A stretch of 32,000 nucleotides of DNA from Candidatus Thorarchaeota archaeon (lineage in GTDB: Archaea; Asgardarchaeota; Heimdallarchaeia; Hodarchaeales; Hodarchaeaceae). The notes beneath the pieces are model-generated. The model had not been told where the DNA came from and ran no database searches. It saw nothing but the letters and a program-made list of their open reading frames with translations. Made by a program: the position numbers and the translations under genes. The stretch lies in NCBI GenBank assembly GCA_048882505.1, contig JBHLRO010000002.1, positions 150,001 to 182,000 of the forward strand, given 5' to 3'. This document shows positions 1 through 32,000 of this stretch, piece after piece. Each line of letters starts with the position of its first letter. Within the stretch, counting starts at the first letter, position 1.

Positions 1-704
1 TATGTAGATTCACCTGATATAGCCGAGAAGTATTGACGAAGTGGTTCCTGCAATCCAAAAATAAGTACATTAGGACTCTCCATCGCATTAGGAAGCGGCA
101 GAAACGAGATAACACGGCCTTTTTTTGCCAATTCTGTTGCTGCAAATACGTCACGAGGATCTTGAGGATTCACGAATACTATATTGGAGGCCACTTGATG
201 GATACCAAACTGCAGATCATGGGCAACCGCAGTTAGAATAACAAGAGCGGTTAGAATTCCTTCTGATGTACGAGGGATAACGACATGAGCTTCTCGCGGA
301 GCTGAAAAAATCTGAAAAAAGCAGTCTAATTGGCGGTTTTGGGCATCAATAATCTCTCCAGACAGGAATTCAGTTAACATTTGTAAAATAATGTTCATAA
401 GGGGGATAATTTGACGTGCACTGCGATCGATGGGAATAAGAACAGTTGCTACAAGACTCTTATCCTGTGAGAATAGGAATATCATACGATGGTTTGAAAA
501 TCGGATGAAATGTACCTGTTCTCCTTCTGCGATCCTTTGTGAAAATAAATCGAGAGCCTGGGTCATTTGGGCACTTATTTTCGAGTTCTGAGTCAATTGC
601 CCATCCCCAGAACTGAATATGATGCGAGGGGAACCGCCGCTTTGATGGATCACGAGTATGTCGTTGAAATTGGGAAGTGCTGGTACGCTCTCCGAGTTTG
701 GCAA
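1..704 (-). CDS. Partial gene (runs off the left edge): N-terminal longin-like domain followed by a possible DENN-core-like alpha/beta domain
   Basis: Not in the ORF track because it has no stop inside the window. My translation shows an open minus frame from TTG 704 (alt. GTG 713; upstream in-frame TAA at 722-720) to base 1, 234 codons: LPNSESVPALPNFNDILVIHQSGGSPRIIFSSGD...ISAQMTQALDLFSQRIAEGEQVHFIRFSNHRMIFLFSQDKSLVATVLIP...IIPLMNIILQMLTEFL...FFQIFSAPREAHVVIPRTSEGILTALVILTAVA...NVLIFGL. SD-like GGAGTGA lies 5 nt before the TTG. The CDS is well supported; the domain calls are pattern-based. Confidence 0.8.
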   Translation of the reverse strand, partial: MPNSESVPALPNFNDILVIHQSGGSPRIIFSSGDGQLTQNSKISAQMTQALDLFSQRIAEGEQVHFIRFSNHRMIFLFSQDKSLVATVLIPIDRSARQIIPLMNIILQMLTEFLSGEIIDAQNRQLDCFFQIFSAPREAHVVIPRTSEGILTALVILTAVAHDLQFGIHQVASNIVFVNPQDPRDVFAATELAKKGRVISFLPLPNAMESPNVLIFGLQEPLRQYFSAISGEST

Positions 705-851
705 GAAAGTCACTCCGCGTTATTTACGAAGAATCCTAATTACTTAATATATGCAACTCATCACTCTATATCATTCATCATTATCTTTAATAAGTTTCAG
801 GTATTAAATACACCTCATCACTCAGGGCTCTGCAAGGGGTTGGCAATATCT

Positions 852-1523
852 TTAGTAAATTTCAGAGAGCCTCTCGAATACCCTTTGAGGGTTAAATCCG
901 CCACGACGAATCACCACGGGATTGGTGGGATTACTAAGATCTATGATGGTCGAGGGTTTATTCGGAGGAAGGTGTCCTGCGTCAATCGTTAACGGGATGT
1001 CTTCGGGTGAGAAATCCTGGTACACGCCTTCAAGGTTATAATTTACTGGTGCCCCTGTTTTATTTGCAGATGTTCCAATGATAGGACATCCTGCCTTCTG
1101 GATGATTTTCACAAGAACTTCATAGGATGGAACACGAAATGCGATTCTAAGGGGATCGTTTATGTTGAGAAGGGGAGAAATCTCCTCTTTCTGACATTTT
1201 AAAATCAGAGTAGGACTCGATTCGGAGAGTTGCCAAATTTCATGTAAGAAAGTATAGAATTGCGGGTCTGCATCGATATATTCCGGGATCATCTCTTTTG
1301 AAATCAGAAGACTCAAAGGCAAATCCAACGGACGCTCTTTAAGACGGAAGATACGGTATACATTATCACTATTCCACTTTAGCCCGCAGCACCCCAGACC
1401 ATAGCAAGTATCCGTTGGAAAAACCGCAATTACTCCTTTCCTCAAGGCCTCGGATGCTAAAGATACAATCTGCGGATTTGTTATTGCAATTCTTATGGGA
1501 AAGTTTCCCAATGCCAAAAGCAA
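852..1523 (-). CDS. tsaC: L-threonylcarbamoyladenylate synthase (Sua5/YrdC/TsaC), short form without the Sua5 C-terminal domain
   Basis: Motifs VFPTDTCYGLG, IFRLKERP, PLSLLI, IAFRVP, PIIGTSANKTG, PSTIIDL; TTG start with AGGTGA just upstream. Confidence 0.93.
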   Translation of the reverse strand: MLLALGNFPIRIAITNPQIVSLASEALRKGVIAVFPTDTCYGLGCCGLKWNSDNVYRIFRLKERPLDLPLSLLISKEMIPEYIDADPQFYTFLHEIWQLSESSPTLILKCQKEEISPLLNINDPLRIAFRVPSYEVLVKIIQKAGCPIIGTSANKTGAPVNYNLEGVYQDFSPEDIPLTIDAGHLPPNKPSTIIDLSNPTNPVVIRRGGFNPQRVFERLSEIY

Positions 1524-1567
1524 CTTTCACCTAACAAACTGGGAACTTATGGTTGCAGTGAACAAAG

Positions 1568-2320
1568 TTAAGCTTGTTGCTTCATCATTAAAACAATGAT
1601 ATCCCGAATGAGGCCTTCTACAGGTTTGATTACGCGAGAAACGCTCGCCGGTCTATATTCCTTTTTCAATTTGCCATCAACATCAACAATCTTGGTACGA
1701 TCTCCTGTAGAGAGAAGGACCTTTAGATCATCACGAGCTTCAAGGCAAGAAACTTCAACCATTCTAGCCGCCGCGTCACGAAGGTTTGCCGCCACACCTG
1801 ATTCGCTTAGTAATTTTCCCACCTCTAACGCAGAAATCCGTTGTTCTCTTGGTAAATCCATCTTGTTCAAAAGCAACTGAAAAGGAAGGACTCCATTGGA
1901 AAGCTTATCCCCAGCTAGATCATTAATCTCTTTCAAAGCATGTTTATTCTCTTCCCATCGTGACTTCTCCGAGTCAATGACCACAACAAGACCATGCGCA
2001 CCTCGTAACACGACCTTGCGTTGGCCTGAATGTCTTTCTTGTCCCGGTACGGTGAAAAGATGATACTTTATGATGGGAAGCCCTGCTGTGGTTCGACCAA
2101 GTCCAAAGATCGCTTGATCAAAGAATAAAGTTCGTCCTGTTGGATCCTCCAGCTTTAAGAACTTATAAACATTCTCTGGATCTTCAAGACTTTTTAATAC
2201 CTTGGTGATGGTCAGTGCTGTCGTCTTTCCTGCAAGAGTAGGACCCCAGAAAACGATCTTGACCGTTGGAACACCTTGATGGTCTCTCTTAACCACTTCA
2301 AACTCAGTTTTTACCTGCAT
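1568..2320 (-). CDS. MglA-type small GTPase
   Basis: KIVFWGPTLAGKTT (G1), RTLFFD, YHLFTVPGQ (G3), RKVVLRGAHGLVVVIDS, LLNKMDLP (G4). These follow the MglA signature KIVYYGP.L.GKTT / RTLFFD / HLYTVPGQ / RKLILKG / NKRDLP. Confidence 0.88.
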   Translation of the reverse strand: MQVKTEFEVVKRDHQGVPTVKIVFWGPTLAGKTTALTITKVLKSLEDPENVYKFLKLEDPTGRTLFFDQAIFGLGRTTAGLPIIKYHLFTVPGQERHSGQRKVVLRGAHGLVVVIDSEKSRWEENKHALKEINDLAGDKLSNGVLPFQLLLNKMDLPREQRISALEVGKLLSESGVAANLRDAAARMVEVSCLEARDDLKVLLSTGDRTKIVDVDGKLKKEYRPASVSRVIKPVEGLIRDIIVLMMKQQA

Positions 2321-2398
2321 AAGTAAATCTATTCTCCTAATTCGGGGCTTTGGATGGGCTATGGGTGTGAATTCGGGTTTGAGATGCGTTATTAAGGG

Positions 2399-2929
2399 TC
2401 ATCCAGTCTTTTTTTTGGACAAGATAGCTTGTGTTAGGCCGATAAAGATCTTGTCAATCTCTTCCCCTCCTTCCTTTGCCGACGTTTCATAATAAACCAT
2501 TTCGTGAGTTTTTGCAACCTCCACAGCATCTTCCATGGAGATTTTGCGATCTGGAAGGTCTTTCTTATTGCCAGCTAAAGCAACAGGAATCGAAGGATCA
2601 GGAATGTGCTTCCGAAATTCCGCAAGCCAGTCAGGAATCGCATCAAATGTCTTTTTATCATCAAGGGCGAACATTATGAGGCAAGCAGATGCACCACGGT
2701 AATAACTGGGGCGTAACTTACCAAAAAACTCTTGTCCCGCAGTGTCTACGAGAATGAGCTTGATTGAATTGTTATCAACTTGAATCTTCTTAGTAGTGAT
2801 GTCTACACCGAGCGTGGGGAGATAATTAGCCTCAAACTTGCCCTCAGCAAAGCGGCGGATTAACGAGGTCTTACCGACGCTGCCTGAACCGATGGCACAG
2901 ATCTTGAGCAAATATTCGTTTTCTTGCAC
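2399..2929 (-). CDS. Rab-like Ras-superfamily small GTPase
   Basis: G1 GSGSVGKT, G2 YLPTLGVD, G3 DTAGQ, YYRGA, G4 GNKKD, G5 ETSAK. The GTG at 2929 is preferred over the track's TTG at 2965, which overlaps the upstream stop. C-terminus KKTG has no Cys. Confidence 0.95.
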   Translation of the reverse strand: MQENEYLLKICAIGSGSVGKTSLIRRFAEGKFEANYLPTLGVDITTKKIQVDNNSIKLILVDTAGQEFFGKLRPSYYRGASACLIMFALDDKKTFDAIPDWLAEFRKHIPDPSIPVALAGNKKDLPDRKISMEDAVEVAKTHEMVYYETSAKEGGEEIDKIFIGLTQAILSKKKTG

Positions 2930-2954
2930 GATCAAAGACTTCCAAAGATTATAC

Positions 2955-3905
2955 TTAGAGTCCAAGCTTCGAAAGATCCTGGAGGGAAGCCCTCATATCT
3001 TCAATAAATTCATCACGCTCTGATCGCGTTTTTTGTCTGAGCATTTCTATGAAAAGTACTCGTCCTTTCTCCATGAAGAGTCTAACTTGGTATTGATCTG
3101 CAGGAAAAATCCCAGCGGGTAGATCGTCCATTGGCTCTAATTTAACGACCTCTTTCGCAAATAGTTTCAGGTGTTCTTTTATTGCGGAATAGACGGTGTC
3201 CCCTATGATCACAATCTCCCTTTCCATGTTCGGAGGTACTTCAATATCTCTTAATTTAGCAGTAACATCCTCAATAGAGGTAGGTGCAGCCTTGACGACC
3301 CGCGTTACCTCAACCTCGGTTTGGGTGGGTTTCGCACGAACTGTTGGAACGGGGCTAGGTCTGGCCTCAGGTTTTGGTCTAGAATGAATTGTAGGTTTAG
3401 GACGAGTTGACGGGGCAGGACTAGACCGAGCTATTGGTGCAGGTTTTGGTTGAGGAATCGCCGCAGATCGTGGGGTGGAGGATGGAGCAGGCTTCGGCCG
3501 AGCCGAAGGAGCAGGACGGGGAGTCGCAGTCGGGGTGGAAATAGTAGCCGCGGTCGAAGTTTGCTCTGGTACCGTAGATTTTGCCTCTGACTGTGGTGCG
3601 CTTTCCCCAAATAATGATAGGAAATCTGATCCCTCTAAACCAGGATCTAGTGATTCAATACGATAAACCATCCCATATTCCACTTGCCTTAGGTTTTGGG
3701 CGGCCTTGGCGCTAATAAATTTCCTACGAACTGGTGCTTGTTCCCCTTTCCAAATAAAAATCCGTCTTGCATTCTCATCAACGACTAGAAACACATTATC
3801 ATTTTTCAAATCTGCATATGATGAGATTTCGGATGGTTCTAAACTCCCATCGTCGGTAACAGTAAATTTCTTTATATTTTCGGAAGACCCGCTCAACAGT
3901 AACAA
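2955..3905 (-). CDS. Single-domain gelsolin-like protein with a Pro-rich linker and an unassigned C-terminal domain
   Basis: LKNDNVFLVVDENARRIFIWKGEQAPVRRKFISAKAAQNL fits the gelsolin-repeat core (LxxxDxF.LD...I(F/Y).W.G....EK..A...A..L). About 100 aa rich in P/S/T/A/R follow, then a ~105-aa beta-rich domain and a terminal helix. Confidence 0.85.
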   Translation of the reverse strand: MLLLSGSSENIKKFTVTDDGSLEPSEISSYADLKNDNVFLVVDENARRIFIWKGEQAPVRRKFISAKAAQNLRQVEYGMVYRIESLDPGLEGSDFLSLFGESAPQSEAKSTVPEQTSTAATISTPTATPRPAPSARPKPAPSSTPRSAAIPQPKPAPIARSSPAPSTRPKPTIHSRPKPEARPSPVPTVRAKPTQTEVEVTRVVKAAPTSIEDVTAKLRDIEVPPNMEREIVIIGDTVYSAIKEHLKLFAKEVVKLEPMDDLPAGIFPADQYQVRLFMEKGRVLFIEMLRQKTRSERDEFIEDMRASLQDLSKLGL

Positions 3906-3957
3906 CTCACGGTAATCCTAATATTGATATTATCCTTAATATCCAAAAACGGTGATA

Positions 3958-3965
3958 TTATATAA
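3958..3965. promoter_or_regulatory. Palindromic TATA box TTATATAA in the 94-bp divergent gap between the gelsolin unit and the Get4-like gene
   Basis: TTATATAA reads the same on both strands; 34 nt before ATG 4000 and 52 nt before TTG 3905, in an AT-rich gap. Confidence 0.5.
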
Positions 3966-3999
3966 ATTCGTTTTTGAATTCAATTCATTGTGAAAAACT

Positions 4000-4821
4000 A
4001 TGAGGCAAAACATTTGGGTTGAACGCGGACTAGAGGCCCTCCGACAAGGCCAATGGTTTGATGGTTTGCAGATGATTCAAGGGGCAGTTGAGCGGGCTGG
4101 TCGTCAAGACCAATCCGATGTAGTGGAACAGATTATTAACCAAATACTTCCCATTTTCCCAGAAGATTGGAATACATTGGTGTCTGAGTTAGTGCGCGAG
4201 ATTCTTACTCAAATTCGGGTTAGAAAATCCCAATTAGAATGGATTCGATTAATCCCCTTGATTTTTTCAGTATTAAGGAAAATCTCCCACGAACCCTGTG
4301 TTCATTTGGCAAGAAACCAGATTGTTATGGACGCTGGATTTCAAAATAACGATTTCCTCTTAAATCTGGAAGGAGTGATTGCCGAGGAAAAAAAAGCATT
4401 CCTCTTGGGTGACCTCTATTATTGTATCGCTGGGCTTTTTTCGAAAAAAAAAGATTACGTACGGTGTTATGAGGCCTTACAGAACTGGAAAGAGCATGGC
4501 CTAGTAACACCACATCTTGGAACTTATTTATTGCTGGCCGAGGTAAATGCCTATGAAATCGAAGAATGCACAAACTATATGGTTGCACCACAGAGCGAAG
4601 TTGACGAAGAGGCAGAAGATTATGCGATTCTAGGAGAAAGAATATGCCGTGCTGTCGAACTGACTGATCAGGTGGAGTTCAATAATATAATGTTCGAATT
4701 CAAGGAGCTAATCAACTCGGACGGGTTACTAAGAACACTATGTGACGGAATTAATGGAATATTGCATCCAACAAAAGGCTCCGGTCTTTTAGGATCGTTA
4801 TTTGGAAGCCGAGATAGCTGA
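4000..4821 (+). CDS. All-helical TPR-like protein, candidate Get4/TRC35 homolog
   Basis: 273-aa ORF with three segments resembling human GET4 as I remember it (see findings). The CDS is confident; the family call is untested. Confidence 0.6.
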   Translation: MRQNIWVERGLEALRQGQWFDGLQMIQGAVERAGRQDQSDVVEQIINQILPIFPEDWNTLVSELVREILTQIRVRKSQLEWIRLIPLIFSVLRKISHEPCVHLARNQIVMDAGFQNNDFLLNLEGVIAEEKKAFLLGDLYYCIAGLFSKKKDYVRCYEALQNWKEHGLVTPHLGTYLLLAEVNAYEIEECTNYMVAPQSEVDEEAEDYAILGERICRAVELTDQVEFNNIMFEFKELINSDGLLRTLCDGINGILHPTKGSGLLGSLFGSRDS

Positions 4822-5325
4822 GAGGATCTGTTGAACCGCCGCCATACCTGTTTCTGCTGTCATGATTTTTCTTCCTTCTCTCTCATCAATATAGCCTCTT
4901 TCTCCAATTTCTCTGCTCCACCCATTAATAGACGTAATACAAACCATGGGTTTATGATTTATCCACGAATAAGCAATTTCAGTAAGGGTTCCGGCTTGGC
5001 CTCCCACAGCTATGACCCCATCAGAAGCTAATGGTACCAAGGAGTTTCTTGTCCAGTGAAGAAAGGTGGGGATACGAATGGTCAAATACGGGTTTACCTC
5101 GGGATCTATCATCACATCAGTAGGGAGGATACCAACTGTTATTCCATTGTTCTCGAAAGCTCCCTTACAAGCAGCCTCCATAACCCCTCCTCGACCTCCA
5201 CACACCAAAATGGCGTTAGCTCGGGCTATTTCCTGACCGATCTCATAAGCAATTTCATACTGCCGTTCAGATCGAATCTGGGAATCACCGATAATGCCGA
5301 TTTGTACCTGATTTCTGATTTTCAT
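4798..5325 (-). CDS. LOG/TIGR00725-family Rossmann-fold nucleotide-binding protein
   Basis: IGIIG, LVCGGRGGVMEAACKGA, TVGILP, RN, DGVIAVGGQAGTLTEI. Confidence 0.88.
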   Translation of the reverse strand: MKIRNQVQIGIIGDSQIRSERQYEIAYEIGQEIARANAILVCGGRGGVMEAACKGAFENNGITVGILPTDVMIDPEVNPYLTIRIPTFLHWTRNSLVPLASDGVIAVGGQAGTLTEIAYSWINHKPMVCITSINGWSREIGERGYIDEREGRKIMTAETGMAAVQQILSAISASK

Positions 5326-5899
5326 CTTTATTCCCTTCTATGTACTTTTTCTTTCCATTAAGAGATGGTAGGATCTGGTGTTGGGCTCCGAAAAACCTCT
5401 GTTGAAGAAAATGCGGCATTAAATGGTCCAAGAACACCGCAAGTGCACTTACTTCTGAATGTGGTTGATTTCCAACCCCAATATTCCAGGTCGCTAGCTG
5501 AAATACTTTGCCAGGGATTTTTTTTCCTCCAACAACGATCAAGAGTTTTGTCCGTTGAAGTGGGTCCTTTTGCAGGCGATGAAATGATTCGGATTGCTCA
5601 AAAGTAAGGAGATTTTCACCATACATTGTCAAATGCATTATATTTCCTCCGGAATCTTTCCATTCTGTTAATATCATATTCCAATCTTCGAACGGCCTTT
5701 TGTCAAGTTTAAATTCACCTCCCCATTGGTTGACTACCTTATCAATGGTATGATCAAGGGTGGAATCTTCGTCTCCGGCGATTATAATCCGAGACGCCCC
5801 AAATGCTCGAGCAACCAGAATCAAATGACTGGTGACCCGCCTATCCCGCTCCCGTCGGTGGCCAATTCTCAGAACTGTTACCAAAAAGGAGGACTCCAT
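5285..5899 (-). CDS. trm56: tRNA (cytidine(56)-2'-O)-methyltransferase (archaeal SPOUT)
   Basis: LRIGHRRERDRRVTSHLILVARAFGA, WGG.F, HLTMYG, VVGGKKIP, WNIGVGNQPHSEVSALAVFLD. Confidence 0.95.
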   Translation of the reverse strand: MESSFLVTVLRIGHRRERDRRVTSHLILVARAFGASRIIIAGDEDSTLDHTIDKVVNQWGGEFKLDKRPFEDWNMILTEWKDSGGNIMHLTMYGENLLTFEQSESFHRLQKDPLQRTKLLIVVGGKKIPGKVFQLATWNIGVGNQPHSEVSALAVFLDHLMPHFLQQRFFGAQHQILPSLNGKKKYIEGNKDENQKSGTNRHYR

Positions 5900-5911
5900 G
5901 GGAGTCGCGAG

Positions 5912-6481
5912 TCAAGCGGACGCAAGTACTGCTCGAATGCTTGTAGCCAGCTTGGCGAAACTTTCATCTACATTCGCCCCTGTCTTAGCTGAAGTTTCCA
6001 AATAAGGTATTTCATAATGCATATTGAACTGGTTTTTCAGATCAGCTATGAACCCTTCGACTTCTTCCTGCGTTACATAATCTTTAGCTTCTCCACTATC
6101 CCTCAGGTCTACTTTATTTCCCAGGACTGCGATAGGCATCGCCCCCCGGCCACTGTTCCTGAATAATTCATCGATCCAATTTGTTAAGTTGGTAAATGAA
6201 TCTCTTCGGGTTATGTCAAACACCAGTAATCCCCCGTGCGATCCTTTATAGTATAATTCTCTAACTGAATTGAAACGGGGTTGCCCTGCCAGATCCCAGA
6301 TTTGAAATTTGACTGTCCGTGTATCTACTCCATCTTGGATAACCGCTTTTTTAACGGCAAAATCCGCACCAATAGTCATCACATAGCCAGAGGAAAATTG
6401 TTTTCCCAGATATCGTTCGCGTAAGGCGGTTTTACCGACAGCACCGTCTCCTAATAGACATATTTTCATAAGCAGGGTCAT
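5912..6481 (-). CDS. Rab-like Ras-superfamily small GTPase
   Basis: G1 GDGAVGKT, TIGADF, KFQIWDLAGQPRF, YYKGS, LVFDIT, G4 GNKVD, G5 ETSAK. Start placed at ATG 6481 because GGTGA (6490-6486) lies 4 nt upstream. No C-terminal Cys. Confidence 0.95.
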   Translation of the reverse strand: MTLLMKICLLGDGAVGKTALRERYLGKQFSSGYVMTIGADFAVKKAVIQDGVDTRTVKFQIWDLAGQPRFNSVRELYYKGSHGGLLVFDITRRDSFTNLTNWIDELFRNSGRGAMPIAVLGNKVDLRDSGEAKDYVTQEEVEGFIADLKNQFNMHYEIPYLETSAKTGANVDESFAKLATSIRAVLASA

Positions 6482-6726
6482 TTTTTCACCAGATTGGTAG
6501 TGCAAGTGCTATGTTTCTAATAACATCTAGTTATTCAACCTACATGCCGTTCTCTGAACGCTAACATATAAAGACTTCCGAACCGCAAGCTTAATGTCCC
6601 CTCGTCTTTTGGTGAAGCTATGAGGCATCCTCTCGCAAACGAGATTGGTGGTGTTTTCTTGAAAAAAGCCAGTACCCATGCCTCTTAATCCATTGTTTTT
6701 TCGATTTCTGACAATTTTATTAAGAA

Positions 6727-9030
6727 TTGGTGTTCCATTTGGCCGGTTTGAAGTCATCCTCTGATGCAATGAAAGAAGTTGTTGAATTACTCGGATTATC
6801 CGAGGATCAAACAAAGATTTACTTTTCTGTACTCTCGCTAGGTGCGGCTACGCTAGGCCAGATCAGCTTACTATCTGGACTTGATTATCTAAAAACTCAG
6901 GAGGCGCTTGAGCTATTGGTGGGGAGTAGCCTGGTGAGACGGATTCCTGGCAAAGTAGGACGATACGTTGCGTTGACCCCATTTTTAAAAGCTTTTTTAC
7001 TTACCTACGATCCCATTACACTGGTGAGTATAAGAAAGGAATCAGCAACTGAGCTTAAAGCTCAAGTGAATCAAATCACGGAACACATGACAAAAGAAAT
7101 CGAAGTGGTAGGCCAAAATACCGATCAATTGGAAAAGGATTTTTTAAAAGGCCTAGAACCTGTTTTGAGTAATTTCGGATCAATTATTGATTCCACGCGC
7201 GGGCTCCTAAATACTACGGAACAACAAATCCGTGCAAGTGCCCAGAAACTTCAATTCACCAGCAATCAACTAGCTTTACGATCACAAAAATTTACTGATG
7301 AGGTGAAAAGGGCCAATATCGAAAAAATAAACCACGTCCCAGAATTGTTTCATCCTTTCATTCCTAAAGTTGATGATGCTCTAAAGACAAGGATCCTTGT
7401 TATTGACCAGGAACTTGATAGGATAATATCAGCTCAAAAGGCCGATCTACAAAATTTACAGACCGACCTTTCAATCAAACTGGGAAAAACATCGGATGAT
7501 ATTGTCAATTTACTCCAAAAAATTGAAGATGACAATAAATCCGAGAAGGAAGGCATACACAAAAAGGCGATAGAAACAACAATATATCTCAATGTTTTAA
7601 AGGAAAATGCAACCAATAATAAGACACACTTCAAAGATATCCGAGATGGCTATAAGAATATCGATACAACGGTCACGGAGTTCTTTAAAGAGCTTGACAC
7701 CAAGCTTATGAAAATGGAGCCTTTGATAGCGAGCGTTTTGGCAGATATACAGAACAGAAAGATGTTTCGGGGGAGAGACGAATTTCTCGATATTTTGACT
7801 AACATCGAAAATACCCGATTATCAATCCAAACAGATCTTAGAGACAATTCCGAACTTTCAGAAAAGATTGATGGCCTTAATCGATTATTAGAAGAGATTG
7901 AGATGAAGATTTTGGATGCCACGGAAAAAGGGCTTACGCAGGTTGAAACCATTCTAACAGAAGAAAGTCAGCTTTTTTCTCGGAAGCTTCAAAAAATGTC
8001 GGTTGAATTGTGTTCAAAGAATCGCCCTAAAATACAAGAAATTTTTGAACAGACTCAGAGGAGTTTAATAACACAGTTAAGGGAAATCGAACAGGTATTG
8101 GATACTAAACATGATTTATTCCTGACCACGCTTCAAGATAAAACCCATAATTTCTCGCAAGAATTAAACACTCTAATAGGCACATTTACAGGTGACTTTC
8201 GAAAGCAGATTGAGAGCCATTTTGAGAAGAGTGGGATATTCGACTCTAAAACCACTGAATTAGGGTGGAGTATTCAGGAACTCGACAATATCACATTCCG
8301 TCAACTTCCTGAGCTTACTAGAGCGTTTTCAGATGTTGATAGCCTTCAGGAATCTTTTGACCGTTATATTTTGGGCTTTGACGCCATATTTTCTCATTTT
8401 ACAGAGAATCAAGTTAATTTTTTTGCTGAGGCACTTGATAAAACCAAAAAATCTCTTGGTTCTCACATCAAAAGGATCGAAAATCAATTAGAGCAAGAAA
8501 TTTCAGCACTTACATTTAGCATACGACAAATGAAGCAAAAGCTAAGCAAAATAATTCAAACCTCCCAATTGACAGATATTTCGGGTATTGATCCCACACT
8601 TCTAAGCACAGATTTGGTCGTAGGAGAGCCCGTCATCATTATGCTTTTACGGGATCTTACTGTTCGTGCAAAAGCGTCTCTTACTATATTGATGCCTAGG
8701 CCCGAGCTTCAGACCCTTATACAAGCTTCAAAGTTACCCTATCGAACGCGAGTGTCAATCATTGGTGATTTTCAAAAAGTGCCACGGTCGACACTGAAGA
8801 AGATTCTGGCGGCTGGAAATACCCGTTTAAAACAACTAGATGGTGTCGATTATTGGGCCTGTATTCGAGATGCTGAGGAAATGCTCATCTGTCCTGAGCC
8901 CAAAGATCCCACGAACGAAGAACTGATAGGAGTGATTTCCACAAATCAAAATTTAGTGGACCTGTTTTCACAGGAAGTGATAACGTATACTACGCGTTCC
9001 CGCGAGATATTGATCCAGGATATTGAATGA
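6727..9030 (+). CDS. TrmB-family winged-HTH protein with a ~520-aa helical/coiled-coil insert and a C-terminal TrmB/PLD-like domain
   Basis: LGLSEDQTKIYFSVLSLGAATLGQISLLSGL...ALELLVGSSLVRRIPGKVGRYVALTP is TrmB HTH-like. A long E/K/Q/L-rich helical middle follows, then RAKASLTILMP...RVSII...WACIRDAEEMLI...GVISTNQNLVDLF. Start uncertain (TTG 6727 or a later ATG). Confidence 0.8.
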   Translation: MVFHLAGLKSSSDAMKEVVELLGLSEDQTKIYFSVLSLGAATLGQISLLSGLDYLKTQEALELLVGSSLVRRIPGKVGRYVALTPFLKAFLLTYDPITLVSIRKESATELKAQVNQITEHMTKEIEVVGQNTDQLEKDFLKGLEPVLSNFGSIIDSTRGLLNTTEQQIRASAQKLQFTSNQLALRSQKFTDEVKRANIEKINHVPELFHPFIPKVDDALKTRILVIDQELDRIISAQKADLQNLQTDLSIKLGKTSDDIVNLLQKIEDDNKSEKEGIHKKAIETTIYLNVLKENATNNKTHFKDIRDGYKNIDTTVTEFFKELDTKLMKMEPLIASVLADIQNRKMFRGRDEFLDILTNIENTRLSIQTDLRDNSELSEKIDGLNRLLEEIEMKILDATEKGLTQVETILTEESQLFSRKLQKMSVELCSKNRPKIQEIFEQTQRSLITQLREIEQVLDTKHDLFLTTLQDKTHNFSQELNTLIGTFTGDFRKQIESHFEKSGIFDSKTTELGWSIQELDNITFRQLPELTRAFSDVDSLQESFDRYILGFDAIFSHFTENQVNFFAEALDKTKKSLGSHIKRIENQLEQEISALTFSIRQMKQKLSKIIQTSQLTDISGIDPTLLSTDLVVGEPVIIMLLRDLTVRAKASLTILMPRPELQTLIQASKLPYRTRVSIIGDFQKVPRSTLKKILAAGNTRLKQLDGVDYWACIRDAEEMLICPEPKDPTNEELIGVISTNQNLVDLFSQEVITYTTRSREILIQDIE

Positions 9031-9038
9031 TTGGCCAA

Positions 9039-9791
9039 TTATTTTATCTGCCTTAGGATATCGCTTATCTCATCTACACTGACTCTTTTGGTATTTAAAA
9101 CCTGAATAGCCCCGTTCTTAGCAGTGAATTCAACATTTCCTTGTGTGTATTCAACGGTATACTTTTCGCCTGTTCTTGAAAGGAAGACATCCCCTAATTT
9201 GTTTAGTGCAACTACAAAACGGCCGACCAATTTTTCCTCGGCACTAAGCCCATATTCAGTTTCAATCGGAGCAATAGCTTCTGGGGTTGTCTCCAATGAG
9301 GACACTCGATCGTCATGAGTATCGTGAGTCAAAAAGGAAGGAACATACTCGAGAGCTGGTTTAGGTGTTTTTTTTGAATAGGTTTCGAGTCCAGTTTCCT
9401 GTTTGGATTCTAGATCGCGATGGCCAGCTCGAGTCTCCAAATCAGGTTCGATATATGCTTCAGTTGGACGTTCGTAAGAATAATGGTGTCCTACCTGCAA
9501 GAGGATGTCGGGAACCGTATCATCCTTCGAAAGGTCAACTGCAAAGTTCATTCCAACCCGTATATCAGAATCTGGTAGCCTGAAACCACTCTTGGCTATG
9601 GAGTGTACATGACGTTCAATGATTCTCTTTGATATGATATTGAAATTATCGGGTATATGAACGGTTATCTTTTCTGAGGGTTCATCAATGATCAAATAGG
9701 CTTCATCTTGAGGGGGTCGCCCTTTACCGCTAGAAATCACGAATTCATCAGAACGCCAAATAGCAGTGACCGTTAAACTTCTCGAACTCAT
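9039..9791 (-). CDS. Hypothetical protein with a degenerate gelsolin-like N-terminal domain, acidic linker and small C-terminal alpha/beta domain
   Basis: Residues 29-70 align without gaps to residues 36-77 of the gelsolin protein at 2955-3905. Confidence 0.55.
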   Translation of the reverse strand: MSSRSLTVTAIWRSDEFVISSGKGRPPQDEAYLIIDEPSEKITVHIPDNFNIISKRIIERHVHSIAKSGFRLPDSDIRVGMNFAVDLSKDDTVPDILLQVGHHYSYERPTEAYIEPDLETRAGHRDLESKQETGLETYSKKTPKPALEYVPSFLTHDTHDDRVSSLETTPEAIAPIETEYGLSAEEKLVGRFVVALNKLGDVFLSRTGEKYTVEYTQGNVEFTAKNGAIQVLNTKRVSVDEISDILRQIK

Positions 9792-9805
9792 AACTTAGAT
9801 TCACC

Positions 9806-10699
9806 TTATTCTTCATCCTCGTCTCGCAAAATCTTCAAGGCTTCTCGTAGTGATAGGGAGAGCATGTCATCTTCTCCCTGGTCTGTACCTGCTTCATCCT
9901 TGGCAAGAAGCATATCTGTTAGCGATGAGGCGGCAGGTTCTGGAGAGGGAGGGGTAGTCGGTTGATCCATTCCACTCGACCTTAATGCTTCATCAAGAGC
10001 TTGTAATTGCTTTGGAGGTGTTGCTACAGACTCGGGAGTTCTTGGAGTAACAGGCGTAACTGGTTTGGACGAAGGAGTAGGTGGGGAAGGAGTCACGGTG
10101 GGAGTGGGAGACGGAGTCGTCGGTATGGGGGTAGATGGAGTCGGTGTCGGAGTGGGAGACGGAGTCGTCGGTATGGGGGTAGATGGAGTCGGTGTCGGAG
10201 TGGGAAACGGAGTCGTCGGTATGGGGGTAGGCGGAGTCGGTGTCGGTGTGGAAGTAGTAAGTATTTCCTCCAAAGGGGAGACAGGCGCCGATACTGGTTG
10301 TGTTGCAGGTCCAGATTTGAGTATTTCCTCTAAAGGGGATATCGGGGTTTCTTCTGGCATAATTTTTGCGGATAGACTGGATTGAGTGCTGGTTAGAAAC
10401 TGCTGAAACTTGGTTGCATCTTGTAGCGATTGCCATTGCTTTTGCGCCAATCTGGCCGTATCACGGACTCCTTTCCAGTAGTCCGCAGGTTTACCTTCTT
10501 GATCAGCAACAGGAATGTCCATACCTAAAGTTTGGGCTAACGAAGAACTTATTCGAGCATTAGCTTTTGATTCAATTTGAGCGATAAAATTAACGAGTGA
10601 ATTAACATTCTGGCTTGCTGTTAGATGGGCCAAGAGTTGCTGTACCAATTCTAATGTTTCAATAGCAGATTTTATGTAGGCTGTTGCTGGAGTACTCAT
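9806..10699 (-). CDS. Hypothetical protein: helical N-terminal domain (DYWKGVRDTARL), Pro/Thr tandem-repeat linker, acidic helical C-terminus
   Basis: 297-aa ORF with ATG start, 14 bp upstream of the next same-strand gene; complex non-repetitive termini flank the repeat. Confidence 0.8.
   Translation of the reverse strand: MSTPATAYIKSAIETLELVQQLLAHLTASQNVNSLVNFIAQIESKANARISSSLAQTLGMDIPVADQEGKPADYWKGVRDTARLAQKQWQSLQDATKFQQFLTSTQSSLSAKIMPEETPISPLEEILKSGPATQPVSAPVSPLEEILTTSTPTPTPPTPIPTTPFPTPTPTPSTPIPTTPSPTPTPTPSTPIPTTPSPTPTVTPSPPTPSSKPVTPVTPRTPESVATPPKQLQALDEALRSSGMDQPTTPPSPEPAASSLTDMLLAKDEAGTDQGEDDMLSLSLREALKILRDEDEE
10101..10244. repeat. 3 x 48-bp in-frame tandem repeat encoding TPTPSTPIPTTPSPTP-type 16-mers
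   Basis: Unit ggagtgggagacggagtcgtcggtatgggggtagatggagtcggtgtc starts at 10101, 10149 and 10197. Copies 1 and 2 are identical; copy 3 has 3 mismatches. Confidence 0.95.
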
Positions 10700-10970
10700 T
10701 GTTTCAACTAACCTGTTTAATAATTATGATGATCATACCTCTTTTTATTGAACTCCCAAGTTATTTGGACGCTTTCAATAGATTAGGTTACTTACTACGA
10801 GTCCTGAATAATGGTTCCTAGAGCAGTATAATAATCCATACCTTATGGGTTGCTGCTCATCTTAACCTGTGTTGTTATGTAATTTATTATATCTTAACTC
10901 TTTCGAAACTCTGGTAGGTTTTTAACTGAGTAATTATTAAAATATCACTCTTTCCTGCCTCTTCTGCGCA

Positions 10971-11678
10971 TCAACGATCGTCTACATAGTCCTTCATTTC
11001 AGTAAAATCGCGTGCATCAATCCTGTCTGGGAGATCATTTCCCCACGAACAACGAAGGTCGATTTGAATGTCGGTTTGAACTCCGTAGATCGGAATTTCT
11101 CCTAAATTCCTCATTCTCGAAATCAACGCGATACAGGCCACCTCCCCGACCTCTACGTTGTACTTTTCCGCGACTTCCAAGGTATACGTGACTACGGCTT
11201 CGAGAGACGCCCCCGTTGAGACTATGTCTTCAATGAAGAGAATTGATACGTTATCGTCCATAAAGTCGGCGAACTTCTCTTCAAATGCAGGATCTTGGTA
11301 CTCTTCATAGATGCTCTCATCCTCGAACTCCCGAACGTCCTCTGTTCTGGGTTTGAAGTAGGTCCACACAAAATCATCGATCTTATTCTCAATAAGATCG
11401 ATCAATTGAAAACCACCCCGTGAAACATAAACGACCGCCCAGCGTTTTTTTTCAAATTTCGGGTACAGAAGAGACCAATCTCTTTCAGCCCAATCACTTA
11501 AAGTGTGAAAGGGTAAAATCTGAGCTTCATCTGGTGGATAGGGCCCAGAATCATAAATGTAGAGCATAAGAGCATTTTCGAGGTCATCCAAAAGTTCTGT
11601 ATAAGCCTTCTTAGCGGTAGGATCTTTTTTTAGAATCTCTGGAATCTCTGACTCTTTCATACTTAGGAAAAAAACCAT
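10971..11678 (-). CDS. Type I phosphoribosyltransferase-fold protein, very acidic
   Basis: VVYVSRGGFQL (PPi loop) and ILFIEDIVSTGASL (PRPP-binding loop); alternative ATG at 11660. Confidence 0.8.
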   Translation of the reverse strand: MVFFLSMKESEIPEILKKDPTAKKAYTELLDDLENALMLYIYDSGPYPPDEAQILPFHTLSDWAERDWSLLYPKFEKKRWAVVYVSRGGFQLIDLIENKIDDFVWTYFKPRTEDVREFEDESIYEEYQDPAFEEKFADFMDDNVSILFIEDIVSTGASLEAVVTYTLEVAEKYNVEVGEVACIALISRMRNLGEIPIYGVQTDIQIDLRCSWGNDLPDRIDARDFTEMKDYVDDR

Positions 11679-11768
11679 TTCCTGGTCACATCACCGATTC
11701 TCACTAATCTCCAGAGAGAAAACGTTTTTTTTATAGCATTTCGTTCTCTTTCCGCTGCTTTTGATTTA

Positions 11769-12023
11769 TTGGATGCCATTTTTAAGGGTGTGCTAATCCG
11801 TAATTTGGGCTTTAAGAGGACATGTCGTGAGAATAAAGTCACTCTCTGGAAGACATTCCCTCGTAGAGAAGACTTACATAAGGTCGCGGCAATAATAAAG
11901 AAATTTGGTTTCTGGGTATTTGAGAAAATGATACAACCGTCTTCACAAAGTACCCCCGAAATATTTCACCACGTATTTAAGGTGCGATATGTCTCCAAAT
12001 CAAGGAGGCATTTTGTACCGTAA
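11769..12023 (+). CDS. Possible small basic hypothetical protein (84 aa)
   Basis: Fills an otherwise empty gap and has an amphipathic-looking segment (EDLHKVAAIIKKFGFWVFEK); TTG start, no recognisable family. Confidence 0.35.
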   Translation: MDAIFKGVLIRNLGFKRTCRENKVTLWKTFPRREDLHKVAAIIKKFGFWVFEKMIQPSSQSTPEIFHHVFKVRYVSKSRRHFVP

Positions 12024-12061
12024 TTACCGTAATCAACAGTTGTCAAAGGAGAACGGAAACG

Positions 12062-13411
12062 ATGTCATTCGTCAATGAGCTATTTGATCGTTTGAAAAAA
12101 TCTACTACAGCGAATGAGGTTCAAGCAGCGTTAGCAGCCTTGGAAGGAATTCAGGATCCTAACAGCCGCAGTCGGGCGGCCCAAGAGACTGTGGATCTGA
12201 TTTCAAAGTATGGCAGAGAGCTTTCAGAACGCGGGCAATACAAAAATGCTGCTTACCAGTTTTATTCAGGGGCTCAGCTTATCCAGAACTTTCTCACGGA
12301 TCCAGAGGCAGAAAAACAATGGTTACGATCAGCCGCCGCCGCCCTGGCCAAGGCTTCACAGGATCACATCCAATGGGATGATTTACTCGGTGGGGCAGCT
12401 TGTATGACCATTTCCTCATTATTAAGGCTACAAACAGGGGATTGGAATGTTTCTCAACATTTAGATGCCTTCGTTAAAGGCCATGACTTTTCTTCAGATC
12501 AGGCCGCCACAGCATGTCTTTATATTCCCTATGATTTAGCGGGGGCCGTAAATCCTGAGAATCCGAACCCAAGTCTTTTACAGCGGGCATCAGGATATAC
12601 CGAAAACTATCTTTTACAAACAAAACCCGCGATCATGTTTTCAGAAGGAATTAAACAAGCAATTGAGGTTACTCGTCAGAAGTTGATTGATGTAGTTAAG
12701 TTTCCTTCAATTCGAGCACAATTCGAGTTTGATCACGATGTTATCTTTGGAGAGGAGTTTAAATTCCTGGTCAAATTGGAGAATGTAGGAGACGGTATTG
12801 CGACAAACGTATCTGCACACCTTTCGATCCCTCAAAAAGTAACTGTTGTTGCTGGGGTCGAGACTATATCGGTTGGGCAGCTCAATCCTGGGGCCAATAG
12901 TCAGGCTGAATTTACATTGCTTTGTTCCTCGGGTGAAGGACAGGCCGAAATTGCATTAGAGGTTCCCATTACCGTTGTCTATGAAGATATTTTATTGAAC
13001 AAGAATTCTCTTTCACTGGGAGCTGCCATGATCTCTATTCGATCAGAAAAGCAAGCCCAAAGACTTTTTTCCCAATTTAACCCGTTAAAAACGGGCATTA
13101 TGGAAAAAACAGCTCCTCTCAGAACCGCCATAACTCCGGATGTCCATCCGATTGTAGGTAGCCTTGATGCCATCATAGAGAATATTGTATCGAGTACCGA
13201 GGCTGATATTATAAATGGTGATTTCGTAGCGGCCTCTTTGGGTATAAATCAATTGGAGAAGATAGAGAGTTTCATAGAACCGTTGGTCTCATTTCTGCAG
13301 ACCTATGATGGACAAGTCCAAACGCTGCTGAATAGTTTCAAAGAGCTTGATGAGACTACATCGAGCTTGGTTCAGTCTTTAGAGAATGCGGAAAAACTGT
13401 TAGACGATTAA
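12062..13411 (+). CDS. Hypothetical protein: TPR/SNAP-like helical repeats + CARDB/COG1361-like Ig domain + C-terminal helical bundle
   Basis: YGRELSERGQYKNAAYQFYSGAQL is TPR/SNAP-like. VIFGEEFKFLVKLENVGDGIATNVSAHLSIP...VGQLNPGANSQAEFTL...ITVVYED is a classic Ig/CARDB pattern. No signal peptide or TM segment. GGAG lies upstream of the ATG. Confidence 0.75.
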   Translation: MSFVNELFDRLKKSTTANEVQAALAALEGIQDPNSRSRAAQETVDLISKYGRELSERGQYKNAAYQFYSGAQLIQNFLTDPEAEKQWLRSAAAALAKASQDHIQWDDLLGGAACMTISSLLRLQTGDWNVSQHLDAFVKGHDFSSDQAATACLYIPYDLAGAVNPENPNPSLLQRASGYTENYLLQTKPAIMFSEGIKQAIEVTRQKLIDVVKFPSIRAQFEFDHDVIFGEEFKFLVKLENVGDGIATNVSAHLSIPQKVTVVAGVETISVGQLNPGANSQAEFTLLCSSGEGQAEIALEVPITVVYEDILLNKNSLSLGAAMISIRSEKQAQRLFSQFNPLKTGIMEKTAPLRTAITPDVHPIVGSLDAIIENIVSSTEADIINGDFVAASLGINQLEKIESFIEPLVSFLQTYDGQVQTLLNSFKELDETTSSLVQSLENAEKLLDD

Positions 13412-13442
13412 AACCAGCGCTCCCAATATTCAGAAGTACTAC

Positions 13443-14693
13443 TCACATGGTGAGTCCTGCTAAAAGGCTTGCCACTGTTCGAGGGATGAGATCCACCCCT
13501 TTTAAAAGCACTCGGGGCGTAAAAGCGTATTTTAGTAGGCCGCCACCATGTAAATCGATGTTAGTAGTTCTGAGGCTATTCCCTAAATCTGTCTTTCCTG
13601 CAATCTCAATAATTTGGTCCCACGATTTATCGGACAGTGGAGTCATCATCCGACGTAGGAGTTTCATCAGTGTTAATTCAGGTTCAAAATAAGCTTGCCA
13701 TTTCTTTTGGTATTCTCTACATCCATGGTTTAGGGATATCTCCCCAGTAACAATTTTTTTTGCCATCAATCCAGCTAGGAGACCTGAGTACCCTCCAATG
13801 TTTACTCCCCCGCCTGTTGTCGCTTTAACTTGACCAGCCGCGTCTCCAACGACCATGAGTCCGCTAGAATAGGTTTTTTTGATGGGACCTGTTGCTGATA
13901 CCATCCCTCCGTAAGTTTTCTTGATCTTGCCCTTTTTTAGACGCGGATGTATAGATGGATGTTTTTTCAAAAAATATTTCATATGAGCTCGAGTATATCC
14001 TTTCGTCCAAGGTGCAGTCGCAACGCCAAGACGAGCTTCAGTCTCTCGGATTGGAATTAGCCAAGCAAAAAAACCAGGGGCATATGCTCGTCCAAAATAC
14101 AGCTCTACCGCGTCGGAATCTAGATCAAGTACACGCTCGAATTCGTACTGTACTGCAGAAAAGACCCAGCGAGGATTTGGCGGCTTTAAACCAACGGAAC
14201 GTGTGAGCTTAGCTCGTACTCCTTCTGCCAAAATCAATATTTTACTGCTAAAAGTTACTGTCCCCTCACTAGTCTTAACGCCAATCTTCCAGTGTGATCC
14301 ATCGAATCTAATTCTTTGAACTCGGTGTCGAAGAAAATAATTGCATCCCACGGATTGGGCACGCTGCGCAAAATAGCGGTCTACCGCAATCCGATCAAAT
14401 ACCCCCATTGAATCTGAGCCTCGGTAAATCTCTGCTGTATTATTATTTGGACTAACGATTTTGGCCTTGACTATCGGATTATAACCTAATTCTCGTGTAA
14501 TTTCGTGAGGACTTAATCCCAGATTGCGAAATCCCTTAAGAGAAAATAGGCCTGAGCAATGAGGAGGGCGTCCGATCTCTTTATGTCCTTCAAACACTGA
14601 AACTGAGATGTCAGGATTCTTATGCATGATTTTCCAAGCTGCAAGTGAACCAGCAGGTCCAGCTCCAACAATTGCCACATCGCTAGATATCAT
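13443..14693 (-). CDS. Geranylgeranyl reductase-family FAD-dependent oxidoreductase (digeranylgeranylglycerophospholipid reductase-like)
   Basis: DVAIVGAGPAGSLAA, PPHCSG, FDR..VDRY.A, YFG..YAPGFFAWLIP, VVGDAAGQVKATTGGG. Confidence 0.9.
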   Translation of the reverse strand: MISSDVAIVGAGPAGSLAAWKIMHKNPDISVSVFEGHKEIGRPPHCSGLFSLKGFRNLGLSPHEITRELGYNPIVKAKIVSPNNNTAEIYRGSDSMGVFDRIAVDRYFAQRAQSVGCNYFLRHRVQRIRFDGSHWKIGVKTSEGTVTFSSKILILAEGVRAKLTRSVGLKPPNPRWVFSAVQYEFERVLDLDSDAVELYFGRAYAPGFFAWLIPIRETEARLGVATAPWTKGYTRAHMKYFLKKHPSIHPRLKKGKIKKTYGGMVSATGPIKKTYSSGLMVVGDAAGQVKATTGGGVNIGGYSGLLAGLMAKKIVTGEISLNHGCREYQKKWQAYFEPELTLMKLLRRMMTPLSDKSWDQIIEIAGKTDLGNSLRTTNIDLHGGGLLKYAFTPRVLLKGVDLIPRTVASLLAGLTM

Positions 14694-15061
14694 TGTAATT
14701 TCCTAATAACCACTATTGAACAACCAGAATCCCAAGTTGCGATGCCTGGATGGGGATTAATACTATATTATGCAATCTACTATGAAAAATAACCCAAACA
14801 ATGAAATTGAGGTTCAACTTCCGGAGACTTTTTAATTATCGAAACAGAATCTCTGATTACTCGTTTGAGATATCTTAGGTAGCTACTGATTCATCGAGAT
14901 CAGTACATATATGTGAATTTCAATTAATCCGTAATTCAGCTAAACTAGCAGTTTTCCAAAAACATTATTGGTTTGCTTTTTTCGATTTTATCTTGAGAAG
15001 TTGGATATTTTGAGATCGAAGGCTCAATTTCCATTTAATGCTGTTGTGAAAACAGGGGGAC

Positions 15062-15089
15062 GAGAAAAAGAAAGGAAGAATGAATAGAA
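15062..15089 (-). terminator. Pyrimidine/oligo-T tract downstream of the giant pilin gene (archaeal-type terminator candidate)
   Basis: Minus strand reads ttctattcattcttcctttctttttctc within ~40 nt of the stop at 15103. Confidence 0.4.
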
Positions 15090-15102
15090 TTAATCGGTTG
15101 GA

Positions 15103-17961
15103 CTATGCTGGGGTGATATAGGTAAAGTTGTCGATAAAGCTGTCAAAGGAACTGGGGCCAGTAGCATCACCAAAGCCATAATCTGCCCAATATCTATCCG
15201 TGAAGAAGCGTGGTTGCCATCGATATCTTACCCAGTAATTTACTGTCCACGGTGTTGCACTGAGTTCAGTTGCTCCAAGAGCACCTGTTGAAAAACTAGC
15301 CAAGGTGTACTCTTGAGAATTGAATAATGCTATGATATAAACTGTTATACTATCCGTTGGATTTAATGCCGTCTGAGGTGGCGTCCAAGAAGAGGAGGTT
15401 CTTTCTACGTATATATCTTCAACACCAGTAACTAGTGCTACGGGTGAAGATGTCAACTGATTACTTCCTACGAAAACTCGAATTCCCCATTGAATTACCG
15501 GGGATTCAATATTAATTCGTGGCGTTGAAACGGTCATTTGACTAAAAGTTGGAGTTGTGGACAAAAGAAAGTTTGAAGTCATATAGAACTTGTCACTGAT
15601 AGTAATTGTGCCAGGAGGAGTAGAAAATTTAACAAGTCTCTCATATGCTACATTTGTGTCACTAACGGCCTCGAATTCTAATTCAACGTTTAGATCATGC
15701 ATACTGTAAGGTTGATTTGACGCATTCTCGAAAGTCATAGTAATATTGGCGATTGCACCTTCTCCAATGGTGAAGTTTGTACTGAAAGTTATCCAGGTAC
15801 TGTTTGTAACCCCACTTGGATTACTCCAAACTTGCGTCAAATTAAACGTAGTGCTATTTAATTTTGGAAAATCAGTCGAAAAATCAGCGGTACTGCTAAG
15901 AATTGTGAGATTTAGTTTCGCCATTTCTGCTCCAGTACCTGAACCAGCTTGATTTCTAATTGCAAAGTCTAATTGTTCACCTATTGTGCCAGTAATTTTT
16001 ACTGAATTAGGTACAACCACGATGTTCGGCTGACCCTGCGCAACAACTGGAACCATATGAAAAGGTACCCCATCCTGCTCGTTATTAGTGCCTTGGTCTT
16101 GGGCAAATATATAGTAATCAAGTCTTGGGTCCAAATCATCATTGATTACACCTGCAGGAATCGTTCCACTCCAAAGCGTCGGACTCGGGGTTTCAGAATT
16201 GCTGTCAACACTACTGTTTCCAGAGATTCGGGTCATAGATGTCGATAAGAAGGTTCCCCCTGAGTCATAATCTCTATAATATAATGTTACTGTTCCTGTT
16301 TCACTTCCTTCGGCCCCAAAGGTAGGATCATTGTCAAAAATTGTGGCATCTACCTGTAAGGCAAAATTCTCAGTAGCTGACGTGATAGCTGCGTGACTAA
16401 TGACTGGTTTCTGAACATCGGGGATTATAATATGATTTGGAGTGTTTTCTCTACCTTCGTACGAAACGTGCCCACTATATCTGTCAGTGGCGTTAAAGAA
16501 GTAGTCTAATCCGTGGATATTAATATCAAAACTCCAAATTATCCAAGAAAATTGACTTCCTGAAATAAATGGTGAGAGAGGTATCCATTGTTCAGTTTTT
16601 CCTCCCAGGTCATCAGTTTGACGATAATATAACATTACCTTACTTTCATTAACCTGATCCTTATCTGTTATTGTCGCTGAGATGTTGATAAAATTGTCGT
16701 TAATCGAAGCGGTAGGGATTGGTGTGTGGACAATGTCTGGTCCGAAATTATCGGTAATTGGAATTTGCTTTAAGACTCCACTAGTGTTTGCTATATTTCC
16801 AGAGTCATCAACGGCTACAACATAACTTTCGAGCCCATTATCGAGAGCTACTGAATCAACATAACCTGAAGATATAGTTCCTGTCCAATTATTTGTTACT
16901 CCAGATCGAGACATCGTAACTGGGTTATAAACATCTGAAGAACCACTAATTCGATGATACAGAAATACTGATTCAACTTCCGAAGCACCGACTACTTGAG
17001 TTCCTCCATCAAGAATTTCAACAGTTAAAGAAATACTCTCTCCTACCTCTCCAGTTTGGTTATTTGGATAAGGATCGGTAATCCATAAATCATCTATATT
17101 CGGAGCGATATAGTCATTATCAATAACGAAACTGCCAGGTTCAACGACCGCTGATAACCCAGCATAATCATAGGCTGTGATTCGGATATAGTAGGTTCCG
17201 TTATCTAGTCCTTCTGTTGTGTAATTAAACGTATTCCAACTCCATTGCCATAGAGATGAGTCAAAAATAACTTTAGTTTGATCAATAGATGAAAAACCTG
17301 GATCCGTGGAGACCTCATATGTCACATTCTTAATACCTGCATTATCATCTACAATGGGGGAAATCGTATTCGTCTTACGTATAGTACCGATTGTTCCCGT
17401 GAATGAGATGTCAGGTTGGTCTTTGATCAGTCTCATATCGTTTGACGATACCGTCTCTTCTTCAAGGCTGGTATCTAGTGTTGCCCCTTCATCAGTTTGA
17501 AGAGTTAATCGGTAGAAAACGGTTTGGTTATCGTTTTCAACCGGAATCGGGAATCGAACCGATAAATCCTTGTCCGTGGTAAGAGGTGGAATTGGGTATG
17601 GATTGCTATTCGAAATATTCTGGAAAGATTCTACTCCTGCGGTGATTTCAGTCCAGGGGCCGCTCACAGTTGACCCCCAAAAAACCTTCATCGAGAGAAG
17701 ATTGATTTCCCCCGTTCCTACATTTGCAACCGTAATCGTACCTTTACCAAATCCTTCCCCTTGATCTAGATTTTTGGTGTAATCTACATCATAGATAACA
17801 AATGCATCATTAATTTGCAAATTACTAGTTGGTGATAATAGGGGGAGAACAACGAGGAATATTGCAGCGGAAGCGGCCACTGCAAGCCCGATAAGTAGAA
17901 TTACTGCAATAACAGGAGAAATAGCTCGTTTTTTGTTCTTCATCAATCTGCTAGGCTGCAT
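15103..17961 (-). CDS. Large (952 aa) type IV pilin-like surface protein with a class III signal peptide and multiple Ig-like domains
   Basis: KKRA|ISPVIAVILLIGLAVAASAAIFLVV is an archaeal prepilin cleavage site plus hydrophobic helix. About four Ig-like modules follow (P.I.H...I.ATI.D...V.LYYR...W.GTI...LDYY..A.D), with many N-x-S/T sequons. GAGGT lies 7 nt before ATG 17961. Confidence 0.88.
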   Translation of the reverse strand: MQPSRLMKNKKRAISPVIAVILLIGLAVAASAAIFLVVLPLLSPTSNLQINDAFVIYDVDYTKNLDQGEGFGKGTITVANVGTGEINLLSMKVFWGSTVSGPWTEITAGVESFQNISNSNPYPIPPLTTDKDLSVRFPIPVENDNQTVFYRLTLQTDEGATLDTSLEEETVSSNDMRLIKDQPDISFTGTIGTIRKTNTISPIVDDNAGIKNVTYEVSTDPGFSSIDQTKVIFDSSLWQWSWNTFNYTTEGLDNGTYYIRITAYDYAGLSAVVEPGSFVIDNDYIAPNIDDLWITDPYPNNQTGEVGESISLTVEILDGGTQVVGASEVESVFLYHRISGSSDVYNPVTMSRSGVTNNWTGTISSGYVDSVALDNGLESYVVAVDDSGNIANTSGVLKQIPITDNFGPDIVHTPIPTASINDNFINISATITDKDQVNESKVMLYYRQTDDLGGKTEQWIPLSPFISGSQFSWIIWSFDINIHGLDYFFNATDRYSGHVSYEGRENTPNHIIIPDVQKPVISHAAITSATENFALQVDATIFDNDPTFGAEGSETGTVTLYYRDYDSGGTFLSTSMTRISGNSSVDSNSETPSPTLWSGTIPAGVINDDLDPRLDYYIFAQDQGTNNEQDGVPFHMVPVVAQGQPNIVVVPNSVKITGTIGEQLDFAIRNQAGSGTGAEMAKLNLTILSSTADFSTDFPKLNSTTFNLTQVWSNPSGVTNSTWITFSTNFTIGEGAIANITMTFENASNQPYSMHDLNVELEFEAVSDTNVAYERLVKFSTPPGTITISDKFYMTSNFLLSTTPTFSQMTVSTPRINIESPVIQWGIRVFVGSNQLTSSPVALVTGVEDIYVERTSSSWTPPQTALNPTDSITVYIIALFNSQEYTLASFSTGALGATELSATPWTVNYWVRYRWQPRFFTDRYWADYGFGDATGPSSFDSFIDNFTYITPA

Positions 17962-17996
17962 GAAGGAAACCTCTTAGACAATTAAAAACGCGGGTT

Positions 17997-18025
17997 TCTG
18001 TTACAGATTCTGGACTGTTACAGAT
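17997..18025. promoter_or_regulatory. Tandem palindromic 11-bp repeat CTGTTACAGAT (candidate operator)
   Basis: Copies at 17998-18008 and 18015-18025, each containing the inverted repeat CTGT-T-ACAG, 37-64 nt upstream of the pilin start. Confidence 0.4.
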
Positions 18026-18223
18026 GCTAGTGTTGACTGATTGTTAGAAGCCAGCTATAAAAGAATTTTGAAATGAAGTATGTATTCTCCTGAGATGGGG
18101 GTTATTGGGACGGATCCAAGAGAGAAACATTAGGATTTTACCCCAAAACCTAGGGGATATGTTTTTTTTTACCGTACCAGAACCAATTTGAACCATTTAC
18201 ATCACTCCCGCTCCTGATGTTAT

Positions 18224-19903
18224 ATGACTGGTGGGACTACTTCACAATTGGAACTATATAGTATGGCCGCTATGGGCTCGCCCACGGAGCTTAGTCAGAA
18301 CCTGTGGGGAAAAGTCCCGTCTTCATATCAAGTGCTCAAAAACATGGTGATCAACCAGCAAAAAAGCGTGAACTTTGATAAATACCTTGATAACATTGAG
18401 GAACTCCGTCGAATCGTCATTAATCGCCATAAAAGCATGGGCACATTGACATTCGAGGTTCAAGAAGCTTTAAATCGGCTTGACCAGGGCTTTTTAGATG
18501 TTGGACATCAACCCTTGATGCTTGGGGGGCCATCCTTCTTAGCGAATAAGATTTCTTTATCCTCGTGGCTGGGTGACCTATTAGGAATTGGGACATTCTT
18601 TTATATTGGTGATCATGACGCTATTCAAAACGAATTAACCATTGCCCGTGTTCCACAAGCCAAATCTCCTACGGGGCTCGTTCTCACGCCCTCCTCTTGG
18701 GGAGTGCCGGAAGATACTCCCATGCACAAGGTTCCTGCTCCCCATCTCTCGTGGTTGGAAGAAATCGAACATAAGATACATGAAAACCTACGAGAGTTGA
18801 TGAAGATGGCCATGGTTAGGCCAGATCTTCGCCTCCTATTATTGGAACGGTTCTATCAATGGTATCATCTCATGTTTGAGAGCGGAATATCGGCTGAGAA
18901 TTTTTCCCATTGGACCGAACTGATTTGGAGTAAACTTTTCAATATTCAGAATCGATTGGACATCTTTATCTGCCCTTCAAGTGATTTAAAATTTCGTACT
19001 CTTATTCTGCCTGGATTCGAATTTCTAATACAAGAAACCAACCGTCTTCAATATATTGACACCTTGAATCAGATACATGATAGCTTGATTTCTCAATCTA
19101 TTTCTCCGGGACTCCCTGTTAGGGCGTCTGATTACGTTCCATTCTTCCTGGAATGTCTTCAATGCCTCCATAAAACCCGAGTTGAATTACATGTAGTTAC
19201 ACCAGGCACACTGGAGGGACAATGCCCTGCCTGCGAGGAGAATTATGGCTTCTCATATAATCCAGATCACCCGGACCTTAGTGAGATGGCTTCTCACATA
19301 ACACCTCGATCTGATTCTAGAGCTATGGTAAATAGTCTGATTTTCCCCCTGTTGGTTCATGTTGGAGGTAGTGGAGAAGTTCAGTACTATTCCGCCGTGG
19401 TTCCCGCAATGAAACGGCTTAAGTTTGACCTTATTCCAATCACGATCCGTTCCAACAGGATTTATTACAATTCTCCATGGGCCGAAAAATCTGCGATTGA
19501 AAACAAAACCCCTTTGCTAGAAGAGCAGACATACGTAATTTTTGATCAATTTAACAACAGTACAGATGAATCTAGTCTTCAAGAATCATTATATCAAATG
19601 CAAGGCCTACTGAAATCCAAATTCATCGACGAGACCTCTCGGCTTGACGAAATGAAATCCGGATTAGAGAATCATCCGCAAGATCAGCAGTTGAGGCAGC
19701 AAGTACGGAGAAGTGAGCTGATGCTATCACTAAATTACGGGCGGTTTACACCTGAGAAATCTGCCCAAGAAACCTCTTGGAATTGGCTTGATTTAGCGGT
19801 TCTCACAGGAACACATAGACTTTGCGACGCTTTCATGCGACAGCTGAAACCGCAGGCGTTTCCGGGGCATACTTGGTATATCAATCCAGGTAGATTTTCA
19901 TAA
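18224..19903 (+). CDS. bshC: BshC-family protein (bacillithiol biosynthesis cysteine-adding enzyme homolog) with a Zn-ribbon insertion
   Basis: VGHQPLMLGGPSFLANKI (cf. TGQQ..L..GP.Y...K), FYIGDHD (cf. W.A.EDHD), ITPRSDSRAMVNSLIFPLLVHVGGSGEVQYY (cf. SP.V..RP..Q...F.....VGGPGE..Y). Confidence 0.82.
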   Translation: MTGGTTSQLELYSMAAMGSPTELSQNLWGKVPSSYQVLKNMVINQQKSVNFDKYLDNIEELRRIVINRHKSMGTLTFEVQEALNRLDQGFLDVGHQPLMLGGPSFLANKISLSSWLGDLLGIGTFFYIGDHDAIQNELTIARVPQAKSPTGLVLTPSSWGVPEDTPMHKVPAPHLSWLEEIEHKIHENLRELMKMAMVRPDLRLLLLERFYQWYHLMFESGISAENFSHWTELIWSKLFNIQNRLDIFICPSSDLKFRTLILPGFEFLIQETNRLQYIDTLNQIHDSLISQSISPGLPVRASDYVPFFLECLQCLHKTRVELHVVTPGTLEGQCPACEENYGFSYNPDHPDLSEMASHITPRSDSRAMVNSLIFPLLVHVGGSGEVQYYSAVVPAMKRLKFDLIPITIRSNRIYYNSPWAEKSAIENKTPLLEEQTYVIFDQFNNSTDESSLQESLYQMQGLLKSKFIDETSRLDEMKSGLENHPQDQQLRQQVRRSELMLSLNYGRFTPEKSAQETSWNWLDLAVLTGTHRLCDAFMRQLKPQAFPGHTWYINPGRFS

Positions 19904-19934
19904 AACGCTGCGTAGCTAACAAGGCAATCAAGGC

Positions 19935-21215
19935 CTAAGAATGAACCAAATGCGCTTTAGGTTCGATTTCCTTTGCGAGAAGACTTCCTAGTCGGGATAA
20001 TCCTTCTTCAATGGCCGTAGGCGAGGAAAACGAATAGCTGAGCCGCATTCCATTAGTTTTAACCCGATTTCCGTAGAGTCCAGATTCAGTAGCACGAACA
20101 GAATACCCACGAATGGGATAAAAGGATTGACCTGGGACATAAATAACATCATTAGGAATAGCTACTTCTTGGAGAAAACGCGTTGTATTGAACGTTTCGT
20201 CTTCTAACCTGACCCAAAAGAAAAAACCTCCCGTAGGGTCTGTCCGCGCAGCAGTTGATGGAAAATGAGCATCTAGGGTCTTTCGCATGATGTCGCGTCG
20301 CTCTTTATAGATCTTCAGATTATCATCCAAAACAGTATCTATATATTTGCTATAATAAATCTCTAGTATCTTTTGATTGAGAGTTGGCGTACAAAGATCT
20401 AAGTAACCTTTCACCTTGGTTAATGCCGGCATGAGTACTTCTGGAATTACGGAATACCCCAGCCTCAAAACCGCAGCTTCTTTACTGCTGGTACGGAGAT
20501 AAACAACCCACTCATTTTCTGAATCATAGTATTTGATAGGGGGTGGAACTTTCTCAAACTGGATCTCACGATAAGCGGCATCCTCAATAATTAGAATTTC
20601 CTCAGATGCACAAATTTCGAAGATCTGTTTACGTCGTTTTTCAGAGAGGGTGGTTCCTGTAGGATTATCAGAGTCTGGAACAACATAAAGCGCCTTAGGA
20701 GTTCGATTGAGAACTTTTTTACTAGTGTCGACTGCCTTCTGGACATTTTCAGGAGTAATTCCACCACTGTCACTGGGTACAGTGAGAACGTCTCCGCCAA
20801 GTTTTGTGACGGGAACCACAAACCCTAGATATGCTGGGCGAGCCATAATCACTACATCCTTGGGACGTAATAGAACATCAAGAAGCCCATATATCATCTG
20901 CTGGGATCCAGTGGAAACAAGTATATCTTCTGGACCTCGGGGAATGGATATTCCGTCCACCCGGATCAACCTTTCTTCTAAGGTACGTTTTAGGGAGGGA
21001 ATGCCAGTCGTAGGACCATAGTTTAGAATATTGATTCCATTTGTCTCTAAATCGTCTCCAATTTCCCTTAATATATTCCTAAACGCATCTAAAGGAAGAC
21101 TGCCCGGCAAACCTCCAGCAAAATAGTACTTGACTTTAATCTTAAGTAAACGCCTGATTTCACTCTCAGGAATGAATCGAGTCCAATCAGCTAATTGTGC
21201 ATAATAAGGTACCAT
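19935..21215 (-). CDS. PLP-dependent class I/II aminotransferase (LysN/Aro8 2-aminoadipate transaminase-like)
   Basis: FAGGLP, NYGPTTG, STGSQQ, VPDSDNPTG, IIEDAAY, TSSK (PLP lysine) and LRLGY, GGFFFW, MRLSYS. Confidence 0.9.
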   Translation of the reverse strand: MVPYYAQLADWTRFIPESEIRRLLKIKVKYYFAGGLPGSLPLDAFRNILREIGDDLETNGINILNYGPTTGIPSLKRTLEERLIRVDGISIPRGPEDILVSTGSQQMIYGLLDVLLRPKDVVIMARPAYLGFVVPVTKLGGDVLTVPSDSGGITPENVQKAVDTSKKVLNRTPKALYVVPDSDNPTGTTLSEKRRKQIFEICASEEILIIEDAAYREIQFEKVPPPIKYYDSENEWVVYLRTSSKEAAVLRLGYSVIPEVLMPALTKVKGYLDLCTPTLNQKILEIYYSKYIDTVLDDNLKIYKERRDIMRKTLDAHFPSTAARTDPTGGFFFWVRLEDETFNTTRFLQEVAIPNDVIYVPGQSFYPIRGYSVRATESGLYGNRVKTNGMRLSYSFSSPTAIEEGLSRLGSLLAKEIEPKAHLVHS

Positions 21216-21509
21216 TAAGCGTCACCAACTAGAATTAATCCGTGGAATGCGCTGCCCTCCAACAAGTGCCTCCTCTTGACTTTTTTTAAATGGTAAAGGG
21301 CCATTAGATTAGCCCCTGGATTGAAAGGGGATCTTTCCAAAAAGCTATGAGTCCATGAAATTGATAGGTGTTGAAATATTTAACAAATTCGAATTAGAAT
21401 CCGTGTAATTTCATCTCACTCTGTAATTTCTTCCAATGGTGTCTTAGCGAAAACAGAAAAATAGATTCTTTCTCCGCAGATATTGATTGAATACTGGTGA
21501 ACTGGGACA

Positions 21510-23435
21510 ATGCTTAATGATATGGTTTATCCGTTACTTGAAAAATCTATCAATACGCTGACAGAGATAGATTCGAACCTAAGGGAAACCATTCGAGATT
21601 CAATAGAAATCCCTCCCTCATTCGAATTCGGAGAACGGTCGTCCAATATTGCATTTAAGCTAGCCAAAAAACTCAGACAGTCACCGTTTCAAATTGCTGA
21701 AACTCTTACGGAGTTTCTGAATTCTAAATTATCAGATACAGGATTTATCGCTCGTACTGAGGCAAAAAAGGGATATGTGAACTTTTTCTTTGATTTTGCA
21801 ACCTTGACCCCCCATCTTGCTCAGAAAATCTTGAAGGCCGCTGAGCAGTATGGACGGAACACGAGTGGAGTCAACAAAAAGATAGTTGTTGAGCACACAT
21901 CAATCAATCCCGTGAAGCCGCTTCATATAGGTAACTTACGAAATGCGGTTCTAGGTGACATTATTGCTAGATTGTACCACTGGAACGGATGGCAAGTAGA
22001 AGTCCAGAACCTAATCGATGATTTGGGAAGACAGGTTGCCACCTTAATATGGGGGTACCTCAATAGCCACCATCTGGGCGTCGAACGAGCTTCAGAAGAA
22101 AAGTTTGATGTCTGGTTGGGTAGGGTCTATTCGTATTGTAACGATCGTCTGGAAAAAGACGTGAGCTGGAATGAAGTCGACAAAATAATGATTGAGTTAA
22201 AAAAAGATCCAGTTCTGTATCGATTCATGAGATCGATTTGTCAGGCCTGCGTTGACGCCAACTTGGAGACAGCATGGCGTCACGGAATCACTTATGATTA
22301 CCTGGTATGGGAGTCAGATATTGCTCGATCAGGCATCTGGGAAGAAACCCTTCAACTTCTTGAAAAGAATGATGCTTTCATGTGGGAAAAGGATGGAGTG
22401 AATGCAGGATGTTTTATCGCGGATTTAGGTCGTTTACCCGAATTTCAGGATAAAAAAAATCCATCCAAGATTTTCGTACGGTCTAACGGTGTTCCAACGT
22501 ATGTGGCACATGATGTGGCATTGCAGCTTTGGAAATTTGGTCTGGTGAAAACGCTACTTCTTAGTAGTCCTCTGACAAGTCAGGGAGTGGATATACAGAC
22601 ACAAAGAGCTCTTTGGACTAGTACTGACTTAGATCTAGGGCAATCGCATCAGAAAAGGGAATTTGGAAACGCTGATCGCGTATGCAATGTAATCGGAGTA
22701 GAACAAGATTATCTGCAGGACATTGTACGTTATTCGCTGAAGCTTCTGAATCTCAATAAACAGTTTCATAATTCATACCATAGATCCTACAAGCACGTAT
22801 CTGCTCCCCACGCTCGGTTCTCGGGAAGGACGGGGAATTGGTATGAGGAACGGGCTTGGGCTGATGCTGTCCTAGAGGATACTCAGGAGGCGGCCTTTAA
22901 GGTTCTCACCTCAAAAAGACCTGATCTTGGAGAAGATCTTCGTAAAAAGGAGAAGATAACTAAAAGAATAGCAATTGGGGCTATCAGGTATTGGTTGGCA
23001 AAATTTTCAACGGAAACTGAAATTAAATTCAGAATTGATGATGCGACCTCATTGGAGGGTGATACCGGCCCATTCCTGCAATATGCATACGTCAGAGCAT
23101 CAAAAATTCTTGAGAAAATCCCCTCATCCTCCAACCCGCGCAGATATACCCTCACAAATTCCCAAATTACTGTTCATGAGCAAAGTTTGGTTCTGAGGAT
23201 GGCTGAGTTTCCAGAGGTTGTTGTTAAAGCGGCCTCAGCATTTCAGCCCATACAAATTACCAATTACACCTATGAACTAGCGGCAGCTTTTAATCGCTTC
23301 TATGAGACTTCTCGCGTGATATCAGCGGAAAACCCAGATCTTCAAGCCTTTCGTATCGAATTAGTTCGGGCCTTCCAAATTGTTATGGGTAATGCCCTGC
23401 ATCTTTTAGGGATTCCAATAGTTGAAGAAATGTGA
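21510..23435 (+). CDS. argS: Arginine--tRNA ligase
   Basis: VEHTSINPVKPLHIGNLRNAVLGD (HIGH-like), YVIG/NVIGVEQ, FSGRTG, EGDTGPFLQYAYVR and a C-terminal DALR anticodon-binding domain. Confidence 0.97.
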   Translation: MLNDMVYPLLEKSINTLTEIDSNLRETIRDSIEIPPSFEFGERSSNIAFKLAKKLRQSPFQIAETLTEFLNSKLSDTGFIARTEAKKGYVNFFFDFATLTPHLAQKILKAAEQYGRNTSGVNKKIVVEHTSINPVKPLHIGNLRNAVLGDIIARLYHWNGWQVEVQNLIDDLGRQVATLIWGYLNSHHLGVERASEEKFDVWLGRVYSYCNDRLEKDVSWNEVDKIMIELKKDPVLYRFMRSICQACVDANLETAWRHGITYDYLVWESDIARSGIWEETLQLLEKNDAFMWEKDGVNAGCFIADLGRLPEFQDKKNPSKIFVRSNGVPTYVAHDVALQLWKFGLVKTLLLSSPLTSQGVDIQTQRALWTSTDLDLGQSHQKREFGNADRVCNVIGVEQDYLQDIVRYSLKLLNLNKQFHNSYHRSYKHVSAPHARFSGRTGNWYEERAWADAVLEDTQEAAFKVLTSKRPDLGEDLRKKEKITKRIAIGAIRYWLAKFSTETEIKFRIDDATSLEGDTGPFLQYAYVRASKILEKIPSSSNPRRYTLTNSQITVHEQSLVLRMAEFPEVVVKAASAFQPIQITNYTYELAAAFNRFYETSRVISAENPDLQAFRIELVRAFQIVMGNALHLLGIPIVEEM

Positions 23436-23441
23436 GATGGG

Positions 23442-24500
23442 ATGCCCAGGCGTTATTACAACTTCATGATTTATGCTCTGACGTTTAGCGTTCTGTTTCT
23501 CCTATTGTTATGGATCAATCCAGAGACTCTTGTTGATAAGTTATTCCATTTAGGGATCTGGGTTGTTTTAATATTGATCGGACTATATTTGGTGGATCTT
23601 ATTGTAAGAACGTATCGCTGGAAAGTTCTCCTTCAGGCCCAAGGAGTTGATCTTCCAATGAAAACGTTAGCTCCGCCAATAGTTTCAGCTCTGGCAATAA
23701 ATTTGTTTACAATTGCACGTGCAGGGGAAACAGTTCGATTATACGTTTTGAAAAGATATCATGATACACGTTACGCTGATACCTTTTCATCAATCGTTAT
23801 TGAACAGGTTTTAAGCGTAATGAGCCTTCTTATAGTTATAACCGGAAGTTTGGTCTTCATAGGGGGCTCATTACCCCAGACATCCGACTACGAAGCCCTT
23901 CAAACTCTAATCTTTCTATTGTTCATTATTGCCAGCATAGGATTGTGCATTATTGGAATCCTTGGCTGGCATCCCGAAATCGGGCTCAGATTTATCAGCA
24001 TCTTCCCAAAATTTCTGGAGACACGATTATCATCTGCTTATAAATCATTTATTCTTGGAATAAGCGACCTTAGTTCGACTCCCTCCTTATTAATAAAAGG
24101 TCTTGTCACCTCTATTTCAATCTGGCTACTAGAGGGTGTAATGTTGTTTGCGATTACCACTTCGGTTTTTCCAGTCGTTACACTCATTGATCTCCCCTGG
24201 ACAATTTCGGCCTCAGCAGCAGGCAATGTTACCTTTTTTTTTCCAATATTACCGGGGTCAATCGGTGGATACGAAGTAATGGTAGCTTTTGTTCTTATTA
24301 ACGCTCCCAATTATCCTGGAACGTTTGCTACTTTAATCGCAGTGATCGATCGTGTAATGAAAACGTTTATCCTAGGAATTTTAGGCGGGTATTCAATCAT
24401 TAAGCTTGGTGGTAATGAATTGATACGGGTCTCGAAGGATTTAACTCTTAGAGAAAGTTTTAAAGGCACAACTCCCCCGAAAGAAAAAGACACATCCTAG
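23442..24500 (+). CDS. Lysylphosphatidylglycerol-synthase TM / flippase-like membrane protein (UPF0104/AglD2-like)
   Basis: About 8 hydrophobic segments with RTYRWKVLL, ARAGETVRLYVL, SIVIEQV, LPGSIGGYE, IDRV. Confidence 0.85.
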   Translation: MPRRYYNFMIYALTFSVLFLLLLWINPETLVDKLFHLGIWVVLILIGLYLVDLIVRTYRWKVLLQAQGVDLPMKTLAPPIVSALAINLFTIARAGETVRLYVLKRYHDTRYADTFSSIVIEQVLSVMSLLIVITGSLVFIGGSLPQTSDYEALQTLIFLLFIIASIGLCIIGILGWHPEIGLRFISIFPKFLETRLSSAYKSFILGISDLSSTPSLLIKGLVTSISIWLLEGVMLFAITTSVFPVVTLIDLPWTISASAAGNVTFFFPILPGSIGGYEVMVAFVLINAPNYPGTFATLIAVIDRVMKTFILGILGGYSIIKLGGNELIRVSKDLTLRESFKGTTPPKEKDTS

Positions 24501-24517
24501 AGCTCCGAGGCTATCTT

Positions 24518-25618
24518 TTGGCACATATTCAGACCATTAATGTATCAAGGCTTGTTTCTTTCGGGCCTAATGCCATTTCTCAACTTCCCAATGTGTTTCA
24601 TGAACTAGGAATTAAAAAAATCCGAATTTTTAGTGGCCAAACCCGTACCAAAAGAATTACAGAAAAGATGATCATTCCTCTTGTTGAAGAGACCTCGAAT
24701 TCCATCGAATTTTCGCATACAGCACTTCCTGACGCAATAAAACTATCTCAACTTCATTCTCTAGCCTCCTCAATCTCTACCGATCGCACCACATTCTTGA
24801 TGGCCGTTGGTGGGGGTAAAGTGATTGATTATGTCAAGATCATTGCTGGAATGGCTAATACTGAATATATTGCTGTACCTACAAATGCGAGTCATGATGG
24901 ATTCTCAAGTCCGTATATTAACTACATTTTACGGGAACAGATTTCTAGGTCAAAATCCAAAGAAAAATCAATTGAACTCAAGCCTATCTCTCCCCTTGCA
25001 ATTGTAGGAGATACAACACTAATAAGCGGGGCGCCCAAAGGATCTTTAACTGCAGGAGTGGGAGATATTCTCTCTAAATGGGTAGCTGTCAGAGATTGGA
25101 GGTTAGCTCAACGATTAAAAGGAGTTAATTTTGATATATATGCGGCAACATTTTCAGAGATGACTGCTACGATGGTAGAGGAAGGCATCAAATCCTTGGG
25201 AAGACAATTTTTCAGTGAACAAGGGGTTCGGGTTTTAATGAAAGCTTTGGGGAGTAGTGGGGTTGCTATGTGTATTGCGGGGTCATCACGACCAGCTAGC
25301 GGTTCAGAACATCTCGTGAGCCATGCTTTAGATAAATTGGCCCCTAAATTCAATTTTACTTCAGCTCATGGCCACCAAACAGGCCTTAGTTCAATCTTGA
25401 TGATGTATTTGCATGGGGGAAATTGGAAGAGAATTTCAAGAATTCTAAAAGAAGTAAATGCACCAGTGACACTCCAAGATCTCGGCATTGACCGTGATAT
25501 TCTACTAGAGGCTCTTACAATGGCACATAATATTCGTCCTGACCGCTATACAATACTTTCAGAAGGCCTTACGCGTCAAGCCGCCGTTAATGCAATTGAA
25601 ATGACTGGAATAGATTGA
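24518..25618 (+). CDS. egsA: sn-glycerol-1-phosphate dehydrogenase
   Basis: AVGGGKVIDYVK, VPTNASHDGFSSP, AGVGDILSK, SSRPASGSEHLVSHALD, HGHQTG. Confidence 0.95.
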   Translation: MAHIQTINVSRLVSFGPNAISQLPNVFHELGIKKIRIFSGQTRTKRITEKMIIPLVEETSNSIEFSHTALPDAIKLSQLHSLASSISTDRTTFLMAVGGGKVIDYVKIIAGMANTEYIAVPTNASHDGFSSPYINYILREQISRSKSKEKSIELKPISPLAIVGDTTLISGAPKGSLTAGVGDILSKWVAVRDWRLAQRLKGVNFDIYAATFSEMTATMVEEGIKSLGRQFFSEQGVRVLMKALGSSGVAMCIAGSSRPASGSEHLVSHALDKLAPKFNFTSAHGHQTGLSSILMMYLHGGNWKRISRILKEVNAPVTLQDLGIDRDILLEALTMAHNIRPDRYTILSEGLTRQAAVNAIEMTGID

Positions 25619-25619
25619 A

Positions 25620-26423
25620 TTGCCCGCGTTTTTATCTGGCATCGATGAAGCTGGAAGAGGAAGTGTTTTTGGGCCACTTATTATAGCAGGGGTTACTATG
25701 GATCAAGATACTATACAAGAGCTTGTGGGGGCTGGATTAAAAGACTCTAAGCTCTTCTTTTCACCCGCAGATCAAAGAAAGCGAGATAAATTGGCGAATA
25801 AGATCAAGAAATATGCCCAACAAACATTAATAACCGAGATTTCCGCGCAAAACATCGATCAGACTCTCAAGAAGAGACCAAAGGATAATCTAAATCTCCT
25901 AGAACTAAGGGAGATAGGTAAATTCATAGTTGAATTGACCGCATCAGAAATAATAATCGATACTATTGGGCCTCCCAAATATGCAAGAAAGCATCTAATG
26001 AGAATTATTCAAAGCATGGATGATCAAATTCAAGCTAATCCTATATCGTGCACCAAAGATTTGTGTATTTTTGATATAATACTACACGACGGATCCAAGA
26101 GGCGTGTAATGATATCCACAGGCGGTGATCGCAAGTTTCCAATTGTTTCCGCAGCTTCCTGTGTGTCAAAATCCATCCGTGATCAACGGTTGCGGGAAAT
26201 CGAGCAGACGTGGGGGTTACCCAATGCGACTCTGGGAAAAGGCTATCCACATGCAACGGACTCTGCAATTACCTCATTCCTCGAAAATTATAGACAAGAA
26301 ATTCAAGATCATTATTTTCCATTTATAAGGTACTCCTGGGCATGGCCAAAGCTTCAAAACATTCTCCATCCACCTCCTAAGACCCTAGACGAGCTTCTGC
26401 CATCTCCTGAATCTATGGAGTGA
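25620..26423 (+). CDS. rnhB: Ribonuclease HII
   Basis: GIDEAGRGSVFGPL, LKDSK, IIDT, GDRKFPIVSAAS, GKGYP; TTG start 1 nt after the egsA stop. Confidence 0.92.
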   Translation: MPAFLSGIDEAGRGSVFGPLIIAGVTMDQDTIQELVGAGLKDSKLFFSPADQRKRDKLANKIKKYAQQTLITEISAQNIDQTLKKRPKDNLNLLELREIGKFIVELTASEIIIDTIGPPKYARKHLMRIIQSMDDQIQANPISCTKDLCIFDIILHDGSKRRVMISTGGDRKFPIVSAASCVSKSIRDQRLREIEQTWGLPNATLGKGYPHATDSAITSFLENYRQEIQDHYFPFIRYSWAWPKLQNILHPPPKTLDELLPSPESME

Positions 26424-26431
26424 TTCTATAG

Positions 26432-27835
26432 TTGTCTCAATATGATCATCTGTTTAGAACCTATGATATCCGAGGAAAGTTTCCAAATGATTTTTCATTA
26501 GAAACCGTTTTGAATATGGGACGGGCATTTGGTGAAACATTTGGAGCTACTAGTACAATTGTTATAGGTGGTGATGTTAGAATCTCCACCCCAGTAATAA
26601 AATCGGCATTAGCAGCAGGTCTTATGGAGGTCCAATGCAACGTAATTGATGTGGGGCTCTGTACAACACCAACCATTTATTTTCTAGCGGCCCATAACTC
26701 CCCCGTCAATGGGGGAATAATGATCACGGCAAGTCATAATCCTATACTGTATAATGGGATCAAGGTATGTGATGGGAATGGAGTCTCATTCCATATTGAT
26801 AATTACTTTCGTCACATTCAGAGGAGGGTTGAGCAGCTTGAAAAGAAGCATGTTTCATCCCATGAGATTAGAGAGTATGGGCAGCTTCTTCAGCCCATTG
26901 CAGTAACCTCCGCTCAATACTGGGATTATCAAAAGGCGCATTTCCATCCTGGACGAGAGGTTCGTGTCGGAGTAGAACTTGGAAATGGCACTTGTTTTCC
27001 AATAATAGATTTATTGCGCTCCACGGGTATTCCTGTAAAAGCCCTACATTCCCAACCAAACGGTCATTTCCCCGTCATGATCCCTGATCCTGCAAATTCT
27101 GAATGTCTGATTTATCTACAGCAATCGGTTAGAGAAAACAACCTTGATATCGGATTGGGCTTCGATACGGACGGTGATCGAATCGGTATTGTGGATGATC
27201 AAGGAAAAATAATACGTTCTGATCAAGTAATAATGCTAATTGGGGAATATTTGTTACACAAACATCCCAATGCAATTATCATGATCGATGTAAAGACTTC
27301 TCGAGCGACTCTTGAATACTTAACCAAATTAGGGGCAGAAGTTCAATTTTCTAAGGTAGGACATTCTTGGATTCACGAAGAACTGCTCCGATCAGGAGCA
27401 ATTTTTGCAGGAGAGCTCAGTGGCCACTTTTACTTTGGTGGAGACTATTATGGTTTTGATGATGCTATTTATTCCGCACTACGAGTTCTAGAAATCCTCA
27501 CACAATCCGAGGAACCTTTATCGTCCCTTCTCAAGAATTTGCCCTCGTACCCCGCTTCTGAAGAAATACGCATACCCTGTTCTGATCACCTCAAATCAAA
27601 AGTTGTTAAGAATATTCAAAACATCCTTTCTAAAGAGGCAAATGAAATTATAACGATTGATGGGATTAGAGCTGAATTCGATGATGGTTGGATTCTTGTG
27701 CGAAAAAGTGGCACAGAACCCGTGATCTCTTCCCGTGCAGAGGCTAGTACCTCTCAACGCCTACACTACTATCAGAGGTACATGCAAGAGCTCATCACGG
27801 GCGAGATTGAGAAGATAGGAGAAATAGTTAAGTAA
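26432..27835 (+). CDS. Phosphomannomutase/phosphoglucomutase (alpha-D-phosphohexomutase)
   Basis: FRTYDIRG, ITASHNP (catalytic Ser), FDTDGDR (metal loop), GELSGH, RKSGTEP. Confidence 0.95.
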   Translation: MSQYDHLFRTYDIRGKFPNDFSLETVLNMGRAFGETFGATSTIVIGGDVRISTPVIKSALAAGLMEVQCNVIDVGLCTTPTIYFLAAHNSPVNGGIMITASHNPILYNGIKVCDGNGVSFHIDNYFRHIQRRVEQLEKKHVSSHEIREYGQLLQPIAVTSAQYWDYQKAHFHPGREVRVGVELGNGTCFPIIDLLRSTGIPVKALHSQPNGHFPVMIPDPANSECLIYLQQSVRENNLDIGLGFDTDGDRIGIVDDQGKIIRSDQVIMLIGEYLLHKHPNAIIMIDVKTSRATLEYLTKLGAEVQFSKVGHSWIHEELLRSGAIFAGELSGHFYFGGDYYGFDDAIYSALRVLEILTQSEEPLSSLLKNLPSYPASEEIRIPCSDHLKSKVVKNIQNILSKEANEIITIDGIRAEFDDGWILVRKSGTEPVISSRAEASTSQRLHYYQRYMQELITGEIEKIGEIVK

Positions 27836-27881
27836 TTATGCATGAAACGAAACAATTAAGATTTTTAAAGGGTGCAAAATA

Positions 27882-28061
27882 ATGAAAGAATTATTTATGG
27901 GTACCATATTAATTATTGCTGGATTACTCATTGCAGGATTTGGCGGAACATTGGGTGATTGGACAGAAACCCTATTCTACATTGTTGGCTTCTTGGTTGC
28001 TTTTGTCGGGCTCGGATTTCTTCTCAAGTACTACCGAAGGACGCAAACGACAGGAACCTGA
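27882..28061 (+). CDS. Small two-TM membrane protein (59 aa), below the ORF-track cutoff
   Basis: My translation: MKELFMGTILIIAGLLIAGFGGTLGDWTETLFYIVGFLVAFVGLGFLLKYYRRTQTTGT. It has two hydrophobic helices, a basic tail and GGGTG upstream, and fills the gap after pmm. Confidence 0.8.
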   Translation: MKELFMGTILIIAGLLIAGFGGTLGDWTETLFYIVGFLVAFVGLGFLLKYYRRTQTTGT

Positions 28062-28075
28062 AGAATGGGGAGCCC

Positions 28076-30727
28076 CTAGATATCAGAGCTAGGAGTCTCA
28101 AGTCTATTGATTAGCAAGGTTATGTTTTTCCCTAGTTTAATCTTATCGATTGCTTGCGCGATACGCTGAATTCCTTCCAGTTCATGGATAAATCCATTTA
28201 AGAATGAAAGAACGTCCCCAGGGTAGATTAAAAGCTCGAATTTGGTTATAGTCGTGGTAATTTGCCCTACATTTTTCCCGTCAAGACGTTCATCCACTAT
28301 GAATCGTCCTATTTCCTGCTGACCGTGCTCACAAAAAGGATTTTCTGAGCAGGAGCATTTGAAAAAACTTTGAGTCCACTTGGAAAAAACATTGAGGCAC
28401 CATTTGCTAAGTTCAGTTGATTCTTTGCCCTTGAGAGACGCCATCATTACGTCCAAAACAGGACTATTGATTAAACGCGTGGAAAACCTCATATGATACG
28501 TTTTTTCAAGATATGCATGTAACTTCCTCGACAAATAGATATTTCTTAGAGGATTCATTTCAAGCGCAATAGGAACAAAATGTTTTTCACTACGGAGCAT
28601 AGTTACAATAGATAAGACCTTACTTGGGGAGAAAAATGAGAGGGTTGCAGCTCGTCCAAGAGAAGTGACTTCAAGGAGACGTTTACCTCTTCGACTCGTT
28701 GAACTCAATCGTAAAAATCCTTTTTTAATAAGATAGTTTGCATGCTCCATGAATGGATAGCTGGTAGTTCCAATCATTTGTTGGTAAATCTGTTTTGCGT
28801 CATTGGGATCGATTTGCTTGGCAGAAGAACAAATAGAGAGGATTTGTTCTGCACACGCATCGCCATCATGATTGGGCTCAATTGGGGCTAATTCTGAATT
28901 GAGTAGTTGAAATGCTATTTCTATCTCGCTACGGGAATCTAAAGAGGAAATTTCCTCTCCAAGACATAAAAATACCACTCGTCCGCGATCATGTTTCCCT
29001 AGCCGACCCGCCCTACCCAACATCTGTGTGAAACTGTTAGGATCCAGGGGTTTGTTACCCATCTGCATAGACTCAAAAATTACCTGGGAGGCAGGAAAAT
29101 CGACGCCTGCACCAAGAGCGTAAGTACTGATGACAACTGGGCATTTTCCCGAGCCAAAATCCCTTTCAATCTGTCTTCTTAATGGGTAAGAAAGCCCTGA
29201 ATGATAGGCCCTAGCCTTCATTCTACTTGATGCTATGGTTCCTAGGTAATCAGCGATTTCTGCTGTTTTGCGTCTAGAATTTGTAAAAACAATAGTTTGG
29301 CCACGTGATCCAGATGTCGAAACCAGGTAGCTTTCTGATTCACAGAGCTTACGGATTTGACGCATTTTTTCCTCAACACTACGTGAAATGAGTAGATGTT
29401 GTTCGAGAGGAATTGGCCTATGATCGAAAGTGACGAGTTCTAAAGAAAGGTCAGTTGCAAACTGTTTCGGGTTTCCAACAGTAGCCGAAAGGGCCACAAC
29501 TTGAACATCCCTCGCATATACTCTGATTTTTGCCAGCAGACAATCCAGCATCGCACCCCGATCAGGATCAGAGAGTGATTGAGCTTCATCTATTACAATG
29601 GTTCCAACTTCATTAAAGTCCAGCTGGCCAGCTCTAAACAAAAGATCTAGGCCTTCATATGTGGCTACTATAATATCCGCCCCCTCCATAGAATATCTGT
29701 CCTGATAGAAATTTTTTTTCTCCTTAAGGCTATTGAATATACGAGAACGCCCTACTCTGATTCCAACGTGAAACCCGTGTTCTTTCTCATATAAGCGTTT
29801 GAAATCATCAAATTTAGTATTTGCTAGGGCCACCAAAGGAACAGCAAAGATAAATTTTTTATTTTTTGCTTTTTTAATATTATAAAACCCTGCCATTTCC
29901 CCTATCAGAGTTTTTCCTGCACTTGTATTGGCTATAATCAGCTGACTTTTATTTTTTAGGAGGCCAGCACGGAGAGACAGAGTCTGTATTGGGAGAAAGC
30001 TTTTTATCCCTCTCTTTCTCAAAATTTCGACAAGAAAGTTGGGAAGACTGAATTCAGTTATGGGAAGGGATAGGATGGGAAGTTTCTTTTTAGATGATTG
30101 ATCTAACTTTTGAACCAAAGTTAGATCACTAACGACGGGCTCCTTACTAGTCAGAACTTTAATCACTTGTTCGGTGTTATGAAAACGATCCAGCAAAGAC
30201 AATGCATACTTTTTAAAACCTGGGCTACTGAGAAAAGAGACTTTTCGGGCATTTAAATCTTTTTCAAGCTCCTGGATAGCGCATGTTTTACACACTTCGC
30301 GCCTATATGCCAGGTACGTATTATTGGATTTGAGGATGGAATATTTATCGGAAACGGTGCAGAACGGGCATAGGAGAACCTCTCTAATAATGGTGGCAAT
30401 TTTAAAATCCTTGCAGAACTCTCGAATCCCTTGTTTTTCTTCTGTTGAAAGACCTGCAGCCAACAGAATCGTACGAGATTTTTGAAGTAACTTCTGAATC
30501 GTGTCTTTGTTGGGCGGATATGGTTTCCATTTTCCGTGTTCCTCCCAATGGATCCGCCAAGGTCGCCATAAATTTCCATGCTTAAATCTATACTCGATTT
30601 TTCCACGAATTAATGGTTTAGATTGATTTATTCTTCCACGAGAAAATCCTAATACTATAACTGCTGATTTTTGGGATATTGGTGCAATGATGACCGAATA
30701 AATTCGGTTTATGCTTTGTGATAACAA
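28076..30727 (-). CDS. Archaea-specific superfamily II (DEAD/DEAH-like) helicase, COG1202/DUF5814 type
   Basis: LPIQ, NTSAGKT, VPLVALAN, ATYEG, IDEAQ, LSAT, FTNSRR, YHSGL, TYALGAGVDFPA, QMLGRAGR; C-terminal CSC...PFCEHG. Confidence 0.9.
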   Translation of the reverse strand: MLSQSINRIYSVIIAPISQKSAVIVLGFSRGRINQSKPLIRGKIEYRFKHGNLWRPWRIHWEEHGKWKPYPPNKDTIQKLLQKSRTILLAAGLSTEEKQGIREFCKDFKIATIIREVLLCPFCTVSDKYSILKSNNTYLAYRREVCKTCAIQELEKDLNARKVSFLSSPGFKKYALSLLDRFHNTEQVIKVLTSKEPVVSDLTLVQKLDQSSKKKLPILSLPITEFSLPNFLVEILRKRGIKSFLPIQTLSLRAGLLKNKSQLIIANTSAGKTLIGEMAGFYNIKKAKNKKFIFAVPLVALANTKFDDFKRLYEKEHGFHVGIRVGRSRIFNSLKEKKNFYQDRYSMEGADIIVATYEGLDLLFRAGQLDFNEVGTIVIDEAQSLSDPDRGAMLDCLLAKIRVYARDVQVVALSATVGNPKQFATDLSLELVTFDHRPIPLEQHLLISRSVEEKMRQIRKLCESESYLVSTSGSRGQTIVFTNSRRKTAEIADYLGTIASSRMKARAYHSGLSYPLRRQIERDFGSGKCPVVISTYALGAGVDFPASQVIFESMQMGNKPLDPNSFTQMLGRAGRLGKHDRGRVVFLCLGEEISSLDSRSEIEIAFQLLNSELAPIEPNHDGDACAEQILSICSSAKQIDPNDAKQIYQQMIGTTSYPFMEHANYLIKKGFLRLSSTSRRGKRLLEVTSLGRAATLSFFSPSKVLSIVTMLRSEKHFVPIALEMNPLRNIYLSRKLHAYLEKTYHMRFSTRLINSPVLDVMMASLKGKESTELSKWCLNVFSKWTQSFFKCSCSENPFCEHGQQEIGRFIVDERLDGKNVGQITTTITKFELLIYPGDVLSFLNGFIHELEGIQRIAQAIDKIKLGKNITLLINRLETPSSDI

Positions 30728-30795
30728 TATAGATCCTTCTAATGAGCAGTAGAACTTAAAACTCGCAGATAGCGAAGGCTGTGCTTATTATCCAC

Positions 30796-30826
30796 AATAT
30801 AACGGAACGCTTAAAATATAACGGAA
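30796..30826. repeat. 12-bp direct repeat AATATAACGGAA x2 in the divergent promoter region
   Basis: Exact copies at 30796-30807 and 30815-30826. Confidence 0.7.
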
Positions 30827-30888
30827 AGGGATGGAAGGGTAGTTAGTAGCTGTACGAGAAACATCAAGTCCTATAAGAGGTTGAAAAG

Positions 30889-31371
30889 GTGCCAATTTGT
30901 CCAAATTGCGGATCTTATTACAGTGAAAAAGTCTGTTCATGCGTGAGTGAAGAGGATCCAAACTCCCCTGTCAAAACTATCTCAAGTGAGCAGGAGCGTA
31001 CGGTACGGATCATTAATCCAATTGAGTTGCTAGATAAAATTGAAGAGGCCGAAACCAAACTGAAAGAGTTAGATGAGGTGAAAGGAGCCAAGATTAAGAG
31101 TATGACTGACGAACTCACCCGTGAGTCAAATAAGGAGGCAGAGTTACAAGAGGAAATTGATAAAATTCAGCTTGAGATTACCCGCCTTGAAACGACACTC
31201 AATAGTGTCCTGATGAAAAAGCAGGATCTTGTTCAACAAAATGCAGGCTTGAAACATGATTTAGAGGCCTCAAAAGTTAAATTTATTAAACTAGCTGAAA
31301 TTAAAACTCAGAAAAGAGTAGAAATCGAAGATCTAAGCACGATTCTGAAAGAACAAGAAGAGGTAGAATAG
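30889..31371 (+). CDS. Zn-knuckle + coiled-coil protein (paralog A)
   Basis: MPICPNCGSYYSEKVCSC followed by ~110 aa of E/K/L heptads; GTG start with GAGG upstream. Confidence 0.85.
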   Translation: MPICPNCGSYYSEKVCSCVSEEDPNSPVKTISSEQERTVRIINPIELLDKIEEAETKLKELDEVKGAKIKSMTDELTRESNKEAELQEEIDKIQLEITRLETTLNSVLMKKQDLVQQNAGLKHDLEASKVKFIKLAEIKTQKRVEIEDLSTILKEQEEVE

Positions 31372-31372
31372 C

Positions 31373-31942
31373 ATGCCCAAGTGTTCTCGTTGTGGTTCCT
31401 ACTACATACGGCCACCTTGTCCAGTTTGTTCCCCCCCAGGAACTACCGATCAAATAATTGTGGATTCGGAAGATGATAAAGGGAAAACCATTCATGAATT
31501 GCAGCAGGAATTAGAAAAAATTCTCGAAAAGGTTGGAAAAAGAAAACTTGAACTGGATAATAAATCCCAAGATCTTACAAACCAATTAGAATTAGTTAGG
31601 GGACGATTCAACGATTTGAAATTATCTAAGGTGTCTTTTAAGGAGAAAATCGATTCACTAAAGAAGCAGCTGTCAACGTTGAATGAGGAAATCGCCAGCC
31701 TCGAAACCGAAAGACGCTCTCTGTTTAATGAAAAGGCATCTCTCGACACAGAGATCCGATCAAGTGAAGATGAGGTAAATCAATTGGAGGAAGAGTTCTT
31801 TTTGCTTCGAAAACAAATGGAATCCCGACAACAGGCTCAGGTAGAAGCGGAACAGCAGACTCACGAAGACGAACCTCCGCACATCGAAGATCGACCCGAT
31901 TCTTCCTCTGGGACGTCTTCAGAACCACCTGAGGAAGGTTGA
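31373..31942 (+). CDS. Zn-knuckle + coiled-coil protein (paralog B) with an acidic disordered tail
   Basis: MPKCSRCGSYYIRPPCPVC followed by ~115 aa of heptads; ATG 1 nt after the paralog A stop. Confidence 0.85.
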   Translation: MPKCSRCGSYYIRPPCPVCSPPGTTDQIIVDSEDDKGKTIHELQQELEKILEKVGKRKLELDNKSQDLTNQLELVRGRFNDLKLSKVSFKEKIDSLKKQLSTLNEEIASLETERRSLFNEKASLDTEIRSSEDEVNQLEEEFFLLRKQMESRQQAQVEAEQQTHEDEPPHIEDRPDSSSGTSSEPPEEG

Positions 31943-32000
31943 GCGCTGTCTTTCTTAATTATTTTCACCATACAGGTTTATTCTTATCGTAGATATATCT

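Follow-up and report, generated by a model that had tools for sequence, protein, structure and literature searches.

A candidate GTPase-actin operon conserved at order level beside unrelated genus-level neighbours in an Asgard archaeon

Does a crowd of small GTPase, gelsolin-like and other trafficking-related genes within a short piece of an archaeal genome represent one functional machine, or does it simply reflect how abundant such genes are? The question is raised by the first 10.7 kb of the window, that is, the whole 32,000-nucleotide stretch analysed here from a Candidatus Thorarchaeota archaeon (contig JBHLRO010000002.1, positions 150,001 to 182,000), in which an earlier note had seen a possible module linking GTPase switches, actin remodelling and Get4-type membrane-protein delivery, with mere abundance as the alternative. 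All 12 open reading frames (g1 to g12) are present in the 10.7-kb stretch. They fall into three short co-directional strings, g5-g4-g3-g2-g1, g9-g8-g7 and g12-g11, and two single genes, g6 and g10, and according to Pfam the trafficking- and actin-like genes are interspersed with Sua5/YrdC, Trm56 and SLOG cluster 4 genes. The stretch is not one module; we lean towards reading it as a patchwork put together at the genus level. The observation of the earlier note was partly to mostly confirmed and its interpretation is partly supported, neither module nor mere abundance fitting as stated.

Mere abundance is at odds with the gene density, which exceeds the genome background. At least five GTPase or gelsolin-like genes within 10.7 kb occur nowhere else in the genome, with a genome-wide simulated P of ~0.0008 (about 0.001), rising to ~0.03 when g11-type genes are left out (genome-wide simulation, with a threshold of at least 4-5 such genes). 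Small GTPase genes number 56-61 in this genome and are clustered generally, with four regions holding at least three of them, and any one cluster of at least three has a chance P of 0.40.

Gene order gives a sharper answer. The order of the whole island is kept in 20 of 20 genomes of the same genus, wherever the contigs reach, but the housekeeping flanks (dph6, PRT, GGR) are equally collinear, so that synteny within the genus does not discriminate. Across the genus the GTPases g3, g4 and g9 retain 68-85% identity versus 39-62% for Sua5 and Trm56, and g6 and g11 only 31-47%, their order being nonetheless fully conserved in the 20 species. Once the surrounding synteny is lost, the order of the 10.7 kb is lost as well; it is collinear in one genus only and is not conserved as a unit.

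What persists beyond the genus is the first string. The comparison comes from the sister family f2, sampled by one 23-kb contig and two fragments from two incomplete MAGs. On the contig G022:C333, g5, g4 and g3 stand side by side in the order and on the strand found here, and g1 together with a pilin-like gene lies on the same strand 3.6 kb downstream of g3; G023:C131 retains g5-g4. Between g3 and g1 a 157-aa ORF and a subtilase gene stand where the genus has g2, the remaining neighbours are all different (Swi5/Mnd1-like, alpha/beta hydrolase, subtilase, iPGM), and neither g2 nor any of g6-g12 was found at the G022:C333 locus. Between f1 and f2 the identity is 30% for g1, 38% for g5 and 41% for g4, so in this small sample order, strand and tight spacing of g5-g4-g3...g1 survive the divergence of the two families while all other neighbours have been replaced. 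Linkage to this core beyond the genus was found for none of g6, g9, g10 (TrmB), g11 and g12. Since only the core string is kept beyond the genus, the GTPase-actin part of the suggested module is plausible for the four genes g5-g4-g3-g1, and gene order lends no support to a link with Get4-type delivery. On balance it seems somewhat probable that this string, comprising a 1DGelX gelsolin, a Rab-like GTPase, an MglA-like GTPase, a variable gene and g1, is the only evolutionarily maintained unit of the stretch, and we propose it as a candidate GTPase-actin operon conserved at the order level. The core neighbours are absent beside 20 g5 orthologues and 19 g3 homologues examined in other Asgard families, and the coupling is thus at most order-specific and not ancestral; family f22 has two adjacent, though convergent, genes that resemble g3 (66%) and g4 (49%).

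It may be objected that even the co-location of g5-g4-g3-g1 is an accident of history in a genome well stocked with such genes, preserved by slow rearrangement within one order and with no functional coupling behind it. The general clustering of small GTPases noted above would fit this, as would the published observation that most Asgard ESP genes lie outside conserved neighbourhoods (preprint 10.1101/2020.10.19.343400; PMC10933270), the 1DGelX orthologues that elsewhere have no GTPase neighbour, the unrelated genes tolerated in the middle of the string (Sua5 here, subtilase in f2) and the fact that the informative outgroup is a single contig. Against it stand the retention of order, strand and spacing in f2 amid otherwise replaced neighbours and the joint density (P about 0.001), together with the finding that, of the six genes in the genome that are gelsolin-like or g11-type, two are directly followed by a small GTPase gene, for which a rough estimate of the chance probability is ~0.01. 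A second, unrelated pair lies on C1, where a gene for a Ras-like GTPase comes after one for a 95-aa protein of the g11 type; the pair is kept in 10 of 10 genus genomes examined. We consider such an accident possible but rather doubtful, and retain the candidate operon as our preferred reading.

The genes of the core string lie on the minus strand and are closely spaced: the g5 stop at 2955 is followed by the g4 start at 2929 or 2965 (the GTG at 2929, 25 nt past the g5 stop, is probably the true one), and the further gaps are 78 nt between g4 and g3, 44 nt between g3 and g2 and 138 nt between g2 and g1. The first gene, g5 (2955..3905), encodes the gelsolin that had been recognised earlier, of the 1DGelX type, with a gelsolin domain (residues ~12-103), a Pro-rich linker and a conserved domain X (~196-316). 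In PDB, residues 12-103 match villin, adseverin, the Asgard 2DGel3 and a protein with a gelsolin-like domain (2e-5 to 1e-3), and phmmer relates g5 to a Pfam-positive gelsolin on C21 (2e-15), the Pfam Gelsolin model itself scoring 15.2 bits, under the cut-off of 21. Full-length relatives of g5 occur in most Asgard families. The 1DGelX architecture has been described for Asgard gelsolins, and Thor 1DGelX has actin-severing and actin-nucleating activities that are not under calcium control (PMC7444086); co-immunoprecipitation of Lokiactin brings down gelsolins and an ARF GTPase (PMC13716822).

Both Rab-like GTPases of the earlier reading were borne out. Among solved structures, those nearest to g4 (2399..2965, minus strand; Pfam Ras, 157.2 bits) are Rab22A/30/23 (9e-36), and those nearest to g9 (5912..6505, minus strand; Pfam Ras, 151.6 bits), the first gene of g9-g8-g7, are the Thorarchaeota Rab 7EZB (4e-41), Rab1A and Rab7. 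A C-terminal cysteine prenylation motif is absent from both, g4 ending in LSKKKTG and g9 in AVLASA, and we therefore term them Rab-like and not Rab. The third GTPase, g3 (1568..2320, minus strand), has 250 aa with a C-terminal extension and is 80-85% identical across the genus; its top four PDB relatives are MglA structures (2e-19 to 1.5e-16), and its translation reads P-loop GPTLAGKT, RTLFFD, TVPGQ and NKMD. With its closest relation to MglA, the TxxGQ form of G3 and the switch-I arginine in RTLFFD it is an MglA-type GTPase, as had been proposed. MglA acts with a roadblock partner (PMC10933270); no roadblock (MglB) gene lies beside g3, as the genome holds 12 PF03259 matches with none in the window, and a g3 paralogue on C18 is flanked by two roadblock genes. 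The variable position of the string is taken up by g2 (852..1523, minus strand), a Sua5/YrdC family protein of t6A tRNA modification (PF01300, 106.5 bits), which is the sole copy found in the genome, without a paralogue; this housekeeping gene interrupts the core string in this genus alone.

The last gene of the string, g1, has only its N-terminal 237 codons in the window (1..713, minus strand); the full gene of 626 aa runs off it (L001:13833-15713, window -1167..713). A type IV pilin-like gene often lies 3' of it. The g1 family is found in 24 of 24 genomes of the order and in 0 of 234 other Asgard genomes sampled, a restriction that matches the range of the cluster. The protein had been taken for a longin/DENN gene, of which the longin half stands at low confidence and the DENN half found no support: none of 15 family members has a DENN, folliculin or NPR2-type Pfam match, and the structural matches listed, which are filled by DHH/DHHA1 proteins, include no DENN protein. 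The predicted layout is a weak longin/roadblock-like N-domain, a DHH-like and a DHHA1-like domain, and a small C-terminal alpha/beta domain. Residues 17-114 are predicted at low confidence (pLDDT 44-70) as beta-beta-alpha-beta-beta-beta-alpha, with Z 5.4-6.5 to sigma-adaptins, GATOR1 chain 7t3a_B, Mon1-Ccz1 and a TRAPP subunit and equal values for PAS-like folds, so that a longin-like N-domain is weakly suggested by the model. Model residues ~110-515 fit the DHH and DHHA1 two-domain arrangement joined by a linker (Foldseek E 4e-5 to 7e-4, 16 chains; VIA Z 7.2-8.6), with an Atlas DHHA1 match for residues 387-515 (TM 0.55 by row). These scores are middling, and the likeness seen in the model is one of fold only; none of the catalytic motifs DxD, D, DHH, D and GGGH is invariant in the 15-sequence alignment and neither PF01368 nor PF02272 matches g1.

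The neighbourhood of g1 also invites another explanation, in which the core string serves motility or a surface structure, the MglA-like GTPase and g1 controlling a type IV pilus-like structure, with the gelsolin incidental. Here g1 is followed by a pilin-like gene bearing RAISPVIATVLMIGLVVVAG, a class III signal motif, and in f2 a pilin-like gene comes after g1 as well, on the same strand; a published account places the pilus-dependent motility of Myxococcus under MglA control (PMC9481161). However, about half of the genus genomes have no pilin-like gene between g1 and dph6, the pilin-like Pfam scores of 19.8 and 21.7 bits are under the cut-off of 25.2, and the vicinity showed no gene for a pilus assembly ATPase or platform protein; we give this explanation very little chance in comparison with a GTPase-actin operon.

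Among the genes outside the core string, g6 (4000..4821, plus strand), which is transcribed away from g5 and towards g7, bears most directly on the supposed link to membrane-protein delivery. It encodes an all-alpha solenoid (AF2 model pLDDT 88.6) for which profile searches give remote support as a GET4 homologue, in agreement with the Get4-like label given before. Its family HMM, run against 1.84e9 proteins, had only 21 matches, one of them a eukaryotic GET4 (E 1.7e-7) that itself scores 112 bits to PF04190; hhalign against GET4 profiles yields 95.7% and 93.6%, with 236-238 columns aligned, and in the reciprocal search of the genome with a GET4 HMM g6 was the sole match (E 0.038). Pfam, the PF04190 model included, has no match to g6 at E up to 10. 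Structural Z scores to Get4/TRC35 are 8.8-9.0 at an rmsd of about 10 A, and other solenoids, among them a proteasome lid subunit and Sec17, score higher (Z 10-13). Three ArsA/Get3 homologues on C18 and C25 are unlinked to g6, neither a Get5 nor an Sgt2 partner came to light, and none of the papers searched treats Asgard together with Get4.

The rest of the stretch is heterogeneous. In the second string g9 is followed by g8 (5285..5899, minus strand), a housekeeping aTrm56 tRNA 2'-O-methyltransferase (PF01994, 117.8 bits), and by the last gene g7 (4798..5325, minus strand), a SLOG cluster-4 (LOG/DprA-like) protein (PF18306, 135.7 bits) absent from a related contig where the order is otherwise kept. 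The regulator g10 (6727..9030, plus strand), divergent from g9, is of the TrmB type as had been read, with an HTH (PF01978, 33.8 bits, residues 22-85) that leads into a long helical stretch and then a domain at the C terminus, and is shrunk to 334 aa in the related contig. A second gelsolin had been seen in g11 (9039..9791, minus strand), which turned out to carry a distinct N-terminal domain of ~100 aa with the conserved motif LLQxGHxY, then a linker that varies and a small domain at the C terminus, and is not detectably a gelsolin by sequence: Pfam has no match at E up to 10, neither single sequence nor family profile finds a solved gelsolin, and hhalign against the g5 family gives 2%. The domain also occurs by itself and, in third position, in a protein with two gelsolin domains: g11 aligns with residues 306-385 of this C33 protein, a segment that the two Pfam gelsolin repeats do not cover; the Atlas model of residues 1-104 provides a gelsolin-type fold as a lead only (TM 0.65-0.74 by row). 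Fourteen nt upstream of g11, g12 (9806..10699, minus strand) encodes a low-complexity Pro/Thr-repeat protein with a 48-bp x 3.1 tandem repeat at 10101-10251 and orthologues across the genus only; the repeat is real, and no evidence was found for the signalling or cytoskeletal role assigned to it.

These neighbours decide how far the whole 10.7 kb can be taken as a single module in which GTPase switches are coupled to actin remodelling and to the GET-type delivery of membrane proteins. The exceptional density, the full order conservation in 20 species despite the low identity of g6 and g11, the GET4-like nature of g6 and a TrmB regulator in the middle of the stretch would all agree with it. Yet the flanks are as collinear within the genus, distant members of the g6 family have unrelated neighbours, g7 is dispensable and g10 halved in the related contig, tRNA-modification genes are interleaved in the strings and the Get3 homologues lie on other contigs. 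No operator or regulatory motif common to the three strings was found, their promoter regions sharing only the TATA-like TTTAAAAA, which counts against a wider island and gives the core string no support either. The absence of g6-g12 beside the core in f2 largely refutes the single module, which we regard as highly improbable.

We propose instead that the core string may be co-transcribed and that one or both of its GTPases would switch the localisation or activity of a calcium-independent severing and nucleating 1DGelX protein, g1 perhaps serving as a GTPase platform (GAP, GEF or effector), much like the roadblock protein MglB in relation to MglA. The other genes, the GET4-like one included, would be neighbours by descent within the genus with no common machine.

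Parts of this arrangement resemble known systems. Like eukaryotic GET4/TRC35 (PF04190), g6 is an all-alpha solenoid, comparable in length, with a profile alignment of ~236 columns; unlike it, g6 is missed by the Pfam model and has its Get3 homologues unlinked. With RecJ, GAN/Cdc45 and NrnA the g1 model shares the DHH and DHHA1 arrangement, but g1 differs from these phosphoesterases and their inactive relatives in having neither conserved catalytic motifs nor a Pfam match and in its additional, weakly longin-like N-domain, disordered linker of ~75 residues and C-terminal alpha/beta domain. The bacterial mglA-mglB pair of Myxococcus and Thermus has the intrinsic arginine of RTLFFD and the TxxGQ G3 in common with g3, which departs from it in its C-terminal extension to 250 aa, in the missing adjacent MglB and in being paired with a Rab-like GTPase and a gelsolin. 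As in the Thorarchaeota SMTZ1-83 1DGelX (Akil et al. 2020, PMC7444086), a gelsolin/cofilin-type domain is joined in g5 to an unrelated conserved X; the actin biochemistry belongs to the Thor protein alone, to which g5 is likened by architecture, and unlike it g5 heads a string with Rab-like and MglA-like GTPases in this order only, a gene context not described in that paper, where operons are unmentioned. A parallel in gene order is the Asgard operon of a roadblock (LAMTOR1-like) protein, a Rab-like GTPase and a DENN-domain protein, conserved in most Asgard archaea (10.1101/2020.10.19.343400). Like that operon, the core string joins a Rab-like GTPase with a putative regulator of the longin/roadblock-domain type; unlike it, the string has no roadblock gene and its g1 no Pfam DENN signal, while a gelsolin and an MglA-like GTPase are present in addition and the range is limited to a single order.

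Twelve genes (g1-g12) lie within positions 1-10699 of the window, in an Asgard host genome of 4.32 Mb and 83 contigs whose proteins have close relatives carrying the NCBI label Heimdallarchaeota, and according to our analysis this island is not one module. Inside it we recognise a single candidate for a functional unit, about as old as the order, comprising the 1DGelX gelsolin gene g5, the Rab-like g4, the MglA-like g3 and g1. The earlier note had proposed that the island may be a single module joining GTPases, actin and membrane-protein delivery, or may merely mirror the abundance of such genes; of the island only the string of these four genes is kept in f2, the sister family within the same order.

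The unit belongs to the first of three minus-strand strings, which reads g5 (2955-3905), g4 (2399-2965), g3 (1568-2320), g2 (852-1523; Sua5/YrdC, t6A) and g1, the last starting at 713 and leaving the window (full length 626 aa, minus strand, 13833-15713 of the extracted locus L001). From the g5 stop to g4 there are 25 nt with the GTG start at 2929, which is favoured by the orthologues of g4, whereas a start at TTG 2965 would make the two genes overlap by 11 nt; the further spacers measure 78 nt (g4-g3), 44 nt (g3-g2) and 138 nt (g2-g1). The second string consists of g9 (5912-6505), g8 (5285-5899; aTrm56, Cm56) and g7 (4798-5325; SLOG cluster 4), with 12 nt between g9 and g8 and an overlap of g8 with g7, and the third of g12 (9806-10699) and g11 (9039-9791), 14 nt apart, while g6 (4000-4821) and g10 (6727-9030; TrmB HTH) occupy the plus strand. 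Each of the two Rab-like genes shares its string with a gene for tRNA modification, g4 with Sua5/YrdC (t6A) and g9, which heads its string, with aTrm56 (Cm56); this may be mere chance or a pattern as yet unexplained.

The divergent intergenic regions g5|g6 (3906-3999, 94 nt) and g9|g10 (6506-6726, 221 nt) are similarly short in the closest relative and extend to 220-440 nt and 330-1000 nt, respectively, in other species of the genus. Linker length in g1, g5, g11 and g12 differs strongly among species, and the Pro/Thr-rich g12 carries a 48-bp tandem repeat (3.1 copies, 96% matches) at 10101-10251. Downstream of the island, a 449-aa protein (12062-13411) with a weak CARDB match and a 952-aa protein (15103-17961) with a weak match to an archaeal pilin N-terminus (E 0.004) are probably surface proteins.

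It could be argued that such a concentration merely reflects the abundance of these genes, since Pfam Ras matches number 56 in the genome (61 small GTPases by a custom HMM), beside six genes of gelsolin-like or g11-type, the latter sharing the N-domain of g11. At a mean density of 0.15 GTPases per 10.7 kb, random placement yields at least one window with three or more GTPases with P 0.40; four such regions exist, the island and three others (C6:43701-58401, C12:102101-114301 and C13:85201-97701), and four clusters have P of about 0.0008, so GTPase genes tend to cluster generally in this genome. The island is the only region with at least four, or at least five, GTPase and gelsolin-like genes, for which random placement of 67 genes gives P 0.034 and 0.0008, respectively, values that place it above the genome background and under which the abundance explanation fails. 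It should be borne in mind that this very window served to define the g11-type class counted here.

Anchored on single-copy g6 and followed as far as contigs reach, the order dph6 / g1 to g5 / g6 / g7-g9 / g10 / g11-g12 / PRT / 449-aa gene / GGR is kept in the other 20 genus genomes without exception, and one more metagenomic contig retains it except that g7 is lacking and g10 is short. We rejected this collinearity as evidence of a module, because the flanking dph6, PRT, 449-aa and GGR genes, housekeeping ones included, are equally collinear, which makes the genus uninformative for the island. Outside the order, 19 homologues of g3 have no island genes nearby except one adjacent g4-like gene in the family f22; a GTPase is adjacent to none of 20 full-length orthologues of g5, and g1, g6 and g12 are likewise missing there.

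The decisive comparison for what stays linked is family f2. Its contig G022:C333 carries, on a single strand, g5 (38% identity), g4 (41%) and g3 (66%), then an ORF of 157 aa and a subtilase, and then g1 (30%) followed by a pilin-like gene; the remaining neighbours all differ, and g2 and g6-g12 are absent, so that the order of the whole island is kept in the genus together with its flanks but not in f2. A second f2 contig, G023:C131, keeps g5-g4. The pair of g9 and Trm56 is absent from two genomes of the same class and convergent in f22, the f2 contigs being too short to tell, and was set aside as uninformative. A distant member of the g6 family has unrelated neighbours. Promoter regions of g5|g6, g9|g10 and upstream of g12, compared over up to 19 orthologous loci, have in common only the TATA-like word TTTAAAAA, and beyond it no operator shared by the three strings was found. 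We read the second Rab-like gene with its tRNA-modification genes, the GET4-like g6, and g11 with g12 as neighbours by descent in the genus.

Unrelated genes are inserted into the candidate unit, and a pilin-like gene often follows it. In the host this gene (L001:12636-13529, window -2364..-1471, minus strand) lies downstream of g1, and its type IV pilin-like product has the N-terminal motif RAISPVIATVLMIGLVVVAG; such a gene also adjoins g1 in f2 (L127:16843-17694), and about half of the genus genomes lack it.

Among the gene identities given in the earlier note, the two Rab-like GTPases, the MglA-type GTPase and the gelsolin are all borne out. The products of g4 and g9 reach 157 and 152 bits to Pfam Ras, their best solved relatives being Rab22A, Rab30 and Rab23 for g4 and a Thorarchaeota Rab, Rab1A and Rab7 for g9, and both lack a C-terminal cysteine. 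The four best solved relatives of g3 are all MglA (2e-19 to 1.5e-16), and it has the motifs RTLFFD and TVPGQ. The gelsolin domain of g5 matches Asgard 2DGel3, villin and adseverin, as well as another, Pfam-positive gelsolin of the same genome; beyond it come a linker rich in Pro and, at the C-terminus, the strongly conserved domain X. Proteins of this 1DGelX architecture are reported from all Asgard phyla, and a Thor protein of this type severs and nucleates actin without calcium control (PMC7444086). Full-length relatives of g5 occur in most of the sampled Asgard families. A predicted complex of g4 with domain X of g5 (residues 190-316), modelled without controls, scored 0.00 against a mark of 0.32, which speaks neither for binding nor against it.

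The fourth member, g1, was present in 24/24 genomes of the order and in 0/234 other sampled Asgard genomes. None of 15 family members has a Pfam hit, and no match to g1 was found among sequences of solved structures. Its AF2 model (overall pLDDT 69.8) has at residues 17-114 a beta-beta-alpha-beta-beta-beta-alpha unit of low confidence, then an alpha/beta and helical part (123-311), a disordered linker and two further alpha/beta domains. All significant Foldseek hits are DHH/DHHA1 proteins (RecJ, GAN/Cdc45, PAP phosphatase; E 4e-5 and above), with which VIA-align and Atlas searches agree, and since DHH catalytic motifs are not conserved in the family, the body of g1 looks like a DHH-family fold without the catalytic motifs. 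Of the longin/DENN assignment suggested earlier, the longin part stands as a possibility for the N-domain, which scores Z 5.4-6.5 to longin-fold proteins and equally to PAS-like folds; the DENN part is unsupported, no DENN-type protein being among the structural matches listed, where absence is not exclusion.

The g11 protein had been regarded as a second gelsolin-like protein, a view that our comparisons do not establish. Its match to a two-gelsolin protein of the same genome (G000:C33:5913-7073, L083) falls on residues 306-385, a third, C-terminal domain outside the two Pfam gelsolin repeats, and a direct profile comparison (hhalign) of the g11 and g5 families gives 2%; a joint HMM seeded with both N-domains was dropped as circular. 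No match was found among solved-structure sequences, and a gelsolin-type fold is hinted by Atlas's own model only. The fusion nevertheless ties the g11-type domain to the gelsolin system, g11 itself being a putative gelsolin at most. Standalone domains of this type occur in 97/251 sampled Asgard genomes. One of them, a 95-aa protein, has its gene 36 nt upstream of that for a Ras-like GTPase (G000:C1:406063-406941; L082:4064-4942), a pair kept in 10/10 genus genomes examined and in 0/15 standalone loci outside the genus. In at least 12 genomes of f11, a distant Asgard family, the 1DGelX orthologue has a small g11-type gene some 3.7-4.6 kb away (for instance, G106:C1:1448833-1453741 and G101:C108:32192-37304). 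In the three loci examined, an aminotransferase and a weak relative of the window's 449-aa gene stand between the two, and genes of these two types may have been linked since long ago.

The Get4-like identity proposed for g6 is supported as remote, profile-level homology and not at the level of Pfam, which gives no match. Single-sequence and profile searches of solved structures returned designed helical repeats only, none significant, and Foldseek gave zero matches at E <= 0.001. An AF2 model built on 23 members of the family is all-helical and confident (pLDDT 88.6), and fold searches with it return many solenoids, among which Get4/TRC35 (Z 8.8-9.0) rank below a proteasome lid subunit (12.9) and Sec17 (12.2). 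A word-index search gave four close relatives only, and an exhaustive search of 1.84 billion proteins with the family HMM produced 21 hits in total, so that the family is tiny. Among them is a eukaryotic protein (E 1.7e-7) which itself scores 112 bits to Pfam GET4 (PF04190); compared by hhalign over about 236 columns, g6 reaches 95.7% with this protein and 93.6% with ten aligned GET4 proteins. In the reverse direction, the HMM of the ten GET4 proteins finds among 14,374 ORFs of the genome g6 as its sole, weak hit (E 0.038). Judging from these profiles, g6 is rather likely to be a remote homologue of GET4. Our literature search found no paper combining Asgard and Get4 and no report of an archaeal GET4-like protein. 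Three Get3/ArsA homologues are encoded on other contigs (C18:39336-40247, C25:12094-13038 and C25:13128-14060). Independently of the string, g6 offers a starting point for asking how tail-anchored protein targeting arose.

Returning to the candidate unit, we may suggest, tentatively, that its GTPases would regulate the gelsolin and that g1 would be their platform. This suggestion takes its arguments from the order of the genes and from the precedents of MglA-MglB and longin-GEF (PMC10933270), and the co-purification of Lokiactin with gelsolins and an ARF GTPase (PMC13716822) is consistent with it. A more far-reaching reading, which we consider rather unlikely, is that the four genes form an archaeal, genetically linked GTPase-to-actin-regulator unit, with the GET4-like g6 beside it, in which a small-GTPase switch with g1 as its longin-type platform would direct a gelsolin remodelling the actin of Asgard archaea. 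A tight conserved string that pairs a biochemically tractable 1DGelX protein with two specific GTPases and one candidate regulator makes a small test set for the question of whether GTPase control of actin predated eukaryotes. More generally, dense eukaryote-like islands should not be taken as modules without an outgroup in which background synteny has decayed.

Small GTPases are found by the dozen in Asgard genomes, together with several regulators of actin, but according to published work their genes rarely lie in conserved operons (PMC10933270; preprint 10.1101/2020.10.19.343400), and GTPase-partner pairs are therefore hard to guess. We found no description of such a gelsolin-GTPase string in the literature searched. 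The string also differs from known arrangements. The classical MglA/MglB layout is present around a shorter paralogue of g3 (C18:14598-15197), which is flanked by two roadblock genes (C18:14132-16191), and absent around g3 itself, the window having no roadblock gene; and the known operon exception in Asgard, that of roadblock, Rab-like and DENN genes (preprint 10.1101/2020.10.19.343400), is a different one from the string of 1DGelX, Rab-like, MglA-like and g1 genes described here.

Follow-up and report, generated by a model that had tools for sequence, protein, structure and literature searches.

The window, a 32,000-nt stretch of DNA, carries at positions 1568-3905 a trio of minus-strand genes in the order GelX > Rab-like GTPase > MglA-type GTPase, with tsaC next. 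The GelX gene (2955..3905) encodes a 1DGelX-type protein of 316 aa when read from TTG 3905, with TTG 3896 as the start suggested by orthologues. It is followed by the gene of a Rab/Ras-like small GTPase (2399..2929; 176 aa from GTG 2929; Pfam Ras, E 3.3e-46) and that of a group-1 MglA-type GTPase (1568..2320; 250 aa, including a C-terminal extension of ~60 aa). The listed open reading frame of the Rab-like GTPase, with TTG 2965 as its start, would overlap the GelX stop; its orthologues, when compared, indicate GTG 2929 instead, which leaves a gap of 25 nt between GelX and Rab, while 78 nt (2321-2398) separate the Rab-like gene from mglA. Further along the minus strand lie a tsaC/Sua5-family gene (852..1523; Pfam Sua5_yciO_yrdC, PF01300, E 1.4e-30), 44 nt from mglA with the TTG 1523 start or 50-56 nt with a later TTG start, and the 5' part of a 626-aa gene (1..713), of which a complete copy is found in a related locus (L030:5833-7713). 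Rfam and tRNA scans of the cluster region gave no matches. A first-pass annotation had described a gelsolin-domain protein, a Rab-like GTPase and an MglA-type GTPase encoded on one strand with gaps of ~25 and ~78 bp; Pfam, PDB and structure matches show these identities to be right, and strand and spacing are confirmed.

Domain architecture of GelX

GelX consists of a gelsolin-homology domain (aa 10-101; 3603..3878, minus strand) recognized by PDB sequence matches and predicted structure, a disordered linker rich in Pro, Ala, Thr and Ser (aa 105-205; 3291..3593, minus strand; pLDDT <50) and a conserved C-terminal domain X (aa 206-316; 2958..3290, minus strand). No Pfam family, Gelsolin included, matched the protein at E <= 0.01. 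A phmmer search of the PDB aligned residues 12-101 with Asgard gelsolins (7c2h, E 2.3e-5; 7c2f, E 1.4e-4), the matches of the domain comprising Thor and Loki gelsolins, villin (E 3e-4) and adseverin. The AlphaFold model of aa 10-100 (pLDDT >90) displays the central sheet and long helix of the gelsolin/cofilin-type fold and superimposes on Thor ProGel 7c2f with a VIA Z of 15.4 and an rmsd of 1.3 Å over 88 residues, while adseverin, gelsolin G3, fragmin and villin reach Z 11-13 and Foldseek returns gelsolin structures at E ~1e-6. Full-length homologues of GelX form ~100 clusters with E down to 1e-151, all of them unnamed and nearly all from Hodarchaeales/Heimdall metagenome-assembled genomes. 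The linker contains 23 Pro in 102 aa and varies in both length and sequence among orthologues; recruitment of profilin through it was considered and set aside, as its longest proline run is PP.

Domain X is strongly conserved among the orthologues and, folded alone, is predicted to have five strands between two helices, with a pLDDT of 79.7. Foldseek comparison with the PDB gave only matches with E >0.3, and the best hit of a VIA-wide search, to Cache/PAS-like sensor modules at Z 4.8, lies under the noise level quoted for the tool; a Roadblock-, longin- or profilin-like platform is therefore unsupported, there being no solved-fold match by either method. The domain X family is small, with 240 representatives among 1.84 billion, and is Asgard-restricted. 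One member is the C-terminal domain of P0163, a 304-aa protein of Thor SMTZ1-83 (BLASTP E 2e-10; profile E 3.3e-41), whose N-terminal gelsolin domain matches ProGel with E 2.5e-13. The two proteins share ~28% identity in domain X and their gelsolin domains remain unaligned by BLASTP; through this comparison GelX shows the 1DGelX architecture of gelsolin domain plus domain X.

The published Thorarchaeota 1DGelX resembles GelX in layout: within ~300 aa, a single gelsolin domain at the N terminus is joined to a C-terminal domain X by a Pro-rich linker of low complexity (Akil et al. 2020, PNAS, PMC7444086). Its accession was not found in the main text or preprint of that paper; P0163 comes from the assembly that yielded the protein and is presumably identical with it. 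Domain X was modelled there as a coiled coil, in contrast to the mixed helix-and-strand prediction obtained here, and the gene context of 1DGelX is not discussed (PMC7444086). Thorarchaeota 1DGelX needs no calcium to nucleate and sever actin filaments, and it binds actin in vitro with a Kd of 7.7 μM (PMC7444086). The host genome of GelX encodes one actin, which is of eukaryote type (PF00022, E 7.6e-132), and GelX may act on actin in this organism as well.

The Rab-like and MglA-type GTPases

The best solved relatives of the Rab-like GTPase are Rab22A, Rab30 and Rab23 (E ~1e-33 to 1e-36), and the G1-G5 motifs of the Ras superfamily are in place, among them a GSGSVGKTS P-loop, DTAGQE, NKKD and TSAK. 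When RabF1-F5 were compared by eye with the motif consensus, LGVDI and YYRGA were present and the others weak. The polybasic terminus ...AILSKKKTG lacks a C-terminal Cys prenylation motif, and we therefore call the gene Rab-like and not a bona fide Rab. Other Asgard Rab-like/RasL GTPases, e.g. Thor-Rab, also possess a Ras-superfamily G domain most similar to eukaryotic Rabs (PMC10933270). GTPase genes of MK-D1 were found to lie generally outside operons with their regulators (Tran et al. 2024, PMC10933270); unlike them, the Rab-like gene described here is part of a conserved cluster.

For the MglA-type GTPase, the best solved match in the PDB is MglA of M. xanthus with E 2.3e-19. Its G3 motif TVPGQ, in which Thr replaces Asp and the catalytic Gln is retained, is identical in the aligned M. 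xanthus MglA, and the stretch TGRTLFFD with its intrinsic Arg aligns with TDRTLFFD of switch I; both are invariant in the orthologues. The protein thus bears the sequence hallmarks of group-1 MglA, namely the Thr in G3, the catalytic Gln and the arginine finger. The orthologues are 80-85% identical with a mean column identity of 89%, and the C-terminal extension, which ends in an amphipathic segment, is conserved as well. These hallmarks are common to the MglA/MglB polarity switch of Myxococcus xanthus and Thermus thermophilus, from which the gene described here differs by its length of 250 aa with the C-terminal extension and by its neighbours, a gelsolin and a Rab-like gene in place of an adjacent MglB/Roadblock. 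Roadblock/LC7 proteins are the class that regulates MglA, and MglA-GTP of Myxococcus connects to MreB, a homologue of actin. No cognate MglB (Roadblock/LC7) is encoded near the cluster, the nearest of the 12 PF03259 matches of the genome being 77 kb away; an apparent canonical Roadblock-MglA-Roadblock cluster is located elsewhere in the host genome (C18:14132-16191).

Conservation of the gene neighbourhood

The order GelX > Rab > MglA recurs in all 20 informative genomes of the GTDB genus (g1), within which GelX is ~55% and tsaC 42-50% identical, and again in a genome of a second Hodarchaeales family (G078, family f2), where GelX, Rab and MglA are 38%, 41% and 66% identical. The G078 locus has different flanks, lacks tsaC and carries a Roadblock gene before GelX. 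In the second genome of that family, G079, only GelX > Rab is kept: a convergent methyltransferase gene follows, and the MglA orthologue resides on another small contig. Conserved neighbourhood had been named as a check by the first-pass annotation, and the arrangement passes it, its recurrence throughout the genus and in a second family placing it beyond chance. An apparent joint loss of GelX and the MglA orthologue in one genome (G065) proved to be an assembly artefact, since the locus falls between 100-N scaffold gaps flanking tsaC and the 273-aa gene. We found no paper in the literature describing a GelX-Rab-MglA neighbourhood.

Outside these genomes, the gelsolin+X family meets a different partner. 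Of 20 distant gelsolin+X loci, spread over several GTDB families, 11 have a Roadblock gene as the next gene downstream, in the same orientation, and 15 have one within 1 kb; the same direct, same-strand adjacency is seen in three Hodarchaeota/Promethearchaeota paralogue loci (L026-L028). In Thor SMTZ1-83 a Pfam Robl_LC7 gene begins 36 nt after P0163, where the GelX gene described here is followed by two GTPases. With ~12 Roadblock genes per 4.3-Mb genome, such an adjacency is expected by chance at well under 1% per neighbour; by context, the gelsolin+X family is thus repeatedly linked to small-GTPase machinery. A conserved Asgard neighbourhood that joins a small GTPase with putative regulators has been described as an operon of Roadblock (LAMTOR1-like), Rab-like GTPase and DENN-domain genes (Liu et al., 10.1101/2020.10.19.343400). 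The G078 locus with Roadblock, GelX, Rab and MglA likewise combines small GTPase and putative regulator, whereas the operon of Liu et al. contains neither gelsolin nor MglA.

Part of the conservation is attributable to phylogenetic inertia, as most of the conserved synteny lies inside one genus whose entire 10-kb region is syntenic, comprising TrmB-like, a second Rab, Trm56, SLOG, the 273-aa gene, the cluster, tsaC and the 626-aa gene. The order could accordingly be merely inherited, the GTPases having nothing to do with GelX and serving membrane, polarity or trafficking processes, whether co-transcribed with it or not. The syntenic region indeed takes in housekeeping genes without a plausible link, MglA adjacency is lost in G079, and where other Heimdallarchaeia families encode a homologue of the extended MglA, it stands alone, adjoining neither GelX nor Rab nor Roadblock genes. 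Yet the trio survives in G078 despite the changed flanks, its junctions are much tighter than the tsaC junction, and the gelsolin+X homologues elsewhere in Asgard adjoin Roadblock/LC7 independently, so that we regard inheritance of gene order as the whole explanation as rather unlikely.

In COPII, the subunit Sec23 contacts Sar1 through a gelsolin-like domain, and gelsolin-like domains of Sec23/Sec24 are among the structural matches of GelX (2nup, Z 9.0; 3eh1 and 3eh2, Z 6.9). GelX might be mainly a regulator or adaptor of GTPases, e.g. GAP-like or an effector scaffold, whose gelsolin-like domain contacts the GTPase, which would suit a family repeatedly encoded with GTPase-system partners. The behaviour of GFP-1DGelX in human cells, where it was enriched at nuclear-envelope/ER-like regions and showed only weak filament association, also points this way (PMC7444086). 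However, actin-binding gelsolins match the domain much better (Z 11-15, sequence E ~1e-5) than Sec23/24 do, and the actin binding and severing of Thor 1DGelX in vitro further argue against this role, which we judge quite improbable.

Junctions and transcription

GelX is preceded by a divergent intergenic region of 94 nt that contains a TATA-box-like TTTATATAA (3958..3966, minus strand), a candidate promoter of the cluster; in orthologous loci, a AAGCTTTATAAAATCG motif is conserved about as far ahead of the GelX start. The GTG with which the Rab-like gene starts has an SD-like GGAAG (2939..2943, minus strand) 9 nt ahead of it; the orthologues show a conserved TTTGGAGAAC...GTG at this junction, where the gap measures ~15-28 nt in most loci and a GGAG-type motif precedes GTG. 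Within the 78-nt gap, an SD-like AGGAG (2334..2338, minus strand) stands 13 nt before the mglA ATG, and orthologues with gaps of 24-61 nt have AGGGAT, AAGGTG or GGAGG 6-10 nt before it, the Rab > MglA gap ranging from 24 to 78 nt within the genus. One strand, short gaps and SD-like motifs before the internal genes, together the pattern of an operon, are thus retained in the orthologues, and from these short junctions and conserved motifs co-transcription of GelX, Rab and mglA appears likely. A scan for sigma-70 promoters and hairpin terminators gave counts equal to those of shuffled sequence, its models being bacterial and inapplicable to archaea.

An internal promoter may nevertheless precede mglA, in which case GelX and Rab would share a transcript, and mglA, alone or together with tsaC, would be transcribed separately in spite of a joint function. 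TTAATAA is found just 3' of the Rab stop in the 78-nt gap, in many relatives CATTTACAAC is conserved around position -30 relative to the mglA ATG, and G079 keeps GelX-Rab next to each other without MglA. Gaps of 24-44 nt in many relatives, on the other hand, leave little room for a promoter, and SD-like motifs before the mglA ATG are what an internal cistron would have; we consider separate transcription unlikely.

The first-pass annotation had also let the operon continue to tsaC. The 44-nt gap was found as described, but the extension itself is weaker, since the mglA-tsaC gap varies from 34 to 130 nt in relatives, often with T-rich runs, and the G078 locus (L017) has no tsaC. We accordingly treat tsaC as a loosely attached downstream neighbour.

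A possible GTPase switch for GelX

In eukaryotes, small GTPases are master regulators of actin. Profilins and gelsolins are known to regulate actin in Asgard archaea, to our knowledge with no upstream signalling known, and Hodarchaeales is the order proposed to be closest to eukaryotes. The first-pass annotation took the gene arrangement as a hint of GTPase control of actin dynamics, or of a Rab/MglA cascade, in an archaeon. Its reading is partly borne out: the gene identities, strand and gaps, conserved order, SD-like motifs and the separate Roadblock/LC7 link of this gelsolin family agree with it, whereas an effect of either GTPase on the gelsolin or on actin, and likewise a Rab/MglA cascade, is hypothetical. 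With moderate confidence we favour a conserved, probably co-transcribed Hodarchaeales module in which a GTPase switch would most likely govern the action of GelX on actin. One or both GTPases would serve as the nucleotide-dependent switch that sets where or when GelX acts on the single eukaryote-type actin of the cell, with domain X as the probable docking site. The equivalent module of other Asgard lineages would have, as its GTPase-regulating platform, the Roadblock/LC7 protein whose gene adjoins gelsolin+X. Judged from gene context, the Rab-like and MglA-type GTPases may therewith control actin, presumably through physical interaction with GelX. Against such docking speaks that domain X has no fold recognizable as GTPase-binding by Foldseek or VIA. 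A predicted complex of the Rab-like and MglA-like GTPases with domain X as partner scored an ipSAE of 0.00 and a mark of 0.32 in a run without controls, which counts neither for nor against the docking.

A bolder version of this proposal, which we put forward tentatively and hold to be possible but doubtful, is a direct axis from small GTPase to actin severing in Asgard archaea that would predate Rho GTPases. The 1DGelX family would dock by domain X onto a GTPase/Roadblock switch, Rab-like plus MglA-type in Hodarchaeales and Roadblock in Thorarchaeota and others, whose nucleotide state would set the sites of Lokiactin cutting and nucleation and thereby drive protrusion dynamics and crawling. 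The control exerted by eukaryotic Rho/Rac/Cdc42 and Arf likewise places a GTPase switch upstream of actin-remodelling proteins, a likeness in concept; unlike that system, the cluster contains neither a Rho-family member nor a known effector domain, the link being one of gene context only. In pull-downs of Lokiactin from L. ossiferum, an ARF GTPase was recovered along with gelsolins, and further, more intricate regulation of Asgard actin is expected by the authors of this 2026 crawling-motility paper (PMC13716822).

The cluster provides, from gene context, a testable lead on archaeal actin control, and together with the Roadblock link it singles out specific proteins for tests as recombinants and in cultures of the strains HC1 and SC1. 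If the link is true, GTPase control of actin would be older than eukaryogenesis and domain X of 1DGelX would gain a role.

The 626-aa gene beyond tsaC has its own conserved BRE/TATA-like promoter motif, GAAACTTTAATAA. Considered as a longin/DENN or tri-longin protein, its product gave no Pfam match and, with a 13-sequence profile, no PDB sequence match; only weak Atlas leads from a poor model to Fuz_longin/Mon1 (TM 0.25-0.31) hint at a possible longin-type GTPase regulator. A homologue of this gene lies 3.7 kb downstream in the G078 locus.

Results and Discussion

The host genome of the window spans 4.3 Mb at 94.6% completeness, and its nearest public relatives are labelled Heimdallarchaeota, Hodarchaeota or Hodarchaeales. 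On the minus strand, four ORFs follow one another from 852 to 3905. The first (2955-3905) encodes GelX, a 316 aa protein identified by PDB sequence matches and an AlphaFold model, in which a gelsolin domain is joined to a C-terminal domain X. It is followed by a Rab-like GTPase gene (Pfam Ras), whose GTG start at 2929, placed by orthologue alignment, lies 25 nt past the GelX stop, by a gene for a 250 aa GTPase matching bacterial MglA (1568-2320), and by tsaC/Sua5, assigned by Pfam. A fifth minus-strand ORF starts at 713 and extends beyond the window; its complete counterpart of 626 aa lies on the minus strand of another locus (L030:5833-7713). ORFs, Pfam and PDB matches confirm the first-pass annotation of neighbouring gelsolin-domain, Rab-like and MglA-type genes, including the gap sizes.

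GelX gave no Pfam match. Searched against PDB sequences, its residues 12-101 hit Asgard gelsolins, villin and adseverin (7c2h, E 2.3e-5; 7c2f, E 1.4e-4; 9jw0, E 3e-4). In the AlphaFold model, built from 14 homologues, residues 10-100 reach a pLDDT above 90 and superimpose on Thor ProGel (7c2f; Z 15.4, rmsd 1.3 Å, 88 residues) and, at Z 11-13, on gelsolin-family domains of eukaryotes; Foldseek with the gelsolin domain returned E about 1e-6. A disordered linker with many Pro, Ala, Thr and Ser residues (105-205) separates this part from domain X (residues 206-316), which is strongly conserved among homologues. Modelled by itself from 28 sequences, domain X adopts a helix, five strands and a second helix (pLDDT 79.7), for which structure searches returned no recognisable fold match. 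Its family is small, with 240 cluster representatives among 1.84 billion proteins, nearly always as the C-terminal part of a protein about 300 aa long, and its named members are labelled Thorarchaeota, Hodarchaeota, Hermodarchaeota or Promethearchaeota. Full-length gelsolin+X genes are present across many Asgard families. The host genome encodes two further gelsolin-domain proteins (loci L002 and L003), both lacking domain X and GTPase neighbours. For a candidate degenerate gelsolin at 9039-9791 on the minus strand, profile comparison with the GelX alignment gave a probability of 1.2%, so this test does not support gelsolin homology.

The second gene encodes a Ras-superfamily GTPase most similar to Rabs (Pfam Ras, E 3.3e-46; Rab22A, E 8.8e-36), with a complete set of G motifs and a polybasic tail without a C-terminal cysteine. 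The third product matches the solved MglA structures of M. xanthus (E 2.3e-19) and T. thermophilus (E 1.5e-16), with which its group-1 hallmarks TGRTLFFD and TVPGQ align. At the C-terminus it exceeds the solved bacterial chains (195-203 aa) by about 50 residues. Its conservation is unusually high, orthologues being 80-85% identical compared with about 55% for GelX. Of all 18-residue segments in the protein, the most amphipathic (hydrophobic moment 0.65) lies in the highly conserved residues 225-250 (window 1568-1640). This end of the extension may form a helix that binds membranes or a partner; that it, or the polybasic Rab-like tail, mediates membrane association is speculation. A paralogue of the extended MglA, 53% identical, lies at C2:215485 of the host genome. 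Homologues 40-47% identical occur in every Heimdallarchaeia family sampled, where their genes are not neighbours of GelX, Rab or Roadblock; only in Hodarchaeales, therefore, are these contexts fused. Elsewhere in the host genome (C18:14132-16191), two Roadblock genes flank one for an MglA about 200 aa long (45% identity to the MglA-type protein of the window) in what looks like a canonical Roadblock-MglA-Roadblock cluster.

In most orthologous loci, GelX and Rab are separated by about 15-28 nt (L017, a distant locus, reaches about 30 nt), with a conserved GGAG-type motif 7-9 nt ahead of the GTG start; in the window this is GGAAG at 9 nt. The Rab-MglA gap measures 24-78 nt inside the genus, with purine-rich SD-like motifs ahead of the ATG. 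The MglA-tsaC gap is looser (34-130 nt, often with long T-runs), and the gap between tsaC and the 626-aa gene contains a conserved GAAACTTTAATAA, which looks like a separate promoter of the latter. Upstream of GelX, a TATA-like element at 3958-3966 has a conserved counterpart in relatives.

Conservation of the neighbourhood was confirmed in the GTDB genus of the window (22 genomes, 21 loci), where GelX, Rab and MglA follow one another in 20 loci, the remaining locus ending with its contig after GelX; in the other genome, G065, scaffold gaps fall exactly at the cluster position. A separately gathered set of related loci gave the same picture. As synteny within the genus extends over the entire 10 kb, G078 from the second Hodarchaeales family is the more telling case: here a Roadblock gene precedes GelX, Rab and MglA, the flanks differ and tsaC is absent (L017/L079). 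In G079 of the same family, GelX and Rab are retained and followed by a convergent methyltransferase gene, the MglA orthologue lying on another small contig. Judging from gaps, signals and gene order, GelX and Rab form the tightest pair in our view, with MglA a third gene that is almost always present. The interpretation in the first-pass annotation is partly supported: gene order is conserved, but tsaC, with its looser gap and its absence from G078, looks like a neighbour of convenience. Spacing, signals and conservation are indirect evidence for an operon, and an internal promoter may lie ahead of mglA; a functional module transcribed as two units seems improbable to us.

A Roadblock/LC7 homologue lies directly downstream, on the same strand, in 11 of 20 distant gelsolin+X loci and within 1 kb in 15, a sample that is phylogenetically non-independent, with many loci from one family, and covers at least four or five GTDB families. 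Three paralogue loci (L026-L028) share this arrangement. The Thor SMTZ1-83 assembly, source of the biochemically characterised 1DGelX (PMC7444086), encodes a 304 aa gelsolin+X protein (P0163); the next gene, 36 nt downstream, encodes 129 aa and matches Pfam Robl_LC7 (L111:4001-5341). Gelsolin+X followed directly by a Roadblock/LC7 protein of about 130 aa was seen in L111, L062-L066, L068, L069, L071-L073 and L080, from Thorarchaeota-type and other Asgard genomes. Roadblock/LC7 dimers are known partners of MglA and Rag-type GTPases, as GAPs or GEFs (cited literature, including PMC10933270), and thus genes of the gelsolin+X family recur next to small-GTPase machinery, which is Roadblock in most lineages and two GTPases in Hodarchaeales. 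Synteny inherited without functional coupling, to which the 10-kb block within the genus would conform and the altered flanks of G078 less so, is in our estimate fairly unlikely; a functional module overall is the reading we favour, if only moderately, its mechanism being one we infer.

For Thor 1DGelX, which nucleates and severs actin without needing calcium, the original study suggested a second binding function contributed by the C-terminal part (PMC7444086); the host genome encodes one eukaryote-type actin. The most economical reading of the gene context would be a GTPase switch that controls GelX in space or time. Domain X would be the obvious candidate docking module for it, because it travels with GTPase and Roadblock neighbours; one run of complex prediction with the GTPases gave no answer either way. 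The same neighbourhood could reflect the reverse relation, in which GelX regulates the GTPases or serves as their adaptor and is not acted on by them, as the gelsolin-like domain of Sec23 would suggest by analogy; this we consider quite improbable.

We found no description of gelsolin+X coupling to GTPases or Roadblock/LC7 in the open-access literature. A comparative study of eukaryotic signature protein neighbourhoods names ESCRT, perhaps the most notable of several, and predicts a further operon of Roadblock, Rab-like GTPase and DENN protein (10.1101/2020.10.19.343400); work on Thor and MK-D1 GTPases places GTPase genes generally outside the operons of their regulators (PMC10933270). The protein families of the window are known; that a 1DGelX-type gelsolin is coupled to two GTPases in a conserved arrangement, and gelsolin+X to Roadblock in other lineages, appears to be undescribed. 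Both couplings are directly testable in cultured strains.

Several observations concern the surroundings. The 626-aa gene, without a match in Pfam or PDB sequences, is conserved, with a homologue 3.7 kb downstream of MglA in G078, and Atlas gave weak leads to Fuz_longin/Mon1-type tri-longin Rab-GEF proteins. A second Rab-like GTPase (5912-6505, minus strand; Pfam Ras, E 1.9e-44) is followed on the same strand by aTrm56 (5285-5899) and a SLOG-family gene (4798-5325), an order shared by the genomes that keep the GelX cluster. On the plus strand, 6727-9030 encodes a 767-aa protein with an N-terminal TrmB-type winged helix and a long region with a weak Apolipoprotein-type match, coiled-coil-like by eye; it is conserved at 39-44% identity and lies at the edge of the syntenic block. 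Near a gelsolin+X paralogue (L026:1309-4262), two unusual fusions were seen: a 281-aa protein with a C-terminal GTPase domain and an N-terminal part that is longin/Roadblock-like by eye, and a 612-aa protein in which a Rab-like GTPase is fused with a long C-terminal domain, by eye M20-family peptidase-like.
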